Shown one piece after another: positions 1-64,000 of a stretch of DNA of 64,000 nt. The DNA comes from Candidatus Sungiibacteriota bacterium (GTDB taxonomy: Bacteria > Patescibacteriota > Minisyncoccia > Sungbacterales > JACQCQ01). The notes beneath the pieces were generated by a model. It saw only the letters and a program-made list of their open reading frames with translations. It was not told the DNA's origin and did not search any database. A program made the translations under genes and the position numbers. The stretch lies in the NCBI GenBank assembly GCA_016201505.1, contig JACQCQ010000013.1, positions 80,830 through 144,829 on the forward strand, given 5' to 3'. Position 1 is the stretch's first letter. The number at the start of each line of letters is the position of its first letter.

Positions 1-367
1 TGTTGACGCGGCGCATGATGAGCGGCGTTACGACTTCTTCTTCGCTCTGGCCCAAGGCGTATTCTTTTTCCGTGCGGCTTCTTAATTTAAATAAAATATC
101 AATCGAGTCCCAGCCGCCGGTCGTCTGCCAAATAGATTTAGGATGCAGCAGCGGCATCAAAATCTCTTCTCCGCCGATGGTGTTCATTTCCTGGCGGACA
201 ATCGTCTCAATCTTCCGCAGTACGCGAAGGCCAAGCGGCAAATAGGAATAGACACCAGCCATCAATTTTTCAACATACCCGGCACGCGTAAGCAGCCGGG
301 CATTGATGGCCACTTCATCTTTGGGCGCCTCGCGGGTGGTACGCGCAAACAGTTGAGACAGTCTCAT
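1..367 (-). CDS. proS: Prolyl-tRNA synthetase, N-terminal fragment. The start codon is rc of 365-367 and the gene runs off the left edge. It is not in the ORF track because there is no stop inside the window.
   Basis: Manual minus-strand translation gives MRLSQLFARTTREAPKDEVAINARLLTRAGYVEKLMAGVYSYLPLGLRVLRKIETIVRQEMN, which matches the conserved ProRS N-terminus (class II aaRS motif region). Confidence 0.8.
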   Translation of the reverse strand, partial: MRLSQLFARTTREAPKDEVAINARLLTRAGYVEKLMAGVYSYLPLGLRVLRKIETIVRQEMNTIGGEEILMPLLHPKSIWQTTGGWDSIDILFKLRSRTEKEYALGQSEEEVVTPLIMRRVN

Positions 368-409
368 CAAAATCAGTTTAATACGAAAAAGAGAACCCCT
401 CCAGCGTGT

Positions 410-451
410 ATAAAAAACAACGCCCCGATTCGCGCATGCGCGAATCGGGGG
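410..451 (-). terminator. Rho-independent terminator downstream of the 514..1152 minus-strand gene.
   Basis: Perfect hairpin CCCCGATTCGCGCATGCGCGAATCGGGG (423-450) preceded on the plus strand by an A-run, which is a U-run on the minus strand. Confidence 0.6.
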
Positions 452-513
452 CCAAGGGTTAAAGGATCAACGTGATAGAGTGACCCGCGGAGGGTCTGCC
501 TGCCGCAGGCAGG

Positions 514-1152
514 TCAAGCCGCCACAAGGAAAGAGGAATTGCGGGAGAACACCCGGTCGCCCTCATACCACCTGATCGGATCCGCGACAACGCGCGCAAA
601 CAGGTGCCACTCGCAGGCATTCCGGAACACGAACACTGCACGGAGGATGCCTTTGGCATCCTTGACATAGAAGATGTTGGCGCGGCCGTCGGTGAGGAGC
701 GGACCCGGCTCGCCCTGTGACTGATGCGTGATCAGCCAGTTGATCTGGGCGAGGGTCGTCTCCTCGTGCTCCGCACCGAGCTCCTGCCGGATCTCGCGGT
801 CGAGGGCGTTCCTTGTGAGGGACGCGTAGGCGAGAGTCACCTCGGCCTGCGGCTCCTCTTCACCCGCGAGGAACCACTCCCTGAAGTTCCCCCAGAGATG
901 CACTCCGTCATGGACGAGGCACGAAGCGATGAACTTCTCGGGGAGGGCAGGGATGGTGAGGGTGTTGATGGGGGCGAGGAGTTGGGGCTTTGCCGGCTGC
1001 GGCGTCTCGGCCTTCACCCAGCAGGTCTCCTGCCGCAGAAACTTCTTCAGCTCCGCTTCCCATCGTTCGCCATCTGCACCCAAGAGATTCTTCTCCAACT
1101 GATGGCGCAGTCCGAGGTTAGCCCGGAGCGCGCGTCTGAGCATAGGGTTCAT
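514..1152 (-). CDS. Hypothetical protein (212 aa) in a high-GC (~60%) island; no family recognised.
   Basis: Long clean ORF with its own terminator. Composition is strongly atypical versus the AT-rich neighbourhood. Confidence 0.5.
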   Translation of the reverse strand: MNPMLRRALRANLGLRHQLEKNLLGADGERWEAELKKFLRQETCWVKAETPQPAKPQLLAPINTLTIPALPEKFIASCLVHDGVHLWGNFREWFLAGEEEPQAEVTLAYASLTRNALDREIRQELGAEHEETTLAQINWLITHQSQGEPGPLLTDGRANIFYVKDAKGILRAVFVFRNACEWHLFARVVADPIRWYEGDRVFSRNSSFLVAA

Positions 1153-1381
1153 GGTCAGACTCCCTTCCTTTAAGTTTTAGCGCCTCATCTTCGCTGGGCG
1201 CCACTTGAATAGTACTATAATACCTAAAATAAGATGTGTCAATAATCGCGTCGCCTGGGGAGACTACTGGTGTGTTATTTCTATCGCTTTATAGAGATTC
1301 TATCTCCAGGCCTTTAAATGGCGAACTAAACCACGAAACAATCGCCCTTCCATTTACTGATACTTACATTACACATTACAA

Positions 1382-1419
1382 ACTAGTACATTTTATCCGA
1401 TCGGATAAAATGTACTAGT
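1382..1419. promoter_or_regulatory. 38-bp perfect palindrome ACTAGTACATTTTATCCGA|TCGGATAAAATGTACTAGT (operator type 1, copy a). It abuts the stop codon of the regulator gene.
   Basis: Perfect 19+19 inverted repeat. Related copies occur at 1978-2015 and 17034-17071. Confidence 0.6.
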
Positions 1420-1976
1420 TATCTATGAATACCAAACTTATACAATAAATACTTTTCTGAAGTAACTGAATCAGCCACAATATAATGCACGTATTTTCCG
1501 ATTTGGAAGGATTCTGCAATAAAATCTATCTCATCTTTACATTCATATGGCCAAACCCAAAGACTTTTTTGCAGCTGTACGCAGCCAAGATCAATCAGTT
1601 TATGGCGCAACGCATCCCTGCCTCTTCTCAATTGTTCAGGAATATCAAACGCAATCATCCTCCATTTGCCATCCCACATCGGAAAGGTGGGCAATACGAT
1701 CGATTCAAGGTTGTAAATGAGAGCTTTCCTTTTACCTTCTTCGGTCAGGGTAATCCTTGTTTTTCCGCCGATCTCTTTATATTCAATATATTTCTTGCGT
1801 CGTAAATAGTTAATCGTCCAAATAAATTTTTCTCGTTCCTGCTTTTGTTTTATTTCTTTACGGAGCGCAGAGAGCAATTTGCTTGAAAAATTTTTGTTCC
1901 CCAAAGCAAGATAGAAAGCTCCCGCATTCAATAAAAGTTTTAGGAGCTGGCTCGTATACCCATGGTGATTCCTCAT
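1419..1976 (-). CDS. Small transcriptional regulator with an N-terminal winged-helix and a C-terminal Cas2/PaaX_C-like domain (PaaX-family-like). The true start is probably the internal Met of ORF 1419..2267.
   Basis: The C-terminus MIAFDIPEQLRRGRDALRHKLIDLGCVQLQKSLWV resembles the Cas2/PaaX C-domain pattern (I/V)xFD(I/V)...RR..L...L...G.R.Q.S(V/L)(F/W). A wH-like segment KKYIEYKEIGGKTRITLTEEGKRKAL is also present. The longer ORF would overlap gap and read through the palindrome. Confidence 0.55.
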   Translation of the reverse strand: MRNHHGYTSQLLKLLLNAGAFYLALGNKNFSSKLLSALRKEIKQKQEREKFIWTINYLRRKKYIEYKEIGGKTRITLTEEGKRKALIYNLESIVLPTFPMWDGKWRMIAFDIPEQLRRGRDALRHKLIDLGCVQLQKSLWVWPYECKDEIDFIAESFQIGKYVHYIVADSVTSEKYLLYKFGIHR

Positions 1977-1977
1977 A

Positions 1978-2015
1978 ACTAGTATTTTATTCCCGATCGG
2001 ATAAAAAATACTAGT
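1978..2015. promoter_or_regulatory. Operator type 1, copy b (imperfect palindrome ACTAGTATTTTATTCCCGA|TCGGATAAAAAATACTAGT), 2 nt upstream of the regulator start codon.
   Basis: Same half-site core as 1382-1419. It overlaps the expected promoter/RBS region of the regulator, suggesting autoregulation. Confidence 0.55.
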
Positions 2016-2068
2016 TCTGCTTGGATGCTCGTATACTCCGATGCCTATGAGCCGATCATAAGCCTCGA

Positions 2069-3073
2069 CTACATCTTGCCTACCCTCCGCACGTGCTCGA
2101 CGAGGGTCGAGGTGTAACCGTACTCGTTGTCGTACCAGGAAAAAACTTTCACTAGATCGCCGTCGATCACCTGCGTCAGCGTTAGATCCACAATCGCGCC
2201 GTATGGCTCGCCGATGATGTCGGTGGAAACAACTGGATCCTCTGTAACTTTTAAAACTTTTTCCCATCTTGTGTCGCCCGCCGCTTTTTTAAAAATAGAG
2301 TTTACTTCCTCGACAGTGGTAGGTCGTCCAACCAGCGCTGTTATATCCGAGATTGACCCAGAAATAACGGGAACGCGGAAGGCCATGGCGCCGAATTTTC
2401 CGAGAAGGTCGGGGATGGATTGAATCACGGCTTCCGCCGCCCCGGTGGTTGAAGGCACGATGTTCGCCGCCGCGGCCCGACCGCGGCGCATGTCTTTTGT
2501 ATCCGGCCCGTCAACTAATTTCTGGGTTGCCGTATAGCCGTGCACCGTCGACATGCCGGCTTTTTTAATGCCGAGCGTCTCTTTTAGAATTTGCATCACG
2601 GGTGCCGTGGCATTCGTCGTGCAAGAGGCATTCGCCGAAATCTTTTTAATCGATCCAGCAAATAGAGTGTCGTTGACGCCAACCAGTGCCGTCGTGACTT
2701 CACCGGTTGCGGGGGCGGTGATCACCACCCGGCGCGCGCCAGCACTCAAATGCGCCTCGGCTTTAGCCGAGTCCGTATAGAATCCGGTGGACTCAAGCAC
2801 GACATCAATGCCGTATGACTTCCAGGGCAGTTTTAGCGCCTCTTTTTCGGCCAGAACCTTAACCTCCCTCCCATCAACTACCAGAAATCCTTCTTTTGCT
2901 TTTACTACTTTATCGTAACGGCCGTAGACGCTGTCGTATTTCAATAGATAGGCCAGCGTCTTGGTGTCGGTCAAATCATTAATCGCCACCATATCGAACT
3001 CCGGATCGCCAAAGGTGCGCCTGAAAAAATTACGCCCGATTCTTCCGAAACCATTGATGGCAATTTTTATCAT
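2069..3073 (-). CDS. gap: Glyceraldehyde-3-phosphate dehydrogenase.
   Basis: MIKIAINGFGRIGR Rossmann N-terminus; active-site ASCTTNA motif; full-length GAPDH similarity. Confidence 0.9.
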   Translation of the reverse strand: MIKIAINGFGRIGRNFFRRTFGDPEFDMVAINDLTDTKTLAYLLKYDSVYGRYDKVVKAKEGFLVVDGREVKVLAEKEALKLPWKSYGIDVVLESTGFYTDSAKAEAHLSAGARRVVITAPATGEVTTALVGVNDTLFAGSIKKISANASCTTNATAPVMQILKETLGIKKAGMSTVHGYTATQKLVDGPDTKDMRRGRAAAANIVPSTTGAAEAVIQSIPDLLGKFGAMAFRVPVISGSISDITALVGRPTTVEEVNSIFKKAAGDTRWEKVLKVTEDPVVSTDIIGEPYGAIVDLTLTQVIDGDLVKVFSWYDNEYGYTSTLVEHVRRVGKM

Positions 3074-3126
3074 AGCCCAACTTTTAACGCTCACGTCTCT
3101 ATACTAAAGAATTTTCTGAAACAGAG

Positions 3127-3333
3127 TTATGAGGCTTTAAACCCCAAGGTGCCGATCTCCTCGATAATTTTTTCTTTGGTAATTTTAGCGGGATCAAATT
3201 CAAACGTCCCCTGCTTTTTGTCGTAATCAACAAATGCCGACCCGACTCCATCGAGCTGGGAGGTCAGCATCTGGATACCCGTGGCACAGGCCCCGCAGTG
3301 CATGCCTTCAATGTTCATATCGATTTTTTCCAT
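3127..3333 (-). CDS. copZ: Copper chaperone with heavy-metal-associated (HMA) domain.
   Basis: GMHCGACA metal-binding motif; 68-aa HMA fold protein adjacent to copA. Confidence 0.85.
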   Translation of the reverse strand: MEKIDMNIEGMHCGACATGIQMLTSQLDGVGSAFVDYDKKQGTFEFDPAKITKEKIIEEIGTLGFKAS

Positions 3334-3387
3334 AATTTTTTAGCCAGTTTTAATTTTTGATTCTTGGCCGCCTTTGGGCGAGCCTCG

Positions 3388-5925
3388 TTATTTGAGCGGG
3401 CCGCCTTTGGACTTTAGCTCGGCTGCTTCTTTTAACTTCTCGCGCTCCATCGGCGGAAGGTAGCGGCGCAGAAACAGTGAATTCGTCACCACCGAGACCG
3501 AGGAGAATGCCATGGCAAACCCGGCAATCTCGGGGCGAAGCGAAGACTGCGAGAGATTCAGAAACGCCGACCCGGCCTTGCCCATCTTTGAGGCGAGGCG
3601 AACCACCCAGGGCGCGGCAGCGCCTCCGATGCGCGTCTGGGTGACAAACAGATGCAGGCCCCCAGCCACCGGAATGGCCACCACATTATATATGAACGCC
3701 CAGAAGAGATTCTGCCAGACCTTGTGGATGGTTTTACCCGAGAGCTGAATGGAAGTGACGACGTCGCGCAGATCATCTTTTACCAGCACCACCTGCCCGG
3801 TCTGCACCGCCACATCCGTGCCCGATCCGACGGCAATGCCGATATCGGCCTGCGCCAGTGCCGGCGAGTCGTTGATCCCGTCACCCACCATGGCGACCGT
3901 CTTGCCCTCGGCCTGCAATTTTTTGATGACCGCGGCTTTGTCTTGCGGCAGAACCTGGGCCATCGCGCGATCAATGCCAATCTCTTTGGCAATGGCCTCG
4001 GCCGTTCGCGGATTGTCGCCCGTAATCATTACAATTTCTTTGCCCATTTTTTTTAGGGCGAGAATCGCCTCTTTGGCGTGAGGCTTTAGGGTATCGGCCA
4101 TGGCAATAATCGCCTGAGCCTTCCCATCAACCGCCAGAAAGACGACGGTCTTGGCTTCGTTTTCGAGTTTTTCGGCCTCGGCGCGATGGGCTTCAATCGC
4201 CACATTCAACTGCTGCATATACGCCGAGTTGCCCAGCCTGACCTTCTTGCCCAAGACCGTGCCTTCAACGCCGAAGCCCGAAAGGGCTTTAAAATCTTTG
4301 ACCTCGGGCACCGCGCCTTTTTCTTTTTGCTTTTCAATGACCGCGCGCGACAAAGGATGCTCGGAGCCGGTTTCAACTCCGGCGGCCAGCGCCAAGGCCG
4401 CTTCGGCATCAGCACCGTTTATGGCCAGGAAGTTTGTGACGACGGGTTTTCCAATCGTCAGCGTTCCAGTTTTATCAAAGGCAATCAAGCTAATTTTATA
4501 AGCTTTTTCAAGCGCCTCGCCGCCCTTTAAGATAATGCCAAAGCGCGCCGCGCGGCCGATGCCGACAATGAGAGCCGTCGGCGTGGCGAGGCCCATGGCG
4601 CAGGGACAGGAGATGACCAGGACCGCAATGGCTTTAATCAGGGCCGCGCGAAACTGGCCGGGCACGAGAATAAAATACCAGGCAGAAAAGGTGACGACGG
4701 CAAGGACCACGACGGCCGGCACAAAATATTCTGAAATTTTATCGACTAAATCCTGAATCGGGGCGCGCGTGGCCTGGGCTTCTTCCACCATCTGAATAAT
4801 TTGGTAGAGCAGTGTTTCTTTGCCCACTTTGGTGGCTTTAAACTTAAAGAGGCCCTCCTGATTGATGGTGGCTCCGATCACCTCATCACCCGCGCCCTTG
4901 CCCACCGGAAATGATTCGCCGGTCACGACCTTCTCATCGATGTGGGTTTTCCCCTCGACGATGACGCCGTCAACCGGAATCTTCTCGCCGGGGCGCACCA
5001 CCACAACCTCGCCTTTTTGAATTTGATCGATCGGCACGGTTACTTCTTGGCCCGCGCGTATCACATGCGCTTCTTTGGCCTCCAATTTCAAAAGCTCCTT
5101 GATCGCGGCCGAGGCCCGGCCTCGGGCGACCGCTTCAAAGTGCCTGCCTAAGATGATAAAGAAGAGTAAGGCGGCGGATGATTCCCAGAAAGGATGGTCA
5201 ATGCCAAAAAACAGAAACCCGAACATCGAATAAAAATAAGCCGCCGAAGTGCCCAGCACGACCAGAACATCCATATTAGCCGAGCCGACGCGCACTGCCG
5301 TGATGGCATTTCTGTAGAATGGCCAGGCGATGACAAATTGGATGGGTGTTGCCAAGATCCAATAAATATAATTTAAATCAATGCGGAACGGCGGATGAGC
5401 GACATCCATAAAAATCGAGGCGATCAACTTCAGGGGTTGGGCTACAAACCAGAGCAAAAATTCAGCACTGTAGGCGCCGAAGCTCAAAACTTGCGAAATC
5501 ATCGAGGCGGCAGCCCCGGGTGATGCGTAGAGAGGCTGGGCCTGATTCAAAAAGTCGAACAGCTCATGCACATGCGGCAGATTAAACATGTGAATCAGCA
5601 TGTAGTAGACGATAATCGGGCCGGCCAAGAGAGCCGTGGCTTTGACGCGTCTCCTCGACTCCTCGATCTTGCGCGCTTCTACGGCCTCTTCTTCTTCAAC
5701 CGAGGCGCTCACTTCGTCGGGGCGTATGATGTCGTAGCCCAATTTGTGGACCAGCTCGTCGAGCCGCTCTAATTTGACTTTTGATTCATCGTATTCGATG
5801 GCTGTTTTTTCAGCGCCGTAGTTAGTTTTGACCGAAACCACGCCCAGCTCTTTTGCAACCAGCTTGTCAATTAAAATCGCGCATGAGGCGCAGTGCATTC
5901 CTTTGACTTTCAAAACTGTTTTCAT
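3388..5925 (-). CDS. copA: Copper-translocating P1B-type ATPase.
   Basis: N-terminal HMA (GMHCASCA); CPC transmembrane motif (SCPCAMGLATP); DKTGTLT phosphorylation site; GDGINDSPAL hinge. Confidence 0.95.
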   Translation of the reverse strand: MKTVLKVKGMHCASCAILIDKLVAKELGVVSVKTNYGAEKTAIEYDESKVKLERLDELVHKLGYDIIRPDEVSASVEEEEAVEARKIEESRRRVKATALLAGPIIVYYMLIHMFNLPHVHELFDFLNQAQPLYASPGAAASMISQVLSFGAYSAEFLLWFVAQPLKLIASIFMDVAHPPFRIDLNYIYWILATPIQFVIAWPFYRNAITAVRVGSANMDVLVVLGTSAAYFYSMFGFLFFGIDHPFWESSAALLFFIILGRHFEAVARGRASAAIKELLKLEAKEAHVIRAGQEVTVPIDQIQKGEVVVVRPGEKIPVDGVIVEGKTHIDEKVVTGESFPVGKGAGDEVIGATINQEGLFKFKATKVGKETLLYQIIQMVEEAQATRAPIQDLVDKISEYFVPAVVVLAVVTFSAWYFILVPGQFRAALIKAIAVLVISCPCAMGLATPTALIVGIGRAARFGIILKGGEALEKAYKISLIAFDKTGTLTIGKPVVTNFLAINGADAEAALALAAGVETGSEHPLSRAVIEKQKEKGAVPEVKDFKALSGFGVEGTVLGKKVRLGNSAYMQQLNVAIEAHRAEAEKLENEAKTVVFLAVDGKAQAIIAMADTLKPHAKEAILALKKMGKEIVMITGDNPRTAEAIAKEIGIDRAMAQVLPQDKAAVIKKLQAEGKTVAMVGDGINDSPALAQADIGIAVGSGTDVAVQTGQVVLVKDDLRDVVTSIQLSGKTIHKVWQNLFWAFIYNVVAIPVAGGLHLFVTQTRIGGAAAPWVVRLASKMGKAGSAFLNLSQSSLRPEIAGFAMAFSSVSVVTNSLFLRRYLPPMEREKLKEAAELKSKGGPLK

Positions 5926-5934
5926 ATGAGTGCG

Positions 5935-6363
5935 TTAACTTGAAGCTGGGACCACGTGTATGACCCCGACCATGTCAAAATGCGTCCGTTTTTTACCGTC
6001 GACAACTCCTTCGCCGCAGGGTACGGAGCAGTAAAAAGAAAAGTCGCCTTCTTGGGTCACCGTAAATTCAATCGTGATGGTTGAATTGGCCGGCATTCTT
6101 TGAGAGACGCCGTAGGCGTCAATCGCCAGGCCGTGATCATAATCGTCTTCGTTTACGACTGTGGCCACGATTTTGTCGCCGCGAATAACCGTGATTTGGT
6201 CGGGGAGAAAGCGCCACTGATTCTTTTTGGCGACAATCGTGACGGCTTTTACATTTCCGGTAATGACCGGGGCTTGACCTCTGGGCAAGATGAAATACCG
6301 ATAACCCATGCCGGCGACAAGTATCACGAGGCCGACAATGATTAAAATGAGATATTTATTCAT
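5935..6363 (-). CDS. Membrane-anchored cupredoxin-domain protein with CuA-like ligands.
   Basis: N-terminal TM helix; C-terminal FYCSVPCGEGVVDGKKRTHFDM (Cys-x3-Cys-Gly...His-x2-Met) resembling CuA/cupredoxin copper-site spacing. Confidence 0.6.
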   Translation of the reverse strand: MNKYLILIIVGLVILVAGMGYRYFILPRGQAPVITGNVKAVTIVAKKNQWRFLPDQITVIRGDKIVATVVNEDDYDHGLAIDAYGVSQRMPANSTITIEFTVTQEGDFSFYCSVPCGEGVVDGKKRTHFDMVGVIHVVPASS

Positions 6364-8509
6364 GAACTTTATCGGGTTTAATGCGCTTCGGCTCAAGATA
6401 GCGCTTGACCGCCCGCGCGAGCGCCACGATTAAGATAAGCGAGCCAATTAAATTCAGCCACCAGGGCGAAATCGGCAGTGTCGGCTTGTCGACCACCCTG
6501 ACCCAAAAGACAGCGGCGAGGGCCTCATCGGGCGGCAAATGAATGCCGGTCGGCCTAAACTGGGCAAAGACGCGATAAAGGCCCGACTCGGGAAAGGTTG
6601 CGGTAAAGTTGACGGTGTGGCCATAGCTGTCGGGGTGGGTGTGCACAAACTGCGACCAGTCATCTTTGATCATGGTCAAATGCATGGGGACTGTGAGGTA
6701 GTTTTCCAGCTCGACATCGGCCCCGGCAACCGTATGGACCTCGATTTGGAGGGTCGTGCTAATATTTTTGACGAAGGGATCAATACCGAGCATACCAACC
6801 TGATAGGTGCGACCGTCGGAATCGGCAACGAGAACCGTGCGCGAAAGATTTACATTTTTTTCATCAGTTGGTCCCGCCCCCCTGACCTCGATGACCGGCT
6901 CGCCAAAGACATGATCCACGCCGTCCTGTTGAATTTCAGACCAGATTTTATAGCGCCCGGGTTTTAGGAATGTATGTGTGATGGTCATGAGGCCGGTCGT
7001 GGTAGCCGCAGCAGCGGGGTGAATATGAAAGAATTCCGCCATGTCGGAACGCACGCCAATGACATGCATCAGCTTGCCATGGTTGTATTCCAGCTGCGAA
7101 ATAGGGATCGGCGAATTGGCCGGCTTTTGCGAGACGAAGAAACCAAGTTCTGCAGGTTCCCCGACACGTAGAGACGATGTGGCCTCGCAGGCGGCGCAGC
7201 CCGTACCTGCCAGTACTTTCATAATCGAGACCGGGCCGTCGGTTGTGGCCAAGGCATCGTGATAGGCTGTCGGGTTATGCGTGTGGCCGCTTCCGTTTGA
7301 GGTCATGGCGCCTGTATGCGTATCGGTCATCGATTCTTCATGCGTATGCGTCATGGCCTGATTTAAAAAGCGCTGCGGCAGGACGTTGATAAAAAGAACG
7401 GCGAGAAGCAGAGACAGAGTGATGAGAAACCAAAGCCGCAACGGCCGAACCCGGGTCTCAATTTTTTGTTCCTCGGGAGGAAGTTTCTCGGCCTGGGCTT
7501 TTTTCTTTTGGTAGTACCAAAAAAATGGCCAGACCCAAAGGAGTACCAAAGCCCAGTTTCCCAGCCAGAGCGGCTGGCCGAAAAGACCCGTTCCTGTCGG
7601 TATGCCGTGCGTGTGCGGGATGCCGCCTAAGTTGAATTGTTTGATCAAAAAGCCGAGAAAGCCCTCCTCCTGCGTAATACTCTCCAGGAGTGTGTGCTGG
7701 CCGGAGAAGACCCACCAGTCATGTGTAAACAAGCCGAGTATTAAAATAAAAGCGGCCACAAGGACCATCATCCAGCCGGTGGCTTTTTCGATTTTCTCTT
7801 TCCGCGAAACGAGCCAGGAGAGAGCGTTTGTGCCTAAGATGGCCAGCACCGCGAGAATTAAAAGCGGAATGACGCGGCCGATGGCATGGGTCAAAAATAA
7901 GGTCCAGCCGTAAAAGACATTGCCCGAAACCGCAATGCGGCCCAAGATCAGCGGGGTAGCCGGATGCGGGCAACCGACGCCGACGTTCCCCAAAAACAGT
8001 CCGAGAAGAAAGGCTTTGATGAAATCCTGCTGTTTTTGGATAAAGGCCGGCGCCGCACCACGGTAGGTTGGCATGTGAAAGTTAATCAGTCCAATCTCGC
8101 CCAGGGCAAAAAGATAGGCGAAGATGCCGGCGCCAAAGTACAGCCAATTTTTTACCAACTCAAGCGGAGCGCCCAAAGAGCCGATGGCCACCTTGCCGAG
8201 AAAGGCCGCGGCGATGCCGTACACCGAGAGCATCAAGGAAACTCCGAGACCAAAGGCGAGCGCAACCCCCAAACCTTTGAGCGGTCCCTTGCCCATGGAT
8301 AGCGGGACAATCACGAAGGCGAGCGGCAGGGTGCAGGGGAGCACAATCATGGTGAGCCCCATCACAAAACTGAAAATATACCAGCCGAGCCCGACGGAGT
8401 TTTGTCCCGCGCCGGCTACAATCACATACCCAACGCCAAAGAGGGCGAGAGCAATGAGACCAACCAGTACAGCGACGAGAATGAATTTAGCGCTCTCTCT
8501 GATGGCCAT
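6356..8509 (-). CDS. Fusion protein: CcdA/DsbD-type thiol-disulfide transporter TM domain plus a periplasmic His/Met-rich CxxC metal-binding domain plus a C-terminal TM anchor.
   Basis: CcdA-like motifs LPCTLPLAF and GVGCPHPATPLILG in TM helices. Downstream are MTHTHEESMTDTHTGAMTSNGSGHTHN and GTGCAACEATSS (CxxC) plus many His residues. The gene sits in the copper cluster. Confidence 0.7.
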   Translation of the reverse strand: MAIRESAKFILVAVLVGLIALALFGVGYVIVAGAGQNSVGLGWYIFSFVMGLTMIVLPCTLPLAFVIVPLSMGKGPLKGLGVALAFGLGVSLMLSVYGIAAAFLGKVAIGSLGAPLELVKNWLYFGAGIFAYLFALGEIGLINFHMPTYRGAAPAFIQKQQDFIKAFLLGLFLGNVGVGCPHPATPLILGRIAVSGNVFYGWTLFLTHAIGRVIPLLILAVLAILGTNALSWLVSRKEKIEKATGWMMVLVAAFILILGLFTHDWWVFSGQHTLLESITQEEGFLGFLIKQFNLGGIPHTHGIPTGTGLFGQPLWLGNWALVLLWVWPFFWYYQKKKAQAEKLPPEEQKIETRVRPLRLWFLITLSLLLAVLFINVLPQRFLNQAMTHTHEESMTDTHTGAMTSNGSGHTHNPTAYHDALATTDGPVSIMKVLAGTGCAACEATSSLRVGEPAELGFFVSQKPANSPIPISQLEYNHGKLMHVIGVRSDMAEFFHIHPAAAATTTGLMTITHTFLKPGRYKIWSEIQQDGVDHVFGEPVIEVRGAGPTDEKNVNLSRTVLVADSDGRTYQVGMLGIDPFVKNISTTLQIEVHTVAGADVELENYLTVPMHLTMIKDDWSQFVHTHPDSYGHTVNFTATFPESGLYRVFAQFRPTGIHLPPDEALAAVFWVRVVDKPTLPISPWWLNLIGSLILIVALARAVKRYLEPKRIKPDKVHE

Positions 8510-8510
8510 A

Positions 8511-8888
8511 TTATTGTCGTGACGATAACACAACTAAACTCACTGCAGCGCCCAAAAGGCCGATGTCGCGAAAGGTGATAAGATCAACACCGAAGAGCAG
8601 CAAAATCCCCGCCATCTCAAGCGCTGACAAGGTCGCCACCATCGTGACCCAGCGCCGCGGCAGAAAAGGAATAATTAAGACGAGAGCAAAGAGTAACTCC
8701 CCGACTCCCTGAATTTTAACAAATGACGCTGTAGTCAGTAGCGGGGCGACGGCCGACTTCAGCCAAAAGGGAATAAAGTTCGTCCAGCTTTTGGGATGTA
8801 CGAAAAGATCGAATCCGGAATAGACATACATCGCACCGAGACTCAAGCGCAGAACCCATTCCGGATTTATTTTTTTTAAAAGTGCCAT
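8511..8888 (-). CDS. DoxX-family membrane protein.
   Basis: Four hydrophobic helices; DoxX-like pattern (YVYSGFDLF...IPFWL...ELLFALVLIIP). Confidence 0.6.
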   Translation of the reverse strand: MALLKKINPEWVLRLSLGAMYVYSGFDLFVHPKSWTNFIPFWLKSAVAPLLTTASFVKIQGVGELLFALVLIIPFLPRRWVTMVATLSALEMAGILLLFGVDLITFRDIGLLGAAVSLVVLSSRQ

Positions 8889-8901
8889 TGGGTTACAAAA
8901 A

Positions 8902-9168
8902 TTATTCGCCCGAGAGTTCTTTAAGTCTTGCGAGAAACTTCGTCTTATCAAATCCGCCTGTCGCCCAGAGCTCGCCGTTCAACAAAATGCCGGGCGAAGC
9001 AAAAATCATGTGTTTTTGGGCGAGCGCCTGCCCTTCGGGTGTGATCACCGACGTGTTTTTGTAGGTCACAGCCGGCCAGTCCTTTTCAATGGAATGCCAA
9101 AACGCCTCAAAGGCCTGGCAATGTGAACAACCGGGCGAAGAAAGCTCTTCTAGAGCAATGTGCTGCAT
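8902..9168 (-). CDS. Thioredoxin-fold protein with a CxxC active site.
   Basis: SSPGCSHCQAF motif; about 90 aa thioredoxin-like length. Confidence 0.6.
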   Translation of the reverse strand: MQHIALEELSSPGCSHCQAFEAFWHSIEKDWPAVTYKNTSVITPEGQALAQKHMIFASPGILLNGELWATGGFDKTKFLARLKELSGE

Positions 9169-9374
9169 GCGATAGACTTCACTACTCACAAGTATACCAC
9201 CCAAAATTGACCCAAAAGCTCGGTCTGTGGACTAACTTTTGGGCTAACGTCAAAATCGGCCCTTATGGGCTCGCCGGCAGAACTTATTTTTGCCGTCATG
9301 ACTGGGCTGAAACGGCAAACTTCGCAGATAAAAGAAAAACGTCCGCCTAGGAACGTTCTTTCTGCATCAACGCA

Positions 9375-10325
9375 TCACTTCTCCACTTCAGCCGCCGGGC
9401 TCCGGCGCTGCATCCCCAAGATATAGTTATAGGCCGAAAGCGCCGCCTTGACCGCATCGCCCACCGAGATGTTATTTTGTTTGTAAATTTCGTCGGTGAC
9501 GTCACCAGCGGCATAAATCCCGAGCTTCGAAGTTGTACCAGTTTTATGATCAATCAGAACTTCCCCAAACGGATTCATCTCGACTAGGCCTTTTGCAATG
9601 TCTGAATTTGGCACCGCGCCAATTTCGACAAAGACCCCTTCCACTGCGAGCTCTTTTTCCTCACCGGTTTTGGCGTCTTTATACTTCAACCCCCTGACAA
9701 AATCGGCGCCCAAAACCTCTTGCGTTAAAGCATCATAAATAATTTCAACTTTGGAATTTGCCCGCACCTCATCTTGCGTGACCGGGTCTCCTTTCAGACT
9801 GTCGGAGCGCACCAAGAGATAAATTTTTGAGGCATAGGGCGTCAGATCCACGACCGCCTCAAGTCCCGCGTTCCCGCCGCCAACCACCGCCACCTTCTTT
9901 TCTGGAAAAAGCGGCGCATCGCAGGTGGCGCAAAAAACTACGCCCTTGCCTTCAAATTTGGCCTCGCCGGGAACACCGAGTCTTCTCCTGCGGCTGCCGG
10001 AGGCGAGGATAATTGTCTTGGTCTCAAAAGACTTCCCCCCATCGGTTTCCACCAGAAATCCGCCAGCAATTTCTGAAATTTTATTGGCGAGTTCGCCTGA
10101 AACAACTTCGAGTCCCTTTTGCGCCCGAATATGCCGCTCCAGTTTTTGGGTTAAATCAAAGCCGGTGAGCAATTCATCCCCAATCCAATTTTCGATCGAA
10201 GCCGACACCGCCGACTGCCCGCCAAACTCTTTAGCAATCAAAACGGACTTTAATTTTTTTCGCGCGACATAGACTGCAGCCCCTGCCGCTGCTGGTCCGC
10301 CGCCGATGATTACCACGTCATACAT
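9375..10325 (-). CDS. trxB: Thioredoxin reductase.
   Basis: VVIIGGGPAA FAD motif; redox-active CATCDA motif; second NAD(P)-binding motif VAVVGGGNAG. Confidence 0.9.
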   Translation of the reverse strand: MYDVVIIGGGPAAAGAAVYVARKKLKSVLIAKEFGGQSAVSASIENWIGDELLTGFDLTQKLERHIRAQKGLEVVSGELANKISEIAGGFLVETDGGKSFETKTIILASGSRRRRLGVPGEAKFEGKGVVFCATCDAPLFPEKKVAVVGGGNAGLEAVVDLTPYASKIYLLVRSDSLKGDPVTQDEVRANSKVEIIYDALTQEVLGADFVRGLKYKDAKTGEEKELAVEGVFVEIGAVPNSDIAKGLVEMNPFGEVLIDHKTGTTSKLGIYAAGDVTDEIYKQNNISVGDAVKAALSAYNYILGMQRRSPAAEVEK

Positions 10326-10418
10326 GAGCTGGAATTACGAATCATGAATTAAGAATAGAGGAAATACGATTGGGAGCCAAACTTCTTAATTCTCAACTCT
10401 TACTTCTTAATTCTAGTC

Positions 10419-10679
10419 CTATTTGCCCGTCGCCCAGCCTTTCAGGTCCTCGTAGTCGGCCTCGCCGCATAGAAAAGCTTTTGTTTCGGTATTAACAAAA
10501 AACGGCACGCCGCCGCAAAGCCCCTTATCAAGTTCCGCCAGTTTTTGGCCATTTTCCTCGTTCTGCCAAACTTCAAGAGACTCAATTTCTATACCTTCCT
10601 GCTTCAGCCGGTCTATTAAAGGCCTCATTCGCTCGCAGTGCGGGCAACCATTGCCGTAAAACTCTATCAACATAACCAC
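10419..10679 (-). CDS. Small thioredoxin/glutaredoxin-like redox protein (CPHC).
   Basis: YGNGCPHCE active-site motif; 86 aa. Confidence 0.7.
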   Translation of the reverse strand: MVMLIEFYGNGCPHCERMRPLIDRLKQEGIEIESLEVWQNEENGQKLAELDKGLCGGVPFFVNTETKAFLCGEADYEDLKGWATGK

Positions 10680-10755
10680 ACGACATTACAAAATAAGCCA
10701 CGAGTACCTGCAAATATTGGTATATTTTGGTGTGCCGTTTTGTACAGATCCGTGG

Positions 10756-10998
10756 TTACTTGATACCCAAAGCTTCCGCAATGCGCGGCTTATCAAAGCC
10801 GATAATGATCTTGCCGCCAATATCAATCACCGGCACCCCAATCTGCCTAGATTTGGCAATCATTTCCTCACGGGCTTTCGTGTCGGAGGCCACATTGACC
10901 TCTTCATACTTTACATCGTTCTCGGCAAAAAAGGATTTGGCCATCTTGCAATACACGCAGACTGGTGTCGTATAAATTTTTACGGATGGTGTTGGCAT
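10756..10998 (-). CDS. Glutaredoxin-like protein (NrdH/Grx family).
   Basis: KIYTTPVCVYCKMAK CxxC motif and a glutaredoxin-like C-terminal GVP...IGG pattern; 80 aa. Confidence 0.8.
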   Translation of the reverse strand: MPTPSVKIYTTPVCVYCKMAKSFFAENDVKYEEVNVASDTKAREEMIAKSRQIGVPVIDIGGKIIIGFDKPRIAEALGIK

Positions 10999-11047
10999 AC
11001 AATGTTCTTATTGTTATTTTATCACAGACGTCAATACTAGCCCTGCG

Positions 11048-11782
11048 TTACTTTGCCGCTTCAAGAGCCGCCTCAATCGCGGCTTTAAATTGTGCGTAGG
11101 GCTGGGCGCCGGAAATCCCGATGCCGTTTACAAAAGTGAAGGGCGTACCGTTCACGCCCAGCCGCGTACCCGCCCCGACTTCTTTGGCGATCGCCTCGGC
11201 GTACTTGCCCGAATCGAGACAATCATTGAATTTGGCCTGATCAAGCCCGATGTTTTTTGCCCACAGCTTCAGATTGGCAATTGAAAGATCGGGCTGGTTT
11301 TGAAAAATCGCATCGTGCATTTGCCAGAACTTGTTCTCTTCTTTGGCGCATTGGCCGGCTTCTGCGGCTTTTTCGGCCATGGGATGAATACTGGAAAGGG
11401 GAAAATCACGATAGACGAATTTCACTTTACCCGTGCGCACATAATCGCGGACCAAGCCCGGCTCGACCGACTGGAAAAATTGTTCGCAAAACGGACACTG
11501 GAAATCTGAAAACTCAACGACCGCGACTTTGGCGTTCGGATCACCAAGTATGGGATCGTCACTGGCGTAATAGGCCGCGGTGTCGGGAGAAGTATTTTTT
11601 GTGTCGCGCTTCAATGACGGAGCGCCGTTTGAATAAAGCACCGCGAGCGCAATGATAACGCCTGCCGCAATAATCGATCCGGGTATCAAATAATTCGTTT
11701 GGCCATCGGGGGCTTTTATTTCTTCGTCCATAGGCGGAAAAAATGAAGCTCGCGGCGTAGCCGCGAACATCTTGCATTTCAT
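11048..11782 (-). CDS. DsbA-family thiol:disulfide oxidoreductase, membrane-anchored. The start is uncertain.
   Basis: FSDFQCPFCEQF thioredoxin-like CxxC motif; N-terminal TM helix; DsbA-like length. Confidence 0.7.
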   Translation of the reverse strand: MKCKMFAATPRASFFPPMDEEIKAPDGQTNYLIPGSIIAAGVIIALAVLYSNGAPSLKRDTKNTSPDTAAYYASDDPILGDPNAKVAVVEFSDFQCPFCEQFFQSVEPGLVRDYVRTGKVKFVYRDFPLSSIHPMAEKAAEAGQCAKEENKFWQMHDAIFQNQPDLSIANLKLWAKNIGLDQAKFNDCLDSGKYAEAIAKEVGAGTRLGVNGTPFTFVNGIGISGAQPYAQFKAAIEAALEAAK

Positions 11783-12064
11783 CCTGATGAACTCATGCAA
11801 GATACAGCGCCTGCCGGCAGGCAGGGAATCCCCGCCTGCCATCTGCCTGTCACACGAGCTTAGGAAAGTGTGAGGATATAGAGTGTTCTGGCGATATATG
11901 GCGGAGTCTTATGACACAGGCACTGGCGGGCAGGCGCCAAAGCATCCGCATCTCGACTCAGCGGGCGATCATCGCTGTTTTTGAGTAAATATTTAAATGC
12001 GCTAAAAGCCTCCTGGCGGCGGCGGAGCTTCCCCATCATACGGGAAGTTCTAGTCGCTGGCAAA

Positions 12065-13294
12065 TTATATCTGGTCGAGAGGCACCTCGGGATTAGAAAG
12101 CAGCGCGAGACTCTGGCTCATATTTCTATGCTCCAAAATCCAGCGCGAAATGAGAGACTGGCTTTTGGCCGAGTTTATAAAAAAAGCACCTTTTATGATC
12201 CCCTGGCCAAGATACATTTCTTGATAGGCCAGAGGTTTTTTTGTCTCCCGGATAACGCGCTGATAGGACGCGTTCGAACTCCCCACCACGCTGATATGTA
12301 AACCTAAATTCGTGATCGAATACGAGGAAATATTGAGAAAGGCCTTTTTTCCACCCGCCATATTGGCCCCCGCGGCTTTCCCCTGAAGGAAAGCGTTATT
12401 CCAGTTGCCGACGGTATGCACTTCGCCTAAGGCGAGATCCTGAAATTCCGCCGCGTCTCCGGCAGCATAAACATCAAAAGCTCCTGTTTCCAAGAATTCA
12501 TCAGTAATGACGCCGTAGGTTCCGAGTGTAATGCCGGAGCCGGTTAAAAAATGAATGTTTCTTTCTACGCCAATCCCGACGCACAAGGCATCACACAGAA
12601 TTTTTTTCCCGTTCCGCGTCAAAACGCCGGCGATGGCTCCATCTTTTGACGCGATCGAATTAATCGTGTCGCCCAGATGCAGTTCGAACTCATGATCCTC
12701 AAAGTTTTTTTCGAGTATCGCACTGCCCGCCGGGCCAGAAAACTTCGAAAAAAAATGTTCTTCCGGCGCAACTAAAATCGTTTTAATCCCGCGCAGCGAC
12801 AGAGTCTCGAGAAACTCGAGCGCGATAAATCCGCCGCCGAGCACGACTGCCTGCTTGATATTCGGCAAGGCTTGGTAAAAAAGATCAGCATCGTCAACCG
12901 TTTGCAGTCTAAAAATATTTGAAACCCCAGCTCCACCGGGAAAAGGCAGCGGAAAAACTTTGCCGCCGGTCGAAATCAGTAACTTGCGGTATCGGACAAC
13001 GGCCCCGCTTTGTAGCACGACGTCATGCCGCTCGGGACGAACCTGAATCGCCTCCTCGCCCGCAAACACGTGGATATTTTTTTTGTCAAAATCTTTAATC
13101 GTCCGCATGAAAACCTGACCCCGTTTGATCCTCTGTTTTAAATACGAGGGGAGCAGAACGCGCGAATAGAGCATATGCGGCTCGTTCGTAATTACCGCGA
13201 TAGATCCCGAGGCATCTTTTTCGCGGATTGTTTCAGCCGCGGTAATGCCGGCAATGCCCCCACCGATAATCAGATAATCAACTGTTTGATCCAT
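12065..13294 (-). CDS. FAD-dependent pyridine nucleotide-disulfide oxidoreductase family protein.
   Basis: YLIIGGGIAG FAD dinucleotide motif, second Rossmann VVLGGGFIALEF, and C-terminal AAGD motif (YAAGDAAEF). Confidence 0.8.
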   Translation of the reverse strand: MDQTVDYLIIGGGIAGITAAETIREKDASGSIAVITNEPHMLYSRVLLPSYLKQRIKRGQVFMRTIKDFDKKNIHVFAGEEAIQVRPERHDVVLQSGAVVRYRKLLISTGGKVFPLPFPGGAGVSNIFRLQTVDDADLFYQALPNIKQAVVLGGGFIALEFLETLSLRGIKTILVAPEEHFFSKFSGPAGSAILEKNFEDHEFELHLGDTINSIASKDGAIAGVLTRNGKKILCDALCVGIGVERNIHFLTGSGITLGTYGVITDEFLETGAFDVYAAGDAAEFQDLALGEVHTVGNWNNAFLQGKAAGANMAGGKKAFLNISSYSITNLGLHISVVGSSNASYQRVIRETKKPLAYQEMYLGQGIIKGAFFINSAKSQSLISRWILEHRNMSQSLALLSNPEVPLDQI

Positions 13295-13346
13295 TGAGTT
13301 AAGTCTAAAGGACAAATGCCAAATGCCAAATTACGACTCATAAAAG

Positions 13347-13379
13347 AAAAAGCCCGAAGGGCTTTTTCTTTTATGAGTT
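13347..13379 (-). terminator. Rho-independent terminator downstream of the 13378..13692 ORF.
   Basis: AAAAGAAAAAGCCCGAAGGGCTTTTTCTTTTAT hairpin with a U-run on the minus strand. Confidence 0.6.
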
Positions 13380-13692
13380 AGAACTCTCTTCGTCCTCCTC
13401 CGCCGAAGTTTCGGCGGGGCGGTCTGTCGCCTCGAACTTCCTTGAAGCAATCGAAGCAATAGACCGGGCGGCCGGCTGTCGGCTGAAAGGGTACCGTCGT
13501 ATCCTTGCCGCATTTTGAACATGTTGCGGCAAACTTCGGTCGGTCAGCTCCAAAGCCGCCTCCCCCCTGGCGCGGCTGGTAGCCGCCACCATCCTGTTGC
13601 ATATTATCGTCCACGTTGATGCGATCCCAAAATTTGTATTCTTTTGGAGATCTCCACTTAATTTCGAACCCACTCTTTGGGAGCCGTATCAA
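13378..13692 (-). CDS. Small zinc-ribbon protein with Gly/Arg-rich (RGG-like) segments.
   Basis: CSKCGKDTTVPFQPTAGRPVYCFDCF (CxxC-x17-CxxC) plus GGGYQPRQGGGGFG and GGGGRREF. High GC. Dedicated terminator. Confidence 0.4.
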   Translation of the reverse strand: MIRLPKSGFEIKWRSPKEYKFWDRINVDDNMQQDGGGYQPRQGGGGFGADRPKFAATCSKCGKDTTVPFQPTAGRPVYCFDCFKEVRGDRPPRRNFGGGGRREF

Positions 13693-13792
13693 CGTGTTCG
13701 CCTACTAATTTACTAGACTACCCTCGTGATCGATTCTCTTATCTGAGCGTAAAAAGAGCATAGCACCGATACATCAAAAGTCAATAAACAAA

Positions 13793-13825
13793 AACGCGGC
13801 CCCGAGGGGGGCCGCTTAACTCTCT
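13793..13825 (-). terminator. Rho-independent terminator downstream of the P-loop kinase gene.
   Basis: GCGGCCCCGAGGGGGGCCGC hairpin flanked by an A-run on the plus strand. Confidence 0.6.
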
Positions 13826-14501
13826 AACGGCGAAGTTTCAAGAGAACGCGGTCAACCGCTCCCTTCCAGCGCCTGGCATCAGTCGTGTCGATCTCTATAA
13901 CTCGGACCGGGAGTTTTTTCAGGACCCACTGCCCGCCGGTCTGGTTCACCCACCGATAGTGCCGCGGCGTTCGGCGCCACATTTCGCGAAGCTTCACTGC
14001 TGCGCCTTTCGTCTGGCCCGTTCCCCGCCATTTCGATGTCGCGCCGCCAAAGAAGTCGCTTGCATGACTTCGGTAAGTCGCCGCTATCGTGCGGCCAACC
14101 ATGACATCAAAATCGCAATGCGTTCGGACATACACGAGACGAATGCGGTGCGCCTTCGCTAAACGTTTGATTCTCGCCCGCTTTTTCGCGTCGCTGAAGT
14201 CCGAGTCGAGAACGACGCTTCCGCTGCTCTCGATTACACGAAGTGCCGCATCCTCCGCGATACGGCGAGCATTTTCGTAACGCTCGCCCTGCTTGCGGAG
14301 CTCGACGCGAATGTTATCGCCAGCGATGACGACAGCACCGATGCGTGCTGCCGCGTAACGAGCAACGGAACTCTTGCCTGATCCGACCAACCCGATCATC
14401 GCGAGAATCACCGGGCGCTTCGTCCGTCGCTTTGGCACATCAAGACCGCGCATGAATGTTTTTTCGGCGCGTCGCTCTTTTCGGGTAAGGGTTGTTTTCA
14501 T
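13824..14501 (-). CDS. P-loop NTPase / predicted kinase (AAA_33 or zeta-toxin-like fold) in a high-GC island.
   Basis: Walker A MIGLVGSGKSS and a Walker-B-like hhhhD segment (VVLDSD). GC is about 60%, unlike the neighbours. Confidence 0.55.
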   Translation of the reverse strand: MKTTLTRKERRAEKTFMRGLDVPKRRTKRPVILAMIGLVGSGKSSVARYAAARIGAVVIAGDNIRVELRKQGERYENARRIAEDAALRVIESSGSVVLDSDFSDAKKRARIKRLAKAHRIRLVYVRTHCDFDVMVGRTIAATYRSHASDFFGGATSKWRGTGQTKGAAVKLREMWRRTPRHYRWVNQTGGQWVLKKLPVRVIEIDTTDARRWKGAVDRVLLKLRR

Positions 14502-14565
14502 ATGTCCTCCAGTCTGCTAGATTCAGTTCCGTCATATACCGCGGGGACTTTCCTGTCAATATTAT

Positions 14566-15633
14566 TCACAGGAAATAATGACGCACATCATGGAAACTGA
14601 TAAATAAAACCAAAATAAGAATCAAGATGATGCCTGCGGTGTGCGCCAGTTGCTCATGCCGCATATGGACCGGGCGGCCGCGAATCTTTTCCGTAAGCAA
14701 GAATAAAATCCTGCCCCCATCCAGTCCGGGAAACGGGATGACGTTTAGTACCGCAAGACTAACGGAGAGCGCGGCCACAAATTGAATAAAATAAACAAAC
14801 CCGAGCTTGGCAAATTGATTGGTTAAGACGAAAACGCCGATTGGGCCCGAAACACTTTCGGGAATGCGCCCCTCGATGACACCGGACTTAAAAATAGAAC
14901 CAAAGGCTTCAAGCGTTGCGCGAAGCGCATACCAAAGACTTTTCGCCCCATACCAGGGGGCTTTATACCAGGCAACTTTATATATCCCGACGTCAGCCAG
15001 CGCGATACCGAGCGGCCCCTCTCCCGCCGGAGGATTTTTTCGTGCTTCAACATCAACGACCTGCGTGTCCGATCCGTTTTGGATGGTAATATGCAACGTT
15101 TCGCCTTTATGCCGGTTTACAAAAAAAACCAGATCATCGGCACTCTTCGGCACCAAACTTTCATTGGTGGCAACTAGTTTCTCGACGATGCTCCCGAAAC
15201 TAATTTTGGCCTTCGCGGCTGGACCATCTGAAGCGACATCGGTGATCGTTACCTTTTGATTGACCGTATCACTATCTCCGACAGATGGAACACCGATGCC
15301 AAAGCCAATCGAAAATAAAACCCAGGCCAAAACCAGGTTCATGAAAACGCCGGCCAAAATAATAACCACCCGATGCCAAATGGGATGCGAGGCAAAGCTT
15401 TTTTTATTATCCGCCCCTTCGCCTGATTCACCGAATAATCTAACAAACCCGCCGAGTGGAACGAGATTTAAGGAATAGATTGTCTCGCCCACTTTTTTAG
15501 CCAAAATCCGCGGCGGAAATCCAAAGCCAAACTCGTCAACGCGAATGCCGAAACTCCGCGCCGCAAAAAAATGTCCCCACTCGTGAACAAGGACAATGAC
15601 TACAAGAACAGCGATAAAGATAATGACGGACAT
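14566..15633 (-). CDS. rseP: Site-2 protease, M50 zinc metalloprotease.
   Basis: HEWGHF (HExxH) in the first TM helix; PDZ-like middle region; multi-TM architecture. Confidence 0.85.
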   Translation of the reverse strand: MSVIIFIAVLVVIVLVHEWGHFFAARSFGIRVDEFGFGFPPRILAKKVGETIYSLNLVPLGGFVRLFGESGEGADNKKSFASHPIWHRVVIILAGVFMNLVLAWVLFSIGFGIGVPSVGDSDTVNQKVTITDVASDGPAAKAKISFGSIVEKLVATNESLVPKSADDLVFFVNRHKGETLHITIQNGSDTQVVDVEARKNPPAGEGPLGIALADVGIYKVAWYKAPWYGAKSLWYALRATLEAFGSIFKSGVIEGRIPESVSGPIGVFVLTNQFAKLGFVYFIQFVAALSVSLAVLNVIPFPGLDGGRILFLLTEKIRGRPVHMRHEQLAHTAGIILILILVLFISFHDVRHYFL

Positions 15634-15686
15634 ACAATCAAAGTACATTATTCTAACTTATCAAACCATAGCGTTGCATCATCGAT

Positions 15687-15718
15687 AAAAGTTCGATAGA
15701 CTAGTCTATCGAACTTTT
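15687..15718. promoter_or_regulatory. Operator type 2, copy a: AAAAGTTCGATAGACT|AGTCTATCGAACTTTT, 32-bp perfect palindrome between the TrpR-like gene stop and the rseP start.
   Basis: Perfect inverted repeat sharing the core GTTCGATAGACTAGTCTATCGAAC with copies at 16149, 20417, 29422 and 35243. Confidence 0.6.
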
Positions 15719-15804
15719 TCACATTGCGGCTAACGAGCGCTTCCATCTTTTAAAACTTGCGGGCGAGCCTTTTACGGGTAGATCGAGCAACGCGATTACT
15801 TTCT

Positions 15805-16143
15805 CTAATGTTCCCATGAAACCTTTGAATTTTTCTGATTTTTGTGGATCAGAATAATTTTTGCATAGCCTCCCGCCGAACGTACTAGCTCCCTTTCGAC
15901 TGAATACACGGTGCTCTTACTTATTTTAAGAATTCTACAAATCGCAATCACATCAAATCCTTGTTCGATGAAAAACGCAACCATAAAACGTTTTGCGAGC
16001 ATCACTTTCTCGCTCCGCGTGAAGAATTCAGAAAGAAACAACGAGGCGTCGACTTCTCGAAGCTTCCCTAAGGCTCTAAACAGCGAGGAGATTATTTCCT
16101 GTTCGAATTCTTTTGAAATTTTATTCTGTGATACTCTCGGCAT
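15805..16143 (-). CDS. TrpR-related YerC/YecD-family small DNA-binding protein.
   Basis: 112 aa. The segment EKVMLAKRFMVAFFIEQGFDVIAICRILKISKSTVYSVERELVRSAGGY matches the YerC/YecD Trp-repressor-like HTH pattern. Confidence 0.75.
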   Translation of the reverse strand: MPRVSQNKISKEFEQEIISSLFRALGKLREVDASLFLSEFFTRSEKVMLAKRFMVAFFIEQGFDVIAICRILKISKSTVYSVERELVRSAGGYAKIILIHKNQKNSKVSWEH

Positions 16144-16148
16144 AGTAT

Positions 16149-16180
16149 ATTAGTTCGATAGACTAGTCTATCGAACTAAT
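16149..16180. promoter_or_regulatory. Operator type 2, copy b: ATTAGTTCGATAGACT|AGTCTATCGAACTAAT, 32-bp perfect palindrome 5 nt upstream of the TrpR-like start codon and overlapping the tlyA stop.
   Basis: Perfect palindrome with the same 24-bp core as 15687-15718. Confidence 0.6.
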
Positions 16181-16904
16181 TGACAGTGTAGCGAAAATGA
16201 ACGAGGTACTCAACATTACCCTTTGCGCCCCGAATTGGTGATTCGGCGGATCCAGCTACTTCCCAGCCCTGAAGTTTCGCCCAGTTTAAAAATTTATGAA
16301 GCGCAGTTTTTCGAATTTCCGCATCGGTTACAATGCCGTGATGAATCTCGCGTAAGTCTACTTCATATTGCGGTTTAAAAAGAAATACCCCTTCGGCGGT
16401 ACTCGCTAAAAACTTTTTTACCGATAGCAGAATATATCTAAGCGAGGTAAACGAAACATCACAGGTGACAAATTCTATTGGTTCCGGCAATGAGACAAGA
16501 TAAAGCAAATTCGTCTCTTCCATCACGACGATGCGCGGATCCTCGCGCAATTTTAAGGCCAGCTTCCCGCGCGCCGTATCAATAGCATAAACTTTTTTGG
16601 CGCCATGATTTAATAAGACTTCCGTAAATCCGCCAATGGCCGCGCCAATATCGGCGCAAACTTTTCCTTCGACGTTAAGGTCAAACTTTTCAAATGCGCC
16701 TTCTAATTTATAGCCGCCGCGGCCGACGTATTTTCTCGGCTCGCGCACTTTTAAAATCGCCTCTTGCAGATAAAGCTCTGCCGGCGAAACGGCTTTCCGG
16801 CCTCCGACAAAAATATCGCCTTCGGTTACGCGAATAAAAGCTTCGGCTTTACCTTTCACAATCCCCCGCTCGATCAAAATTTCGTCCAGTCGCTTCTTTT
16901 TCAT
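16176..16904 (-). CDS. tlyA: TlyA-family rRNA 2'-O-methyltransferase (hemolysin A-like).
   Basis: S4-like N-terminus, YVGRGGYKLEGAFEKF, SAM-binding CADIGAAIGGFTEVLL and VYAIDTARG motifs. Confidence 0.85.
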   Translation of the reverse strand: MKKKRLDEILIERGIVKGKAEAFIRVTEGDIFVGGRKAVSPAELYLQEAILKVREPRKYVGRGGYKLEGAFEKFDLNVEGKVCADIGAAIGGFTEVLLNHGAKKVYAIDTARGKLALKLREDPRIVVMEETNLLYLVSLPEPIEFVTCDVSFTSLRYILLSVKKFLASTAEGVFLFKPQYEVDLREIHHGIVTDAEIRKTALHKFLNWAKLQGWEVAGSAESPIRGAKGNVEYLVHFRYTVN

Positions 16905-17033
16905 TTTTCTATCCTACTACAGACAAACTAGAAACGCCGCACGGAGTACACCCCGTGCGGCGTCTTCGCTTTCGCTCTTCGAGCTAAGCTACTAAAGCTT
17001 TAGTTAATGGCTGGATTTTCAATTCCTATACCA

Positions 17034-17071
17034 CTAGTACCTTTTATCCGATCGGATAAAAGGTACTAGCT
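17034..17071. promoter_or_regulatory. Operator type 1, copy c: ACTAGTACCTTTTATCCGA|TCGGATAAAAGGTACTAGC, in the frr-tlyA intergenic region.
   Basis: Near-perfect 38-bp palindrome with the same core TTTTATCCGATCGGATAAAA as copies at 1382 and 1978. Confidence 0.55.
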
Positions 17072-17283
17072 ACTGCTTAAAATTAAGTTTATACAAAATA
17101 CTGCAGGCGGTACAAACAAACAGCGCCTGAGGCCAGCCTCGGGATCTAGATCGCCCTTCTCAAGCTTGCATCCGGGGAGTTCCCACTTCCCCTGCAAAGA
17201 GCCCGAGGCGCGACGGCCAACCAGCACTTTTCCATCACGTTCGAGAATCAGCGCTGTTACTGTAGTTTGAGCCGTGATGCCCC

Positions 17284-17841
17284 CTAAACGGTCATGATCT
17301 CTCTTTCTTTGTGGGCGCCTGTATCTTCAATTTTTTTATTCATTTCGTCAATCAGTTTTTGGATTTCGCTTTTGCCGCGGAAATGGTCGTCTTTCGAAAT
17401 CGTTTTATCTTTTTCGGCACGATCCAATTCCTTCATTGACTCTTCGCGAACGCGTCGAACAGAAATTTTGGCCTCTTCAATTTTTTGATTCAGCAATTTA
17501 ATCAATTCGCGCCGCCGCTCTTCAGTTAATGCGGGGAGTGTCAGCCGAATACCATTTGAGTCGGCAATCGGATTCATACCGAGATTCGATTGCTGGATGG
17601 CTTTTTGAATCGGCTCCATGGCGCCCTTATCCCACGGGGCAATCATGATTTGGCGCGGCTCGGGGACACTGATGGCGGCAATCGCCCGCAATGGCTGTTT
17701 TGCGCCGTAATATTCAACTTCTAAATTTTCAACCAAGGCCGGCGTCGCCCGCCCGGTGCGCAGCGATAAAATCTCACCGCGAAAATGAATTAATGATTCT
17801 TCTAACTTCGGTTTTAATCCGTCGAGAGTTTGGGCAATCAT
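17284..17841 (-). CDS. frr: Ribosome recycling factor.
   Basis: Full-length RRF similarity (VENLEVEYYGAKQPL, IRLTLPALTEERRREL, ISKDD). Confidence 0.9.
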   Translation of the reverse strand: MIAQTLDGLKPKLEESLIHFRGEILSLRTGRATPALVENLEVEYYGAKQPLRAIAAISVPEPRQIMIAPWDKGAMEPIQKAIQQSNLGMNPIADSNGIRLTLPALTEERRRELIKLLNQKIEEAKISVRRVREESMKELDRAEKDKTISKDDHFRGKSEIQKLIDEMNKKIEDTGAHKEREIMTV

Positions 17842-17868
17842 ACTTGGGCAATCATACAGTGATTATAG

Positions 17869-18942
17869 CTATTTACCGACGACCGCAAAAATTATATTTG
17901 GATTATCGGGCTTGATGCGGAGTGCGGCAATCGATGCGGTTACATTCATCGGCATAGCGCGCCAATTCTCACCGAAGTCTTCCGAGACATAGATTGAATT
18001 GCCGGCGGCGGCATAAATCTCGCGTGAATTTTTGGTATTCACGGCTACTGACTGAATCGAAAGTCCTTTGGGTGGAATGATGAGCGGGACTTCTTTCCAT
18101 GTAGTTCCCGAATCGACTGAGCGCAAAAGTCCGAACTCGGAGGAGATATAGATAGTCGAAGGATTATTCTGATCAAGCCGGATATCGGTGATACTCGCGG
18201 CATTGGAGAAACTGGCATATCCCGGCGTCAATCGGGTCCAAGAAGCGCCCTCATCCTCCGTCCGATAGAGCTCACCGTGAGGCGTTAAAACAAATAATTC
18301 TGACCCGCGAGCTGGGTTTTGGATTAGGCTAATCAGGCCATCAGGAAACCATTTATCAACTTTCCAGGTTTTTCCGGCATCAGACGATGTCAAAAACCCG
18401 CCCTCACCGGTCGCGATATGCACCCGGCTTTCATTCTCGGGATTGATCGCGGCGCCAAAAACGCCGTACTTTAGAATCGGCACGAAATAAACCAGATCAA
18501 AGGTAATGCCGCCATCGACACTTTTTAAGACCTCGCCTTTGTTGTTTTGATAGACCGAAAGATAGATCAGCTTTTCATCTTTAGCACTTGTCGCGATTGA
18601 ATAGACCTCGGCGCTTTTGCTTACATTCTCTTTGGCATCAATTACGCGCGCCCAGGTTGCGCCGGCATTTTTTGAAACCCATAGGCTGCCGCCTTTCGTA
18701 CCCAAATATATAATGTTTGGATTCTTCCGATTAAACTCGAAACTCAAAATATGCGCAGGCAGTGCGATGCCGATTTCAGAACTTCGCACAGACAACGCCC
18801 ACGAGGATCCGCCGTCAGTGGATTTAAAAATGCCGGTCGTTGCCGACGTGGGATTTTTATTCGTCCCAATAAAAAACGGCAGAATGATTCCGAAAATCAA
18901 AACGAGCATCGCCAAAATTACCAGTAGATAACTAAACTTCAT
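17869..18942 (-). CDS. BNR/Asp-box repeat beta-propeller protein, membrane-anchored (Ycf48/sialidase-like fold).
   Basis: Seven S-x-D-x-G-x-(T/S)-W/F repeats (STDGGSSW, SKNAGATW, SVDGGITF, SSDAGKTW, TEDEGASW, SVDSGTTW, SEDFGENW). N-terminal TM helix. Confidence 0.75.
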   Translation of the reverse strand: MKFSYLLVILAMLVLIFGIILPFFIGTNKNPTSATTGIFKSTDGGSSWALSVRSSEIGIALPAHILSFEFNRKNPNIIYLGTKGGSLWVSKNAGATWARVIDAKENVSKSAEVYSIATSAKDEKLIYLSVYQNNKGEVLKSVDGGITFDLVYFVPILKYGVFGAAINPENESRVHIATGEGGFLTSSDAGKTWKVDKWFPDGLISLIQNPARGSELFVLTPHGELYRTEDEGASWTRLTPGYASFSNAASITDIRLDQNNPSTIYISSEFGLLRSVDSGTTWKEVPLIIPPKGLSIQSVAVNTKNSREIYAAAGNSIYVSEDFGENWRAMPMNVTASIAALRIKPDNPNIIFAVVGK

Positions 18943-19856
18943 GCGTGTAGGTTCATGACTATGATATCAGTTGCGAGGCGCGCATTCACGTTGGTGGTTT
19001 CCAGTGTCTCCAGCGCCCGCAAAGCTTTTGAAATATTTTTAGACTTGGATGCGTTCCCCGTTATCATGAACGATTCCCCAAGACGAAACAGATGCTCCAA
19101 AAGAATTTCGCGATCTGCGGCAGCTTGATAGTTGCCGGCGGTGGCCAGTGCCTCTGAAACCGTTGATTGGGAGATGCGCCACGCATCGCGATAGATTCCC
19201 TGCTCGTGTTTTTTTTGCGCGTCATCTAGGGTCATGGAAATCAAAACGCCCGGCAGGCCGCGAGATACTTGAATGAGCTCGGCAGTCGCGCCAGGTATTC
19301 TTTTTAATTCACCCGCGGCGGGGCAAGAAAATCGCATTGGGACAAGCCGCGAAAGAATAGTCGGCATGACATACTCCGGCTTTGACGAAATGAAAATAAA
19401 AAGCGTTTTTTCATTTGGCTCTTCTAATGTTTTTAAAAATGAATTTGCCGCATCGGGTGATAAGAGCTCCGCTGCCTCGACAATGACGATCTGCCAATCT
19501 TTTGAGGCAAGAGCGATGCGACGCCTTATGGCTTCAACTTCTTCGATGCTGATTTTGCTGCGGCGCTTCATCTCATCTTCGGCAATTGGCAGAAAGGGTG
19601 AGGCGAGCGAAAGCACTATCAAATTCGGATGCGTTTCCGACTTCATTCTTTGGCAGGCCTGACAAACACCGCAGCCGCCGATTTTCTTTGACTGGTTTTC
19701 GCAAAGCAGCATCGCCGCACAGCCTTTGGCAACGGTTAATTTACCGACGTCTTTTGGCCCATAAAAAAAGTAGCCGTGAGCCAGTCTCGAGTTTCGGCAG
19801 GCTTTCGTCAAATACTGAATCTCTTTTGCGTGCCCCAAAATCATCTCCTTATTCAT
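18939..19856 (-). CDS. holB: DNA polymerase III delta-prime subunit. The ORF is open up to 20192, but the conserved HolB N-terminus starts at the internal Met.
   Basis: MNKEMILGHAKEIQYL..HGYFFYGPKDVGK (degenerate Walker A typical of delta-prime), Cys cluster CGVCQACQ, and SRLV motif (ILSRLVP). Confidence 0.75.
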   Translation of the reverse strand: MNKEMILGHAKEIQYLTKACRNSRLAHGYFFYGPKDVGKLTVAKGCAAMLLCENQSKKIGGCGVCQACQRMKSETHPNLIVLSLASPFLPIAEDEMKRRSKISIEEVEAIRRRIALASKDWQIVIVEAAELLSPDAANSFLKTLEEPNEKTLFIFISSKPEYVMPTILSRLVPMRFSCPAAGELKRIPGATAELIQVSRGLPGVLISMTLDDAQKKHEQGIYRDAWRISQSTVSEALATAGNYQAAADREILLEHLFRLGESFMITGNASKSKNISKALRALETLETTNVNARLATDIIVMNLHA

Positions 19857-20215
19857 GCCACATAATTCGGAATTAATACATAACCAGGCGATTTTTTCGC
19901 TTTTGTGGATAAGATCGCCGAGGTCAGCACGAAAAATAGAATATACTATATATAGGATTACGTTCGAGATGAATTCATGTTCTTTCGGGCTGGAGTGTCC
20001 GGTCCATCCGTTGAAGAAAGAAGTCTTTCTTTGCACCAATTCATTTCTGTAGACGGCTAGCTCTTTTGTCAATTCATTCGTCCCTTTCCCTGTTGGAGAT
20101 TTTATTCTCCCTCTCGGGCGGGATCCTCGAAGGAGGATCCGACTATTCAGCGCTTCTCGCGGTGACCTCTCTTTTTTACGCGATTGAGGCAAAACATCTG
20201 AATGTGTTGGGCCTC

Positions 20216-20320
20216 CTTTTTCTTTGGCGCGAAAAGCTCCACGGCCGCATCAGGCGCGGCCGTGGCATCTCGCTTTTTCGCTTTGGGCGAAACTCTTGTG
20301 AGATCGGCGGAATCGCACCT
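20216..20320. ncRNA. Candidate structured RNA / conserved element, copy 1 of 2 (the other at 47398-47490), upstream of holB.
   Basis: Stems: CCACGGCCGC/GCGGCCGTGG, TTCGC/GCGAA, ATCTCGC/GTGAGAT. The same three stems with altered loops recur at 47398-47490. Confidence 0.35.
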
Positions 20321-20416
20321 GGCATATAATCTTTGACATGGCAGAGAATATACCAGCTGTTTCCGCATTCATCCACAGGCTTACGCCCACGGCTTTCTGT
20401 GATGGTAGGTAAACAC

Positions 20417-20448
20417 TATAAGTACGATAGACTAGTCTATCGTACTTA
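20417..20448. promoter_or_regulatory. Operator type 2, copy c: ATAAGTACGATAGACT|AGTCTATCGTACTTAT, with a symmetric T-to-A variant in both half-sites. It lies upstream of holB.
   Basis: 32-bp perfect palindrome; the half-site change is mirrored, preserving dyad symmetry. Confidence 0.55.
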
Positions 20449-20545
20449 TGCGTATGCAATCTAAGGTTCACAAAACACCCGACATCTGCCAACTGGCGGA
20501 TGTCGGGTCGATCTTTGCATTACTACACCTACGTACTCTCACCGT

Positions 20546-21100
20546 TTATGACGCGTCTTGCCGCAATGTTGCGAGTTGGATTTTTAACGCTTCGAGATTA
20601 GATTCGAGAATGGCAGTCCTCGGACTTTCATCGGCATTTATAATCATCTCGGAGAGAACGCCCTGCGTGATTGGTCCAAATGCTCCCCAACCGGTGGAAA
20701 GCGTATCGCCTTCGCAGACAATTTGCTCATCGCATTGAAATTGTTGTAAGGCCGCTTCTGTCCGCGGACCAAAAAATCCCGTGTCATTGCCGGACGAAAG
20801 ATAGCCGTACTGAATGAGATCTTTTTGTAATCTGGCAACATCTGTATGCGGCTCATCGATGGATGAGCTTCGAGGAAATTCGAGTGGCATGGTTGGCGCT
20901 TGGACGGTTAATTGTGGTTGGGCAGAGGTATAAGACGCAACACTAACAGATGCAAGGGAAGTCTTAAGCGAGAACTCACCGATCCCAATCATGGAGAGCG
21001 AGAAGACAAATAACATAAGCAGCAACACTTCCGACAGTGGGCTTAAACTTGGTTCAATTTTCTTTTTCTTTCGATGTTTCTTTAAGGTTTTCTTTTTCAT
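20546..21100 (-). CDS. Membrane-anchored protein with a putative peptidoglycan-binding domain (PG_binding_1-like).
   Basis: Lys-rich N-terminus plus TM helix. The segment LQKDLIQYGYLSSGNDTGFFGPRTEAALQQFQ matches the PG-binding repeat pattern. Confidence 0.6.
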   Translation of the reverse strand: MKKKTLKKHRKKKKIEPSLSPLSEVLLLMLFVFSLSMIGIGEFSLKTSLASVSVASYTSAQPQLTVQAPTMPLEFPRSSSIDEPHTDVARLQKDLIQYGYLSSGNDTGFFGPRTEAALQQFQCDEQIVCEGDTLSTGWGAFGPITQGVLSEMIINADESPRTAILESNLEALKIQLATLRQDAS

Positions 21101-21295
21101 AAAAAACAAAACACCCGCAAAAGGGGCGTCCCGCTTCCCATGTATCGAAGAGATGATCTCCTCACAATTTATAATACCCGATCACTTTTTATGATACAAG
21201 CGAGCTATCCACAATAGGCTACGAGATGAAGAATGGAGGCCAGCGACCAAAAAGATAGATAAAAATTGTATCAAGCCTGGGGCTGTACATCCAGT

Positions 21296-21335
21296 ATACA
21301 AAAAAGCGCGGCCCCCGCGGGGGCCGCTTTCTGCC
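21296..21335 (-). terminator. Rho-independent terminator downstream of the IMP cyclohydrolase-domain gene.
   Basis: GCGGCCCCCGCGGGGGCCGC hairpin flanked by A/T runs. Confidence 0.6.
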
Positions 21336-21337
21336 CA

Positions 21338-21946
21338 TCACTGACCGAACATCTCAAAATTGAAGTTTATCAAAATCAGATCATAGGCGGCAGTGCGCCG
21401 CAGAGCTTCAGTTGCAAGCTCCCGGATCTCATCTGTTCTCTCGCCTCGCCGGTAGGTCTTGGCGAGTTCGATGGCGCGGTCATACTGGTTTGGATGAGAA
21501 ACGGCGATACGCCGTCTTTTCGCCGCAGACCGCAGCATCGTCGGCCCGCCGATATCGGTCATGTCTATGACCTCGTCCTCGGTCACCCCATTACGATTCA
21601 TAACATCGTCGAGCGGCTTCAAACCGACCGAGACGAGATCGAAAAACGGCAGATCTAGACGCGCGAGGTCTGCCATGTGTTCAGGATTGTTCGCCTCCGC
21701 CAAGATGCCCGCGTGGATTTCTTTCGTCAGTGTGACTACTTGGCCGCCGAAGGTTGGAAACTCACCGAGGAAGAGCGCGCCGACATCAACTGATGGGACA
21801 TGGTAACTCTTGAAAAACTGATGCGTCCCCGGGGTGGCGTAAATGTTCCAGCCCATCTCCTCAAGCCTTTTGGCAAAACGGCCAAGCTCGGATGTTTTAT
21901 CAAAGCTGGAAATGAGCGCGTTATATAACCGCGAGCCCATGTACAT
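21338..21946 (-). CDS. Stand-alone IMP cyclohydrolase-like domain (PurH N-terminal MGS-like domain) without the AICAR transformylase domain.
   Basis: ALISSFDK, DIGGPTMLRSAAK, and TAAYD motifs align with the PurH N-terminal IMPCH domain. The protein ends after about 200 aa. Confidence 0.7.
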   Translation of the reverse strand: MYMGSRLYNALISSFDKTSELGRFAKRLEEMGWNIYATPGTHQFFKSYHVPSVDVGALFLGEFPTFGGQVVTLTKEIHAGILAEANNPEHMADLARLDLPFFDLVSVGLKPLDDVMNRNGVTEDEVIDMTDIGGPTMLRSAAKRRRIAVSHPNQYDRAIELAKTYRRGERTDEIRELATEALRRTAAYDLILINFNFEMFGQ

Positions 21947-22033
21947 GCGCGGCCTCCTTTTGCTTAGATGAGAACTGATTCTATTTTATCGCGCTTGAAG
22001 AAAAAAGCTACCTAAATATCCTATACTTACTGC

Positions 22034-22942
22034 ATGCGAAAAGAGACTGGCATGACTATTTTTCTCGTTCTTATTTTTCTCGTGGCTCTCTTCACCTATC
22101 AGAAACGAAATCTGACTTTTTTGCGCCTCACGCCCTCGCCCAATAAAGTGATGGTCATTAAAAATATTCGATATATTGACGACGGGCTGGAAAAGCATCG
22201 GCTGGATTTGTATCTGCCGAAAAATAAAAAGGATTTCTCGATTGTGCAATTTGTGCACGGCGGCTATTGGACTTCAGGCGACAAAGATTATTACGCCGCC
22301 ATCACCGGCTTATACGGAAGCACCGGCCGGGCTCTGGCGGCTAAAGGCATTGGTGTCGTCATCCAGAATTATCGACTGGCACCCGACGTACAAATTGACG
22401 GAGAAATTGACGATGTTGTTTCGGCCATCAAGTGGACACAAAACCACATTGCTGAATACGGCGGTGATCCAACGCATCACTTTTTAATGGGCCACTCTGC
22501 CGGCGGTCATTTAATTACGATTCTTGGGCTTGATCCGGAATATTTTGCCCGAGCCGGGATTAGAAGCGGCACCATCCGCGGCTACATTTCGCTTTCGGGC
22601 ATTGTTGACCTAAATGACATGGCGGCGAAAAATGATGAGCAATTTAAGGAGTCCATAATCTATAGAGTTTTTGGGCGCGATCCAGAAACGCTTATGCACT
22701 ACTCCCCGACTTCATACATTCAAAAATCGATGCCGCCGTTTTTAATCATGATCGGCGAACATGATTTTGATTATTTAATCCCCGAAACAAACGCTGCGAT
22801 TCAAAAAATGAAAGACGTTGGCGCCTCGCCCAAATTTAAAGTCATTGCCGGCAACACGCATATGGACATGGTGCTAAAGTTTGGGAGCCGTGAGGATAAT
22901 ATGACGCAACCGGTCGTTGATTTTATACATCAGTCTCAATGA
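22034..22942 (+). CDS. Alpha/beta-hydrolase fold esterase/lipase. The alternative start is at 22052.
   Basis: FVHGGYWTSGDKD oxyanion region, nucleophile elbow GHSAGGHL, and an N-terminal TM/signal helix. Confidence 0.8.
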   Translation: MRKETGMTIFLVLIFLVALFTYQKRNLTFLRLTPSPNKVMVIKNIRYIDDGLEKHRLDLYLPKNKKDFSIVQFVHGGYWTSGDKDYYAAITGLYGSTGRALAAKGIGVVIQNYRLAPDVQIDGEIDDVVSAIKWTQNHIAEYGGDPTHHFLMGHSAGGHLITILGLDPEYFARAGIRSGTIRGYISLSGIVDLNDMAAKNDEQFKESIIYRVFGRDPETLMHYSPTSYIQKSMPPFLIMIGEHDFDYLIPETNAAIQKMKDVGASPKFKVIAGNTHMDMVLKFGSREDNMTQPVVDFIHQSQ

Positions 22943-22944
22943 AG

Positions 22945-22985
22945 AAAACAAAAATCCCCGCCAGCGGCGGGGATTTTTGCAATTC
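22945..22985. terminator. Bidirectional rho-independent terminator between convergent genes.
   Basis: AAAATCCCCGCCAGCGGCGGGGATTTTT hairpin with flanking A and T runs. Confidence 0.65.
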
Positions 22986-22992
22986 CGGAAAT

Positions 22993-23211
22993 CTACATCC
23001 CGCCTCCCGGGTTGCACAATCGGCAGTCTTTCTTGTGAATGGCAAACTCGTAAATCGCCGAGAGTCCCACAAGAATATAAATGAGACGCGGCAAGAGCGC
23101 ATCCATCCCGCCGAGCCAACGACTGATCTCCCATCCAAACACGCCTTCAAGCAGCCAATTGAGGCCGCCGACGATGAGCAGGATGAAGGTGATCATGTGT
23201 AGTCCTTTCAT
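22993..23211 (-). CDS. DUF378-family small membrane protein.
   Basis: MKGLHMITFILLIVGGLNWLLEGVFGWEI...LIYILVGLSAIY, a typical two-helix DUF378 pattern. Confidence 0.55.
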   Translation of the reverse strand: MKGLHMITFILLIVGGLNWLLEGVFGWEISRWLGGMDALLPRLIYILVGLSAIYEFAIHKKDCRLCNPGGGM

Positions 23212-23337
23212 AGTGGTCTTTCTAATAGGTTCTGACCTTTGATTTATTGTAGCACACAAAAAAACCGCCGACTCGACTTCGCGAGGGGCGCAGATCGTCC
23301 TGCCGCCGGGCGGTTTTCGTTTTGACGCTTAAAAAAA

Positions 23338-24558
23338 TTAGAATGCGGAAGTTCCAAGCGGCGTGCCAAGGCCGGTTGGCCCGTCGTAGCCGGTAAGAGC
23401 GGTGCAAAGATAAGTGCCTGCGCAGCTGCCATTGGAGCCGGAGGTAATGTCGTGCATATTCGCTGAATTGCCGAGTGCATACGGCAGCGAGGCGGGAGAA
23501 GAGGAACCAACCGTTCCCTGAAGCCCATAGACGGCGGCAATCAGCGGACTCGACAAACTTGTCCCGCCGACCTTAAACCAGCCTGACTTGCCCTGATACC
23601 GAACACTGTCATACACCGCTGCTCCCGTGTTGGGGTCTGCCACTGCCGAGACATCGGCAATGGCCCGATGAGTACACGACGCATCGCTTTGCCAGGTTGG
23701 TTTTGATTCATACTGACTGCACCCCGACCCACTGCCTGACCAGGCAGTCTCGCTGTTATAGGAGTTATCTGAATTTAAGAATAACGTCGTCCCGCCAACG
23801 GCGACAACGTATTGAGAGGCGGCCGGATACTCCACGCCGTAGCCTGCGTCTCCCGAACTGAAGGTGAATACAATTCCAGAATGATTGAAGTGCGCGTCGT
23901 AGCCAGTCTCACCAGAAAATTCCGCCGAGCCGTATGAATTCGAGACTTCGTTGGCGCCGAGCGTTACCGCGCGATCCACCGCGGCCATTAAATTGGCATA
24001 TGAATTTGAGCTGGCTTCGACAAGCAGGATGCCGCAGTTTTGGCACATAGCGTGAGCTACTTCAACGTCGAGCGAAATCTCAAGCGCCCAACCGGAATTG
24101 ACCGAAGGATAATTAAATGTCTGACCAAATTGATTTACTTTTTGAAAGCAGGGGGAAGCCGAGGCGGCAATTGGTCCGGCACACTGAGGCAACACCGGAA
24201 TGGCGTAGGTTTTACTGTAGGTGGCGAGATCCGAATAAATATTCGGGTCATCATACGCGTCCACGATGGCAATAATATTTTTTGTAGCAGAAGTTGTGGG
24301 AACACTATAGGCCACGTGAAATTGGGTCGGTCCAAATCCGTTTGGCAACGATGTCGTTTTCGGCGTCGATCGATCAGATTCGGTGATCACGCGCACATGA
24401 CAGCGGACATCGCCATCCCTCGGATGACAGACTGCGATGTGCGGCTCATGAAGAAGCTTACTGTCATCTCTTTCATTATCAGTTTTGGCGACCGCCACCG
24501 CCGCCACAAGCAACGTAGCCGCAATGACACTAAAAAAGACTTTATCGGGATAGTTCAT
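23338..24558 (-). CDS. Secreted S53 (sedolisin-type) serine-carboxyl peptidase (S8/S53 superfamily).
   Basis: Signal/TM N-terminus. Sedolisin triad context: E-x-S-L-D-V-E (EISLDVE), SSGDAG, and GGTSLSSP. Confidence 0.75.
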   Translation of the reverse strand: MNYPDKVFFSVIAATLLVAAVAVAKTDNERDDSKLLHEPHIAVCHPRDGDVRCHVRVITESDRSTPKTTSLPNGFGPTQFHVAYSVPTTSATKNIIAIVDAYDDPNIYSDLATYSKTYAIPVLPQCAGPIAASASPCFQKVNQFGQTFNYPSVNSGWALEISLDVEVAHAMCQNCGILLVEASSNSYANLMAAVDRAVTLGANEVSNSYGSAEFSGETGYDAHFNHSGIVFTFSSGDAGYGVEYPAASQYVVAVGGTTLFLNSDNSYNSETAWSGSGSGCSQYESKPTWQSDASCTHRAIADVSAVADPNTGAAVYDSVRYQGKSGWFKVGGTSLSSPLIAAVYGLQGTVGSSSPASLPYALGNSANMHDITSGSNGSCAGTYLCTALTGYDGPTGLGTPLGTSAF

Positions 24559-24699
24559 AACCTCGTAGGCATCATACCAGACCTTGTGTCATATTTCAAA
24601 CACCGACCTCTGCAAAACTAAGACCATTCTGCCGTCGGGCGGTTTTCGTTTTATGAAAACCATGGGGGAGAAATTATGATACTCCGAGCTGTACTCATT

Positions 24700-24752
24700 T
24701 CCTGCGATCGCAGGAAATGAGTACAGCGAATCAAAAGCCGCGCGATGCGCGG
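24700..24752. terminator. Tandem hairpins: a 20+20-bp perfect palindrome followed by a GC hairpin with a T-run.
   Basis: GCTGTACTCATTTCCTGCGA|TCGCAGGAAATGAGTACAGC followed by AAAAGCCGCGCGATGCGCGGCTTTT. Confidence 0.5.
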
Positions 24753-25075
24753 CTTTTGTGTTGCTCAAAAAATTTCCCGCCTTCTCCGCCAGCTGGCAGA
24801 TACGGAAGGGCGCAGCAACTGTTTTATCCCTGAATGAATTCCAACTGTTCCGACTTTGGTCTTCCGAAGCTCCGTGAGGAGCGCAGGAGACCGCGCTGTA
24901 ATGTCCCCATTACAACGACTAGTCTCGGTGTATCGTGTTTCAGCCGTCCGAAGCTCTTGCGAGCGTAGGAGACTTCCGAGACCAAACACGTCTTTGGCTC
25001 GCCGTAGCTCCGTGAGGAGCGTAGACGGCTTTCATTCTCCAGGATGAGATAAGGAGGCGAGGCGCTTGCAGTACT

Positions 25076-26412
25076 TCTAAACGCACCTCGCATAAGGATC
25101 AGGCTTTCGCCTGCTAGATTTCGATCTCGGGCAATCTCCACGCCGCAGGCAAGGTGCACCTCGCCAAAAGCACGTCTCCGCTGCAGCGGAGCAAGACGAC
25201 CCGAGCTCTGTTATCCCGAACATCGGTACGATTTTTTTTTGCGATGCAGATACCGAGGTAGCGGAGGAAGCAGACGCCCAGTAGAGGATCGGGCGAAGGC
25301 ACTACCTACTAGCTAACCCGATCATACGTGATGTCCACCCCCGCGCTTCTCATCACCTTGTCCAGTGATACTCCGCAAGCGCCACGGGATTTCCTGCATC
25401 GCAAACTGAATTTCTATTTTTCCTTATCTCATCCTGGAGTTTTCGCCGCGCCAAAATTTTTATAAATAAAAACTTAGGCGGGCGTCCGACCTTCTAGGAT
25501 CACTGTTCAATCAGTTTGCTAGTTTTCTAGTTGACTAGTTAACTAGTAGGTCGCTAAGCGACCGGAACTGATGAACTGACAGATTCCTAAAAAGAATATG
25601 TTCCATCGACAGCTTCCGCTACCGATGCCTTGTTCATGTTCTCCCTATGTCGCCATAAGGCATGGACTATATCATCACCCTTTGTTGCAATGTCTTGATT
25701 TTTCTCGGATGCCAACTTCCGATAATCTTCAAGAAGTTTTCTTGAGATTTTTTCGAAATAAACATTCGGAAATAATCTGGATCTATGTGGAAACTTGGAT
25801 TATGGATTTTCCCCGATTGGATTCCAAAACTTATCAGCATTTGTTTAAGTTTCTCCAGTTTGATGCGATCATTCTGCACCAGTTGAATGTAAAACCTTGC
25901 GGATGGACTTCTTGGAATTCCTCCCTCGGCATCAAAGAATCCTCTTAAATACGCTATTTTTTCCTCAGCTGAATTTAACCGCTTAGGATCGAATTTTGTA
26001 TCTAAGAATTTTGCTCTTGTTTCCAATACATACACTTTACGATTTCTGCCTTCGCGATATATCCAGGAGGTATTATCCGTTAGCGCTAGGCAAGATTTTA
26101 GTACTGATAACCAATCAGTACCTAGCTGCGCAAACCGGTGTCTTTGGTTATACCGATTGAAGGTGCCATCGTGAAGCGCACCGAGTAAGTATGCTCGGCA
26201 TTCTGCAACAGAAGGGGCTTGGCGTGTAGTCTCTGAGGCGCCTCCGACGTTACGTCGGAGTTGCCTGCTGATTGTCTGCGCTTTTCGCATTATCACTTCT
26301 AGAACTATTTTAGCTCTATAAGTAGCAAAAAGATACTCAGGTTTTCCAGCATATAGCCAAGTTTTTATGTGAGAATTACTCCTCACAAGTCGCAACGGAC
26401 GCAGTCTGCGCC
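25076..26412 (-). mobile_element. About 1.3-kb intron-like insertion near the 16S 3' end (E. coli position about 1506-1520) encoding a LAGLIDADG homing endonuclease.
   Basis: 16S exon sequence (positions about 1400-1505) occupies 26396-26497 and the terminal about 22 nt occupy 25051-25072. The intervening 1.3 kb has no 16S similarity and carries the LAGLIDADG ORF. Confidence 0.6.
25667..26395 (-). CDS. Double-motif LAGLIDADG homing endonuclease (intron-encoded). The track ORF begins with a TTG; the start is uncertain.
   Basis: Two LAGLIDADG-like motifs: LLGALHDGTF and YLRGFFDAEGGI. Length 242 aa. Confidence 0.8.
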   Translation of the reverse strand: MRLVRSNSHIKTWLYAGKPEYLFATYRAKIVLEVIMRKAQTISRQLRRNVGGASETTRQAPSVAECRAYLLGALHDGTFNRYNQRHRFAQLGTDWLSVLKSCLALTDNTSWIYREGRNRKVYVLETRAKFLDTKFDPKRLNSAEEKIAYLRGFFDAEGGIPRSPSARFYIQLVQNDRIKLEKLKQMLISFGIQSGKIHNPSFHIDPDYFRMFISKKSQENFLKIIGSWHPRKIKTLQQRVMI

Positions 26413-26497
26413 TACGACTTCGTCTTTGTCACCGATCCTACCGTGGGCCACCATAAGTGGACTTCGGGTATTACCAGCTCCCCTGACGTGACGGGCG

Positions 26498-27232
26498 GTA
26501 TTAAGATCACTTCTGTGTCTTACACCACTGGGCGAACGGTTTTCCCGTACCCTAGCGGTTTCTTATATCGCTTTCGCGATATAGATTCGTCCCTTCCCGA
26601 GCACATATTTTTGGAGTCTATTGACGAAATTTATCAATAGGTATATAAATTGTATACGAGGAGGTGAAGGATTATGTTGGGTATCGCGGTTCCACCGATC
26701 CCTGCAAACGCGGGTGTCAGTAGCGATCCGGAAGGACTGCTCGCGCTCCTTCTTCTGATGTTCGTCGTTGTTCCGTCAATCATCGTCATTTTCGGCGGCG
26801 CGATCATGGCGAACGTCGAAGACTGAGATCAGCGGACGGCTTTCACCCCCCACAGCGGCCTCCAGGAGGTCGCTTTCAATTTCTCCAAAAATATGTGCTC
26901 GGTACTATGGATTCTGCTGACTTCTCAATAAGCATCAAGATAAAATTGCTTTTATCCTTTACCTTTCGGACTTAATAAGATCTCCTTCGGTCACCGAATA
27001 TACCATTCTCTCACATCTCGATACTCCGTATATAGCGTAAAATTTGTGCAGATGACTTCTCCATGTACTCGAAGGATCGTCGATCTACGCTACCTATTAG
27101 CGAGTATTCAAGCTATAAGACATATACTTTCGCCCTTCATCCTGAGGATCACTCCTCGAAGGACTGCGATTTCATTTCGCGACTTCTGCAAATCGTGGTG
27201 GGATTTAAACCCACTGGCATACTCGGCTGCAA
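26498..27232 (-). other. About 735-nt insertion in 16S at the conserved 1400 region, between GACGGGCGGT and TGTACAAG.
   Basis: Universal 1392 primer-site sequence is split: ...GACGGGCGGT at 26485-26494 and ...GTACAAAGCTCGAGAACGTATTCACC at 27235-27262. Confidence 0.6.
26674..26826 (+). CDS. Candidate 50-aa hydrophobic peptide with a strong Shine-Dalgarno, encoded inside the 16S insertion (antisense to the rRNA).
   Basis: AGGAGGTG is 5 nt upstream of the ATG. Translation MLGIAVPPIPANAGVSSDPEGLLALLLLMFVVVPSIIVIFGGAIMANVED has one predicted TM helix. Confidence 0.3.
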   Translation: MLGIAVPPIPANAGVSSDPEGLLALLLLMFVVVPSIIVIFGGAIMANVED

Positions 27233-27708
27233 AGCACCCGAGTACAAAGCTCGAGAACGTATTCACCGCGGCATAGCTGATCCGCGATTACTAGCGATTC
27301 CATCTTCAAGGAGTCGAGTTGCAGACTCCTATCTGAACTGGGGCGCACTTTGATGGGATTAGCTCCGCCTTGCGGCTTGGCAACCCATTGTATGCGCCAT
27401 TGTAGCACGTGTGTAGCCCAGGGTATCAGAGGGCCATGCTGACCTCGCGTCATCCCCTCCTTCCTCTCCCGAAAAGGAAGCAGTCTCTCCTGACACATAT
27501 AACAGAAGACAAGGGTTGCGTTCGTTAACCCACTTAAGGGAACAGTTCAAACCACGAACTGACGAGGGCCATGCAGCACCTGTGATTGCCGTCTTGTGAA
27601 CACACCGCGGTTTCTCGCGGTTTTTGCAATCATTTCAAACCCTGGTGAGGTTCCTCGGTTGTCATCGAATTGAACCACATGCTCCACCGCTTGTGCGAGC
27701 TCCCGTCT

Positions 27709-27740
<32 letters not shown>

Positions 27741-27838
27741 TCCCAGGCGGCAGATTTAACGCGTTAGCTGCGCCACTCCGAGGGTCGATACTCGAAATAG
27801 CTAATCTGCATCGTTTAGGGCGTGGACTACTGGGGTAT

Positions 27839-28920
27839 CTACAATTTTGTTGCGACAAAATTGGAATTTCTAAATCCGAATTTCTAATTTCTAAACAAAT
27901 CCGAAATCTCAAATTTCCAAATTGCGGACGAGACATTTCTGCTCGTCTCTCCGTATCGCTACGGAGATCGGACTGTATCATGACGGAAAGTATTACTGGC
28001 GCGGGTTTCGCTTTCGCTCACCCGCGCCGGGACTTCCGCCCTCGGCGTGCAGTCTCTGAGGGTTACGAAAGAGAGATCGGCGCTGTTTCTACATGCCGAT
28101 GGCCGAAACCGGGCCCGTCGAGGCTATCTCCGTAGCTTTCCTTGACGATGCGCTCGACGCGTACCACATTACCCATATCTTGAGCGATGGCGCGAGCTAC
28201 ATTGTCACCTTGAGCTTCGAACTCTACGACTGCCCAATATTTCATAGCTTCTCCTTTTCGTCCTTCCCTGCTGGTTGTCCGTTGACCGATCCGCGTTTAG
28301 CGGATACAGGTCGCACCGGATGCTTTTTTACCACTACTTTACATCGAACTTGCTGACTTCCTTCCGCATTCCTTCAAGGACCCTGCGAATCTCCGGCGAA
28401 TTGCCGTACTTCGCGAGGTACTTGTCGATCAGCTCGAGAAACCCGTTCTGCATGGCCTCGCGGGCCATTTGAGTGAACAAGCTCATTGTTTTTTTCCTTT
28501 CTGTGGTAGCACCGGATACACCGGATGTTCCAGCATATAGCTCCGCCGTCGCCTCACGGCTATGGCGGATCCCAACTTCACCATCATATTTTTCAATGGT
28601 GCGTCGGGACAAGTTTTCCAGGCAGTAGAAATTCGACTCGCTTCACAGCTGGCCGCAGAGAGGCCGGTCGAATTTCTACTGCCTGGTTTTTCCTTTTGAC
28701 GCGTTACTTCGCGTCCTAAGGGGACCATGCTCACGGTACCCCTACCGCCTCACTCTCGTTCGCTGTATCAACAGCGCCCTCAAGCGAGTCACATGTATGC
28801 ACAGAGAAATTTTTTCGAAACTCAAGGGAGGGATCCCGTCGTCGGAACGACAAATCCCTATGGGGAGAGTTGTAACATGCTCCTCCCTTGGTGATGAAAA
28901 AATTTCTCTGTGCAAAACAT
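27839..28920 (-). other. About 1.1-kb insertion in 16S after the 785-805 site. It contains small ORFs (28063..28245 and 28334..28612, minus strand) and a hairpin repeat element.
   Basis: 16S blocks on either side are contiguous in normal 16S (GGACTACTGGGGTATCTA at 27820-27838 and CCCATTCGCTCCCCACGCTTTCG at about 28925). The intervening sequence has no rRNA similarity. Confidence 0.55.
28613..28686. repeat. Hairpin element with 21-bp perfect terminal inverted repeats CCAGGCAGTAGAAATTCGAC...GTCGAATTTCTACTGCCTGG (family member 1).
   Basis: Perfect inverted repeat with a 28-nt interior. The terminal repeats match the element at 29205-29332. Confidence 0.6.
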
Positions 28921-29204
28921 GCGCGAGCGCTTTCGATCCCATTCGCTCCCCACGCTTTCGTCTGTGAACGTCAGGACAAGGCCAGCAACATGCCTTCGCC
29001 TTTGGTATTCCCTATGATATCAACGGATTTCACCCCTACACCATAAGTTCTAGTTGCCTCTCCTTGCCTCTAGTCGTGCCGTTTCGAATGCGGCCTACGA
29101 GTTAAGCCCGTAGATTTAACACCCGACTAACACGACCGTCTGGAGACCCTTTACGCCCAATAAATCCGGATAACGCTTGAAGCCTTCGTATTACCGCGGC
29201 TGCT

Positions 29205-29332
29205 GGCCAGGTAGTAGAAGTTCGACTGCGCGCGAGCGCAAATTATTTTCGAACATTTAATTTTCAGAGCCATGACAGATAGTGCTCCCAACTACAGAAA
29301 TCTTCATTTCATAGTCGAACTTTCACTACCTG
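29205..29332. repeat. 128-bp hairpin intervening element inserted in the 16S 530-loop region. Terminal repeats CCAGGTAGTAGAAGTTCGACTG / CAGTCGAACTTTCACTACCTGG. Family member 2 (IVS/MITE-like).
   Basis: The insertion splits the universally conserved GCTGCTGGCAC (519 site) into GCTGCTGGC | element | CTGGCAC, with a CTGGC direct repeat. The 22-bp terminal inverted repeats are near-identical to those of the 28613 element. Confidence 0.65.
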
Positions 29333-29344
29333 GCTGGCACGAAA

Positions 29345-29995
29345 TTCTACCGCCAATTTGGACTATATCATCACCCCGATGTTCATCGGGGGTCCCGCGT
29401 GTAGTCTCTGAGGGCTCTCTGCTATAAGTTCGATAGACTAGTCTATCGAACTTATAGAAACAGGTTGCCTGCTGATTGTTTCGTTGCGCGTCTTTGCAGT
29501 TTGCAAAACATTTCCGCGGACACAACGAAGTGTTCCAGTCCCGCAAGCCTCCCCACCGCAATACACTGATGTATTGTAGTGGCATGACTCACAGGATTCC
29601 CGAATCCATCTTTTCTTACGGCCAATAGGGCCGCGGGATTGCGATTTGTAACTACTCCGCCTTCGCTAAAAGCTTCGGCGGACAAGTCGTTACACTCGCA
29701 GACAAATCGGGAACATATAGCGAGATTTTCTTATGACGTATTACTACGCCAACTTCGCACCAAGTTTTTCTAACTTCACGAAGTTTGCAGCTTCTTATTC
29801 ATCTGGTACGGTCAGTCGTGCCTCGCTCTAGCGAACCACTCTCAATTTTAAATTTCCAATTTCTAATTTTCAATGAATGTCCTAATGTCTCAATTTCCAA
29901 AGGTTTGGGGTATTGAATCATTAAGAATTGACTGAAAATTGCAAAATTGATCATTGCAAATTGTGTGCCTCACAAAAGTGAGACACGACTTCTTC
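29345..29995 (-). other. About 540 extra nt in the 16S region between E. coli positions about 400 and 515. It contains the operator type 2 palindrome and sequence blocks shared with the LAGLIDADG intron.
   Basis: Blocks GCGTGTAGTCTCTGAGGG (29396-29413) and GTTGCCTGCTGATTGT (29464-29479) also occur at 26222-26238 and 26261-26276 within the LAGLIDADG ORF region. Conserved 16S resumes near 29995 (CTTTACAGACCGAAGTCCTTCTTCCTGCACGCGGCG). Confidence 0.5.
29422..29457. promoter_or_regulatory. Operator type 2, copy d: CTATAAGTTCGATAGACT|AGTCTATCGAACTTATAG, 36-bp perfect palindrome, located inside the 16S insertion.
   Basis: Identical 36/36 to the copy at 35243-35278. Confidence 0.55.
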
Positions 29996-30237
29996 CCAGA
30001 TAAAAGCAGTTTACAGACCGAAGTCCTTCTTCCTGCACGCGGCGTCGCTCGATCAGGCTTTCGCCCATTGTCGAATATTCTCGACTGCAGCCACCCGTAG
30101 GTGTATGAACCGTATCTCAGTTTCATCGTTGGGGATCACGCTCTCACGCCCCCTACCCGTCATAGCCAAGGTGCGCCATTACCACACCTTCTAGCTGATA
30201 GGACCAAGGCTCCTCCCCGAGCGCTCTTGCGAGCTTT

Positions 30238-30296
30238 ACCCCGCCTAAATTTTTGAGCTTTTTCATACTTTCAAAAAGCTCAAAAATTTAGGCGGG
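30238..30296. repeat. 25-bp perfect-stem hairpin expansion in the 16S V1-V2 region.
   Basis: CCCCGCCTAAATTTTTGAGCTTTTT-catactttc-AAAAAGCTCAAAAATTTAGGCGGGG. Confidence 0.5.
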
Positions 30297-30624
30297 GACC
30301 ATTGAGTATTAGCCAATCTTTCGGCTGGTTATTCTCATCTCGGGGGTAGATTCCAAGGTATTACTGAACTCGTTCGCCGCTAACTGGCAAATTGCGCGTA
30401 GCTAATGGAAAATAGTATTGCTACTATAAGCCATCCGCCAATTGCTATAAGCCAATTCGCACGACTTGCATGCCCTATCCACGCCGCCAGCGTTCATCCT
30501 GGACCAGGATCAAATCCTCTAATAGATCAGTTAGTTTTTCAGTTTACTAGTTGCCTAGTTCACATATTGCTAACTGCCGAGAACAAGAGGAAGAAAGAAA
30601 CGAATTTTTAGAAAACTCGCGAAA

Positions 30625-30675
30625 AAATAAAAAAAATTTAGGACCAGTCCCGCAGCTTCACAGCTGCGGGACTGG
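30625..30675 (-). terminator. Rho-independent terminator on the minus strand.
   Basis: 16-bp perfect stem GACCAGTCCCGCAGCT-tcac-AGCTGCGGGACTGGTC preceded on the plus strand by an A-run (a U-run on the minus strand). Confidence 0.55.
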
Positions 30676-30978
30676 TCTGCGGCGGATGAGATGCCGGGAG
30701 CAGCACCCTTGGCCACACACGCCTCCAGCCACGAAGCACTCCGGAATGCTCCGCACTAGATTTGGAGAGTTTCTCATTTTGGCATCGGCGACGAATCTCA
30801 CAGGATCTTCGCCGAACGCCGTACCAACGCCAGCAAAATCGGGCCTTCCAACACTGGCGTCTTTCGCCCTAGGTCCACCCCCATCGGGCGTTGGACGGCT
30901 CGCGCGTAGGCGAGGAGCCCTATTCGATTTTAATGTCTCGCGACACTCCCTTTTGGCCGCCGCACCATCAAAGATCTT

Positions 30979-31386
30979 CTACGGACGGCCTGTCCAGCCG
31001 TCATCGAATGAACCGATTCGATGCGTCGCAGGATCTGCCGGCGTTCCGGCGAGTAGCGAGAACTGCGTACCGAGATCGTCAGCCTTGAAACCGTGATCAA
31101 GCAGGAACTGACGCGTCCGCGCGATACGCTCGATGATAGGGTCTATGGCGCTTGAGCCTCTCTTCCGCCAGAGCTTATCCAGCGCCCAGAGAAGATCACG
31201 GGCCTTTCCCTTCTGATGCAGAATTTTCAAAGCTCCCGGTTCCCCCGCAATTTCGTAGAGAATCTCATCCTCGATAGATTCAAGCGCCCGAAGCTGATGG
31301 CGCCAGATGCGAAGCAACGAGCTTGCGGGAGGCACAATGTACCCCTCGCTTGTAAGCGTACCAAGGATTTTACTCGGCATTGTCAC
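30979..31386 (-). CDS. Hypothetical protein (135 aa) in a high-GC island. The frame stays open for about 100 more codons after an in-frame TAG.
   Basis: ORF with protein-like composition. After the TAG at 30979-30981 the same frame stays open to the terminator at about 30665. Confidence 0.35.
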   Translation of the reverse strand: MTMPSKILGTLTSEGYIVPPASSLLRIWRHQLRALESIEDEILYEIAGEPGALKILHQKGKARDLLWALDKLWRKRGSSAIDPIIERIARTRQFLLDHGFKADDLGTQFSLLAGTPADPATHRIGSFDDGWTGRP

Positions 31387-31776
31387 GACTCCTTTCCTTT
31401 TCCTTCTTCCTCTTGTTCTCTAATTCACTCATTAAGTTTTACTTAGCGAGTATAGTTCTAAAATCGAGCTCCGCAGTAATTATGAGAATCGGAATCCCGC
31501 ATCAATCTCGGCGCGACTTTCATTCGTTCGTGAGTCGAATGCTCGGAGATCGCCTCCGGCTGACTTTATAGAATAAGAAAGTTTGTCGTAAAGATTGGTG
31601 CGGGATTCTCGATTTTGTCCTCAAAAATTATCGCTTCACTCAATTTTTGAACAAAATCGGAACAGTTGGAATTTTTCCAGGCCTTTCAGTTTCTAGTTAC
31701 GCTCGCATTGCGAGCTACAGTTTTCTAGTTATAACTAGCCAACTAATAAACTAGCGAACTAAAAGGTTACTAATTT

Positions 31777-31806
31777 ATCCCGTTAGAAACTTTTTCTAAT
31801 CGGGAT
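31777..31806. repeat. Short hairpin ATCCCGTTAGAAACTTTTTCTAATCGGGAT, a minimal member of the CCCGTTAGA inverted-repeat family.
   Basis: Inverted repeat CCCGTTAGAA / TTCTAA(T)CGGG. Confidence 0.5.
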
Positions 31807-31830
31807 TGTGCTACACCCATTATTTTTATT

Positions 31831-31858
31831 CACTCCAATACTTTAAAGTATTGGAGTG
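31831..31858. promoter_or_regulatory. Operator type 3, solo copy: CACTCCAATACTTT|AAAGTATTGGAGTG, 28-bp perfect palindrome.
   Basis: Identical to the palindrome at 36548-36575 flanking the second TrpR-like gene. Confidence 0.55.
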
Positions 31859-31876
31859 CTTCAATAATGGTGTATT

Positions 31877-31905
31877 TGTCCCGTTAGAAACTTTTCCTAA
31901 CGGGA
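31877..31905. repeat. Short hairpin GTCCCGTTAGAAACTTTTCCTAACGGGAT (CCCGTTAGA family).
   Basis: Inverted repeat CCCGTTAG / CTAACGGG with a 10-nt loop. Confidence 0.5.
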
Positions 31906-32175
31906 TCTATTCAATTATTAAAATACTGTCCAAGCAGACACCACGAATTTATACAAACTGTTTTCGGCAAACACGCACAAACATTTCGTATCCTTTCGTT
32001 AACAATCTTGTAACGATTCGTGGTTTATTCTTACAAAACAGAACCACGCAAATTCCCATAAAGAAACTTGCGCGGTTCTGCCTGCATTGTGTCCCCCAAT
32101 TGACTCGAGGGTTTTGACTTGTTCCCGGCCCCAACGATTCCGATAGACCGAGTATTTTGATAGGCGAAACAGCTA

Positions 32176-32242
32176 CATCCCGTTTAGAAGTAAGAAACTG
32201 ATGTTTCTGCTACTTTCAGAGAAAGAGGACTTCTAACGGGAT
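32176..32242. mobile_element. MITE-like element (67 bp) with ATCCCGTTTAGAAG / CTTCTAACGGGAT terminal inverted repeats.
   Basis: Terminal inverted repeats share the CCCGTTAGA core with the elements at 32309, 35068, 58294 and 59674. Confidence 0.5.
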
Positions 32243-32308
32243 ACATTTAACCTATCTGACAACCAAGTTAAGGTAAGTAAAAGTATAAGCCTCTATAAGA
32301 AATTGTCA

Positions 32309-32473
32309 ATCCCGTTAGAAGCCGCGACTACGAAAGATAGAACTAAAATGATTATTTTTATTGAATCTAGACTAATCTGACACAAACACGTTTGATCGCG
32401 ATCCTACCTGCGCTCCGTCGGCCATAGCCTTTGGCGACGTGCGACCGGCAGGCAGGTCTGCTTCTAACGGGAT
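32309..32473. mobile_element. MITE-like element (165 bp). Its left terminal repeat ATCCCGTTAGAAGCCGCGA and right terminal repeat TCTGCTTCTAACGGGAT match the two ends of the 59674-59780 element in reverse orientation.
   Basis: 14-17-bp terminal inverted repeats. The internal GTTTGATCGCGATC block is shared with the 59674 element. It lies just downstream of the ROK kinase stop codon. Confidence 0.6.
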
Positions 32474-32498
32474 CAAGTATTTCCTCCAGCCGCATCGC

Positions 32499-33236
32499 TC
32501 AGCGAAACAGCAACGCCGCCCCGATGGCTTGAGCCGCATCCCCTAAAGCGCCAAATGCAATTTGAGGCACGATATCGCCTAATCGATCGGCTACTTTTTT
32601 CTGCAGGACTTCTAAATCATATTTTCCCGCCGCAATCGGCCCGCCGCCGATGACGACAGCTTGGGGATGAAATTTATGAATGGCTTCAGAAATTACCCCC
32701 GCATATGCGTTGGACGCATCACCGGCAATCGCAAATTCTTGACGGGCTAATTCTTCCCACTCAATGGCGCCTTTCTTCCAATGTCCGATTTCACCCGCTC
32801 GTCCATCATCGCCGACATAAAACGTTCCGTTCTTCCAAACAGCGCCCCCAATGCCAGTCCCGACGACAACACCGACCGCGTCTTTAAATCCGCGGGCCGC
32901 ACCCCAGGCCATCTCGGCGGAGAGAAAACAGCGCGCGTCATTATCGGCCCGGATCTCGCCTGAAAAATCAGGCAGCAGATCGGCCGCGGATTGGTGATTT
33001 AAAAATGAAATATTCGGTGCCTCTTCGATGATCAATCCGCCCTCTGGTACAAACCCGGCGAGGCTTAATCCGATCTTAGTTCCTTCAAAGTCTTTCGCGA
33101 TATCGGATAAGGATTTTTTTAATTCAGCTAAGCTTTTTGGAGTCTGGATTTTTTTAGCTTGAAAGTTTTGGCTAAGAAACCCTCGAAGCACGACACTTCG
33201 AATCCAGGTTGCGCCGATATCAATCCCCAAATACAT
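32499..33236 (-). CDS. ROK-family sugar kinase (glucokinase-like).
   Basis: MYLGIDIGATWIRSVVL N-terminal actin-fold phosphate-1 motif; GVVVGTGIGGAV; ROK signature region DGRAGEIGHW. Confidence 0.85.
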   Translation of the reverse strand: MYLGIDIGATWIRSVVLRGFLSQNFQAKKIQTPKSLAELKKSLSDIAKDFEGTKIGLSLAGFVPEGGLIIEEAPNISFLNHQSAADLLPDFSGEIRADNDARCFLSAEMAWGAARGFKDAVGVVVGTGIGGAVWKNGTFYVGDDGRAGEIGHWKKGAIEWEELARQEFAIAGDASNAYAGVISEAIHKFHPQAVVIGGGPIAAGKYDLEVLQKKVADRLGDIVPQIAFGALGDAAQAIGAALLFR

Positions 33237-33239
33237 GAA

Positions 33240-35069
33240 CTATAGCGCGCTCTGGTTAAATAATTCACCCGCCATATTCCAATATTCTGGTCTGGCATGT
33301 TTTGTTTTCATGTAATACCACCATTCTGCCCCCCAAAGATAATATTCATCAAATCCGGCGGCTTGGGCATAGCTGATAACTTCTTGGAAGTATGCGGGGG
33401 TGAAATTGTTAATTTGCGTTTTGATCGGAGTCTCCGGAATGGATAAATGCTGCCAGGGTTCGGCTTGTAATTCAATCACGAGATAGCGCTCATCGGGTTT
33501 GCCGGTAAAATATTTCACGAATTTTTCTTTCAGCAAAAAAGCGCCGGGACCAATGGGATATTCCGTCACACCAAAAAACGGACCCAAAATGCGCGAATAG
33601 ACTTTGCGGTACATCGTCGTGCCAAAAACATCGCCGCGCGAAGCCGCGCGAATCCAATCCCCCGTCTCGCCCGCGTCCGATATTAAAATTTGGTGCGCTG
33701 GATCAATTGATCGCACTAAGGCTATTTCGTTATCAAGAAATCCGCCGGGCCGCGAAGGGCAGGTGCCAAAGGGCAGAAATGGTTCATTTTCCACTTGCCA
33801 GAGATAGAGACTCGGACTGGCTACGTAATGTCGGACAACCTCGGCGATAAAGGGTTGCAGCTTGGCTTCTTTCTCCCCTGTCGAAAGATTCTCTACCCAG
33901 CCAGGAAGATGGCACTCCGGCCAACGCGGCAGCTTCATGCCGACCGCCAAAATTACCGGCAGGTTTCTTTTTTCGGCCTCATGCATAAGGATATCCAGCC
34001 GCGAGAAATCGAATTTATTTTCCTTTGGCTCGATCTCGTCCCAATAGGCCACAAGCCGCAGGCGTTTCGGTTGGAGTTCATCGAGTATGGCAATGTACGA
34101 CGAACGCCAATCCAGCCCGAGTTGGTCGGTAAAGGCGGTCGAGAACGTAAGTCCCCAGACAATCGGCCGGTCGGGATTCTTTTTTAATGTACCAGAATAA
34201 GCGGAAAGTCCGAACACTAAAAGCCCCGAGAAAATGAAAGCTATTGCCAGAATTTTCCCCCATAACACCCTGCCGCGAAATTTCTCATGCAGCAGCAATG
34301 CGCCAAAAATAAAAATAATGACATACTGAAAGCCCTGGACAGACTCAACCAGCGCCGGATGCGCCAGAAAAACGGCAAACGAAAATAAGAACGAGCCAAT
34401 TCCCGCGACGAGACGATTGGCCAGATAATATGCGCTTTCAGTTTTGATTTCCGCCCCTTTTTCGCTTTGCAGCTTCTGGCGAAACTGCGGAATCAGAAAA
34501 GCCAAAAGCGCAAGCAACACGCCGCCGATTTTTACCCAGACAAATCCGGCGATAAACGTGCTGTGAAGGTAGACGTATTTGGTGAGCACTTGTGAAAAAC
34601 CGAGCAGAAGTGCGCTGAATGTGGTCAGGAGGATCATGCGAACCCTCATTCCGCGCTCTTCGATAAAAAAGAGGACTAGGCCCCCGAAGACTAAAAACCA
34701 AAAGCCAAATGATTCGCCCTGCCCGACCGGAATATGCAGCAGATACGAAGAAAACAGAAGTGCCGAGAGGGCTGAAAATCCGGCAATGATGGGCAGGCTA
34801 ATGGAGGCCTCGCTGTGATGCAAGGCGAAATAAAGCAAGAGGAGACCCAGACAGAATAATGCCCCCGCGGCAAGCGCTGTACCTATCAAACTAATCGGAA
34901 TAACGACATTCCCAAAAGGAATTAAAACAAGCGCAAAAAGTCCCAAGAGGCCCAACCAGAAGGCATACGACCAAGGATTAAAAACCCCGCGTTTTAAAAT
35001 CACGCGATCAAAAACTGCTGCCAGACCAAGTAGGAATTGAGATAAAAGTGCGACAAAGAGCCAGTTCAT
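33240..35069 (-). CDS. Membrane-anchored glycoside hydrolase: N-terminal about 9-10 TM helix domain fused to a C-terminal clan GH-A TIM-barrel hydrolase domain.
   Basis: Multiple hydrophobic helices across the first 300 aa. The C-terminal domain has the WQVENEP motif (the NEP acid/base of clan GH-A) and GH5/GH42-like context. Confidence 0.75.
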   Translation of the reverse strand: MNWLFVALLSQFLLGLAAVFDRVILKRGVFNPWSYAFWLGLLGLFALVLIPFGNVVIPISLIGTALAAGALFCLGLLLLYFALHHSEASISLPIIAGFSALSALLFSSYLLHIPVGQGESFGFWFLVFGGLVLFFIEERGMRVRMILLTTFSALLLGFSQVLTKYVYLHSTFIAGFVWVKIGGVLLALLAFLIPQFRQKLQSEKGAEIKTESAYYLANRLVAGIGSFLFSFAVFLAHPALVESVQGFQYVIIFIFGALLLHEKFRGRVLWGKILAIAFIFSGLLVFGLSAYSGTLKKNPDRPIVWGLTFSTAFTDQLGLDWRSSYIAILDELQPKRLRLVAYWDEIEPKENKFDFSRLDILMHEAEKRNLPVILAVGMKLPRWPECHLPGWVENLSTGEKEAKLQPFIAEVVRHYVASPSLYLWQVENEPFLPFGTCPSRPGGFLDNEIALVRSIDPAHQILISDAGETGDWIRAASRGDVFGTTMYRKVYSRILGPFFGVTEYPIGPGAFLLKEKFVKYFTGKPDERYLVIELQAEPWQHLSIPETPIKTQINNFTPAYFQEVISYAQAAGFDEYYLWGAEWWYYMKTKHARPEYWNMAGELFNQSAL

Positions 35070-35172
35070 CCCGTTAGAGAATTAATCAGTAACTCTAGCG
35101 CAAGTTTAATGTCTATATGTGCTACAAGTCTCATTTTCGGAATACAGTTTCTCGCTAATTCTCTAACGGGAT
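35068..35172. mobile_element. MITE-like element (105 bp) with 17-bp terminal inverted repeats ATCCCGTTAGAGAATTA. Its left end overlaps the start codon of the upstream membrane GH gene.
   Basis: Perfect 17-bp terminal inverted repeats. The element begins with the AT of the gene's ATG (rc of 35067-35069). Confidence 0.6.
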
Positions 35173-35242
35173 AGACTATTTACCTCAATTGTATCCCGCG
35201 AACGGGTTAAGCTGAAATTGGGCAAAGGGGAATGGCCAAAAG

Positions 35243-35278
35243 CTATAAGTTCGATAGACTAGTCTATCGAACTTATAG
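35243..35278. promoter_or_regulatory. Operator type 2, copy e (36-bp perfect palindrome) upstream of the membrane GH gene.
   Basis: CTATAAGTTCGATAGACTAGTCTATCGAACTTATAG, identical to 29422-29457. Confidence 0.55.
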
Positions 35279-35325
35279 AAAGCTGAAAGATTATAATGAG
35301 AATATTCCGCTCTCGAAGTTTTATT

Positions 35326-36537
35326 CTAATCCCCCAACGGGATTGTATTCGTTGCGATGATTTTTTTGTACTCAAGGGCCGATGGTCGAATTTTGCGCTC
35401 TTGGGTTTTGTAGTTTACCTCCACCAGGCCAAACCGCGGACTAAATCCGGAGTCCCATTCAAAATTATCGATGAGAGACCAGTGTAAATAGCCAAAGCAG
35501 TTCACTCCCTTTGTTAAAGCTCTTGCGACGCTTTTCACATTATCTTGAATGTAGGCCGGCCGGTAATTATCTTTGGCGTCAGCCAGTCCGTTTTCAGTGA
35601 CGATAATCGACGCATTAAATCTTCGATGTAAGCCCATCAGTGCATGATACAGACTCCCGTCAAAAATTTCCCAACCCATATCTGAAACTTTTTTGTTTTT
35701 ATTTCTGCCAAAGCCGTAATGAATGCGATTATGAAAATAATGATTTAAGCCAATAAAATCAAAATGCCCTCGCGTGTGATTTAAAACATGATAGTTCCAG
35801 ATGCGGTCAGCCGCCCATTTCAAAATATAGTTCACCGGCCCGCCCGCGGATTCAAAGTAGACAATATTAACTGCCAGCCCGACTTTGGCATCGGGGCGCA
35901 CACCCTTTACCGCCTGATAGGCTTTCCGATGAGCAGTAATCAAGCGCGCGATAGCTTTATAAAATAAAAAAATATTCTTCTTTTGCGGCCCCCACTTGCC
36001 CCTTAAATAGGAGTTTAAGGCATAGATCTCCGGTTCATTGATAGTGATCCAATGGCGGACATCGCCACCGAAAGCCTCGGCCATTTTTTTTACGTAGCGT
36101 TCAAAGTACATCGGGAATTGGCTTGATTGAATCCCGCCCTGATTGCGAAGCCAAATTGGTAACGTAAAGTGCCACAGGGTGAGAAACGGCTCAATGCCGC
36201 GCTCGCGAAGCGCTTTAATTACCTCGCGATAATGTTCAATGGCAGCCTGATCGAATTTTCCTTTTTTCGGCTCAATGTATGACCACTCAAGCGAAAACCG
36301 GTGCGCATTGTGGCCTAAATCTTTGGCGATATCAAAATCCTCGCGGAATCGATTATAGTGATCAGAGGCGCGGCCTGAAATATAATCTTCGGGATTTAAA
36401 CCTTCGGTCTTTAACTCTAGAACGCGCTTGGGAGACTCTTCCCACTCCGTCCAATCATTATGATTTGCGCCTTCTACCTGATGCGCCGAGGTTGCAGCCC
36501 CCCAGAAAAATCCGCTCGGAAATTTAAATGTCTCCAT
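35326..36537 (-). CDS. bgl: GH1 family beta-glucosidase.
   Basis: N-terminal FPSGFFWGAATSAHQVEG GH1 signature; catalytic acid TINEP (WITINEPEI); nucleophile motif TENG (IIVTENGLAD). Confidence 0.95.
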   Translation of the reverse strand: METFKFPSGFFWGAATSAHQVEGANHNDWTEWEESPKRVLELKTEGLNPEDYISGRASDHYNRFREDFDIAKDLGHNAHRFSLEWSYIEPKKGKFDQAAIEHYREVIKALRERGIEPFLTLWHFTLPIWLRNQGGIQSSQFPMYFERYVKKMAEAFGGDVRHWITINEPEIYALNSYLRGKWGPQKKNIFLFYKAIARLITAHRKAYQAVKGVRPDAKVGLAVNIVYFESAGGPVNYILKWAADRIWNYHVLNHTRGHFDFIGLNHYFHNRIHYGFGRNKNKKVSDMGWEIFDGSLYHALMGLHRRFNASIIVTENGLADAKDNYRPAYIQDNVKSVARALTKGVNCFGYLHWSLIDNFEWDSGFSPRFGLVEVNYKTQERKIRPSALEYKKIIATNTIPLGD

Positions 36538-36547
36538 GTTATCAACT

Positions 36548-36575
36548 CACTCCAATACTTTAAAGTATTGGAGTG
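36548..36575. promoter_or_regulatory. Operator type 3, copy a: CACTCCAATACTTTAAAGTATTGGAGTG. It abuts the stop of the TrpR-like gene and lies 10 nt upstream of the GH1 start.
   Basis: 28-bp perfect palindrome. Confidence 0.6.
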
Positions 36576-36986
36576 CTATACTTTCACCATGTTCCATCGA
36601 CCCCTTGGATCTGATTTTCTCGGTAAGCTCATAAAGAGTTTTTCAATAGTTTCAAACGTATTCTTGAAATTTTTGCTCCTCTCAAGATTTTTTATAAACA
36701 TCCTGAATCCCCTTCCATCGCGCTGAAGTTTTTCACTAATCGTGCCTATGGTAGTTTGGCTAACTTTTAAAATTCGTTCTATCTGCTGATAGGAGTAATC
36801 CTCTTCGAGCAAAAGCGCTATTAAGATTCTTTTTCCGAGCATTGCTTTTTCAGTAGTAGTCAATAAATCATCAAAGAACAATTTCAACGAGCCTCTATCC
36901 CGCAAAATTAAGGTGGCTTCGACGATTCTGCTTGACAGATCATCTATATGGCCTGGCGTTAATTTATAACGTGATAGATGCGGCAT
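36576..36986 (-). CDS. TrpR-related YerC/YecD-family small DNA-binding protein (second paralogue).
   Basis: 136 aa. FFDDLLTTTEKAMLGKRILIALLLEEDYSYQQIERILKVSQTTIGTISEKL closely follows the YerC/YecD consensus (FFDDL.T..E...L..R...A..L.EG.SY..I.......S..TIS). Confidence 0.75.
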   Translation of the reverse strand: MPHLSRYKLTPGHIDDLSSRIVEATLILRDRGSLKLFFDDLLTTTEKAMLGKRILIALLLEEDYSYQQIERILKVSQTTIGTISEKLQRDGRGFRMFIKNLERSKNFKNTFETIEKLFMSLPRKSDPRGRWNMVKV

Positions 36987-36992
36987 GGCTGT

Positions 36993-37020
36993 ACTCTAAT
37001 ACTTTAAAGTATTGGAGTAA
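36993..37020. promoter_or_regulatory. Operator type 3, copy b: TACTCTAATACTTTAAAGTATTGGAGTA (1 mismatch), 6 nt upstream of the TrpR-like start codon.
   Basis: Near-perfect palindrome with the same core as 36548-36575. Confidence 0.55.
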
Positions 37021-37032
37021 AGTTTTTGGTGG

Positions 37033-37731
37033 TTATGGTGAATGCTTTTCGCGCCAGTCGGCGATTTTTTTATGATTTCCGGAAAGCAGAATCTTGGGAA
37101 CGGCGTATTTCTTACCTTTATATTCTAATACCTCCGGGCGCGTATAGTGCGGATATTCGAGCCCCTGCTTAAGAGATGCGGCCTTTTCTTTTTTAAGCAA
37201 AAGATTCCAATGCGATTCCTCTTTTAACGAATCAAGCCGAATGACTCCAGGGACCAAGCGCGCAATAGCCGAAATGATAACCATTGCTGCCGCATCACCA
37301 TCCGTTAACACATACGGCCCGATCGAAATTTCTTCGGCATGCAAAATTTTCAATACCCGTTCGTCGATACCTTCATATCGGCCGCTGATGAGCACGAGCC
37401 GCTGATATTTTTTTGCCCAGCCATGAGCCATTTTTTGGTTAAATGGCTTGCCTTTGGCCGAGAGCACAATGATCTTTGTACGCACTTCGGCGGGTTTGTC
37501 TTTTGACCTTACGTGCTCGATGACACGTATAATCGGCTCGGCCATCAGCACCATCCCCGCTCCTCCGCCGTATGGCCTGTCGTCAACTTGCCGATACGTT
37601 CCTTTGGCCCAATTTCTTACATTATGAATCTGGACGGAAATGAGGCCGCGTTCCTTGGCACGGCCCAAAACCGACGTATCAAAATACGACTCAAGTGCTT
37701 GCGGCGTTACCGATAGGATATCAAATCGCAT
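37033..37731 (-). CDS. trmD: tRNA (guanine37-N1)-methyltransferase.
   Basis: SPOUT knot region with GRYEGIDER and PYGGGAGMV. Full-length TrmD similarity. Confidence 0.9.
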   Translation of the reverse strand: MRFDILSVTPQALESYFDTSVLGRAKERGLISVQIHNVRNWAKGTYRQVDDRPYGGGAGMVLMAEPIIRVIEHVRSKDKPAEVRTKIIVLSAKGKPFNQKMAHGWAKKYQRLVLISGRYEGIDERVLKILHAEEISIGPYVLTDGDAAAMVIISAIARLVPGVIRLDSLKEESHWNLLLKKEKAASLKQGLEYPHYTRPEVLEYKGKKYAVPKILLSGNHKKIADWREKHSP

Positions 37732-37824
37732 TAAGCTGTATTCCAGCATATTTATTTTTATTTCTCAAATGTGAGCCAAAATCAAAATCCGTGCTGTGGC
37801 GCGGATTTTGATTTTGGTGTTTTG

Positions 37825-38181
37825 TTATATATTCCCGAGTTCATCGACGAGCTGGTCGAGATCCCGATTCTTTTCGTTTCGCACTTCGGGGCGTTCGGAT
37901 ACTCTATCGTCGCGCCTGACATAGGTTGACCCTTCCGGCTCGGCAATCTTCAAGTTAACCCTGGCATTATTTTTAATGCCGACGACTCGAAGCAGCGTTC
38001 GGATGGCCTTCGCAGTTGATCCATTGCGGCCGATCAGTTTTCCCATATCCGATTGCGAAACATGCAGTGTTAAGAGCACCCCCATTTCATCAACCTTGCG
38101 TTCAACTTTAACGGTAGACGGATCATCCACCAAGGCCTTCACCACATGTTCGAGAAACGCCTGATCTGAATTTTGATCCAT
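37825..38181 (-). CDS. KH-domain RNA-binding protein (KhpA/YlqC-like).
   Basis: GKLIGRNGSTAKAIRTLL KH GXXG loop region; position between rpsP and trmD as in the rpsP-ylqC-rimM-trmD cluster. Confidence 0.75.
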   Translation of the reverse strand: MDQNSDQAFLEHVVKALVDDPSTVKVERKVDEMGVLLTLHVSQSDMGKLIGRNGSTAKAIRTLLRVVGIKNNARVNLKIAEPEGSTYVRRDDRVSERPEVRNEKNRDLDQLVDELGNI

Positions 38182-38271
38182 AGCAGTACTATCAATCTTT
38201 CCGTAGCTTTCGACCTCGCGGCTACTCTAATTTGTAAGCAAACTATAAAACGAAATTATAAAAAATTCAAA

Positions 38272-38562
38272 TTATGCGGCTGCAGTAGCTGTAGCTTTTA
38301 TCTTCATTTTAATCGGGCGCGGCTGGGCCTCAATGATCTTATGTTTGATCAACAAATTGTGCGCCGTATCAGAAACTTGAGCGCCTTTTAAAAGCCAATA
38401 GTGGATACGTTCGCTTTTTAAAACAGTCTGCTTCGTCTTGGGATGATAGGAACCCAAAAGCTCCAGGTATTTTCCCCGGGCGGCATTTTGATGTTCGGTG
38501 ACCACGAGCCGAAAGGCTGGGTCATTTTTTCGGCCGACGCGCTGGAAACGGATAACTAACAT
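38272..38562 (-). CDS. rpsP: 30S ribosomal protein S16.
   Basis: MLVIRFQRVGRKNDPAFRLVV...GSYHP, a typical S16 N-terminus. Confidence 0.9.
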   Translation of the reverse strand: MLVIRFQRVGRKNDPAFRLVVTEHQNAARGKYLELLGSYHPKTKQTVLKSERIHYWLLKGAQVSDTAHNLLIKHKIIEAQPRPIKMKIKATATAAA

Positions 38563-38835
38563 GGACCCAAATTTCTAATATCTAATTCCTAATTTCTAAT
38601 ACCTAAAACTAACTCTACGAGAGTAACGAAAACGAGCCCACAAGTCAAACTACGCCTCCCGCATGGAATTGAAAGTCATACATTACCTATAACATCCTAT
38701 AGTACGTTATAGGTATGGAGAGCTGAAGCCATTGCATTTTTGGCACTTTGGAAATCTGGAAGAATCGATAAAATGAAAGCCGCGGGTTCCGCCGCGGCGC
38801 GTAGAGACATTGGATCAATCTTCTCTTCGCGTGAG

Positions 38836-39141
38836 TTAATCCCTCCGGTGGGATCGTTTGGCAACTATGAACGCGAGATCGCGCATGTGCTTATTAATCA
38901 CCGCCTGATTCAAATGAAAATCAGTGAACTCGGTGCGAAGCGCTTTCTGGAATGCAACCTTTCGATCTTCGAGGAGCTTTTGCGTTTTCCTCCAGCCACG
39001 TGATCGCGCTTTGGCGAATTGCTTGAGCTCTTCATCACAAAGTCGAATTTCTTCATAATAGACGACCCGCTGGTTCAAAACCTGAAGCTGGCAGACGACG
39101 AGATTCAGCAGTTGCATCGAACTCGAGACAGCTTTATTCAT
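38836..39141 (-). CDS. Hypothetical small protein (101 aa). It could be non-coding, and an overlapping plus-strand ORF also exists.
   Basis: ORF only. It sits where ftsY/ffh would normally lie between smc and rpsP. Confidence 0.25.
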   Translation of the reverse strand: MNKAVSSSMQLLNLVVCQLQVLNQRVVYYEEIRLCDEELKQFAKARSRGWRKTQKLLEDRKVAFQKALRTEFTDFHLNQAVINKHMRDLAFIVAKRSHRRD

Positions 39142-39194
39142 CAGTGCCCTCCCTATGTGTAGGAGCGTAAAACGCTGATGGCTGGATTGTCAAA

Positions 39195-41387
39195 TTACCG
39201 ACTTACGTACTGCTCGCCTTCCTCAAATTTAATCGAGACCAGTTTTGAGATGCCATCATCCCCCATGGTGACGCCGTACAAAATTCCGGCGCGCAGCATC
39301 GTCTCGCGGTTATGGGTGATAATAATTAATTGCGTCTTTTTAGAAAGTTCAACCAGCGTATCGGCATATTTTTGCGAGTTGGCTTCATCCAGCGCCGCAT
39401 CCGTTTCATCAAGCACCAAAAAGGGCGGCGGGTTCACCAGGACCATCGCAAATAAGAGCGCAATCGAGGCTAGCGCCCGCTCCCCGCCCGATAACATGGA
39501 AAGCGATCTAATGCGTTTTCGCGGGATATCGACGTCAATATCAATGCCGTATTCAATTTCTTCGGGTTCTTCTAAGCCGTCTTTTTCATCTTCATCACTC
39601 TTCCGACGGCCTAATTTTTCATAGGTTAATTTGGCGTGTCCCCCGCCAAAGATTATTTTAAAATACTGATCAAAGCCCTCATTGATTTTTTTAAATCCGC
39701 GATCAAAGTCATCGGCAATTTGTTTTTCTAAAGTCTCGATTAATTCTTGCAGTGAAGCGCTGGCGGCTTTTAAATCTTCCAGCTCCTTGGTTAAAAACTG
39801 GTAGCGCGATTCCGTGTCGGTGTACTCTTTAACCACCGAGGCGTCGATCCCGCCAATTTCTTCCAGCTTTCCCCGCAGCCGCTCAATTTTTTTAAATAAA
39901 TCTTGCGCGTCAGGATAGTGCGCCAGGTCATTGGCATCTACTTCACGCACCTTGGCTTCAGGCAGATTGACCAGAGCTAACTCTTTTTTAAGGGTCTCGC
40001 GGCGAGAATGTATATTCTCGCGAAGATAATTAGTCCGCTCGAGCTTCGATCGGATCTTGCCTCTTAATTCTTCGGCTTCGCGCAATTCACGCTCCAGTTT
40101 TCGCAAATCGGCCTCTGTGGCTCGCGAGACTGATTCGCGGACGCGCACTGCCTCGCGTTTCTTTGAAAGGTCAGCCGCGGCTTTTTGCAGTTCGGCTTCA
40201 AGCCTTTTTGCCTCCTCTTCCAGGATCTTGAGATCCTTTTGCCATGCCGCGTCCGGCGTAAGTTCCACACTGCCCCGGTCAATATCGCTGATTAAGGACT
40301 CAAGTTCGAAAACGGCGCTCTCAATTTTATGAGCCAACTCTGCGGGATTCCCCAGGCTCTCTTTTAATAACGAAAGGAGTTTGGTAATTTTTTCTTTGAT
40401 GTAGGCAGGGTCGGCAATGCGCACAGAGGGTTTTGCAAGCCTGTCTTTTTCGGCGAGGGCTCGTCCTTCGGCCCTGCCAAATTCGCGTTCCAAATTTTGG
40501 CGCGTCGTCTCCAAAGCCGCGAGTGAATTCTCGAGGCTGGTTACATCATCGGGATTCAGGGCCTCTGCCTCACGCGCTTCAATGGTTGACTTCAGGTGAC
40601 GGACCTTGGCTTCGGCTGATGCCAGTTCTTTTTCAAAAGGAGCGGCGTCTTTGGCAATTTCTTTTTCTTCACGCTCGATCTCAACTAAAATTCGGCAAAA
40701 ATAAATCCGTTCCAATTTTTCCAGATCGGCCTCGAGAGTTTCGCGAGCTTCGGCTTTTTCCGCCTGATGTTTTAAAAATTTAAGATGCGGCGCAATTTCG
40801 CGAACCAGAGCTTCAACTTGGTTCATATTCTCCTGCGTTAAGGCAAATTTCCGTTCGGATTCAATTTTTTTTATCTGATAAACCTTAAGTCCCAAAGCCT
40901 CCTCTAAAATCTCTTTCCGATCACGCGAAGAAGAGAGGAGCCAGCGGTCAACCTCGCCCTGTCCGATGATATTGTGCTTTTGATCTCCAAGCCCCATGCG
41001 CGCTATCAAGCCCACGATGTCTTTCAGGCGCACGATGGAATTATTCAGCGAGTACTCATTTGAGCCGTCGCGGAAAATCTTCCGCTCGACGATGACTTCC
41101 GGAAAATCAAGCGGAATTTTCCCGTCATGATTCTCAAAATACAAAGCCACCGAGGCCTTACCCATTCTCGGGACTTTCGGCGAGCCATTAAAAATCAAGT
41201 CCTCCCCGCGCCTGCCGCGGAGACTCTTCATGGATTGCTCGCCCAAGACCCAGCGGATGGCCTCGGCGATGTTTGATTTGCCCGAGCCGTTCGGCCCGAC
41301 AATGGCGCTGATCTCGACTGGGAATTCCAAAACCGTGTTTTTAGCAAACGATTTGAATCCAGAGATTGAAAGCTTAGAAAGGCGCAT
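39195..41387 (-). CDS. smc: SMC-family ABC-type ATPase, short form (about 730 aa) with coiled coil but no recognisable hinge domain.
   Basis: N-terminal Walker A GPNGSGKSN. The C-terminus has the ABC signature LSGGERALASIALLFA and Walker B LVLDETDAALD. A long Glu/Lys/Ala/Leu-rich coiled-coil middle. Confidence 0.75.
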   Translation of the reverse strand: MRLSKLSISGFKSFAKNTVLEFPVEISAIVGPNGSGKSNIAEAIRWVLGEQSMKSLRGRRGEDLIFNGSPKVPRMGKASVALYFENHDGKIPLDFPEVIVERKIFRDGSNEYSLNNSIVRLKDIVGLIARMGLGDQKHNIIGQGEVDRWLLSSSRDRKEILEEALGLKVYQIKKIESERKFALTQENMNQVEALVREIAPHLKFLKHQAEKAEARETLEADLEKLERIYFCRILVEIEREEKEIAKDAAPFEKELASAEAKVRHLKSTIEAREAEALNPDDVTSLENSLAALETTRQNLEREFGRAEGRALAEKDRLAKPSVRIADPAYIKEKITKLLSLLKESLGNPAELAHKIESAVFELESLISDIDRGSVELTPDAAWQKDLKILEEEAKRLEAELQKAAADLSKKREAVRVRESVSRATEADLRKLERELREAEELRGKIRSKLERTNYLRENIHSRRETLKKELALVNLPEAKVREVDANDLAHYPDAQDLFKKIERLRGKLEEIGGIDASVVKEYTDTESRYQFLTKELEDLKAASASLQELIETLEKQIADDFDRGFKKINEGFDQYFKIIFGGGHAKLTYEKLGRRKSDEDEKDGLEEPEEIEYGIDIDVDIPRKRIRSLSMLSGGERALASIALLFAMVLVNPPPFLVLDETDAALDEANSQKYADTLVELSKKTQLIIITHNRETMLRAGILYGVTMGDDGISKLVSIKFEEGEQYVSR

Positions 41388-41527
41388 ACTATTTAGAATA
41401 TCACGGTTCATTTGGGCGGACGAGATTTTTAGGTTATACGAAAAGGTTGATATACTGACATAATCTATGGTAAAACTCCGTCATCTTTAGCAAAGAAGCT
41501 CATCACTTGAGTACACGCAAAGGCCAT

Positions 41528-42286
41528 ATGCCATCAAACAAACCGCGAATTCTGCGCGGGCGAAAAGAAAACGGAGCGGCTCGAGCAATGGACTCTATCC
41601 CTTTACCCGTGCCTGCGTCTTTCGGAATTCTCAAGACTCGCGTCCCCGCAGTCGGAGGGGGGAAGTTTTTGGCTATCTCGGCAACAAATTTTATGCTGGC
41701 CTTCATGCTCCTCTATCTTGCGGGACTTATGCCCGATGGGGCAAAAGAGATTGCCGGAGCCATTACCCACCCGTTCATATTACAATCCCGGGCGGAAACG
41801 ACTCCCCTATCTGAAACAGAATCTCCCGCAGTCGGCGAGGATTCCAACTGGCGCATCGAAATACAAAAAATTAATGTTGACGCGCCGATTCTTCTGCCTG
41901 ATACGAGGGCGCCCGTCATCTTAAATGAAGATCTGACCCAAGGCGTCGTGCATTATCCGGGGTCGGCCATGCCGGGCGAAATTGGGAACGTATTTTTATT
42001 TGGTCACTCAACGGGACTCGCCTTCGTTCACAACAAGAACTACGAAATCTTTAACGACGTAAAAAAACTGGGGGCAGATGATGTCATAAAACTGGAGAAC
42101 AGCGGGCGCGTATACTTGTACCTTGTCAAGTCAGTCGAAAATAAAAAGGCGGGCGCCGCCGAAATTCAATTGACGTCAGATAAAAAACTGCTTACGCTTT
42201 CTACCTGTAACATTTTCGGCGGCGAGGAGGCGCGTTACATCGTAGAGGCGGAATTTTTAAGGAGCTATCCGGTGGTAGTCGATTAG
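41528..42286 (+). CDS. Sortase (transpeptidase) family protein.
   Basis: N-terminal TM helix. His in FLFGHSTG. Catalytic TLSTC motif (the TLxTC sortase signature). Confidence 0.8.
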   Translation: MPSNKPRILRGRKENGAARAMDSIPLPVPASFGILKTRVPAVGGGKFLAISATNFMLAFMLLYLAGLMPDGAKEIAGAITHPFILQSRAETTPLSETESPAVGEDSNWRIEIQKINVDAPILLPDTRAPVILNEDLTQGVVHYPGSAMPGEIGNVFLFGHSTGLAFVHNKNYEIFNDVKKLGADDVIKLENSGRVYLYLVKSVENKKAGAAEIQLTSDKKLLTLSTCNIFGGEEARYIVEAEFLRSYPVVVD

Positions 42287-42347
42287 TTTTCTAGTTTATC
42301 AGTTTGCTAGTTCAAACTAGCCGACTAGACAACTAGCGAACTGAACG
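42287..42347. repeat. ctagtt/aactag-rich repeat block (family also at 25508, 30527, 31683).
   Basis: AGTTTTCTAGTTTATCAGTTTGCTAGTTCAAACTAGCCGACTAGACAACTAGCGAACTGAAC shares AGTTTTCTAGTT...AACTAGCC.ACTA..AACTAGCGAACT with 31720-31765. Confidence 0.5.
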
Positions 42348-42446
42348 TGCCGCCGGATACTTCCTCGAAAAGTTCGGGGAAAAGATCGTTCACACACCAA
42401 CGAGAAGAAAACCCAAAAACGCCCTAACCGGGAAAGGCGGAGAATC

Positions 42447-43727
42447 GTGAGAAAAATCCTGATCGCGCTTAGTGTGGTCCTCGCCATGGTCTTTTTTGTC
42501 CCCGGCCAGTCGTTCGCCAGGTTCATCTGGGCCAACCCCGGTGAGAGTCCGTTCACGCCGGCAAACACGCAAGGCATCGAAACGCACATCCGCCAGATGT
42601 CCTCCCTTCCGAAAGAGGTACAGGATGATCTGATCCGACAGGTGCAAGACGCACTCGTCGCCAAGGCGGCGCTAAAGCAGCTGATCGACGCGGAGCCAAG
42701 CCTGACCACAGAAGAGAAGTCGACTGCGTGGGAACAATACGCAAACGCGCCGGCCCCGTTCTTCAATGTCGAGGAGCTGGAAAAGCGGAGTCTTCCCCAG
42801 CCCGTACTCAAAAAAGCTCGGGCCTTGGTCAAGATTCCTACCGTCGCCTTCCTAAAGCCCGGCCAAGAGTTCGACTACATGGCTTCGGGCAAGGACCGAA
42901 TCGTCCGCGACGTGGTCTACACGCCGGCTCCCGGCATGCAGGCCAGCGTGCCCGCAATCCATCGACAAGGCAGCGAGCTGAAGGCCTATATCTTCGAGGC
43001 GAGCAAAGACGGCATGGGTTATGTCATCGTCATGCCGACCATCTGCAACAACTTGGCGATGTATCGCCATCAGCTGAATCTCGCCCAACCCGCTCCTACG
43101 CCGCGAGCCACGCCTGATGGGACGCCTACTGCGACGCTCCAGCCGCTTGGCCCCGAGTGGAAAATCTTCCACATCCGGGAGTGGAGGCCAGGACCCACGG
43201 CCAATAAGCTCGTGGGACACGATGGCTACCAGAGCCGCGATCTCGGCTTCGAGCTGACCGAGCATCACAGTCGCGGCGCGAAAACCGAGGCTTTGGCTGA
43301 ACACCTGGCCTGCGGCTATTTCACCTTCAAGATATTCGGCGTCCGCGCGACCGCCATCGGCCAGCCGTTTGTCCAAAACGGCAAGATCCAGGATACGATC
43401 GGCCAAAAGTACGTCGTCCGCCACTACGACGATAATCTCGTCGATCTCGCAATCGAAACGCCGGTCTGCCAAGGCGAGGGCGACATCGCCTTCAAGCGCA
43501 TCGAAGATCCATCCGCGGCGTGGGTCCTGCCGCACAGCGTCGTCTATGTCGAAGGCGCAAAAGAGCGCCACTACCAATATCCTCGCACGCAGGCTCTCAA
43601 AACCTGCTCGGGGCTGGGCAACGACTGGAAGATCTGCGGCAGGAACGTAGTCGCCGAGATTGGCGAATTCGCTCAAGAGTTCGCTGATCTGACGGTGACG
43701 CGATTCAACTTCCGTATCGGTCAGTGA
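42447..43727 (+). CDS. Secreted hypothetical protein (signal peptide) in a high-GC (~60%) island.
   Basis: N-terminal MRKILIALSVVLAMVFFVPGQSFA signal peptide. Long ORF with strongly atypical GC. Terminator immediately downstream. Confidence 0.6.
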   Translation: MRKILIALSVVLAMVFFVPGQSFARFIWANPGESPFTPANTQGIETHIRQMSSLPKEVQDDLIRQVQDALVAKAALKQLIDAEPSLTTEEKSTAWEQYANAPAPFFNVEELEKRSLPQPVLKKARALVKIPTVAFLKPGQEFDYMASGKDRIVRDVVYTPAPGMQASVPAIHRQGSELKAYIFEASKDGMGYVIVMPTICNNLAMYRHQLNLAQPAPTPRATPDGTPTATLQPLGPEWKIFHIREWRPGPTANKLVGHDGYQSRDLGFELTEHHSRGAKTEALAEHLACGYFTFKIFGVRATAIGQPFVQNGKIQDTIGQKYVVRHYDDNLVDLAIETPVCQGEGDIAFKRIEDPSAAWVLPHSVVYVEGAKERHYQYPRTQALKTCSGLGNDWKICGRNVVAEIGEFAQEFADLTVTRFNFRIGQ

Positions 43728-43765
43728 CGAGATGAGGCGGCGCGGAACTCCGCGCCGCCTCATCA
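43728..43765 (+). terminator. Rho-independent terminator.
   Basis: GATGAGGCGGCGCG-gaactc-CGCGCCGCCTCATC, a perfect 14-bp stem. Confidence 0.6.
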
Positions 43766-43775
43766 GAAAATTTTT

Positions 43776-44477
43776 ATGTCAACTGCCAACAAAAAATTTA
43801 TTTTGGAAAATTCTTTTACGGGGAGATTTCTCTTTCTCTTGACTTTGTTATGCATATTTAGTTTTTCACTTATTTTAATAAACCGAGAATTCAACGCCCA
43901 TATTTCCTTCATCCATTCAGCCTTAGCGGACGCTGGCGGAGAGGGTTCCGGTGACGCGGGCGGAGAGGGATCGGGAGATGCCGGGGGAGAAGGCGCGGGT
44001 GATGCGGGAGGAGAGAGCATCGGAGGAGTTAGTGTTGCCCCGGGTCAGCCTAGCGGCAATCCGCCGGGCGATCAGCCGGGCACGCCGCCCTCAAGTCCGC
44101 CGACCGCACCAATCAGTCCGCCGCCGCCTGCACCACCGTCCCCTCCATCACCTCCATCACCTCCATCACCTCCAACTCCACCTTCACCGCCAGGCTCTCC
44201 GGGCTCACCGCCTTCAAGTCCCCCGGGCGGCGGGGGAAGTTTTTCTCCGGGAATTTGTCTTGATCCGGGCGGCTTAAATTACGGCGGCTCGCTGCCCTGC
44301 ACGTATCCCAGCGGCAATATCTCGTTAAGAAAAGAAATTTCGCCGACTGCATTTATTTATTTATCGCAAGTGCCTTATACCGGCATTGGCGACAATACCG
44401 AAACTATTGGTTTCTTTCTCTCACTTCTTGGTCTTAGTCTCGCCGGAACATATTTAATGACGAATCGAAAAACCTAA
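43776..44477 (+). CDS. Pro-rich repetitive surface protein with a C-terminal cell-wall-sorting-signal-like tail (candidate sortase substrate).
   Basis: N-terminal TM/signal. DAGGEGSG x4 repeats. PSPPSPPSPP tract. C-terminal VPYTG, then the hydrophobic IGFFLSLLGLSLAGTYLM, then the basic tail NRKT. Confidence 0.55.
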   Translation: MSTANKKFILENSFTGRFLFLLTLLCIFSFSLILINREFNAHISFIHSALADAGGEGSGDAGGEGSGDAGGEGAGDAGGESIGGVSVAPGQPSGNPPGDQPGTPPSSPPTAPISPPPPAPPSPPSPPSPPSPPTPPSPPGSPGSPPSSPPGGGGSFSPGICLDPGGLNYGGSLPCTYPSGNISLRKEISPTAFIYLSQVPYTGIGDNTETIGFFLSLLGLSLAGTYLMTNRKT

Positions 44478-44483
44478 CACGGT

Positions 44484-45470
44484 ATGGCCCAACTTCAGGC
44501 ACTATTACGTCCCTTGCTCGCAATTGCGGTCCTCTTCATCATCCTGATTTTAATCGTCGGGCTGATTGGCAAGATGTTTTCCGGCATTCATTTTGGTTCG
44601 CTGCTTTCTGCCATATCAATTTCGCGCGAGAAAATTAGCGTGGCCGCCGCTCCGGCTGTCGTTGCCTCCGGCGAGAAAACCGCCATCTCTTGGAACCATG
44701 AGCATAAAAGCGCTAACGGATTATATGAGCTTGTCTATCCCTGCCGAGAGAATCTAATAATAAAAACTGAATCAGGCGAGACAATCTCCTGCAACTCAAG
44801 TTATCCCCTGGGCTCATCAAACTCGATTATCATTATTCCCACTCTCGAAGGCAGCGATACGGCCAACATTCCCGTCTCTATCAGCTTTACGCCAAACGGC
44901 GCGGATCGCGTCGCTCTTTCCGGTTCAGTCCAATTGACCATTAACCCAGCATCGGGTGCATCGACCAGCAAAGCCAGCACGTCAACTAAAGGGTCAAGTG
45001 AGAGCACAAAACCCGGTAATAAAAAAATGAATACCTACCCCATACCTGGAGGCCAATCAACGCCGCCTTTGGCGAATCAGAACGGCTATCCTGATTTGGC
45101 TATCGAGCTTATCGCTGCGGGCTCACTTGCGACAACCAGCGGGACCGAGACGCTGATACCAAAATCTACGCTTCTCCCAGGCGAGCAGGCGGGAGTTCGG
45201 TTTATTATAAAAAATATCGGCAGCGGACCATCCGGCCCCTGGATTTTTAACGCCAATCTCCCAATCAATTCGAGCGGCAGTTTCTTTATCTCGGATTCAC
45301 AAGCTTCGCTAAACCCCGGCGAGAGTGTCGTGTTTACCATGGGCTTTAATAACCTGAAAAATTCCGGCGCTAACGTCGCAACCTTCACCGTTGATCCAAA
45401 CGCCTATATCTCGCGTGACCTCAATCGAGCCAATAACTCGTTCTCGGTCACCATCAATCGAGGATACTAA
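44484..45470 (+). CDS. Membrane-anchored surface protein with a C-terminal CARDB-like domain.
   Basis: N-terminal TM helix. Ser/Thr-rich linker. C-terminal PDLAIELIAAG...VRFIIKNIGSG...ESVVFTMGFN...ATFTVDPN pattern typical of CARDB beta-sandwich domains. Confidence 0.55.
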   Translation: MAQLQALLRPLLAIAVLFIILILIVGLIGKMFSGIHFGSLLSAISISREKISVAAAPAVVASGEKTAISWNHEHKSANGLYELVYPCRENLIIKTESGETISCNSSYPLGSSNSIIIIPTLEGSDTANIPVSISFTPNGADRVALSGSVQLTINPASGASTSKASTSTKGSSESTKPGNKKMNTYPIPGGQSTPPLANQNGYPDLAIELIAAGSLATTSGTETLIPKSTLLPGEQAGVRFIIKNIGSGPSGPWIFNANLPINSSGSFFISDSQASLNPGESVVFTMGFNNLKNSGANVATFTVDPNAYISRDLNRANNSFSVTINRGY

Positions 45471-45505
45471 AACTTGAATTAAGAATTAGGAATAAAGAAT
45501 TAGAC

Positions 45506-45541
45506 GAAAACCAAAAATCGGCCGCGGCCGATTTTTGGTTT
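45506..45541. terminator. Bidirectional terminator between the convergent CARDB gene and rnc.
   Basis: CCAAAAATCGGCCGCGGCCGATTTTTGG hairpin with flanking A/T runs. Confidence 0.65.
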
Positions 45542-46253
45542 AGCCCCAACTCTTAACTTGCAGACCCAAACGCGCGGCTTCTTCTTGGGCAATTTGTTTA
45601 GATGGCCCCTCGCCTTCGGCTACCAATTCCCTCCCCAAATAAATGCCGACCACAAAATGCTTGTCGTGATCCGGCCCCCATTCTCGAATGACTTCATAGG
45701 TTGGCGTGATCCCGACGCGCTCTTGTGCTTCTTCTTGAAACAATGATTTGGGATCTTGATACAGCCGTTTTTCCAAAACCATCTCGAGTTTCGGCATCAC
45801 GCTACCCATAATAAATTTTTTGGCCATGGCGTATCCCTGGTCTAAGTAAATGGCACCGGTTAAGGCCTCGAAGGTATTGGCCAAAATGTACTGCCTGGCG
45901 CGGCCGACGTCTTTGGCTTCGCCTCGCGAAAGCAAAAGAAATTCATTAAAACTTATACCCAGCGCCACATCTGAAAGCATTTTTGAATTAACCAGTGCCG
46001 CACGGAGGGTGGTTAACTCCCCCTCGGGCCTGGCCGGGAACATGGCATATAACTCCTCGGTTACGACAAGCTCCAGCACCGCATCTCCCAAAAACTCGAG
46101 CCGCTCATTGTGGCCCATGCCGAGATTGGGATTTTCGTTTAAATAGGAACGATGCAAAAATGCCTGACGCAACAGGTCCTTGTTTTGGAACGTTACATTG
46201 ATTTTTTCCTCCAACTTTCTAAAATCGGACATGTCCTCGGAAGCACGAATCAA
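45540..46253 (-). CDS. rnc: Ribonuclease III.
   Basis: RNase III signature ERLEFLGDAVL plus a dsRBD C-terminus. Confidence 0.9.
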   Translation of the reverse strand: MIRASEDMSDFRKLEEKINVTFQNKDLLRQAFLHRSYLNENPNLGMGHNERLEFLGDAVLELVVTEELYAMFPARPEGELTTLRAALVNSKMLSDVALGISFNEFLLLSRGEAKDVGRARQYILANTFEALTGAIYLDQGYAMAKKFIMGSVMPKLEMVLEKRLYQDPKSLFQEEAQERVGITPTYEVIREWGPDHDKHFVVGIYLGRELVAEGEGPSKQIAQEEAARLGLQVKSWG

Positions 46254-46344
46254 GAATCACGCTCGCCTGATTCCTAATTCCTGCCTGCTCCGTACCGAAC
46301 TGGTTCTGGTGCGGGGATTTTTAATTCTGCTGTTAATGGTTGGC

Positions 46345-46836
46345 TTATTTCTTGTCACTGGTCTCCTGTTTTTCTGCCTCTTTTTTCTCATGCCGCGATG
46401 GATGTTCCTTGCCCGGTTCACCGATTTCGCGATAGACCGTTCCTAAAACGCCGTTCACGAACCGAAATGATGAGTCGCTGCCGAATGATTTTGCCAGTTC
46501 AATCGCCTCATTGATCGCGACCTTCGGCGGTACTTCTTCTCGATTACCGAACAACAATTCATAGAGCCCCAACCGCAATAAATTTCGGTCAATCGTCGCG
46601 ATCATCTCAATCGGCCACTCGGGAGCGGCGCGTTCGATGATGGTATCAATCTGCGGCAGGTGGTCTTTTACGCCGTTGACCAGCCGCCAGATGAAATCCG
46701 TTTCTTCGAGTCCCGGCCCGAACTCCTCGATGTTCCGCTTCGTAATCACATCCAAATCCTCGGGGTTCTTCCCACGAAAGTCCCATTCGAATATGGATTG
46801 CATGGCAATACTTCTTGAAAGGTGCCGATTAGCCAT
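46345..46836 (-). CDS. nusB: Transcription antitermination factor NusB.
   Basis: AMQSIFEWDFR, IDRNLLRLGLYELLF, AINEAIELAKSFG, FVNGVLG: the conserved NusB helices. Confidence 0.85.
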   Translation of the reverse strand: MANRHLSRSIAMQSIFEWDFRGKNPEDLDVITKRNIEEFGPGLEETDFIWRLVNGVKDHLPQIDTIIERAAPEWPIEMIATIDRNLLRLGLYELLFGNREEVPPKVAINEAIELAKSFGSDSSFRFVNGVLGTVYREIGEPGKEHPSRHEKKEAEKQETSDKK

Positions 46837-46847
46837 AAAGGTACAAA

Positions 46848-46975
46848 TCCGAAATCCTAAATTCGAAATCCTAAACAAATTCTAATCCTCAAAAAACAAA
46901 ATTTCAAACGTTTCGAATTTTGAACTTTATAATTTGTCCCGAATTTAGGGTTTCGTATTTAGAGTTTGCTTAGCG
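46848..46975. repeat. AT-rich intergenic hairpin element (family shared with 56452, 58906, 59433) between nusB and rpmF.
   Basis: AAATCCGAAATCCTAAATTCGAAATCCTAAACAAATTC...GAATTTAGGGTTTCGTATTTAGAGTTTG, with inverted-repeat arms built from the CGAAAT / ATTTCG and CTAAA / TTTAG units. Confidence 0.5.
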
Positions 46976-47254
46976 ATGCGAGAGCTCCTCGGCGTTCAAT
47001 GTTTTGCTCTGTGCGGAGCTTTCCTTCTCGTGTTGCTGTAACTCTTTTTCTTTCTTTCTGCGTTCTTTCTTGTCGAGTCTCGCCAAGACATCAATCACCT
47101 GCTTGCCTTTGTAATAGCCGCAATTGGCGCAAATCGTGTGCGGATAGACTTCCGTCTGGCAGTGCGAGCATTTTGCGAGCGCGCGAAGCTTCAAGGCGTG
47201 ATGCGATCTCACGCGGTTCCTCTTGCCTCTCGTATGCCGCATTCGGATGACCAT
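46970..47254 (-). CDS. rpmF: 50S ribosomal protein L32 with a C-terminal Lys/Glu-rich extension.
   Basis: MRHTRGKRNRVRSHHAL and zinc-ribbon CSHCQ...CANCGYYKGK. Confidence 0.85.
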   Translation of the reverse strand: MVIRMRHTRGKRNRVRSHHALKLRALAKCSHCQTEVYPHTICANCGYYKGKQVIDVLARLDKKERRKKEKELQQHEKESSAQSKTLNAEELSHR

Positions 47255-47397
47255 TACAGTAGACTACTGTCTACTGTCCACCGACTACAGCCGGAGCGGT
47301 AGTCAGTAGTCTGTAGTCAGTATGCTTTTAATACCGAGATAGGATAACAAAATACGACTATTTTGACAACACTCACGACATGTTTTAAGGAAGAAGC

Positions 47398-47490
47398 GAC
47401 AACTATGAAGCTCCACGGCCGTGAGGCCGTGACATCTCGCAATTCGCCTTCAGGCGAACTCTTGCGAGATCGGCGGAATCCGCCAAAGCA
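47398..47490. ncRNA. Candidate structured RNA / conserved element, copy 2 of 2 (the other at 20216-20320), upstream of rpmF.
   Basis: Shares AAGCTCCACGGCCG..GCCGTG.CATCTCGC..TTCGCC....GGCGAACTCTTG.GAGATCGGCGGAATC with 20216-20320. Three stems are preserved with different loops and one G-U-compatible change on the plus strand. Confidence 0.35.
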
Positions 47491-47629
47491 TCCATTCCTT
47501 AACTCGGCTTAGGGTTATCCGTTGTAATCGCATTCAACCTCAGGCTAACGCCCGATGTCTTCTGCGACGGCGGATAAAAATACGGGGGAACGTCGCCGTT
47601 CCCCCACTCACCACGGATGCGGACTTCCG

Positions 47630-47872
47630 CTAATTGCGCCGATACCGGCGATCCCATTCTGCCTTCAACTTCCTCTCGGCCGAAAGATCCAGGATCACCG
47701 ACCGAAGCTCGGGAATCAGGACGACCTTCTGCTCGGCCTTTGGGGCCTTCGGCCCATCAGCCGACTTCGCAACATCATCGGGCTTCGATTTTTGCGGCGA
47801 GAAGTCGAAGTGCCGGAACTTCAGATCGCGTCCTAACTCCTCCAGACCGAAGGACCCCCGGAGTTCGTCCAT
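47630..47872 (-). CDS. Hypothetical small protein (80 aa) in a high-GC stretch with several overlapping ORFs in other frames. It may be spurious.
   Basis: ORF only. Charged, protein-like composition. Confidence 0.2.
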   Translation of the reverse strand: MDELRGSFGLEELGRDLKFRHFDFSPQKSKPDDVAKSADGPKAPKAEQKVVLIPELRSVILDLSAERKLKAEWDRRYRRN

Positions 47873-48059
47873 GGCATCCTCCTATGGCTTCGGATACCTT
47901 TATCATAACGGGTCTTTTATAAAAACCAAATAAAAAAACCTAAACGCGGTACAATCAGAAAGGCTCAAGCGACGGCGGCTTTGACTGAACATCCTACCTG
48001 TTTCGATAAAATAAAAAGCTCTGTAAGAGCTACCCGAGAAAGCCCCACTCTCCAGACAT

Positions 48060-48145
48060 CGAAAGTGATTTCTTATCGTCGGGCTGGCGGTGGGATCATT
48101 GCCGTTTGAAGGGTATTCAAAATAAAGGTGCGCTAAGAAATCACT
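48060..48145 (-). ncRNA. Conserved about 85-nt element immediately downstream of the mreB stop (copy 1 of 2; the other at 55048-55125 downstream of rpsI).
   Basis: Core TCGGGCTGGCGGTGGGATCATT..CG...GAAGGG.AT..AAA.TAAAGG.GCG conserved. It is enclosed by a different but self-complementary outer stem in each copy (GTGATTTCTTA/TAAGAAATCAC here, GGAAATTTTTCTTC/GAAGAAAAATTTCC in copy 2). Confidence 0.35.
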
Positions 48146-48156
48146 TCCAATGTGCG

Positions 48157-49167
48157 CTACCTCTTCGACATAATCGAGCGCTTGTAGATATCAAGATGCT
48201 CAAGCGCAATCCCCGTACCTTTGGCAACACAGAGCAACGCATCTTCGGCCAAGTGCGCCGGAATGCCGATTTCGCGCTCGATTAACACGTCTAAATTGCG
48301 AAGCAGCGAACCCCCGCCGGTCATCACAATACCGCGATCCATAATATCGGCTGATAATTCGGGAGGCGTCTCATGAAGGACCGTCTTGATGGCCCGCAAA
48401 ATCTCTGCCAGAGCCTCTTCTAAGGCTTGGGTGATGGCCGAAGATGAAATTTTAATCGTCCGCGGGAGGCCCGAGAGCAAATCGCGGCCTTTTACTTCCA
48501 TTGCCTCATCTTCAGTGATCTCAACCGCGCTGCCAATGGCAATTTTAACTTCCTCGGCGGTGCGATCCCCAATCGCTAAATTGAAATTTCGTTTAATATA
48601 TTCGGCGATGGCCTGATCTAATTTATTGCCCGCAACTTTAACTGATGTCGAAGCCACAATCCCGCCCAGCGAAATCACCGCGACATCAGTCGTCCCGCCG
48701 CCAATATCGATGACCATGTGGCCAGCGGCTTCATTAATGGGGATACCGGCTCCAATAGCGGCCAGCACCGGTTCTTTTACGACATAGGCGGCTTTGGCAC
48801 CCGCATGCACGGTAGCTTCAATCACGGCGCGCCGTTCAGTTGACGTGACACCGGCAGGAACTGAGACCATGACTTCGGGCCGTATAAAGCGAAACCAATT
48901 GCCGGCATTTGAAATAAAATATTTGAGCATGGCTTCGGTGACGCGATAGTCAGCAATGACGCCGTCCCGCAAAGGACGATAGGCCATGATGCTCTCTGGG
49001 GTTCGGCCGATCATGTCCCGTGCTGCATTGCCAACTGCGAGTATCCGGTTATCATCCACAGAAACTGCAACCACCGATGGCTCATTAATAATGACACCAC
49101 GCCCAGGCACAAAAACGAGCGTATTGGCGGTGCCTAAATCTATGCCGATTTTTTGCGAGAAAAACAT
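48157..49167 (-). CDS. mreB: Rod-shape-determining actin homologue MreB.
   Basis: IGIDLGTANTLV, DIGGGTTDVAVIS, and full-length MreB similarity. Confidence 0.9.
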   Translation of the reverse strand: MFFSQKIGIDLGTANTLVFVPGRGVIINEPSVVAVSVDDNRILAVGNAARDMIGRTPESIMAYRPLRDGVIADYRVTEAMLKYFISNAGNWFRFIRPEVMVSVPAGVTSTERRAVIEATVHAGAKAAYVVKEPVLAAIGAGIPINEAAGHMVIDIGGGTTDVAVISLGGIVASTSVKVAGNKLDQAIAEYIKRNFNLAIGDRTAEEVKIAIGSAVEITEDEAMEVKGRDLLSGLPRTIKISSSAITQALEEALAEILRAIKTVLHETPPELSADIMDRGIVMTGGGSLLRNLDVLIEREIGIPAHLAEDALLCVAKGTGIALEHLDIYKRSIMSKR

Positions 49168-49259
49168 GAGCGTTCCCATTTTACGCGCATTTAAAAGGCC
49201 GAGGCAAGGGGCTATCGAAACGCGCGCGCCTTGCGATATTAGACTGCAGTTTTAGACGC

Positions 49260-50735
49260 TTGGCAATTGTACGGCTTTTAGCTAGAGTTCTCGATATGAG
49301 GAAAACAACCCGTCGAGCCGTTTTTTATTTGTTTAGCGGGCTTTTTTTGATCACAACACCTTTGATCGTATTCTATGCCTTCGGTTATTCATTTGATTTC
49401 CAAAACGGTGTCGTGGTGCCTACCGGTGGCGTATTTGTGAAAGCCAACGTTGGCGCGATTCGCGTTTTGGCGAATGGAAAGCTCATGAAAGAAACAAATT
49501 TTTTAACTAAGGGCGCATTGATATCCGGCCTCTCGTCGGGCCATGTCGAAGTAGAGGTAGCGAAAGACGGATACATTCCTTGGAGAAAACCAGTCGGTAT
49601 CGAAGAGCAAGTTATTCAAGAATACCGCTCGATTCTTCTTGTACCCGAGGCCTTGCCGGCTGATCTCGTATACGGTACTACGAGCCAGGCGTCTTCAAGA
49701 CAGACTGTTTCTCTCGAGCTTTTGCCCGATCCAACGGGGAATTTCATTTTTTGGGCCGCAAAAAAAAGAAACTTAACCCGGCTACGCGTGATCAGTCGCG
49801 ATGGGGTTGAAACGCGGGCTCAAATCTCCCTGGAACCAGGCGAATCGTATCTTTCTGCCTCTTGGAATCCCAGCGGTAACGTAGTACTCGTTTCAACCAA
49901 CCGGCGTGGGCATACGATCTGGCGCGCTTTATCGGCTAATTCAAAATCCGTCCTACCGGTGTTTGATGAAAAAACTATTTTGCGTACGAGCACCTCAACC
50001 AGATCGGAAACCATCTCTGAAGCCTCGCTTAGCTTGATCACCTGGTCGCCGGCTGATATTGATGAATTTCTTGTGCTGGCAAACGGCGCGATTTACCGCT
50101 GGAATTTAAGCTCCGGGCTAGTCAAAAAAATTATTTCGAGTGCCAGATCGTTTGCCCGATTTAATGGAAATATCCTCTATTCAACTCAAAGCGGATTTAT
50201 TGCCACTGCCGATCTATCCGGCGAACATATAGAATCGCTGGATCATCCGGGTCTTTACGTTGCAAAAAGTCCGCTCCGCTATTTTCAAAATAAAGACGGC
50301 GTTTTGGCTTTGATCGACTCTGCCGGGGGACTTTATCTAGAAAACCCGAGCACAAGAAAATTCTCCCCCCTGACAACCGAGATCCATGAAGCTGAATTTT
50401 CCTCCAACACCGCCGAACTTGGCTACACCCAATCCGGCACATTCTCAACCATTGCTCTCGCTGATGAGACAACCCAGCCGTTCCGCAGAATGTACACCAA
50501 GTCGGCCATATTCACGACTGACGAAATTCTCCATTTTATATGGCTCGGCAATCCAGCAGCTCATATTGTCTATACGACCGCGCGGGGCGTATTTCTGGCG
50601 GAAACCGATCCGCGTCCGGGCGCAAATATCGTGCCGCTCCGCCGCGGAGACTACCAGATTGTCGAATCTCCCAACGACCCAAACAGTTTTTATTTCTCGG
50701 ACGGAGAAATTATTGAACGACTGACGATACGATAA
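49260..50735 (+). CDS. Membrane-anchored hypothetical protein with a PEGA-like domain and a beta-propeller-like C-terminal region.
   Basis: N-terminal TM helix. SGHVEVEVAKDGYIPWRKPV PEGA-like motif. Repetitive beta-rich C-terminus. Confidence 0.5.
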   Translation: MAIVRLLARVLDMRKTTRRAVFYLFSGLFLITTPLIVFYAFGYSFDFQNGVVVPTGGVFVKANVGAIRVLANGKLMKETNFLTKGALISGLSSGHVEVEVAKDGYIPWRKPVGIEEQVIQEYRSILLVPEALPADLVYGTTSQASSRQTVSLELLPDPTGNFIFWAAKKRNLTRLRVISRDGVETRAQISLEPGESYLSASWNPSGNVVLVSTNRRGHTIWRALSANSKSVLPVFDEKTILRTSTSTRSETISEASLSLITWSPADIDEFLVLANGAIYRWNLSSGLVKKIISSARSFARFNGNILYSTQSGFIATADLSGEHIESLDHPGLYVAKSPLRYFQNKDGVLALIDSAGGLYLENPSTRKFSPLTTEIHEAEFSSNTAELGYTQSGTFSTIALADETTQPFRRMYTKSAIFTTDEILHFIWLGNPAAHIVYTTARGVFLAETDPRPGANIVPLRRGDYQIVESPNDPNSFYFSDGEIIERLTIR

Positions 50736-50763
50736 GGTCATCCGATAACATGAAAAGTCCTAA

Positions 50764-50808
50764 AAAACATTCTCAAGTTCTTAAGAACTTGAGAATGTTT
50801 TTTAGGTT
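50764..50808. terminator. Bidirectional rho-independent terminator: 30-bp perfect palindrome flanked by A6 and T6.
   Basis: AAAAAACATTCTCAAGTTCTTAAGAACTTGAGAATGTTTTTT between convergent genes. Confidence 0.7.
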
Positions 50809-50822
50809 TCGTCTCCAGATGA

Positions 50823-51776
50823 CTACGGAAAGAATCTGCGATAGGGAGCCGAAATGATAGAACCGAATGTGGCGAGAAAGACCACCGCGACAACGAGCCA
50901 GCCGATAAAAGGAATAATTTTAAGAATTTGATAGAGCAGGACACCGATGACGATGGTTTGCCAGGAGATGTGACTCTCGCCTTTTTTATACCACAAAGAG
51001 ACATACCGGCCGAGTAAAATCGCCGCCACCGCCGATGAGACCACGATAGTTACGATATAAAGCAGAAGCCCGATCACGCCAATTGGTATGCCGATAATGG
51101 TGACAAAGGCAACGACAACCAGAATTGGAATACCAATCAAGCCAAGAAGTCCGCGAAGAATTTCTTTGCCAAAATTCGTCTCGGCCGCATGCACCACCTG
51201 CGATACCCAGGGGCCAAAGAAGTACCAAACAAGAAAGGCTAAAACAATGCCCATCAACGTTTTCATCACCCACCAAAAGCCAATAACGCCGAGGAGTCCC
51301 CCCGCGTGATTCTCGCCCGGTTTACGCGTATATTGTTTTACTGTTCCATGAACGACGCCCTGATTTTGAATATCACCGCCCGCCAGCAATAAATCCCCGC
51401 CGATGACAGCCCCCGGCAAAATTTTTACTCTCCCACCGGCCGCCAAAACATCGCCTTTCACTTGGCCCGCAATCGTCACCTCACCGCCCGCCACCCGCAG
51501 GCTATCGCCGACATTGCCCGAAATATTAATCGTCCCGCCGGCCAGCATGGCGCTTTTAGCGACATTCCCATTTACATTTACATTCCCGCCGGCCGCCGTC
51601 AGATCGCCGTTTATGTTGCCTTCAATGTTCAATGTCCCGCCGGCAATATAGAGATTGCTGTTGACTGATGCGCCTTTAGGCAGTAAATACTGATCGCCCG
51701 AATAAAATTCAGCGGCGAGCGAGACAAGCGGCACCAAAAGACCGAGGGCCGAAATGAGAATTAAGAGTTTTTTCAT
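50823..51776 (-). CDS. Bactofilin-like beta-helix repeat domain fused to a C-terminal multi-TM domain, adjacent to mreB.
   Basis: Signal/TM N-terminus. Repeats AGGTLNIEGNINGDLTAAGGNVNVNGNVAKSAMLAGGTINISGNVGDSLRVAGGEVTIAGQVKGDVLAAGGRVKI match the bactofilin (DUF583) pattern. Then about 5 TM helices. Confidence 0.55.
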   Translation of the reverse strand: MKKLLILISALGLLVPLVSLAAEFYSGDQYLLPKGASVNSNLYIAGGTLNIEGNINGDLTAAGGNVNVNGNVAKSAMLAGGTINISGNVGDSLRVAGGEVTIAGQVKGDVLAAGGRVKILPGAVIGGDLLLAGGDIQNQGVVHGTVKQYTRKPGENHAGGLLGVIGFWWVMKTLMGIVLAFLVWYFFGPWVSQVVHAAETNFGKEILRGLLGLIGIPILVVVAFVTIIGIPIGVIGLLLYIVTIVVSSAVAAILLGRYVSLWYKKGESHISWQTIVIGVLLYQILKIIPFIGWLVVAVVFLATFGSIISAPYRRFFP

Positions 51777-51850
51777 ATCAATTTCAACATACCATTTCTT
51801 TACCTTTCGTCCCACTTTGGGTGATAAATAATCCTGGTTTGATTTGCCGA

Positions 51851-52699
51851 TCAAAAACTACGCGCGGGCTGCTGGATTTGGGATTCTGCCCTAAACGCCC
51901 GATGAGCGCTTACCGAAGAATTTATTTGTTCGGGTCTCGCCTGCTTGATAATGACAGCCTGTCCTGTCGGGAGCCGAATGACTGGTTCATGATACCTGCG
52001 GCTGAACTCTTCAACGGCTTTATAGGCCCCGGGCCAGGACATAAATCCATAATCATCACAGACCATTACTCCGCCCGCTACGAGGCGAGGGTAGAAGTAT
52101 GCGAAAGCCGCCAGGGTGGGTTGGTAGAGATCCAAATCGACATGCACAAACAGATACTGCCTCTCGGGGACGTGCGCAAAGCTATCCGGTATCCAACCTT
52201 TATGGTACTCAATAAAATCGAAATCCTTCAGACTTTCTCGGACATCCTCTAGCGAATAGGCCATGCGGCCGCCGTCACTGCCGATTTTACTTGCGGGTAA
52301 TGATTTTTCGATGTCAAACTCGCTCGTAACATCTTCTTTCGTTCTAGCAGAGAGTCCTTGGAAGGAGTCGAACGCGTATATCTTATGCCTCCCGCCTTTT
52401 AGCACCGAACATAATTGAAATAGGGTAGTACCTCTGGCAATTCCCGCCTCCACAAAGTTCTGTTCCGGGTAGTTATGAAACCTCTGGCTGACATACGATG
52501 CGAGTTGAATCAAAGTATAGTTACGCACTTTGCTGGGGAAAAAATCTCCCTTATGAGTGGCTTTCAACGAATCTTGATATATCTCGTGGAACTTCTGGTC
52601 GTTTAACCAAAGATACCGCGGCTGATTGTTGAGACTCTGGGCGAGACGCATGACTTCATAGCCAAAATAGTTCGCAATTCGCCTGATTATTTTTCTCAT
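51851..52699 (-). CDS. TylF/MycF-family class I SAM-dependent O-methyltransferase.
   Basis: VEAGIARGTTL, IYAFDSFQGL, HVDLDLYQPT, GGVMVCDDYG: the macrocin-O-methyltransferase family pattern. Confidence 0.7.
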   Translation of the reverse strand: MRKIIRRIANYFGYEVMRLAQSLNNQPRYLWLNDQKFHEIYQDSLKATHKGDFFPSKVRNYTLIQLASYVSQRFHNYPEQNFVEAGIARGTTLFQLCSVLKGGRHKIYAFDSFQGLSARTKEDVTSEFDIEKSLPASKIGSDGGRMAYSLEDVRESLKDFDFIEYHKGWIPDSFAHVPERQYLFVHVDLDLYQPTLAAFAYFYPRLVAGGVMVCDDYGFMSWPGAYKAVEEFSRRYHEPVIRLPTGQAVIIKQARPEQINSSVSAHRAFRAESQIQQPARSF

Positions 52700-52726
52700 A
52701 ATGTTTTAAGACCATTATGAGCTGGC

Positions 52727-54067
52727 TCAGTTATTATCAAAATTTGACGCGGGGAAGTTCTCTCCATGATCCATCTCATCTTGAGACTGGGCCGAAGATC
52801 CCCCGCTCGATGTATTAAGCTGCTCGGCGGGAGACGTCAGTGGAACGAGACCCGTTGCCTGAACGCAGGCTATGATTTTCCCCTTCATGTCGGCTGTTGG
52901 TTGGAACGCGCCCTTGGCGTATTGATTGACAGCATCCGCGCCAAAAAGCTTAGAGATGCAGGCGAGTGGATTAAAATCAATTTTTTGCGGCATCATGCCA
53001 TGAGAACTCTCAGACCCTCCATACATATTTTTATTCTTTTCGGCCGATACTTTTTGAAAACAATCGCCGACTTTATGCCCCAGCTCGGAGTCTTTCATAA
53101 CCTGACCTGTTTCTACTTCACCCAGTTCATCCGGGGAGAGCGAATCCTTAAGGCAAGCCATTACATCGGACGGCAATTGAAACTTGGAAGAACCGCCTCG
53201 GCCCATGGGGCTCTCATGCATCATGTTGTGTTGTTCTTTTGAAAAATTCGCGCAGGTCGCCTTGTTTTCCGGCTGACTGCAAAATTGATGACATGACTCT
53301 GGCGAGTCGCATCCCCCCGGCCCCTTCATGTCTTCACTCCTAAAGTTCTTCTCCTCTTCATCCGTGATGAGTCCGGCTTTTTTGGCAAACTGGATGCATT
53401 CATCTTGATGCGCGGGGTCCTGGCAGTATGGCATGCACTCCTCTTTTGACTTGCAGCCGCCTGGAGTTTCGCCCGTCTTTATCAATTCAATAAACTTCTT
53501 GGCGCGCTGAATCTCGCTTGCATCCATTAAGCCATTCTGTTCGGCAAATGAGAGACACGCGTCCGCATGTGCCGGATCGTTGCAATACGCGCGGCAGGCG
53601 GTCTCCCCCCGGCAGCCGCCCGGCCCAATTCTTTGCGCGTCGAGTTTTGATTTGAACTTTTCAATTTTCTGAATTTCGTCCTGGCCGATTAGATTGTGCG
53701 CTTTCGCAAACGCCAAACACTCATCGCGATGTCCGGCATCAGAACAATATGCCCCGCAGGCTGATTTTGAAGTGCACCCGCCAGGTCCGCCATTTTTTAT
53801 CGCTTCCTCGATCTTCGACTGATTATCGGTTCTTCTGGGTGCGAGTCCATGAGACTCGGCATAACTTTGGCAGGCTTCGGCATTAGCCGCGACGTCGCAA
53901 AACGCTTTGCATTCGGCCATCGAGCCGCAATTGCCCAATTCGGCAATCGGAAACTTTATATCAAACGGATTAGCCGATAAGGCAAAATGCGAAAACAAAA
54001 CAGCTCCGATAATGATGAGGCATGTAAGCAGCGCCGGATGGCGGAAAGAAGTCATATTACTTTCCAA
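52727..54067 (-). CDS. Secreted Cys-rich tandem-repeat protein: five about 45-aa repeats, each GPGGC-x5-C-x3-C-x6-C with His/Asp-rich spacing.
   Basis: Signal peptide. The five repeats are:
- [34 protein letters not shown]
- [33 protein letters not shown]
- [32 protein letters not shown]
- [27 protein letters not shown]
- plus an N-terminal copy. Confidence 0.6.
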
Positions 54068-54317
54068 AGGGATTCTTATATGAATCTTGGAATGGATTCA
54101 CTGTTTTTTCATAGGGATTGGTCGCCGGAACTTTGTTGCCGATTGAGGAGGAGGCGCGAATGTTTATTCTGATGTTCTCGTTGGGAGTTGCTCTCGCAGC
54201 CGGCCCTTGATTAAAGATGCTCTCCTTCCAGTCCGGCCCCAAAGTTTTATATATGAAAAAAGCGGCAGCCAAAATGACGATAACGGTGATTAGGGCAATC
54301 ATGTATTTCATAGACAC
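54057..54317 (-). CDS. Small membrane-anchored protein (86 aa), probably co-transcribed with the Cys-rich protein.
   Basis: N-terminal TM helix [18 protein letters not shown]. 11-nt overlap with the downstream gene start. Confidence 0.4.
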
Positions 54318-54438
54318 TCTCTATTATAGATCCTGCAAAAAAGCCGTAAATACGCCTTTATAAACAATCACTTTTTAGACGTCTCAAATTTTTATTCTAA
54401 CTTTCTTAAGAACTTGAGAATGTTATTTTTACGCTGGT

Positions 54439-54897
54439 CTAAATTTTCTGCCAGCCGATGACGGGATGAAGTTCCCACCAGTTATGAAAGGTATCAAACC
54501 GGACAATGCCCCAGATTTTGATGCGATCGCCGGCTGTGGGTAGCGGCAAGTTTTTAATTTCAGGAATAAATTCAGTAACAAGCAACGACTCGTCCGGTGC
54601 CTTGATTACGACATGAAAGTCTCCGTCGGGTTGCGGGGCGATGATATTGACGACGCCCTCGACTGTAACTTTTGTCTTCTTGCTGCCGTGCGTAATGAAG
54701 GTGGCAAGATCAGTATCGTAATAGAGCAGGTCATCATCCTCCGTTTCACCTTGCTGGACAGAATAAGAAAGGGTTCGTTCTACAATTTTGGGAATTAAAG
54801 CCCGTGGATTTAATGTTTGGGATCGAATATAAAAACCAAACCCGATGCCCGCGCCCAAGACAACCAGAAACTTTACCGCCCAAAGCCATCGCGTCAT
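54439..54897 (-). CDS. Membrane-anchored hypothetical protein (152 aa).
   Basis: N-terminal TM helix, then a soluble beta-rich domain. Flanked by degenerate copies of the 50771 terminator palindrome. Confidence 0.5.
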   Translation of the reverse strand: MTRWLWAVKFLVVLGAGIGFGFYIRSQTLNPRALIPKIVERTLSYSVQQGETEDDDLLYYDTDLATFITHGSKKTKVTVEGVVNIIAPQPDGDFHVVIKAPDESLLVTEFIPEIKNLPLPTAGDRIKIWGIVRFDTFHNWWELHPVIGWQKI

Positions 54898-54989
54898 AAA
54901 CTTAGTTTAACCGTTCTCTGTTGACTATAGAAGGCTGACTGGGGAAACAGAATCAGTTCCGACAACATTCTCAAGTTCTTACTCTACCC

Positions 54990-55020
54990 CAGAAAAAACC
55001 GCCCGCGGGCGGTTTTTTTC
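54990..55020. terminator. Bidirectional terminator downstream of rpsI.
   Basis: AAAAAACCGCCCGCGGGCGGTTTTTTT. Confidence 0.65.
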
Positions 55021-55047
55021 TGCCTCATGCAAAGCGGGGAAATTTTT

Positions 55048-55125
55048 CTTCATCGGGCTGGCGGTGGGATCATTTACGCCCGAAGGGCTATCGAAATAAA
55101 GGCGCGAAGAAAAATTTCCTGCGAG
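55048..55125 (-). ncRNA. Conserved 3'-flank element, copy 2 of 2 (see 48060-48145), immediately downstream of the rpsI stop.
   Basis: Same conserved core as 48060-48145 with a covarying outer stem. Confidence 0.35.
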
Positions 55126-55692
55126 CTATCGTTTTTGCCACTGCGGGGCGCGACGGGCTTTTTTAAGTCCAAACTTTTTGCGCTCTACTTCTCGTGCATC
55201 GCGGGTTAGGAAGCCTGCCCGTTTTAGTCTTTTTCTAAATTCTGGATTGAATACTGTGAGTGCTCTCGAAATGCCAAGCCGAATGGCTTCGGCTTGGGAG
55301 TGAATGCCGCCACCATTAACTTTGGCCGAAACGCGAAAGCGGCCTTCAGAGCGCATCTTTTTCATCGGGTCATCAACCAGCCGCTGGAGTTCCATGGTGG
55401 GAAAATATTCCTTATAGGGCCGCTGGTTTACGACCGTCACTAAATCGCCCTTGGTATATAAACGCACGCGGGCGACCGCCGTTTTTCTGCGGCCGACAGC
55501 TTCAAAATAGCGATCGGTTTTGGGAATAACAAATTGAAAATCGGCCTCCGATTCTTTTTCGGGCTCCCCTACCATAGCCATTTTTGGACTATGGATGGCG
55601 ACTTCCTGCTTCTTGACTTTGGCGCGAGTCGTCGGCGCTTTCTCCTTTTTTGGTTTTTCCTCTCCGCCTTTGGCGGATTTCTTCGTCGGCAT
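55126..55692 (-). CDS. rpsI: 30S ribosomal protein S9 with an N-terminal Lys-rich extension.
   Basis: GRRKTAVARV, GGG, RLGISRAL, AGFLTRDAREVERKKFGLKKARRAPQWQKR: the S9 C-terminal signature. Confidence 0.9.
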   Translation of the reverse strand: MPTKKSAKGGEEKPKKEKAPTTRAKVKKQEVAIHSPKMAMVGEPEKESEADFQFVIPKTDRYFEAVGRRKTAVARVRLYTKGDLVTVVNQRPYKEYFPTMELQRLVDDPMKKMRSEGRFRVSAKVNGGGIHSQAEAIRLGISRALTVFNPEFRKRLKRAGFLTRDAREVERKKFGLKKARRAPQWQKR

Positions 55693-55716
55693 AGCCTAAT
55701 TCTTAATTCATTATTC

Positions 55717-56073
55717 CTAATTCTCGCTTCCTCGATGCATCACTAAATGCCTGATCCGAATCGCGCGGAGTTTGTTTTTCGGCAGCATGCCCATCACGGC
55801 ATGCTCCAAAACTTTCCGCGAGTCTTTAGCAAATAAATCTTTATAAACAGTTTCTTTCAGTCCTCCATGAAAGCCGGAATGATGACGATAGAGTTTTTGA
55901 TCCGCCTTCTTTCCGGTGACGCGAAGCTTATCGGTATTGGTGACTACAACTTTGGTCTCACCGGGTTTCGCATAATCAAATGCGGCGCCGCTTTTGCCCA
56001 TTAAGTGTTTGGCAACTAGAACGGCCAGCCGTCCGACAACCTTATTTGCTGCATCTAATTTCACCTCCTTCAT
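55717..56073 (-). CDS. rplM: 50S ribosomal protein L13.
   Basis: VVGRLAV.VAK.L; YYRHSGF.GG L13 core (LYRHHSGFHGGL). Confidence 0.9.
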   Translation of the reverse strand: MKEVKLDAANKVVGRLAVLVAKHLMGKSGAAFDYAKPGETKVVVTNTDKLRVTGKKADQKLYRHHSGFHGGLKETVYKDLFAKDSRKVLEHAVMGMLPKNKLRAIRIRHLVMHRGSEN

Positions 56074-56103
56074 AATTCCTCATTCATTATTCCTAATTCA
56101 CGG

Positions 56104-56451
56104 CTACACAAACTCAATAATGGCGAGTCTGGCCGCATCTGACTTGCGAACACCTAATTTCATAATCCGGGTGTATCCTCCATTTCGATCCTTATAATTC
56201 GGCGCGATTTTTTCAATCAAGATTCCCGCAATTTTCGGCGAAGTCGCGGAAATAATTTGCCGGCGTTTGGCGAGTGTCCCGGCTTTGGCTTTTGTCACCA
56301 ATTTTTCTACCGCTGGACGCAGTTCTTTGGCACGGGCTTCGGTCGTCTGGATGCGGCGGCGCAACACCAAAGCCGAGACGAGTGATTTCATAAACGCCTT
56401 TCTTTGATCCGTCTTGCGGCCGAATATTCTGCCCCTGCGTCTGTGCTGCAT
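56104..56451 (-). CDS. rplQ: 50S ribosomal protein L17.
   Basis: MQHRRRGRIFGRKTDQRKAFMKSL and TTEARAKELRP, a typical L17. Confidence 0.9.
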   Translation of the reverse strand: MQHRRRGRIFGRKTDQRKAFMKSLVSALVLRRRIQTTEARAKELRPAVEKLVTKAKAGTLAKRRQIISATSPKIAGILIEKIAPNYKDRNGGYTRIMKLGVRKSDAARLAIIEFV

Positions 56452-56581
56452 ACAAGCTAAATTCTAAATTCGAAACTCGAAATACGAAACAAATTCTAAA
56501 TTCAAAAGATTGAAATTCAAGACGTGCTTCATAATTTTGAATTTGGTCATTTGAATTTGTTTAGGATTTAGGATTTCGTGC
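56452..56581. repeat. AT-rich about 130-bp intergenic hairpin element between rpoA and rplQ. It is near-identical over about 117 nt to 58906-59042.
   Basis: ACAAGCTAAATTCTAAATTCGAAACTCGAAATACGAAACAAATTCTAAATTCAAAAGATTGAAATTCAAGACGTGCTTCATAATTTTGAATTTGGTCATTTGAATTTGTTTAGGATTTAGGATTTCGTGCTTAGGATTT, with long imperfect inverted-repeat arms. Confidence 0.6.
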
Positions 56582-57535
56582 TTAGGATTTTAGGCTTAAG
56601 CCTAATTTCGCAAGCATCGCTCTAATTTCTTCAATACCCTTGTCGCCAATGCCCTCGAATTCCCGAAGTTTTTCTTCAGTCTTTTTGGCCAGCGCGCCGG
56701 CAGTCTTAATACCAGCCTCCGCCAGCGCATTTAACGTTCGGCTCGAGAAATCCATATCGACTATTTTCAGCTTGGCCAGATCTTGAGTCCCGTCTTCGGC
56801 GGTTTCAGCTATAGATTCTGCCGTATGGGCGCGTGAGCCCATTTCCGGGCGCGTCTCGTAGTTTGCCAGAAGCGACTTAAATTGGTCAACTAGGATGCTG
56901 GTCGCGCCCGCCAAAGCTTCCTGGGGGGTAAGGCTGCCATCGGTTTCGATATGTAAGCGGAGGCGGTTATAGTCGGTTTGGTCTCCCACGCGCATGTTCT
57001 CCACTTCATAATTTACATGCCGCACGGGAGAAAATGCCGCATCCAGAGCAATCGTTCCAATTTCGACTTTATCTTTAGAACGCTGTTCAACCGGCTGATA
57101 GCCGAGACCGCGCGAGACTTCAAGCTCCATTTCGAGCGTGGCTTTTTTGTCGGTAATCGTGGCGATATGCAGATCGGGCGAGACGATTTCCAATTGCGAA
57201 GGGCATTTTAAGTCTTTGGCTTTTACCTCCTTCTCGCCTTTAACCGAAAGTGAGGCGGCATACGGCCCGTCGCCGTGAATCTTAAAGCGCAGCCGCTTTA
57301 AATTGAGAATAATTTCGACGATGTCTTCTAAAACGCCGTCAATCGAAGTAAATTCATGTCCGACACCTTTAATTTTGACGGAGGTGACTGCCGCTCCTTC
57401 CAGTGAAGAAAGCATAACGCGGCGCAGGCTGTTCCCGATGGTGAGACCGTATCCCGGATAAAGATTCTCGATCTCATAGGTGCCGCGGTTTCCTTCTTCT
57501 TGAATGACGCGCGCCTCGCTGGGTGATGGAATCAT
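56582..57535 (-). CDS. rpoA: DNA-directed RNA polymerase alpha subunit.
   Basis: Full-length RpoA similarity: N-terminal dimerisation domain and C-terminal alpha-CTD (RTLNALAEAGIKT). Confidence 0.95.
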   Translation of the reverse strand: MIPSPSEARVIQEEGNRGTYEIENLYPGYGLTIGNSLRRVMLSSLEGAAVTSVKIKGVGHEFTSIDGVLEDIVEIILNLKRLRFKIHGDGPYAASLSVKGEKEVKAKDLKCPSQLEIVSPDLHIATITDKKATLEMELEVSRGLGYQPVEQRSKDKVEIGTIALDAAFSPVRHVNYEVENMRVGDQTDYNRLRLHIETDGSLTPQEALAGATSILVDQFKSLLANYETRPEMGSRAHTAESIAETAEDGTQDLAKLKIVDMDFSSRTLNALAEAGIKTAGALAKKTEEKLREFEGIGDKGIEEIRAMLAKLGLSLKS

Positions 57536-57607
57536 ACTCTGGCTGGTACACTTCGCGGATAAACGTTCTGTGGCAGTTCACCCAACTCTTGCACCAGCTT
57601 GGACTCA

Positions 57608-58228
57608 TTATTTTGAATAAAACTCAACGACAAGTCTTAAATTCCTGCCGACACCTTCTTCTTTCGGCAGATCGTTTACAGTCGCCGCACACGCTTCGGG
57701 GTCGAGACTGATCCAAGCCGGCGGATTATATTTTTTGAGGGCATTGGCCAGTCCTTCAAAGCCTTGGCCTGCAAGTGACTGCGGGCGAATGGAAATAACA
57801 TCTCCCTTGCGTACGCGGTATGAAGGAATATTGACGCGGCGGCCATTGACCAGCACATGCCCATGCGAGACAATGTGCCGCGCGATACCGCGCGAGACGG
57901 TAAACCCCGCACGATAAACCACGTTATCAAGACGTCGCTCTAAAATCTGCATCAAGACCTCGCCGGTTTTTCCTGCCTTCTGCTGGGCCTCGGTAAAAAC
58001 TTTTTCGAGAGCCGTGTCCGTCAGCCCATAGGTGTATCTCATTTTTTGTTTTTCCATCAATTGTGTGCCGAATTCGGAGACGTTTCGTTTCGGCCGCTTG
58101 CCGTGCATGCCGGGCCGTGTGCCGCGGCGAAGAGAGGCGCATTTGGGCCCCATACAGCGTTCCCCTTTCATAAACATCTTCTCGCCATAGCGGCGACAGA
58201 CTTTACATTTTGCTTGGATGCGTGACAT
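57608..58228 (-). CDS. rpsD: 30S ribosomal protein S4.
   Basis: MSRIQAKCKVCRRYGEKMFMKGERC zinc-ribbon N-terminus. S4 domain with YRAGF and R-x-x-A-R-Q (IARHIVSHGHVLVNG). Confidence 0.95.
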   Translation of the reverse strand: MSRIQAKCKVCRRYGEKMFMKGERCMGPKCASLRRGTRPGMHGKRPKRNVSEFGTQLMEKQKMRYTYGLTDTALEKVFTEAQQKAGKTGEVLMQILERRLDNVVYRAGFTVSRGIARHIVSHGHVLVNGRRVNIPSYRVRKGDVISIRPQSLAGQGFEGLANALKKYNPPAWISLDPEACAATVNDLPKEEGVGRNLRLVVEFYSK

Positions 58229-58293
58229 GCCTATTTTGTCGAAATTATTGAGTGAGTGAAGCGAACGAAAAGAATTTCGTTACAAAACTGAGC

Positions 58294-58392
58294 ACCCCGT
58301 TAGATACTATGCGAACAGACATAGCGCTTACTTTAGAATTTGGGTTGCAATCGGGGTTTTTGGTCTTTTTCATACTCATTATCTAACGGGGT
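58294..58392. mobile_element. MITE-like element (99 bp) with ACCCCGTTAGATA / TATCTAACGGGGT terminal inverted repeats, between rpsK and rpsD.
   Basis: 13-bp terminal inverted repeats with the CCCGTTAGA core. Confidence 0.5.
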
Positions 58393-58449
58393 AAAGGTTT
58401 TGTTATAAAAATTGATTTCGCTTGGCTCATGAATTTTTAACAAAGCCCT

Positions 58450-58905
58450 TTAAACTCTCCTCACTTTTTTCGGCCGAACGCCATTATGCGGTACCGGTGT
58501 AATATCTTTAATCATCATGATATTGAGCCCGTGATTGGCGAGAGCCCTCACCGCCGAATCTCTACCCGAGCCAATACCTTTCACCAGTACAGCGACATCT
58601 TCCAGTCCGGTTTTTTTTACTTTCTCTACCACGGTTTCGGCGACCCGAGCCGCGGCAAAGGGGGTGGCTTTTTTGGCCCCCTTAAACCCCAGCGCGCCAG
58701 CCGAAGACCAGGCCATAACGTTTCCCTTGTCGTCACTGATCGAAATCATAGTGTTATTGTAGGTGGCTTGGACATGCGCCACACCCCGGACAACGTGTCG
58801 CCCCGAAGCCCCCGCCTCTTTCATCTTGGAAACTTTAGACTCGAGCTCCTCACGCTCTTTTAAAGCCTCCTCGGCGCCTTGTTTTGCTACGCGTTTTTTT
58901 CCCAT
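58450..58905 (-). CDS. rpsK: 30S ribosomal protein S11.
   Basis: GVAHVQATYNNTMISISDDKGNVMAWSSAG..GFKG.KK.TPFAA: the S11 core. Confidence 0.9.
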   Translation of the reverse strand: MGKKRVAKQGAEEALKEREELESKVSKMKEAGASGRHVVRGVAHVQATYNNTMISISDDKGNVMAWSSAGALGFKGAKKATPFAAARVAETVVEKVKKTGLEDVAVLVKGIGSGRDSAVRALANHGLNIMMIKDITPVPHNGVRPKKVRRV

Positions 58906-59042
58906 ACAAGCTAAATTCTAAATTCGAAACTCGAAATACGAAACAAATTCTAAATTCAAAAGATTGAAATTCAAGACGTGCTTCATAATTTTGAATTTGG
59001 TCATTTGAATTTGTTTAGAGTTTAGGATTTCGTGCTTAGGAT
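58906..59042. repeat. AT-rich intergenic hairpin element between rpsM and rpsK (near-identical copy of 56452-56581).
   Basis: About 117/118 identical to the rpoA-rplQ spacer element. Confidence 0.6.
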
Positions 59043-59432
59043 TTATGTCGGTGAGGCCGCTGATTTTCTGCCGGAGCCCATCGTCTTTCGCACATTGCCG
59101 CGGCGCGTTCGTGAATTCGTTTTTGTCCGCTGGCCGTTGACTGGCAGGCCGCGCATATGGCGCAGGCCGCGATAGGTTGAGATGTCTTTAAGTCTTTTAA
59201 TGTTCATCATAATCTCGCGGCGCAAATCTCCTTCAATTTTGTAACTCTTTTCAATTGCGTCTCGCAGCCGCCCGATTTCATCTTGCGTGAGGCTATCACT
59301 CTTTTTACTCGGGCTCACATTGGCAACTTTTAAAACCTGCTTGGCGTTTGTGGCACCAATGCCATAAATATATCTCAAAGCGACATCAACTCTTTTTTTA
59401 TCTGGAATGGCAATACCCGCAATGCGAACCAT
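59043..59432 (-). CDS. rpsM: 30S ribosomal protein S13.
   Basis: MVRIAGIAIPDKKRVDVALRYIYGIG...YRGLRHMRGLPVNGQRT: the S13 signature. Confidence 0.9.
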   Translation of the reverse strand: MVRIAGIAIPDKKRVDVALRYIYGIGATNAKQVLKVANVSPSKKSDSLTQDEIGRLRDAIEKSYKIEGDLRREIMMNIKRLKDISTYRGLRHMRGLPVNGQRTKTNSRTRRGNVRKTMGSGRKSAASPT

Positions 59433-59561
59433 AGTAAATCAAATTCTAAATCCGAATTTCTAAATCCGAAACAAATACCAATACACCAAATCCAAAATTT
59501 GGAACTTTAGAATTTAGAATTTGTTTAGAGTTTAGGATTTCGTGCTTAGGATTTTTCATGT
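59433..59561. repeat. AT-rich intergenic hairpin element between rpmJ and rpsM. Its 3' half matches the 56452/58906 elements.
   Basis: ...GAATTTAGAATTTGTTTAGAGTTTAGGATTTCGTGCTTAGGATTT is shared with the other copies. The 5' arm is built from AAATCCGAAA / CTAAATCCGAA units. Confidence 0.5.
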
Positions 59562-59675
59562 TTAGCCTTGCCGCTGCTTATGCTTTGGATTCTTGCATAC
59601 AACAAATACTCGACCGTTCCGTCGAGTTGTCTTGCAATGACTGCAGATCTTTTTAACCGATGCGCGAACTTTCAT
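59562..59675 (-). CDS. rpmJ: 50S ribosomal protein L36. It is not in the ORF track because it is under 60 aa.
   Basis: Manual translation [37 protein letters not shown] matches the L36 consensus ([11 protein letters not shown]...RR.GR..V.C.NP.HKQRQG). Confidence 0.85.
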
Positions 59676-59780
59676 CCCGTTAGAAGCAGATCGCGATCAA
59701 ACGCGTTGTCTGCAAAAATAAATGTAATTAAATTGCTCTTTGTAACCCCGCTATTTCGCGATCGCGGCTTCTAACGGGAT
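59674..59780. mobile_element. MITE-like element (107 bp). Its terminal repeats ATCCCGTTAGAAGCAGA...CGCGGCTTCTAACGGGAT match those of the 32309 element in reverse orientation. Its left end overlaps the rpmJ start codon.
   Basis: Both ends carry the CCCGTTAGAAG core and match the 32309-32473 ends in reverse orientation. An internal GATCGCGATCAAACGCG block is shared with 32309-32473. The element begins with the AT of the rpmJ ATG. Confidence 0.6.
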
Positions 59781-59786
59781 TAATCC

Positions 59787-60002
59787 CTACTTCATGCGCA
59801 GTACGATCCTGCCTTTCGTTAAATCATAGGGCGACATTTCAATCCGCACGCGATCCCCGGGCAGAACCCGAATGTGATGCACGCGCATTTTCCCGCCCAA
59901 ATGGGCCAGGATCTCTTGCCCATTGTCGAGGAGAACCCTAAACAGGGTAGAGGGCAACGCTTCAGTTACTTCGCCTTCATGGATGATTTTGTCACCTGCC
60001 AT
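59787..60002 (-). CDS. infA: Translation initiation factor IF-1.
   Basis: S1-like OB fold: [31 protein letters not shown]...[22 protein letters not shown]. Confidence 0.9.
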
Positions 60003-60078
60003 TGTATTTTTTCGCCTACGGCGAAAGGAGTAGTGATATGGTATCAGAGGGGGCCTTTCGCGTCAACCCTATTTTAAG

Positions 60079-61599
60079 CTAAGATCCGGCTGCAAACGGC
60101 TCAATCGTTAGATTGATTTTGGCTGGGTCATCGGGGGCATTTTTAAGCCAAAAAGGGAAGAATTTAAGCTTATAGGCCTTAAGCCCGGGTACCGTCTGGA
60201 GCGCACTTTCAATCGCCCCAGGCGAACTGCCTTCAATTTTTTGCAAAATAGCATCTCGGTCGAGTCGACCGCCAAGTACGACGGCATTGGAAAGCGTATA
60301 GGTCAGTTGGTGTCTCGCAATATCGAGATTAACCCCGGTTCTCGCGAGCGCGCTGCCAGGCTCCACAAAAACTTTAGGACTTGAGGTCGAAAATAAGGCC
60401 GCGACCAGTTCCTCTTCATCCTGATTTCGAAATGCCATGGCGTTCACCTTACCCGTGGCTGTCACCGCAAACTGATCACCGGCCGTTCCGGCCTTAGGCG
60501 AAGAAACATTGGTGATGGCAATTTCGCGGGCCCCGTCAATAATGGTAAACCCGTCAGGGATCTTTAGTTTCAATTGATCCCGAAGATAATTAAACAAATC
60601 CGCCGTTACGCCTTGGCTGGCATTTTTGATATCTATCTCGGTGATCACATTCGATTCACCGGATACGCCACCGGAAAATCCATTCGCGGCAGTTGCCGTA
60701 ATGGTTTGATATTTCGGCGTCCCTTTAAACCCGACAATCTTGAGTAGGACGGGGCCAGAGTTATAGAGGGGTCCAACATCCGCGGCGGAAACTGTTGCCT
60801 GAATGGTACTAGGCGACAGTTTGCCCGCCTGCGATTTTGCTCCGGGGACCGTCACACCTTTATCGAGGCGATAGATTTTTCCTTCTGGAGTTTGAAATCG
60901 GGTCTCTATAATTAAAACTTGCGGGTCAGTACCAAAGGCGTTGGTAATGAGAATCGTGCCTTTGGCTTTTTGATTGGTTCTGGCGTGTCCAGATGATTTA
61001 GCCGTAACTTGACGGCTTTCGGTGAAGGTAATCATCTCGCCGGGAATAATGCCCCGCGCCGGATCGATGGCGTTGGCATCCGAACTGACTTTCAGCGGCG
61101 TGGGGGGCAGATTAAAGGTGTCGGTCGTGGGGGTGAGCGAGATACTCACGCGAGCAAATGTCGTTGAGAGTAAAATGATAAGAGCCAGCACCGCTCCTAA
61201 AAAACCGCCGACCATAAGCCAGCTCCGCCGGTGGCGTCTTCGACCCGGCTCCCAGGTTCTAACTTCAAATTTGTCTTTGGGGGCTAGCATCTTTCTCGAA
61301 TCTGCTTGGGGTACTTCTTCTTTCAGCGTCACTTCTTCCGCCCGCGGGCGGAAAAAATCGGCAATAGCCTGATCCGTGTCAGCCGGCAGTTTGGGAGCTG
61401 GGATGGGCTCGGCCCTTTTTTTCGGTTTTGGCGGCGAGTCAGGCGTTTTTGGCTCGTCTCTAAATGTAATCTCTGTTACCGGTTCATTAGTTGGCTCAAT
61501 TTTTTTTAAAACAATGGGCTCGGCCCTTTTTTTCCCGACTCGAATGTCATTCAGGCCACGTCGCGACAGGGCTTTATTTTTATCAGGTAATCCAGTCAT
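60079..61599 (-). CDS. Membrane-anchored hypothetical protein: a Pro/Lys-rich cytoplasmic N-terminus, a single TM helix and a large extracytoplasmic domain.
   Basis: TM helix SWLMVGGFLGAVLALIILL. No recognised family. Confidence 0.45.
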   Translation of the reverse strand: MTGLPDKNKALSRRGLNDIRVGKKRAEPIVLKKIEPTNEPVTEITFRDEPKTPDSPPKPKKRAEPIPAPKLPADTDQAIADFFRPRAEEVTLKEEVPQADSRKMLAPKDKFEVRTWEPGRRRHRRSWLMVGGFLGAVLALIILLSTTFARVSISLTPTTDTFNLPPTPLKVSSDANAIDPARGIIPGEMITFTESRQVTAKSSGHARTNQKAKGTILITNAFGTDPQVLIIETRFQTPEGKIYRLDKGVTVPGAKSQAGKLSPSTIQATVSAADVGPLYNSGPVLLKIVGFKGTPKYQTITATAANGFSGGVSGESNVITEIDIKNASQGVTADLFNYLRDQLKLKIPDGFTIIDGAREIAITNVSSPKAGTAGDQFAVTATGKVNAMAFRNQDEEELVAALFSTSSPKVFVEPGSALARTGVNLDIARHQLTYTLSNAVVLGGRLDRDAILQKIEGSSPGAIESALQTVPGLKAYKLKFFPFWLKNAPDDPAKINLTIEPFAAGS

Positions 61600-61604
61600 A
61601 ACAA

Positions 61605-62759
61605 TTAGTGCATTTCTTTTTGTATGATACGAGAAACAAGTGAAAAAAGCACTGTGTCTTCAGGCGAATGAAATGGCCAACCGCTAAAATGCGCCGACAC
61701 CGTGTCTGTTGGATGAAGGATAGAAACTTCGGCCTCGCTGCCGGCGGCAAAGGCTGCGTGCCAGTCGGGGTCTTGGAGGGCCGCCGACCAAACCGGGAGC
61801 GAGGCATACCTGCCTAAAACATAAAAGCGCGGAGTGACGACGACTGTTTTTGAAGCCTCAAGCAGCGCTTGTTGCCATTCGCGTTTCCAAAAATCCAACG
61901 TTCTTGCCATCGCCTCCTGAAGTTTTTTGATTGTTTCCGGCAGGAGTCTCCCCTCTTGCCATTGAGACAGAAGTACTGCGACGCTTTTTTCCGGCAGGCG
62001 AAAATACTTTCCAACAATACGCCTCAAATCCGCGCCGCCGAATTGAAACACGCGCTCGAACGCAAGCACGCCGCCCTGATAGAAGAGCAGGCCGGAGGCA
62101 TATTCACCGATATCAAAAACTACTCCCGAGGCATCAATACCCAGCTCAAAATGAACAGACTCATGAATGGATGAAATTCGCGGATAGAGGAAAATCGGCA
62201 GATGCGGGTACCTGATTTTAAAATGATCGAGTTCCTCCTCGAGCATACGCGGCCAGGCGGAGAGAGTAATTGAGAATGCGAGTTCTTTCCCGCGGGCAGC
62301 GACATTGTGCAGAAGTCGGTATCCATCAAGGCTGATGTGATCAAGCTCCGGAGGAAAATGAGCGAAGGGCTCAGATTCATCTTGGTATGAACGGGCGGCA
62401 GCGCGTTTGGCGCTTTTCCAGTAGAGTGCCAACTCCTCGGGTGTGATAGAAGCTGCGGGATTCGCCCGCGTCATCTTAAACTCATACATGTCCGCCTGCG
62501 CGGCGCTGTAGGGCAGTGAAATATGAATTTCCCGTACCTCTTTTAAGATCAAAGAAATTCTTCTCAAAAAAGCCTCGAGCGCCCGCAATGATTCTTGGAA
62601 AAGGCGCACATCGTCAACTTCTGGTCTTAGATCAAACTGCTCATGCAAAATGAGTTCAGCCGTTTTTTCATGCTTAGATAAGCAAAAAGCGACAAGTAAA
62701 ACCCGCGGCGGATCAATGTCGCAGCCAATAAAAACAAGCTGTTTGGCTTTTCGAAACAT
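61605..62759 (-). CDS. Divergent actin-fold ATPase (FtsA/PilM-like). The start is uncertain.
   Basis: FIGCDIDPPRV (phosphate-1-like), VVFDIGEYASGLLF (phosphate-2-like, degenerate), QFGGADLRR (FtsA GGDHFT-like). Confidence 0.35.
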   Translation of the reverse strand: MFRKAKQLVFIGCDIDPPRVLLVAFCLSKHEKTAELILHEQFDLRPEVDDVRLFQESLRALEAFLRRISLILKEVREIHISLPYSAAQADMYEFKMTRANPAASITPEELALYWKSAKRAAARSYQDESEPFAHFPPELDHISLDGYRLLHNVAARGKELAFSITLSAWPRMLEEELDHFKIRYPHLPIFLYPRISSIHESVHFELGIDASGVVFDIGEYASGLLFYQGGVLAFERVFQFGGADLRRIVGKYFRLPEKSVAVLLSQWQEGRLLPETIKKLQEAMARTLDFWKREWQQALLEASKTVVVTPRFYVLGRYASLPVWSAALQDPDWHAAFAAGSEAEVSILHPTDTVSAHFSGWPFHSPEDTVLFSLVSRIIQKEMH

Positions 62760-62879
62760 GTACGTTCCCGGGGCTCTTGTTGGCTTAACGATACACCGCC
62801 ACACCTGAAATTTATATCTTGGAAAAGCCGAAAATTTATATTCTCCTATTCGCGCGAATTAGAGAAGATACCGGCGGGA

Positions 62880-63554
62880 TCAGGTGTTTCGGTAAACCAT
62901 CCAGATATCGATATCGCCTCCCGACGGGACCTTGTATTCGCGCTTGGCGGCGCGAACGATGGCGCGGGCCACATCCTCCGGCGGCCGGCCGTGAAATTCC
63001 GTCATGGGGGTTTTTGTTGTATCCGGATTTACTGAAACGATATAAAGGCTTGGATATTCTTCGGCGATCGATTGGGTAAATCCTCTGACGCCGAATTTTG
63101 TCGCCGAGTAGACTGACTCCATTTGCATACCTTGCTTGCCTAACCCGCTCGAGATATTAATGATGCTTTCGCGAATTAGAGGCAAGAGCTCTTTGGTCAG
63201 TTTAATCAGCTCCAGAAGATTCGTTTTCATTTGCAGTTCAATTTCGTCAAACGATTGGTCCTCAAGTTTTTTCCTAACGTTTACGCCGGCGTTATTAACC
63301 AAAACATCCGCGCCGCCAGCTTTTTTTATTGCCTCCGCAAAATTTTTGAGGCTTTCATCGCTTGTGATATCCAGGTGGAAAAATCGCACGTCCGATGCGC
63401 CAAGTTCTTTGACTTCATCAGCAACTTTTTCAGCTTCGTTCTTATGTTTGTTGTAGGTGAGTAAAAGCCTGTTACCCTCTTTTGCAAACTCAAGTGCCGT
63501 CGCCCGCCCAATGCCCGAAGAAGCGCCTGTAATAACTACTATTTTATTCTTCAT
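62880..63554 (-). CDS. Short-chain dehydrogenase/reductase (SDR) family oxidoreductase.
   Basis: TGASSGIG cofactor motif, NNAG, and catalytic YSATK. Confidence 0.85.
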   Translation of the reverse strand: MKNKIVVITGASSGIGRATALEFAKEGNRLLLTYNKHKNEAEKVADEVKELGASDVRFFHLDITSDESLKNFAEAIKKAGGADVLVNNAGVNVRKKLEDQSFDEIELQMKTNLLELIKLTKELLPLIRESIINISSGLGKQGMQMESVYSATKFGVRGFTQSIAEEYPSLYIVSVNPDTTKTPMTEFHGRPPEDVARAIVRAAKREYKVPSGGDIDIWMVYRNT

Positions 63555-63557
63555 AAT

Positions 63558-64000
63558 TTATCTTTCATTTCTGATATGCTCCAACACGTCAGTCCAAGAA
63601 TATACGCGGGTGATGTGAGAAGGAATTGGGTCTTGATTCCAGGGAGTATTAAAGAGCCATACTTTCCTCCCAGTATCCGCAACTTCCAGCGCATGAGCCA
63701 CTGAGTCATCGATAAATATTTCTACCCCCAACTCATTACAAACTCCAGCTTTGGTTCTTTTGATACCATCGCCGTGAAATTGATTTGTAAAATATACTCC
63801 ACTAAATAAACCCGAATAATATTTCTCAAGCCATGAAGTTGTACGTTCCGCAAGATAGCTTGGCTTAGAGGTTATGACCACAAGCAAGTAATTTTTACTT
63901 AGTTCTCTAACGGCCTCCGTGGCCCCTTCCACCGGCTGAGCATTGTAGTGTACATCGGAGTTATAAAATTCTAAGATGCGCCTTATGGCATCATCTCTTG
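63558..64000 (-). CDS. HAD-superfamily hydrolase (5'(3')-deoxyribonucleotidase-like). Partial: the frame stays open past the window end, and the GTG called in the track is probably internal.
   Basis: HAD motif II (LLVVITSKPS) and motif III/IV (IFIDDSVAHALEVADTGRKVWLFNTPWN). Upstream in-frame translation continues to 64000 without a stop. Confidence 0.55.
   Translation of the reverse strand, partial: RDDAIRRILEFYNSDVHYNAQPVEGATEAVRELSKNYLLVVITSKPSYLAERTTSWLEKYYSGLFSGVYFTNQFHGDGIKRTKAGVCNELGVEIFIDDSVAHALEVADTGRKVWLFNTPWNQDPIPSHITRVYSWTDVLEHIRNER

Follow-up and report, generated by a model that had tools for sequence, protein, structure and literature searches.

E. coli PaaX, whose operator TGATTC(N27)GAATCA measures 39 bp, represses its own promoter by steric hindrance, and its C-terminal domain is reported to bind the inducer phenylacetyl-CoA (PMC9493321). 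Among PaaX-like proteins, solved structures include 3l09 and 3kfw. Our literature search found no paper joining PaaX with Cas2 or with CPR taxa and, to our knowledge, the Patescibacteria (CPR bacteria), few of which are cultured, are almost unexplored as regards gene regulation. The DNA analysed here, a stretch of 64 kb referred to as the window, comes from an uncultivated groundwater bacterium. It carries a small PaaX-type regulator gene (hereafter mini-PaaX) bracketed by two copies of a long palindrome, a third copy of which lies further along. We consider it probable that mini-PaaX is an autoregulated repressor that binds its own 38-40 bp palindrome, the upstream copy of which lies over a probable leaderless promoter. 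The elements concerned are:

1381-1420, no strand: A1, the downstream palindrome, perfect over 40 bp (halves AACTAGTACATTTTATCCGA and TCGGATAAAATGTACTAGTT), sharing 2 nt with the stop codon
1419-1976, minus strand: mini-PaaX gene, 185 aa, N-terminal winged helix and Cas2-like ferredoxin domain (residues ~100-173)
1978-2015, no strand: A2, the upstream palindrome, degenerate (ACTAGTATTTTATTCCCGATCGGATAAAAAATACTAGT), 1 nt from the regulator ATG
17033-17070, no strand: A3, the solitary third copy (ACTAGTACCTTTTATCCGATCGGATAAAAGGTACTAGC), located 3' to a truncated NUDIX gene
17066-17284, minus strand: truncated NUDIX remnant, N-terminal third only (profile positions 3-50 of 134), running into A3

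The first-pass annotation had placed a 185-aa regulator at 1419-1976, and this was confirmed, with the ATG at 1976-1974 and the TAA at 1421-1419 of the minus strand. The mechanical ORF extends beyond this start, to 2267; the shorter version is supported because alignments with homologues of 183-190 aa begin at residue 1. A protein 99% identical to it occurs in a Candidatus Sungbacteria MAG (locus tag HY220_04040), and close relatives are present in groundwater samples (Rifle or Hainich). Its description as a Cas2/PaaX-like winged-helix protein also held, at the level of profile, predicted fold and structural matches to both PaaX and Cas2. Pfam PaaX_M (PF20803) matched residues 100-173 (E=1.8e-23, 82.8 bits against a cut-off of 24), and the N-terminal part gave no significant Pfam match. 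The AlphaFold model (pLDDT 83.8) displayed a canonical winged helix in the order a1-b1-a2-a3-b2-b3 (helices 4-18, 30-41 and 45-60, wing 64-77) followed by a ferredoxin-like domain. In Foldseek the best solved match was PaaX of E. coli W, the repressor of phenylacetate catabolism (8a39, 183 columns), with Cas2 structures next and wHTH regulators also found; together, model and match show that the DNA-binding fold called for by the annotation is present.

PaaX and mini-PaaX thus share an N-terminal winged helix followed by a Cas2-like PaaX_M domain. Yet the PaaX chain in 8a39 has 305 aa, whereas mini-PaaX stops at residue 185 and gave no match to the Pfam PaaX_C profile. Since it is devoid of the PaaX C-terminal domain, it is a PaaX-type regulator and not a PaaX orthologue; the TIGR02277 PaaX model gave a weak score as well (30.2 bits, below the cut-off of 264.55). 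No paa (phenylacetate) genes adjoin it, its neighbours being gap and an uncharacterised 212-aa gene without Pfam match. A relationship with Cas2 and VapD was apparent in residues ~105-168, which are ferredoxin-like and match several Cas2 structures; the motif FDIPE...R...LQKSV resembles a Cas2 signature, and some members of the family carry a Cas2 annotation in databases. Here, however, the domain forms one protein with a winged helix, neither flanking gene is cas1 and the 64-kb window contains no CRISPR array. Model scores were again weak (18 bits for TIGR01573 Cas2, below the cut-off of 24.5; E only ~7e-4 for the PADLOC Cas2 models), and membership in a known defence or phage family was rejected, the searches having given only weak Cas2 matches. 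Ten residues (W101, D102, R106, F110, D111, P113, R120, S138, P143 and C146) are invariant among 81 family sequences. Cas2-type residues lost in the PaaX-like protein Rv0674 are invariant in the family as well. The Cas2-like domain, with its invariant polar cluster, appears conserved beyond the needs of dimerisation, which hints at a further activity.

The palindromes were largely as first described, with adjustments. An exact 38-mer does occur at 1382-1419 and does overlap the stop codon, but the perfect palindrome is longer (40 bp, 1381-1420). The near-copy before the start codon was found at 1978-2015, at a distance of 1 nt instead of 2; it is 83% self-complementary, its central 20-mer having 3 mismatches. 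The third copy is likewise present, at 17033-17070 and not 17034-17071. It differs from A1 by 3 mismatches, two of which form a symmetric pair (A>C in the left arm, T>G in the right arm), so that 36 bp are still perfectly palindromic. As claimed, A3 occupies the frr-tlyA spacer, between frr (17284-17841, Pfam RRF) and a tlyA-type FtsJ methyltransferase gene (16176-16904), and the decayed NUDIX-like gene beside it is real (Pfam NUDIX, E=4e-7, 30.5 bits against a cut-off of 21.1). In one other locus (L092) the regulator is immediately preceded by a NUDIX gene, and in another (L007) the palindrome lies upstream of a NUDIX gene. Their intact NUDIX proteins showed no detectable similarity to the window remnant, so orthology is unsupported and an ancestral NUDIX-regulator locus was rejected.

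Copies of the palindrome away from the gene are rare. The window contains three A-type sites and no other copy; half-site searches returned A1, A2 and A3 only, without isolated half-sites, and neither the 38-mer nor the 20-mer core was matched in any of 100 shuffled windows, as compared with 2-3 matches in the real one. The homologue flanks (~153 kb) held 1 distant copy, the GTDB representative genomes (596 Gb, the source genome not being among them) 1 match and the viral contigs none. The single GTDB match has an identical core of 28 bp, though TrmD identity between the two genomes is only 38%. A generic REP-like repeat, spread over hundreds of unrelated loci, was therefore rejected. The locus does resemble REP/RAYT REPtrons in that the gene is flanked by palindrome copies also present elsewhere in the genome. 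It differs from them by its protein (wHTH and Cas2-like domain instead of HUH/Y1 transposase), by the number of palindromes (a handful, as compared with dozens to hundreds of REPs) and by vertical inheritance of the locus in at least one lineage.

The bracketing proved to be a family trait. It was surveyed in ~75 homologous loci from other metagenomes, up to 150 nt upstream and up to 200 nt downstream of the gene. An upstream palindrome was found in 39 of 75 loci (52%) and a downstream one in 32 of 73 (44%), only about half of the homologous loci passing the palindrome threshold, with some start-codon calls there being wrong. The background in the same loci was 0.2 palindromes per kb, i.e. ~0.03-0.04 expected per search interval (~3-4%). 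In the closest subfamily all seven members had the upstream palindrome, which ended 0-13 nt before the ATG. Each locus has its own sequence: the two copies of one locus agreed at 32 of 36 positions, against 15 of 36 between loci, and in the outer 24 nt the matches numbered 20.9 within a locus and 8.4 between loci. As about half of the 75 relatives are bracketed, each by its own palindrome, a self-controlling regulator with its own site is the most likely reading, not a generic repeat. The suggestion that the palindromes are operator-like is likewise favoured by this bracketing, by the locus-private sequences, by the rarity of distant copies and by a length close to that of the PaaX operator. 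The family is large (~1,200 clusters at 50% identity, E<=1e-30) and its members adjoin hrcA/grpE, dnaK/dnaJ, uvrC, DnaX, TruA and other genes; the closest homologues (52-59% identity) occur in five different gene contexts.

At the sequence level, the putative mini-PaaX site reads ACTAGT(N26)ACTAGT over 38 bp and ends 1 nt before the ATG, to be compared with N27 and 39 bp in PaaX. Unlike the PaaX operator, it is palindromic over its whole 38-40 bp, has a CGATCG centre and recurs as a second copy at the stop codon. This centre is common to nearly all palindromes of the family: its T, C and G positions are conserved in 38, 38 and 43 of the 44 sites, respectively, positions 8-11 are A/T only and positions 12-16 are variable. 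A fully palindromic half-site of ~19 bp exceeds the need of one winged helix, which counts against the operator model. In one lineage the regulator lies between DUF362 and TruA genes. There the bracket layout is kept at a fixed locus, with comparable divergence of the regulator (64-97% identity) and TruA (69-90%), and the inner half-site TCGCAWTTTTAG is kept; purifying selection appears to act on the palindromes. In this lineage, symmetric changes of the outer triplet accompany those of a single recognition-helix residue: TAG goes with G, GAG with S, CAG with N, GGG with H and TGG with A. The same residue, K50 in the window protein, formed with DNA position 13 one of the top pairs of a crude covariation scan. 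Mutual information over 44 protein-DNA pairs was 0.22 for the recognition helices and 0.16 for the Cas2-like part, values that are noisy and confounded by phylogeny, as the covariation tracks phylogeny and is not statistically independent.

These features provide ready-made predictions of regulator/binding-site pairs for a large family with private sites of 30-50 bp. Since every pair has its private site, the predictions are open to testing in vitro or in a heterologous reporter, with no need to culture the organism. Moreover, as the outer operator bases track one recognition-helix residue, a simple recognition code could be derived from the family, together with a set of non-interfering regulators.

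The autoregulated repressor that we propose would consist of a winged helix and a Cas2-like dimerisation domain, without an effector-binding C-terminal domain. A dimer would sit on the palindrome, its two winged helices reading the variable outer bases ~12-17 bp from the centre, and the near-invariant CGATCG with its flanking A/T tracts would face the conserved Cas2-like dimer. The upstream site would span the last ~40 bp before the ATG. The signals around it are as follows:

1984-1989, minus strand: -10-like hexamer TAAAAT in the gene-proximal arm of A2, 7 nt before the ATG, without Shine-Dalgarno between
2055-2082, minus strand: weak promoter-like site TAGGCA-16-TATGAT, at the very end of gap
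1214-1242, minus strand: strong sigma-70-like promoter TTGACA-17-TATAGT, serving the next gene (514-1152, minus strand)

TAAAAT would be the promoter of a leaderless regulator mRNA; all seven members of the closest subfamily have a -10-like hexamer (TATAGT, TATAAT, TAGAAT or TAAAAT) 7-13 nt before the ATG and no Shine-Dalgarno. Because the upstream site covers this hexamer, protein bound there would switch off the promoter of its own gene, which is probably a leaderless one, in the manner of PaaX at Px. If the site at 2055-2082 were used instead, A2 would lie within a 5' leader of ~70 nt and not over the promoter. The downstream site at the stop codon may serve as a second or auxiliary operator, most likely co-operating with the first through a loop of ~600 bp, and it may also act as a roadblock to transcription leaving the gene or entering it from neighbours. 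Looping repressors (lac O1/O2, deoR, gal) likewise use paired operators, one at the promoter and its match downstream, at a distance of a few hundred bp; the putative mini-PaaX loop differs by enclosing the whole gene of the regulator itself, in a layout that recurs across the family.

As a general rule, the downstream copy is no classical operator for the gene that follows, since this gene is convergent in 16 of the 29 loci in which such a copy and a called downstream gene both occur; between convergent genes the copy has no promoter to control, which counts against the operator model. In the window, A1 does not overlap the promoter of gene 514-1152, from which it is separated by ~140-160 bp; that role was consequently rejected. 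The few solitary copies, such as A3, might represent a small regulon or relics. A regulatory tie of A3 to tlyA is doubtful, as a terminator-like hairpin (16932-16965) intervenes and no promoter-like site was found between A3 and tlyA. More generally, none of the solitary or downstream sites checked lies over a promoter, which counts against the operator model: A1 and a site at 24688-24727 are situated ~90-160 bp upstream of promoter-like sites, and A3 lies ahead of the terminator-like hairpin.

Two other readings were weighed. In one of them, which we hold to be unlikely, the palindromes would not be double-stranded DNA operators but hairpins at either end of the regulator mRNA, 5' and 3', that steer its translation, stability or processing and are perhaps bound or cut by the Cas2-like domain; RNases do exist among Cas2 and VapD relatives. 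The predicted stems are strong (-26.1 kcal/mol for A1, -18.6 and -26.5 for the others; z-scores -7.5, -3.5 and -6.1), the upstream one stops 1 nt before the AUG and arm changes are often symmetric. Such changes, between A3 and A1 as well as in the outer arms of orthologues, would also fit selection for base pairing; compensated and one-arm differences between copies of one locus (8 and 45) decide nothing. Mismatches that are G:U in sense RNA numbered 30, against 15 that are G:U in antisense only, but this bias is weak since 63 of 108 mismatches are non-wobble on both strands. The inner half-site, moreover, is conserved as sequence and not as pairing alone, no Rfam match was obtained in positions 1-3000, and the winged-helix, PaaX-like architecture and the operator-length match point to DNA. 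With a transcription start at the ATG, to which the location of the -10 hexamer points, the mRNA would lack the upstream stem altogether. According to the other reading, the palindromes are protein-independent bidirectional terminators or insulators isolating a small gene in a compact genome. They do form strong hairpins exactly at gene boundaries, and no separate intrinsic terminator was predicted between gap and the regulator. However, T-runs (5 or more T within the following 8 nt) were few, occurring after 5 of 35 downstream and 6 of 39 upstream copies, and none was seen after A1. The stems are A/T-rich with a CGATCG centre, whereas window terminators are G+C-rich (24729-24761, 16932-16965), and both ends share a locus-private sequence, which terminators need not do. 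Intrinsic terminators were rejected on the lack of T-runs, the A/T-rich arms and a terminator scan that called neither A1 nor A2; the reading as a whole we regard as very unlikely, the least likely of those considered.

Mobility would be another way to account for a gene between repeats; RAYT genes are likewise flanked by REPs. The palindrome-gene-palindrome unit would then be a selfish cassette, excised or inserted by its own Cas2-like nuclease in a REPtron-like or repeat-duplicating manner, and solitary palindromes would be empty or relic sites; we regard this as very unlikely. The invariance in the family of Asp, Gln and Ser, residues typical of Cas2, would fit a nuclease, although the D-x-P-E motif may be a mere helix cap. 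Likewise, the five gene contexts of the closest homologues, the position of A3 against a truncated NUDIX gene and that of another copy (SURF_53) next to an IS5-like pseudogene are as expected from mobility, and in two loci (L070 and L044) the copies are direct duplicates reaching past the symmetric part. Yet no similarity, and no longer repeat unit, was found outside the palindrome among A1, A2, A3 and the L007 copy, copies are very few, and an identical cassette in two contexts was not found. The DUF362-TruA lineage holds its cassette at a fixed locus, diverging about like its neighbours, and the regulator family is nearly absent from viral contigs. Nor does the orientation of the two copies follow a rule (7 direct, 3 inverted, 5 equal), and target-site duplication was rejected on this count. 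Finally, TrpR-like regulators without a nuclease-like domain are bracketed too (see below). A related proposal, to which we give a slim chance at best, is that the wHTH-Cas2-like protein is also a site-specific enzyme, cutting or joining at the CGATCG of its own flanking palindromes, so that repeat-gene-repeat would be a mobile or recombining cassette. Solitary palindromes would in that case be footprints, for instance the one truncating the NUDIX gene at 17033-17070, and the cassette might be evolutionary kin of the repeat-recognising machinery that lent Cas2 to CRISPR adaptation.

Returning to the autoregulated repressor, its bracket has counterparts in the window. The first-pass annotation had mentioned two other regulator cassettes with the same stop-to-start architecture, and both were recovered as TrpR-like genes:

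15805-16143, minus strand: TrpR-like gene, with palindromes at 16145-16184 and 15687-15718
36576-36986, minus strand: TrpR-like gene, with palindromes at 36989-37022 and 36548-36575

The three regulator cassettes are scattered among housekeeping genes, each with a different palindrome. Like mini-PaaX, these TrpR-like (YerC/YecD-type) regulators have a private palindrome at both the start and the stop of the gene, and the window contains additional solitary copies for each of them; they differ by consisting of an HTH only, with an unrelated fold and other palindrome sequences. Bracketing by an own site thus recurs in an unrelated regulator family of the same genome. Because these unrelated regulators and their orthologues carry the same bracket, the design is, as far as sequences can tell, not specific to the Cas2-like domain. 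At the trmD-TrpR-GH1 locus, the downstream copy is located 10 nt before a co-directional next gene, where it could be an ordinary operator.

Both flanks of the regulator gene carry copies of one palindrome, and a third, solitary copy lies further along the window:

1419-1976, minus strand: regulator gene (185 aa)
1381-1420: A1, perfect 40-bp palindrome AACTAGTACATTTTATCCGA|TCGGATAAAATGTACTAGTT, overlapping the TAA stop codon by 2 nt
1978-2015: A2, degenerate palindrome copy ending 1 nt from the ATG
1984-1989, minus strand: -10-like hexamer TAAAAT
2055-2082: weak promoter-like site upstream of the regulator
17033-17070: A3, third copy, 36 bp of which are still perfectly palindromic

The palindrome that the first-pass annotation had placed at the stop codon proved perfect over 40 bp and not just 38. 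Its near-copy before the start codon and the third copy in the frr-tlyA spacer were likewise recovered, the former at 1 nt from the ATG instead of 2 and the latter at 17033-17070 instead of 17034-17071. A3 differs from A1 at three positions, two of which form a symmetric pair, and so retained its 36-bp symmetry. Searches with the 20-nt core and with single arms uncovered only A1, A2 and A3 in the 64 kb, and no match of this kind occurred in shuffled window sequence.

The gene product is a PaaX-type regulator without effector domain, encoded in a metagenome-assembled genome of Candidatus Sungbacteria (Patescibacteria/CPR). The ATG at 1976 is its real start, not that of a longer mechanical ORF, since homologues of 183-190 aa aligned with it from the first residues on. 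Pfam PaaX_M ('PaaX central Cas2-like domain') matched residues 100-173 (E=1.8e-23); the full-length PaaX and Cas2 models scored far under their cut-offs in the profile search. In an AlphaFold model (pLDDT 83.8), a ferredoxin-like domain came after a winged helix of canonical form, whose recognition helix spans 45-60 and whose wing spans 64-77. The top match among solved structures was E. coli PaaX (8a39, 183 columns), and the next ones were Cas2 for the second domain and winged-helix regulators for the first. These profile and structure matches bear out the earlier assignment as a winged-helix, PaaX/Cas2-like protein. Unlike E. coli PaaX, it lacks the C-terminal domain and is therefore a two-domain 'mini-PaaX' rather than a PaaX orthologue. 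The family comprises 1,203 clusters at 50% identity (E<=1e-30), with almost no members in viral contigs. Among 81 members, W101, D102, R106, F110, D111, P113, R120, S138, P143 and C146 of the Cas2-like domain were invariant and E114, Q136 and E149 nearly so; the Asp, Gln and Ser are gone in PaaX-like Rv0674. The conservation of this domain exceeds what dimerisation would need and may point to a site that binds a ligand or metal.

This large, mostly CPR family shares the bracket as a trait, on the evidence of 80 metagenomic loci with homologues plus several others obtained by exact look-up. Long palindromes (arms ≥11 nt, ≤2 mismatches, ≤4-nt spacer) occurred in the 150 nt ahead of the start codon at 39 of 75 loci and in the 200 nt following the stop codon at 32 of 73. 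At their density of 0.2 per kb elsewhere in the same loci, chance would place about 0.03-0.04 in each search interval. Copies at one locus had 32 of 36 positions in common, against 15 of 36 between loci (20.9 versus 8.4 for the outer 24 nt); each gene therefore has a private palindrome on both flanks. The centre CGA|TCG was nearly invariant (38, 38 and 43 of 44 sites at its three positions), positions 8-11 from the centre were exclusively A/T in these 44 sites, and positions 12-16 were variable. Distant copies were scarce (1 in ~153 kb of homologue flanks). The first-pass observation was confirmed, and its operator-like reading is supported by the family-wide bracket, the locus-private sequence and the rarity of distant copies. 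In the searchable literature, no description was found of a private putative operator on both flanks of a PaaX-type regulator devoid of effector domain. The main interest lies in the predicted, testable regulator-operator pairs from mostly uncultured bacteria, and some also in the double-flank design.

A functional site, read by the regulator, is further suggested by one lineage in which the cassette keeps one position, flanked by the gene of a DUF362 Fe-S protein and a convergent truA. Regulator identities (64-97%) were comparable to those of TruA (69-90%), so inheritance is vertical there. Across this divergence, the inner half-site TCGCAWTTTTAG remained unchanged and the outer triplet changed symmetrically on both arms, tracking one recognition-helix residue (KRSE-G-F/TAG, -S-/GAG, -N-/CAG, -H-/GGG, -A-/TGG). 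A crude covariation scan ranked the equivalent residue of the window protein, K50, and DNA position 13 among its top pairs; as the scan is noisy and follows phylogeny, this pairing counts only as suggestive. When 596 Gb of GTDB representative genomes were searched for a 22-base core, a single site emerged, in Parcubacteria genome SURF_53; its TrmD is only 38% identical to that of the window, but the palindromes agree fully over 28 bp.

Two other explanations were weighed. The palindromes form strong stems, and mismatches that stay G:U in the sense RNA are in excess (30:15), as would suit RNA hairpins. Yet wobble pairs account for a minority of the mismatches, and in the inner site the sequence itself is conserved, not pairing alone, which makes this role improbable. 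It is very improbable that the unit is a selfish cassette mobilised by a Cas2-like nuclease: the locus is stable in one lineage, copy number is very low, no repeat extends past the palindrome, the two copies lack a consistent relative orientation, and TrpR-like genes are bracketed likewise. This holds although the polar set D102, R106, D111, R120, S138 and C146 is strikingly invariant (Rv0674 being without Asp, Gln and Ser), close homologues occur in differing gene contexts and A3 adjoins a truncated gene.

All seven members of the closest subfamily (52-59% identity) had an upstream palindrome ending 0-13 nt from the ATG. Its gene-proximal arm contained a good -10 hexamer 7-13 nt from the ATG (TATAGT, TATAAT, TAGAAT or TAAAAT in the closest homologues), and none of the seven displayed a Shine-Dalgarno between the two. 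We infer that the mRNA has no leader, or hardly any, and that its core promoter lies within the putative operator, so that the regulator, once bound there, would shut off its own gene. PaaX likewise represses its own promoter, by steric hindrance, and the E. coli PaaX operator is TGATTC(N27)GAATCA, 39 bp in total (PMC9493321). The window site, ACTAGT(N26)ACTAGT, has a similar span of 38 bp; its odd length is thus the span known for a PaaX-type dimer. The leaderless detail is not universal, as other subfamilies have a Shine-Dalgarno 17-20 nt past the palindrome. Alternatively, transcription could start from the site at 2055-2082, in which case the operator would be a roadblock in a ~70-nt leader.

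As for the downstream copy, the best inference is a joint role: an auxiliary operator that would cooperate with the upstream copy via a ~600-bp loop, and a protein-dependent block that, in a compact genome, would keep transcription from crossing the gene's borders in either direction. An intrinsic terminator was rejected, a T-run being present at only 5 of 35 downstream copies. Nor is the copy generally the operator of the next gene, since this gene was convergent in 16 of the 29 loci where a downstream copy was present and a downstream gene called and, in the window, has its own strong promoter ~140-160 bp beyond A1. The downstream copy was kept even between convergent genes (truA lineage). 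No terminator was predicted between the upstream gap gene and the regulator. At two syntenic homologous loci (L091 3823-3898, L092 3579-3650), a tRNA-Gln(ttg) gene lies ~45-80 nt past the downstream palindrome, which could there act on the tRNA promoter; the window contains no tRNA gene at all. Locus L091 also displayed an intein in the DnaX gene upstream of its regulator (39-2351; Hint, Intein_splicing and LAGLIDADG in the precomputed Pfam list).

Solitary sites had the following surroundings:

17066-17284, minus strand: truncated NUDIX remnant (Pfam NUDIX E=4e-7, N-terminal third only)
16932-16965: terminator-like hairpin between A3 and tlyA, 28 nt ahead of the tlyA start
24688-24727: solitary perfect 40-bp palindrome GCTGTACTCATTTCCTGCGA|TCGCAGGAAATGAGTACAGC, of the same CGATCG-centre design

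A3 lies between frr and the tlyA-type methyltransferase gene, directly after the NUDIX remnant, whose decay had been rightly recognised in the first-pass annotation. Regulation of tlyA through A3 is doubtful, because the hairpin intervenes and no promoter-like site was found. Intact NUDIX genes were also recorded downstream of the SURF_53 palindrome (contig L007, 5065-5592) and immediately upstream of the regulator in L092 (2279-2830). Their products have no detectable similarity to the remnant, so this adjacency is noted as no more than a recurring coincidence. On L007, an IS5-family transposase in two ORFs (4068-4857), likely a frameshift pseudogene, abuts the solitary palindrome. The palindrome at 24688-24727 sits directly past a terminator-like hairpin (24729-24761). 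About 108 bp further downstream is the promoter-like site (24571-24599, minus strand) of a 406-aa gene (23338-24558). A paralogous mini-PaaX encoded beyond the window probably binds this palindrome; within the window, tblastn found no second family member.

The bracket had also been said to recur in two other regulator cassettes of the window, and it was indeed seen around the genes of unrelated TrpR-like regulators and their orthologues, so the Cas2-like domain is no prerequisite for this design.

15687-15718, 16145-16184, 20418-20449, 29420-29459, 35243-35278: palindrome family B (AAGTTCGATAGACT|AGTCTATCGAACTT)
31828-31861, 36548-36575, 36989-37022: palindrome family C (CACTCCAATACTTTAAAGTATTGGAGTG)

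Family B brackets a 112-aa TrpR-like gene (15805-16143, minus strand), its upstream copy running over the tlyA stop codon, and has three solitary copies in other intergenic regions. Family C brackets a 136-aa TrpR-like gene (36576-36986, minus strand) between trmD and a GH1 glycosidase gene, an order kept in orthologous loci L094-L096. In L094 and L095, both sides of the gene have palindromes of their own, whose outer arms (ACTCCAATAC) are conserved and whose centres vary; in L096 there is an upstream palindrome only, of different sequence.

Two further inverted repeats were recorded. One, at 30239-30297, has perfect 25-nt arms and a 9-nt loop (CCCCGCCTAAATTTTTGAGCTTTTT...) and is unrelated to the three palindrome families. 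The other is a perfect 48-bp palindrome centred on CTTAAG (50759-50806; 54 bp with 2 mismatches, 50756-50809) whose arms contain A6/T6 runs. It lies between convergent ORFs 49260-50735 (plus strand) and 50823-51854 (minus strand, bactofilin-like), and could serve as a bidirectional terminator or as a further operator.

Follow-up and report, generated by a model that had tools for sequence, protein, structure and literature searches.

Repressors of the TrpR fold are, in the relatives whose structures have been solved, intertwined dimers. The gene of the lambda repressor CI lies between the operator regions OL and OR, and the bound repressors pair so that a DNA loop tightens autoregulation. In REP/RAYT systems, a transposase gene has its cognate short palindromes on either side, with more of them dispersed in intergenic DNA. 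Among characterized TrpR-fold regulators, HisR/YerC binds 20-bp palindromes of the form TTTA-N6-TAAA and is autoregulated in about half of the genomes (PMC9413887). Here, we describe a small TrpR/YerC-like gene of Patescibacteria that is bracketed by two copies of a long perfect palindrome, a layout that we find throughout its family. We consider it probable (about 0.72), judging from comparisons among related sequences, that the adjacent TrpR/YerC-family repressor binds the palindrome as its cognate DNA operator. The preliminary description of this DNA had already taken the palindrome for a repressor's operator; the idea is upheld by comparative evidence (the bracket, covariation with the recognition helix, and promoter overlap) but not by the symmetry argument on which it had been founded.

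The window, that is, the whole 64-kb stretch of DNA analyzed, has a G+C content of 49%, belongs to a candidate-phyla (Patescibacteria) genome, and carries nearly all of its genes on the minus strand. The local gene order is holB, a BNR-repeat protein, frr, TlyA, the regulator, and an RseP-type M50 protease (Table 1). A 24-bp core, GTTCGATAGACT/AGTCTATCGAAC, occurs five times in the window, where 0 occurrences are expected by chance; no match to it was found in 100 dinucleotide-preserving shuffles. Four copies of the core (GTTCGATAGACTAGTCTATCGAAC) have 0 mismatches (at 15691, 16153, 29428, and 35249), and the copy at 20422 has two mirrored mismatches (GTACG...CGTAC; T>A/A>T). Together with their flanks, all five copies are perfect palindromes of 32 to 36 bp, as the preliminary description had reported, and it was likewise correct that the core stands on both sides of the TrpR-like gene (A1 and A2) and that two further copies (A4 and A5) are the same 36-mer. 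The identity of the latter pair reaches 40 nt, including four non-palindromic flanking bases. The variant copy A3 had been placed at 20417-20448; its mirrored variation holds, but the coordinates were off by one.

All five copies avoid protein-coding genes (chance P ~3e-4, a value that uses a crude coding fraction of 0.80), and the preference for coding regions that had been raised as an argument against operators is not seen. Copy A2 covers the TlyA stop codon (16176-16178), and the regulator ATG (16143) lies 5 nt past its end. Copy A1 lies 39 nt upstream of the first ATG of RseP (15648) and 54 nt upstream of the second (15633), at which the alignment with RseP homologs begins; it is the only one of the five that is followed by a T-run. 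RseP, directly downstream of the bracket, is a candidate target of the regulator. When the 18-mer core was searched for more widely, representative genomes gave only two chance matches, both in unrelated phyla, and there was no match in viral contigs. An origin from a phage or plasmid was rejected.

Table 1. Features of the window that bear on the regulators and their palindromes (a slash marks the center of the core or an exon-intron boundary).
Feature	Coordinates	Strand	Remarks
RseP-type M50 site-2 protease	14566..15648	-	Pfam Peptidase_M50 2e-53
Downstream putative operator copy A1	15687..15718	.	AAAA-core-TTTT
Out-of-frame continuation of the regulator, conserved C-terminal tail	15719..15916	-	..EKVIALLDLPVKGSPASFKRWKRSLAAM*; hmmsearch with family profile
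TrpR/YerC-like regulator, annotated ORF of 112 aa	15805..16143	-	six-helix TrpR core; frameshift-truncated
Upstream putative operator copy A2	16149..16180	.	ATTA-GTTCGATAGACT/AGTCTATCGAAC-TAAT
Solitary copy A3	20418..20449	.	ATAA..TTAT flanks; mirrored core variant GTACG..CGTAC
Group-I-like intron in 16S rRNA 530 loop	29207..29777	-	..CGU/G...intron...G/CCAGCAGCCGCGGUAAUAC
Solitary copy A4	29422..29457	.	36-mer same as A5; within 16S intron
Solitary family D copy	31831..31858	.	non-coding DNA; a 135-aa gene and the 16S gene lie downstream
Solitary copy A5	35243..35278	.	36-mer same as A4; between GH1 and membrane glycoside hydrolase
Family D copy CACTCCAATACTTTAAAGTATTGGAGTG	36548..36575	.	abuts paralog stop codon; 10 nt upstream of GH1 ATG (36537)
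Paralogous TrpR/YerC-like regulator, 136 aa	36576..36986	-	C-terminal tail intact; phmmer 6e-13 against regulator 1; family profile 4e-42
Family D copy TACTCTAATACTTTAAAGTATTGGAGTA, imperfect	36992..37019	.	just upstream of paralog ATG

The gene between A1 and A2 had been described as encoding a TrpR-like protein of 112 aa. It is TrpR-like, but the 112-aa ORF is a truncated one whose tail lies in another frame. In a three-frame translation, the frames switch within GCAAAAATTATTCTGATC, at about 15847-15864, and the family profile also matches the second frame (E=7.5e-4; stop-to-stop 15722..15916 on the minus strand), which encodes EKVIALLDLPVKGSPASFKRWKRSLAAM. The stop codon of the tail frame, TGA at 15719-15721, abuts A1. 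With its frame restored, the gene would encode ~142 aa, a homolog-like length, and its stop codon would abut the palindrome in the arrangement of its relatives. One independent contig with TlyA was found (Logan, 912 nt), and it breaks inside palindromes A2 and B2. The frameshift may be a real mutation or an assembly error. The window's own regulator may be inactive, which counts against an operator function here.

The regulator is a divergent protein. Against Pfam PF01371 (Trp_repressor), the window protein scores 19.7 bits (E=9e-4), under the cutoff of 27, and against TIGR02531 (YerC/YecD), it scores 19.5 bits, under the NCBIfam cutoff of 42.2. A word-indexed protein search with the 112-aa protein returned nothing but the protein itself. 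Exhaustive searching with the regulator returned 554 representative clusters of 100- to 150-aa proteins that have a motif in common (LLTxTEKxMLAKRL...GY.Y..I...LKVS..TV), and TIGR02531 matches 35 of 40 family members at E<0.01 (best E 4e-13). In the Protein Data Bank, a family profile built from 40 members matched the solved YerC/HisR-type proteins 3FRW (3.7e-14), 3KOR (8e-14), and 3G1C (5e-13), and it matched E. coli TrpR with an E of about 0.01-0.02; aligning the family with TrpR in hhalign gave E=2.8e-5 and a probability of 74%. The same profile found 744 relatives in the protein database at E<1e-5, and PF01371 is carried, by precomputed annotation, by 120 of 120 among the matches listed. 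The few names given by the sources are "Trp family transcriptional regulator" or "YerC/YecD", from Patescibacteria, Azambacteria, and Levyibacteriota.

Structure prediction agrees with the profiles. The single-chain AlphaFold2 model of the regulator (pLDDT 87.6) has the six helices of the TrpR fold, with the helix-turn-helix in helices D-E, and its top 29 Foldseek matches in the Protein Data Bank are all TrpR-like, with target-normalized TM scores of 0.62-0.80. Profile alignment to E. coli TrpR pairs the family-invariant residues T42, E45, R52, and T78 with TrpR T44, E47, R54, and T81; the equivalent of R84 is not conserved. A C-terminal tail of ~40 aa (LPxKGSxxSxxRW) is specific to the family. 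The helix-turn-helix (HTH) also has weak matches to resolvase and invertase models, which merely reflect the shared motif. Taken together, the profile and fold evidence supports a divergent member of the TrpR superfamily, nearest the YerC/HisR branch, despite the failure to pass curated thresholds. As the equivalents of T44, R54, and T81 are invariant (and that of R84 is not), an amino acid–like corepressor is a possible ligand.

Bracketing by two palindromes is a property of the family. Scanning metagenome contigs for homologs with a 6-sequence alignment as the query gave 19 loci (30-49% identity), and exact-protein look-ups added seven from Levyibacteriota, Azambacteria, Blackburnbacteria, and unclassified Patescibacteria. 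We examined 24 of the loci, about 20 of them distinct, for the bracket. A locus-specific palindrome or shared motif was present on both sides of the gene in 24 of 24, as well as at the second paralog in the window. One copy lies 0-90 nt before the ATG and the other 0-85 nt after the stop codon, which it often touches, and the perfect symmetry of the family palindromes extends over 32-48 bp. As a control, we compared the flanks of 516 ORFs of at least 90 aa from the same DNA; a shared stretch of at least 15 nt turned up beside hardly any gene other than these regulators.

Ten related loci keep the order holB-BNR-frr-TlyA-regulator-RseP, from which it follows that the regulator descended vertically in them and did not arrive lately as an inserted cassette. 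Despite this vertical inheritance, both bracket copies have changed together, with CGATAG in the window and CAATAG in the relatives. The related loci span ~20 kb each, and in most of them, the two bracketing copies are the only ones; the extra copies of the window (A3, A4, and A5) are absent from the orthologous positions in relatives. Within the window, an unrelated PaaX-like regulator is bracketed likewise, so compact, co-directional genomes of this kind may favor the layout generally.

Across loci, the palindromes follow the layout C[A/G]ATAG-N6-CTAT[T/C]G, in which conserved half-sites surround a variable 6-bp center. The window has CGATAG-ACTAGT-CTATCG, and its relatives have CAATAG-ACCGGT-CTATTG or CAATAG-ACTAGT-CTATTG. 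The centers seen are ACTAGT, ACCGGT, TATATA, GCCGTC, GACGTC, ACCAGT, and GATAGT, some of which are not self-complementary. A clearly different recognition helix goes with a clearly different palindrome. Regulators with such a helix are the window paralog and those at L019, L020 and L021, L003, L022 and L029, L024 and L030, and L025. The window paralog has LKVSQTTIGTIS and the palindrome CAATAC-N6-GTATTG. Two paralogs in one genome are thus each accompanied by their own palindrome type, and the co-evolution with paralogous regulators that the preliminary description had proposed looking for is confirmed, since the paralog has a palindrome family of its own (family D in Table 1).

Many of the upstream copies coincide with promoters. 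With promoters called by the same criteria as those of the scanning tool, 12 of the 24 regulators have a sigma-70-like promoter at most 160 nt upstream, compared with 13% of random background windows. The palindrome overlaps or abuts a promoter element in 11 of the 12 loci with a recognizable promoter. The element concerned is the -35 box at L012, L013, L014, and L017; the spacer or -10 box at L004, L020, and L025; the -10 box or start site at L022 and L029; and the stretch just downstream of the -10 box at L031, where a second promoter-like match was used. At L003, a weak promoter match (9 of 12) lies inside the palindrome. The exception is L023, with the palindrome ~20 nt downstream of the -10 box. 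At five of these loci (L012, L013, L014, L017, and L025), the palindrome is upstream of the predicted start site. Note that a palindrome over the -35 box is not transcribed from that promoter, which argues for a role at the level of DNA. In several cases, 7-10 nt separate the end of the -10 box from the ATG, which hints at leaderless mRNAs.

The downstream copy usually lies 4-80 nt before the start codon of the next gene. That gene encodes RseP in the Sungbacteria-like clade, a PAP2 phosphatase at L004, L013, and L014, BacA at L012, ScpA at L008, RNase H at L019, and GH1 at the window paralog. The presence of RseP, PAP2, and BacA beside the closest homologs suggests a cell-envelope or undecaprenyl-phosphate theme. 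At L023, the next gene is convergent and the downstream copy is still kept. Control of that gene therefore cannot account for every downstream copy, and a loop between the two copies, or a roadblock, may be involved. This locus counts against the operator reading.

The window itself offers less in the way of promoters. A promoter scan found no consensus promoter at the five copies, which also counts against operators, and promoter-like sites in the regions of the five copies are no commoner than in shuffles. Between TlyA and the regulator, no consensus promoter fits in the window or in its closest relatives. The expectation that every copy would lie in a promoter is therefore not supported: one copy is an intron hairpin, and those near holB and the glycosidase have no detectable consensus promoter.

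Of the three solitary copies, A4 had been placed inside the 16S gene. It is within the 16S locus but in a group-I-like intron, as its P6 hairpin between the Q and R elements. The 16S alignment has a 577-nt insertion, and the intron measures ~570 nt. Joining the exons over it restores CGU/GCCAGCAGCCGCGGUAAUAC, and its ends agree with the boundaries ..U/ and G/. The intron matches Rfam RF00028 weakly (26.5-27 bits against a gathering score of 50; E ~1e-4), with the P, Q, R, and S elements aligned. At P6, an added hairpin is structurally tolerated. Copy A3 lies just after a terminator-like hairpin that follows a peptidoglycan-binding gene. It had been described as a copy at holB, and it is indeed upstream of that gene, 225 nt from the longest holB ORF but ~570 nt from the conserved holB start; the interval between A3 and holB has no recognizable feature, and an Rfam search there gave nothing credible. 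Copy A5 lies 48 nt after the stop codon (35326) of the preceding GH1 gene and 173 nt upstream of the ATG (35069) of a 609-aa membrane glycoside hydrolase. The claim that it occupies the promoter region of the glycosidase holds for its position but not for a consensus promoter; a TATAAT lies 11 nt upstream of A5 on the minus strand, with no good -35 box. The 40-nt identity of A4 and A5 suggests recent copying of one sequence.

We infer binding and repression from these patterns, and the following outline would fit them. Each recognition helix would read one C[A/G]ATAG half-site, and the 6-bp center would be left unread. The copy at the start codon would bring about negative autoregulation through promoter occlusion; in the clade of the window, where no consensus promoter fits after TlyA, the bound protein may instead block read-through transcription coming from TlyA. 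Through the copy at the stop codon, the gene that follows (here RseP) would come under this control as well, and the two copies might pair to form a repression loop that encloses the regulator gene. As for the three solitary copies, they may bring further transcription units into the regulon, or they may have been copied too recently to have a function yet. Several observations count against operators. Over 24 bp, four of the five cores do not differ at all, and A4 and A5 match over 40 nt; regulon sites are typically less uniform, which suggests copying. The flanks that differ are mirror-symmetric, although a dimer that reads bases would not need them to be. The rRNA intron uses one copy as a structural hairpin, and the extra sites of the window are not conserved in the ~20-kb related loci.

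The mirror symmetry deserves separate consideration. The flanks of the window copies vary yet remain mirror-symmetric (AAAA, ATTA, ATAA, and CTATAA), the core variant (T>A at core position 3) is mirrored too, and the same holds for the flanks at L004 (TATTAT and ATTTCTAC). Over all loci, 34.6% of the positions that differ between copies of the same locus are symmetric, against a background of 27.3% (p=0.004). Symmetric variation is strong in the window and at L004 but not universal, and its overall excess is only modest. A base that a dimer reads should be constant, and one that it does not read should be free, so neither predicts positions that are variable yet symmetric. When replication switches templates within a quasi-palindrome, one arm is overwritten with the sequence of the other (PMC7202029), and compensatory changes can arise in a single event (PMC8794818). 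Such arm-to-arm template switching, a mutational process, is the simplest explanation of the variable-yet-symmetric positions and explains them better than selection; a hairpin or cruciform constraint is an alternative cause. The argument that mirrored variation indicates selection on dyad symmetry is therefore unsound when taken alone.

The palindrome might instead be a REP- or MITE-like mobile or self-copying element that spreads in non-coding DNA, with the regulator flanked as a RAYT is or with the operator itself being copied. Such spreading would be in keeping with the 100% identity of four cores and the 40 nt shared by A4 and A5, with a copy in a tolerant peripheral hairpin of the intron, and with the extra copies that are missing at the orthologous positions of relatives; the genome also has several further families of long perfect palindromes. 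However, none of the copies was seen to adjoin a transposase, and what they flank encodes a ~140-aa TrpR-fold protein without a catalytic domain. The bracket also holds a conserved syntenic position in 10 related loci, most of the 20-kb loci have the two bracketing copies only, and the half-site-N6-half-site layout and the promoter overlap are features of operators; the tracking of the helix would be left unexplained. We regard a mobile palindrome as unlikely; should operators themselves be the copied sequences, it would agree with the operator reading and may be partly true. The bracket could also be read as a pair of recombination sites that make the regulator gene an excisable or invertible cassette, since a perfect palindrome present twice forms a direct and an inverted repeat at once. 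In favor are the exactness with which the gene is bracketed and the weak resemblance of its HTH to those of resolvases and invertases; against are the lack of a recombinase that regularly accompanies the gene, the fixed orientation and synteny of the 10 related loci, and the fact that no empty site was seen. With no recombinase and a fixed orientation, this reading was rejected as scarcely credible.

Function as RNA rather than as protein-binding DNA, with the palindromes serving as terminators, attenuators, stabilizers, or ribonuclease III sites, has its own attractions. The hairpins have predicted energies of -17.5 to -21.8 kcal/mol, A1 is followed by its T-run, and perfect palindromes of this genome serve as bidirectional terminators between convergent genes (45508-45541 and 50759-50806). 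The intron copy is certainly transcribed and used as a stem, and mirror-symmetric variation fits a pairing constraint. Yet a hairpin needs neither a sequence shared among copies nor one that tracks the neighboring regulator. Four of the five copies lack a U-tract, the palindromes at the five loci named above precede the predicted start site, and the centers are often non-self-complementary while the half-sites are conserved. A role at the RNA level is accordingly quite improbable. A terminator-only function was rejected: the stems have ~40% G+C, a T-run follows one copy, and the terminator scan listed none of the copies.

A more speculative extension of the operator reading, which we consider doubtful as a whole, would treat these loci as self-labeled operator-regulator-operator modules. 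Their operators would be copied by hairpin-driven template switching or insertion, rewiring regulons. One such copy would have come to rest in the P6 hairpin of the 16S intron; a copy of the paralog's palindrome lies upstream of the rRNA region. Repressor bound within the rRNA transcription unit could then form a roadblock and so link ribosome synthesis to the regulator's ligand, and the flanking operators would loop out the regulator gene.

Because the bacteria of the candidate phyla radiation are largely uncultivated, gene regulation among them is almost unstudied. If it is true that this family writes its binding site twice around its own gene, each operator could be read from the sequence alone, which would open regulons to prediction from metagenomic data and to testing with purified protein. 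The position of the closest homologs before RseP, PAP2, and BacA genes would make cell-envelope maintenance a testable function. Regardless, the mirrored variants provide a natural case for studying how long palindromes are kept symmetric.

The closest comparison is with HisR (YerC/YecD, PF01371 / TIGR02531) of Firmicutes. Both have the small six-helix TrpR fold (closest solved matches 3G1C, 3KOR, and 3FRW) and two half-sites around a 6-bp center, and HisR is frequently autoregulated (PMC9413887). The window protein, however, scores under the curated cutoffs of PF01371 and TIGR02531, its half-site is C[A/G]ATAG rather than the TTTA of HisR (consensus cacTTTA-N6-TAAAgtg), and symmetry here extends over 32-48 bp, with a second putative operator copy after the stop codon as the rule. 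The neighbors are TlyA, RseP, PAP2, BacA, and GH1, with no histidine genes nearby. With a different operator and no histidine genes nearby, the regulator is not HisR. Both HisR and TrpR lack the conserved ~40-aa C-terminal tail of the present family. E. coli TrpR shares the fold and HTH geometry, the ligand and DNA residues T44, R54, and T81, whose equivalents are invariant in the family, the GTAC...CTAG flavor of the operator, and autoregulation, which is predicted for the present gene; it differs in its very low sequence similarity, in R84, and in having a single operator at its own promoter.

The two arrangements with sites on both sides of a gene belong to other proteins. As in lambda, the repressor gene lies between two operator regions, which are predicted ones here, but CI is of another protein family, and the spacing is 2.4 kb in lambda versus about 0.5 kb here. 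DNA looping by the present regulator is purely conjectural. As in REP/RAYT systems, the gene is flanked on both sides by short palindromes with further copies scattered in intergenic DNA, but the flanked gene encodes a TrpR-fold HTH regulator without an HUH/Y1 catalytic domain. REP elements occur in tens to hundreds of copies per genome; the counts here, low ones, are 5 in 64 kb and, in relatives, 2 per ~20 kb. An autoregulated TrpR-family repressor with a palindromic operator is thus a kind of system already known, and on present sequence comparisons, it is the bracket of two putative operators that appears to be new. Relative to the literature searched, the new elements are the rule, followed across the family, that a second putative operator stands at the stop codon, the great length of the perfect symmetry, and the conserved C-terminal tail.

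The TrpR-like regulator is not the only gene in the window to be bracketed by palindromes. A second family, AACTAGTAC[A/C]TTTTATCCGATCGGATAAAA[T/G]GTACTAGTT, brackets a PaaX-like regulator gene (~1419-1962, minus strand; Pfam PaaX_M, 3.5e-23) that is unrelated to the TrpR-like regulator. Its likely ATG lies at 1962 and is preceded by GAGGA. Arm positions 9-10 vary among the three copies of this palindrome (see table). In the perfect pair both arms carry the change in mirror image; the imperfect copy does so at position 9.

Coordinates of the PaaX-family palindromes and of features within and next to the 16S gene
Feature	Position or size	Strand	Details
PaaX-like gene palindrome, upstream copy	1977-2016		imperfect; just 5' of likely ATG
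PaaX-like gene palindrome, downstream copy	1381-1420		perfect; stop codon overlapped
PaaX-family palindrome, third copy	17034-17069		perfect; between frr and TlyA
16S interruption: group-I-like intron	29207-29777	-	
16S interruptions: smaller insertions	62, 38 and 162 nt	-	
16S gap separating two Rfam hits (~900 nt)	27923-28823	-	
Bona fide group I intron hit, downstream of 16S	25643-26423		59.5 bits; overlaps 242-aa ORF
Group II D1-D4 hit, downstream of 16S	26884-26960		

Other palindromes and hairpins were also detected. Situated between convergent genes, a perfect palindrome of 48 bp, CCTAAAAAACATTCTCAAGTTCTTAAGAACTTGAGAATGTTTTTTAGG (50759-50806), resembles a bidirectional terminator; half-copies of it occur in inverted orientation at ~54420 and ~54950, either side of a 152-aa gene (54439..54897). 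A single 40-bp perfect palindrome, GCTGTACTCATTTCCTGCGATCGCAGGAAATGAGTACAGC, is found at 24688-24727; a hairpin that resembles a terminator (24732-24758) is 4 nt away, and a 406-aa gene (23338..24558) lies 130 nt downstream. No cognate regulator for this palindrome was seen within the window. Hairpins of the type CCCGTTAGAA...TTCTAACGGG are repeated across 31790-32470, on both sides of the palindrome at 31831-31858, a copy from the family of the paralogous TrpR/YerC-like regulator (family D). One of them adjoins the -35 element of the region's best promoter-like site (32309-32282, minus strand, TTGACA-16-TATACT), and the motif is also present in related genomes (L009 5100-5130; L011 312-452).

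In the region 25643-30525 (minus strand), the 16S gene is heavily interrupted. The ~570 nt (19850-20417) that separate the conserved start of holB from the solitary holB-side palindrome hold no recognisable gene or RNA family, and include a G+C-rich hairpin at 20239-20265. The rpsM (S13) gene (59043-59432) has on both flanks a 36-nt direct repeat, ATCCTAAGCACGAAATCCTAAACTCTAAACAAATTC, which is AT-rich and of low complexity.

The TrpR-like regulator itself is frameshifted at 15847-15864, its conserved C-terminal tail being encoded in another frame; this could be either a genuine mutation or an error in the consensus of the metagenome-assembled genome. Among related loci, a HAD-family hydrolase gene is bracketed by a variant palindrome, TACCAATAGACC|GGTCTATTGGTA, in L009 (794-837 and 1617-1652) and also in L010. 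Compared with the local regulator's operator, GTACAATAGACC|GGTCTATTGTAC, the differences are symmetric in both arms, with CCAATAG replacing ACAATAG. The variant is presumably the operator of a regulator paralog located outside the locus.

In the loci of the regulator's closest non-syntenic homologs (L004, L012, L013 and L014), the next gene encodes a PAP2 phosphatase in three and BacA in one. The two belong to unrelated kinds of undecaprenyl-pyrophosphate phosphatase. Along with RseP, which takes this place in the Sungbacteria-like clade, these downstream genes hint at an envelope-related regulon.

Follow-up and report, generated by a model that had tools for sequence, protein, structure and literature searches.

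Two short non-coding stretches of a Candidatus Sungiibacteriota contig, one lying upstream of holB and the other upstream of rpmF in the 64,000-nucleotide piece of DNA analysed here (hereafter the window), closely resemble each other and raise the question of what the unit common to them is, on which strand it acts and how it came to occupy both loci. The likeness is not a product of chance, because blastn of one copy against the whole window recovers the other at E = 4e-14; on a covariance model the two score E of about 1e-40 to 1e-50. A first-pass annotation, made from the letters of the window, had described a pair of conserved elements of about 95 nt. Its common blocks, AAGCTCCACGGCC, GGCCGTG.CATCTCGC and AACTCTTG.GAGATCGGCGGAATC, are all seen in our alignment and both copies are real, but the length is about 180 nt, not 95, as the homology runs on for about 90 bases past the stretch first noted, through a 3' extension common to both copies (CGCATTCA.CC.CAGGCT.ACGCCC, then TTCTG.GA.GG). 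Nor is it only a pair: a third copy lies at 11743-12031. The conserved unit is a dispersed structured non-coding element of about 180 nt (up to 290 nt), which is kept for its fold. The three copies and their helices are as follows, the scores being those of R1, a covariance model built from five sequences.

20231..20418, plus strand: copy c1 (152.8 bits, E = 6e-40)
20239-20265, 20267-20303 and 20305-20318, plus strand: P1, P2 and a degenerate P3 of c1, followed by the 3' domain to about 20415
47405..47583, plus strand: c2, the canonical copy (192 bits)
47407-47412 with 47487-47492, 47414-47431 and 47434-47470, plus strand: P0, P1 (GUGA loop) and P2 of c2
47472-47484, 47497-47514 and 47515-47577, plus strand: P3 (AAU loop), P4 and the 3' domain P5/P6/P7 of c2
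11743..12031, plus strand: c3, the diverged copy (38.7 bits, E about 1e-9; re-found with filters off)

Run with filters off, R1 finds exactly three copies in the window. Homologues in related CPR genomes, for which a search had been proposed, were obtained from Sungbacteria both by pattern scans and with the covariance model. Scanning the GTDB representative genomes for an exact match to 19 bases of the best-conserved block gave eight matches with two true homologues (L001 and L004), and a second exact pattern run over JGI metagenomes gave six matches with one (L014); the remaining matches to these patterns were chance occurrences inside coding regions (Terracidiphilus, Novosphingobium and others). 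R1 added two further copies, c3 in the window and L020, which lies upstream of holB in another Sungbacteria genome (146.8 bits). About 330 kb of other Sungbacteria loci held no copy, and L020 was the only further copy in the loci collected by synteny, namely MreB-rpmF (L015-L019) and RseP-holB (L020-L041). Exact-pattern scans of viral contigs gave no homologue, and BLAST against phage and plasmid collections gave no match. The family thus has seven members, c1, c2 and c3 in the window and four outside it, which come from related Candidatus Sungbacteria assemblies and one metagenome contig.

The carrier of L001, assembly GCA_964494945.1, is labelled 'uncultured Candidatus Saccharibacteria', and has the gene order MreB-rpmF-nusB-rnc as in the window; the label is probably wrong. 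Conservation across phyla, which this label would suggest, was rejected, as the MreB of the same assembly is 86% identical to that of the window. Given this value, and the assignment of the L004 assembly to Sungiibacteriota, all carriers are fairly close relatives and not members of different phyla. The MreB and RseP encoded in the window are themselves 100% identical to proteins of a Candidatus Sungbacteria MAG. The element is restricted to one Sungbacteria subclade, comprising a few related groundwater bacteria. Within this range the copies are 60-78% identical and none are near-identical. Those of the window are mutually about 65% identical or less, and c2 is 71-78% identical to copies in other genomes versus 65% to c1. 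As the window copies are less alike among themselves than c2 is to its counterparts in other genomes, they are old paralogues and do not stem from a recent burst. The most eroded full-length copy is c1, with 10 non-pairs in the consensus fold.

In the plus sense the fold falls into two domains, a junction (P0-P3) and a 3' domain (P5-P7), with the variable hairpin P4 between them. The junction is closed by the short helix P0 (GAAGCU/AGCAUC), inside which lie the hairpins P1, P2 and P3; of these, P2 carries a conserved internal loop (AAU / ACUCUU) and P3 reads GGCGG-AAU-CCGCC. The 3' domain is closed by the long-range helix P5 (UAUCCGUUGU/ACGGCGGAUA), enclosing P6 (UCGCA/UGCGA) and P7 (GGC-UNAC-GCC). 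The minimum-free-energy fold of c2 is identical to this consensus. Loops differ between corresponding hairpins, just as had been pointed out (atcag(gc) versus gtga, tttgg versus ttca), and in the plus sense include cUUCGg in L004 and GUGA in c2. Hairpin tips accommodate large insertions: in L004, P1 is longer by 36 nt and the 3' domain by 20 nt, and c3 has a branched insertion of 125 nt in P3 that keeps the G-AAU-C apex. Compensatory changes are found in P1, P2a and P2b of c3, which also carries the inverted repeats I1, I2 and I4. A GC-rich palindrome, CCTGCC(T)GCCGGCAGGCAGG, is found at 11810-11825 of the window (in P3 of c3), at 2134-2151 of L004 (in the 3' domain) and at 389-406 of L022; its presence as an insert in two copies of the element and elsewhere in a relative suggests a tiny mobile hairpin.

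The compensating stems of the first-pass annotation hold up, but not on the two copies from which they were proposed: c1 and c2 alone give one compensatory pair, and it is the five further copies that supply the support. In the seven-sequence model alignment 90.8% of the predicted pair cells are standard pairs, versus 34-47% when the partners are slid by 1-3 columns. Both sides have changed in 16 of the 54 pairs versus 6.4 in shuffles, and the shuffled control suggested at the outset bears the covariation out, with none of 500 shuffles reaching 16. The double changes fall in P1 (three pairs), P2b (five), P2a (one, plus G-U changes) and P7 (one); P5 alone, 81% paired, shows them in five of its 10 pairs. 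P0, P3 and P6 are nearly invariant and therefore uninformative in this respect. Overall, compensatory changes are retained in at least six helices. The P2 and P6/P7 modules share, in direct orientation, the series UCGCAUUC ... CUYUUGCGA ... GGCGGA, and the score of their alignment is reached by none of 500 shuffles in c2, L001 and L014; to judge from this pattern they look like an internal duplication.

The element family is an orphan, absent from Rfam and of lineage-restricted range. The Rfam scan that had been recommended was run, and no family matched any of the seven copies: with Rfam 15, c1, c2 and c3 stayed without a match at the gathering threshold, as did c1 and c2 when E was relaxed to 10 and L001, L004, L014 and L020 when it was relaxed to 1. 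A tRNA, tmRNA or tRNA-like identity was rejected, with ARAGORN finding no genes in the window and the loop of P3 having 3 nt in place of a 7-nt T-loop. 6S RNA has a rod-like fold with its 5' and 3' ends paired around a central bubble; this identity too was rejected, as the element has unpaired ends, a 5' junction domain, a separate 3' domain and no match to the Rfam 6S family. SRP RNA, RNase P RNA and known self-cleaving ribozymes were likewise dropped.

We also considered a small protein translated from a conserved ATG (MKLHG...), as ATGAAGC is kept in six of the seven copies and ORFs of 35-88 aa begin there in c2 and L004. However, the length differences of the hairpins are not multiples of three and shift the frame, such that L014 reads the conserved block in another frame, and a TGA lies within the block CTCTTGTGAGAT in c1 and L001. 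The ORF of c3 has five codons, c1 is devoid of the ATG, a ribosome-binding site is not consistently present among the copies, and a six-frame pseudo-peptide chimera found no match among 5.8 billion proteins at E up to 10. The small-protein reading is already refuted by the frame and stop-codon pattern, and we accord it practically no chance.

Among known RNAs, the element can be compared with Rfam-type candidate RNAs of unknown function that came from comparative genomics, such as the raiA motif and OLE. Like these, it is intergenic and non-coding, has multiple helices with compensatory changes, conserved junction and internal-loop nucleotides and variable peripheral hairpins, and is of narrow taxonomic range. 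It differs from them in that its locus changes from genome to genome and its orientation is uniformly antisense, which is unusual for a housekeeping non-coding RNA gene.

This raises the question of which strand carries the function. The first-pass annotation had argued for an RNA-level function read from the plus strand, and had called attention to a C-to-T change in the ATCTCGC/G(C/T)GAGAT stem that keeps a G-U pair on the plus strand only; this change is present as described. Over the model alignment the ratio of G-U to A-C in the plus sense is 27:10. As the model structure was derived in the plus sense, which introduces a slight bias, we recounted on independently predicted pairs; those predicted from both strands gave 10:3 and the union of the two predictions gave 25:16, all these counts resting on about 8-15 variable columns in seven related sequences. 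P5 was predicted in the plus sense only; C and U interchange in its 5' strand, while the G-rich 3' strand facing them stays constant. In six of the seven copies the consensus fold has the greater stability when read in the plus sense. The reverse complement of c2 gives z = -6.3 versus -5.5 in the plus sense, and the minimum free energies of the two strands are similar in all copies; thermodynamics is therefore not decisive on this point, since both strands fold equally well. On the pairing statistics the plus strand is favoured, not proven, as the functional strand. Thus the strand tests lean the way of the earlier claim, but they stop short of an independently transcribed small RNA: nowhere on the plus strand do the copies share a promoter-like site at constant spacing (the best candidates score 7-8/12 at scattered distances). 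For most copies no convincing plus-strand terminator follows the element. At 47363-47369, between c2 and rpmF, a TTGACA on the plus strand overlaps the TTGTCA of a minus-strand promoter-like site; this hexamer could serve as a shared -35 box of divergent promoters for rpmF and for a plus-strand transcript of c2. The -10 candidate that goes with it on the plus strand, TAAGGA, is poor.

The surroundings of the copies bear on the same question. Long ORFs lie on the minus strand in 45 of 53 cases and the GC skew of the plus strand is negative throughout the window, indicating that the plus strand is the lagging strand, i.e. the leading-strand template. c1 lies between the gene for a peptidoglycan-binding protein and holB, c2 between an 80-aa ORF and rpmF, all four on the minus strand, which confirms the placement of both copies upstream of holB and rpmF and antisense to the flanking genes; c3 occupies the spacer between a Pyr_redox gene and a dsbA-like gene. 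All seven copies are antisense to both of their flanking genes. The chance of such uniform orientation is about 2-3% if the loci are counted as five or six independent cases in co-directional arrays. The downstream genes, encoding HolB, RpmF, a DsbA-like protein, a SIMPL protein, a DEAD-box helicase and a large surface protein, have no function in common. Several features of the gene strand at these loci have to be considered together with this orientation.

12035..12063, minus strand: promoter-like TTGCCA-17-TATGAT (10/12 matches), just before c3
47582..47607, minus strand: strong intrinsic terminator of the 80-aa ORF (11-bp stem with 7 G-C pairs, tail ATTTTTAT)
47341..47369, minus strand: promoter-like TTGTCA-17-TATCCT of rpmF, downstream of c2 in the gene sense

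The uniform orientation means that the reverse complement of every one of the seven copies runs in the direction of the downstream gene and could be transcribed with it as a long structured 5' UTR, serving as attenuator, processing element or riboswitch-like sensor. In the gene sense, c3, L014 (TTGACA-17-TATGCT, 10/12) and L004 (9/12) are immediately preceded by promoter-like sites, and the start codon follows 12 nt past the element in c3, 22 nt in L001 and about 30 nt in L004 (a range of 12-37 nt). With promoters before these copies and start codons close behind them, gene-strand transcription through c3, L014 and L004 (and, by the start distance, L001) is almost unavoidable. Like riboswitch classes, the family consists of diverged paralogues before different genes, with a conserved core and variable peripheral hairpins; the z-score of the gene-sense fold cited above fits such a leader; and in c3 the P1 hairpin together with UUCAUUUUUU has the score of a terminator on the gene strand, immediately ahead of the ATG. 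However, the terminator-like feature is specific to c3, and a general terminator/antiterminator formed by P1 and a U-run was rejected on this ground. Read on the gene strand, all three counts given above become an excess of A-C over G-U, P5 cannot form, and the C-to-U changes in P2a of c1 and L001 yield mid-helix C-A mismatches; a riboswitch-like leader would not be expected to keep its G-U pairs on the opposite strand. The best-conserved copy, c2, is boxed between the strong terminator, which abuts its 3' end in the plus sense and whose U-tract is the terminal AUAAAAA of the element, and the rpmF promoter, such that a gene-strand transcript through it is unlikely; thus c2 lies upstream of the promoter where a leader would lie downstream. 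Furthermore, the distance to the start codon extends from 12 nt up to 375 nt (c1 to holB), and neither a functional theme among the downstream genes nor a common expression platform is seen. We therefore regard a cis-acting leader on the gene strand as an unlikely explanation, though one to be taken seriously.

A further line of evidence comes from the comparison of orthologous spacers; the insertion-like distribution that emerges there had been missed in the first-pass annotation, as had the 3' half and the third copy. The gene order holB-BNR-RRF-FtsJ-RseP-...-Pyr_redox-DsbA is conserved in relatives. The Pyr_redox-dsbA spacer measures 46-55 nt in L020, L026, L028 and L032 versus 334 nt in the window. 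In the relatives it contains a promoter (TTGCnn-17-TAnnAT) 9-15 nt from the ATG, and the promoter-like site next to c3 is orthologous to this dsbA promoter of L020, L026 and L028; the window keeps the promoter, with 289 nt of c3 between its -10 box and the ATG. Similarly, the MreB-rpmF spacer is 122 nt long in L015, the closest relative, versus about 900 nt in the window. With orthologous spacers empty in relatives and c3 placed between promoter and start codon, the element behaves as an insertion. Its locus differs in every carrier genome, and even the two holB-proximal copies, c1 and L020, flank the following block differently.

20050..20139, no strand assigned: Block X, non-coding, between c1 and holB, outside the element

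Block X matches 3634-3715 of L020 in blastn (76% identity over 92 nt, E = 6e-11); relative to the element it is on one side in the window and on the other in L020. It contains a hairpin, GGATCCTC-GAAG-GAGGATCC, with no Rfam match. A separate observation concerns the dsbA-like genes of L020, L026 and L028, where the conserved promoter lies so close to the ATG that, as far as the spacing can tell, leaderless or near-leaderless dsbA mRNAs would be implied in the Sungbacteria lineage.

Insertion-like behaviour invites a purely selfish explanation, namely a non-autonomous mobile DNA element moved in trans, whose fold serves mobility, either as single-stranded DNA ends or as an RNA cofactor, with no function for the host. 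The short, non-coding, intergenic nature of the element, its presence or absence at orthologous sites and its orientation bias are shared with PATEs and with the ERIC, Correia and REP/BIME repeats. A classical MITE was rejected, as neither c2 nor c3 has ends linked by an inverted repeat and no direct repeat consistently flanks the copies. Elements of the IS200/IS605 group neither end in inverted repeats nor duplicate their target site. They enter the DNA 3' of a fixed short motif, depend on a hairpin at both ends and show a strand bias, and they have ends-only derivatives (PATEs) of about 270 nt (PMC7290912). The present element has neither coding capacity nor terminal inverted repeats, and its orientation relative to replication is uniform. 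Its two related hairpin modules point the same way, but the left one lies about 30 nt inside the element, behind P1. An AT before GAAGC is conserved in six of the seven copies, beyond which the upstream sequence is A/T-rich and not fixed. Against this explanation, the copies are few and old in view of their 60-78% identity, and the fold is complex and not palindromic, with covariation in at least six helices, far more than two end hairpins require. The strand that tolerates G-T is the plus strand, i.e. the leading-strand template, whereas the bias of IS200/IS605 is towards the lagging-strand template (PMC7290912). No transposase-type domain (Y1 TnpA or TnpB) was found in the tested ORFs of the 64-kb window, and no transposase, TnpB or reverse transcriptase among the tested ORFs beside the copies; the phage, plasmid and viral-contig searches described above also count against it. 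On balance we consider it rather improbable that the element is selfish DNA alone, though this explanation too is to be taken seriously and is about as probable as a gene-strand leader.

Based on these observations we prefer, tentatively and with a confidence that stays below an even chance, to view the element as an insertion-like structured RNA, read from the plus strand and lying antisense to the leader of its neighbour gene. This is because it accommodates both the plus-strand pairing signal and the strict antisense orientation. In this proposal the element, which appears in and disappears from intergenic spacers much as an insertion does and always lies opposite to the strand of the neighbouring genes, would most likely be expressed as a plus-strand structured RNA with ends expected near AUGAAGC and GGCGGAUAAAAA. 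In each case the gene to the 5' side of the element, in the window holB, rpmF or dsbA, would have a promoter-proximal leader or spacer to which this RNA is complementary, and the RNA could exert a cis effect, either antisense or by transcription interference; the conserved fold and the twin modules suggest that it may additionally bind a protein partner. The data show the family, its fold, its non-coding nature, its presence or absence at orthologous sites and its orientation, from which plus-strand transcription, antisense action and protein binding are inferred. A precedent is RNA-OUT of IS10, a cis-encoded antisense RNA of a mobile element: the predicted plus-strand RNA is likewise structured and opposite the 5' region of the adjacent gene, but the genes adjacent to our element are ordinary host genes and not transposases. 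Several points weigh against the proposal. A plain antisense role needs no such elaborate conserved fold; a positionally conserved plus-strand promoter and, for most copies, a convincing terminator are lacking; gene-strand promoters lie just before c3, L014 and L004; and the reverse strand folds as well as the plus strand.

A variant that combines the mobile and the RNA aspects is distinctly less probable. According to it, the element would belong to a novel type of non-autonomous mobile element in CPR bacteria and would rely on a pseudo-two-fold structured RNA to move or to function. A recombinase, nuclease or reverse transcriptase encoded at some other place in the genome might then use the twin modules, for instance as its RNA cofactor or guide or as its substrate, and insertion in one orientation into promoter-proximal spacers would rewire the expression of the adjacent gene. 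Irrespective of the mechanism, the finding is best filed as an orphan structured element akin to two known kinds, the lineage-specific structured non-coding RNA and the dispersed intergenic element.

Very few non-coding RNAs have been described in CPR/Patescibacteria, and in genomes as reduced as theirs non-functional DNA can take up little space. An element capable of inserting between promoter and start codon offers a concrete handle on both gene regulation and the mobile or selfish elements of these bacteria, and with the seven-member alignment and model, groundwater metagenomes and metatranscriptomes can be searched specifically for it. Were it only a decaying repeat its value would be modest, and it would still be a marker of lineage-specific genome dynamics.

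Other repeats and insertions were encountered in the window. Between c2 and the rpmF start codon, at 47255-47310, are nested long palindromes, GACTACAGCC...GGCTGTAGTC and CAGTAGAC...GTCTACTG, which presumably lie inside the rpmF leader. A palindrome of about 30 nt, AAGTACGATAGACTAGTCTATCGTACTT, occurs five times (20417-20449, 29422-29457, 35243-35278, 15686-15716 and 16148-16180), four of these copies being in short intergenic spacers and one within an insertion of the 16S rRNA gene; it resembles a dispersed palindrome of the REP or terminator type. The 16S rRNA gene itself (25643-30525, minus strand) is split by several large insertions, and its region contains a group I intron match with a LAGLIDADG ORF (25667-26290) and a weak group II D1-D4 match (26884-26960). 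The same arrangement of rRNA end, group II-like match and LAGLIDADG gene is found in L020.
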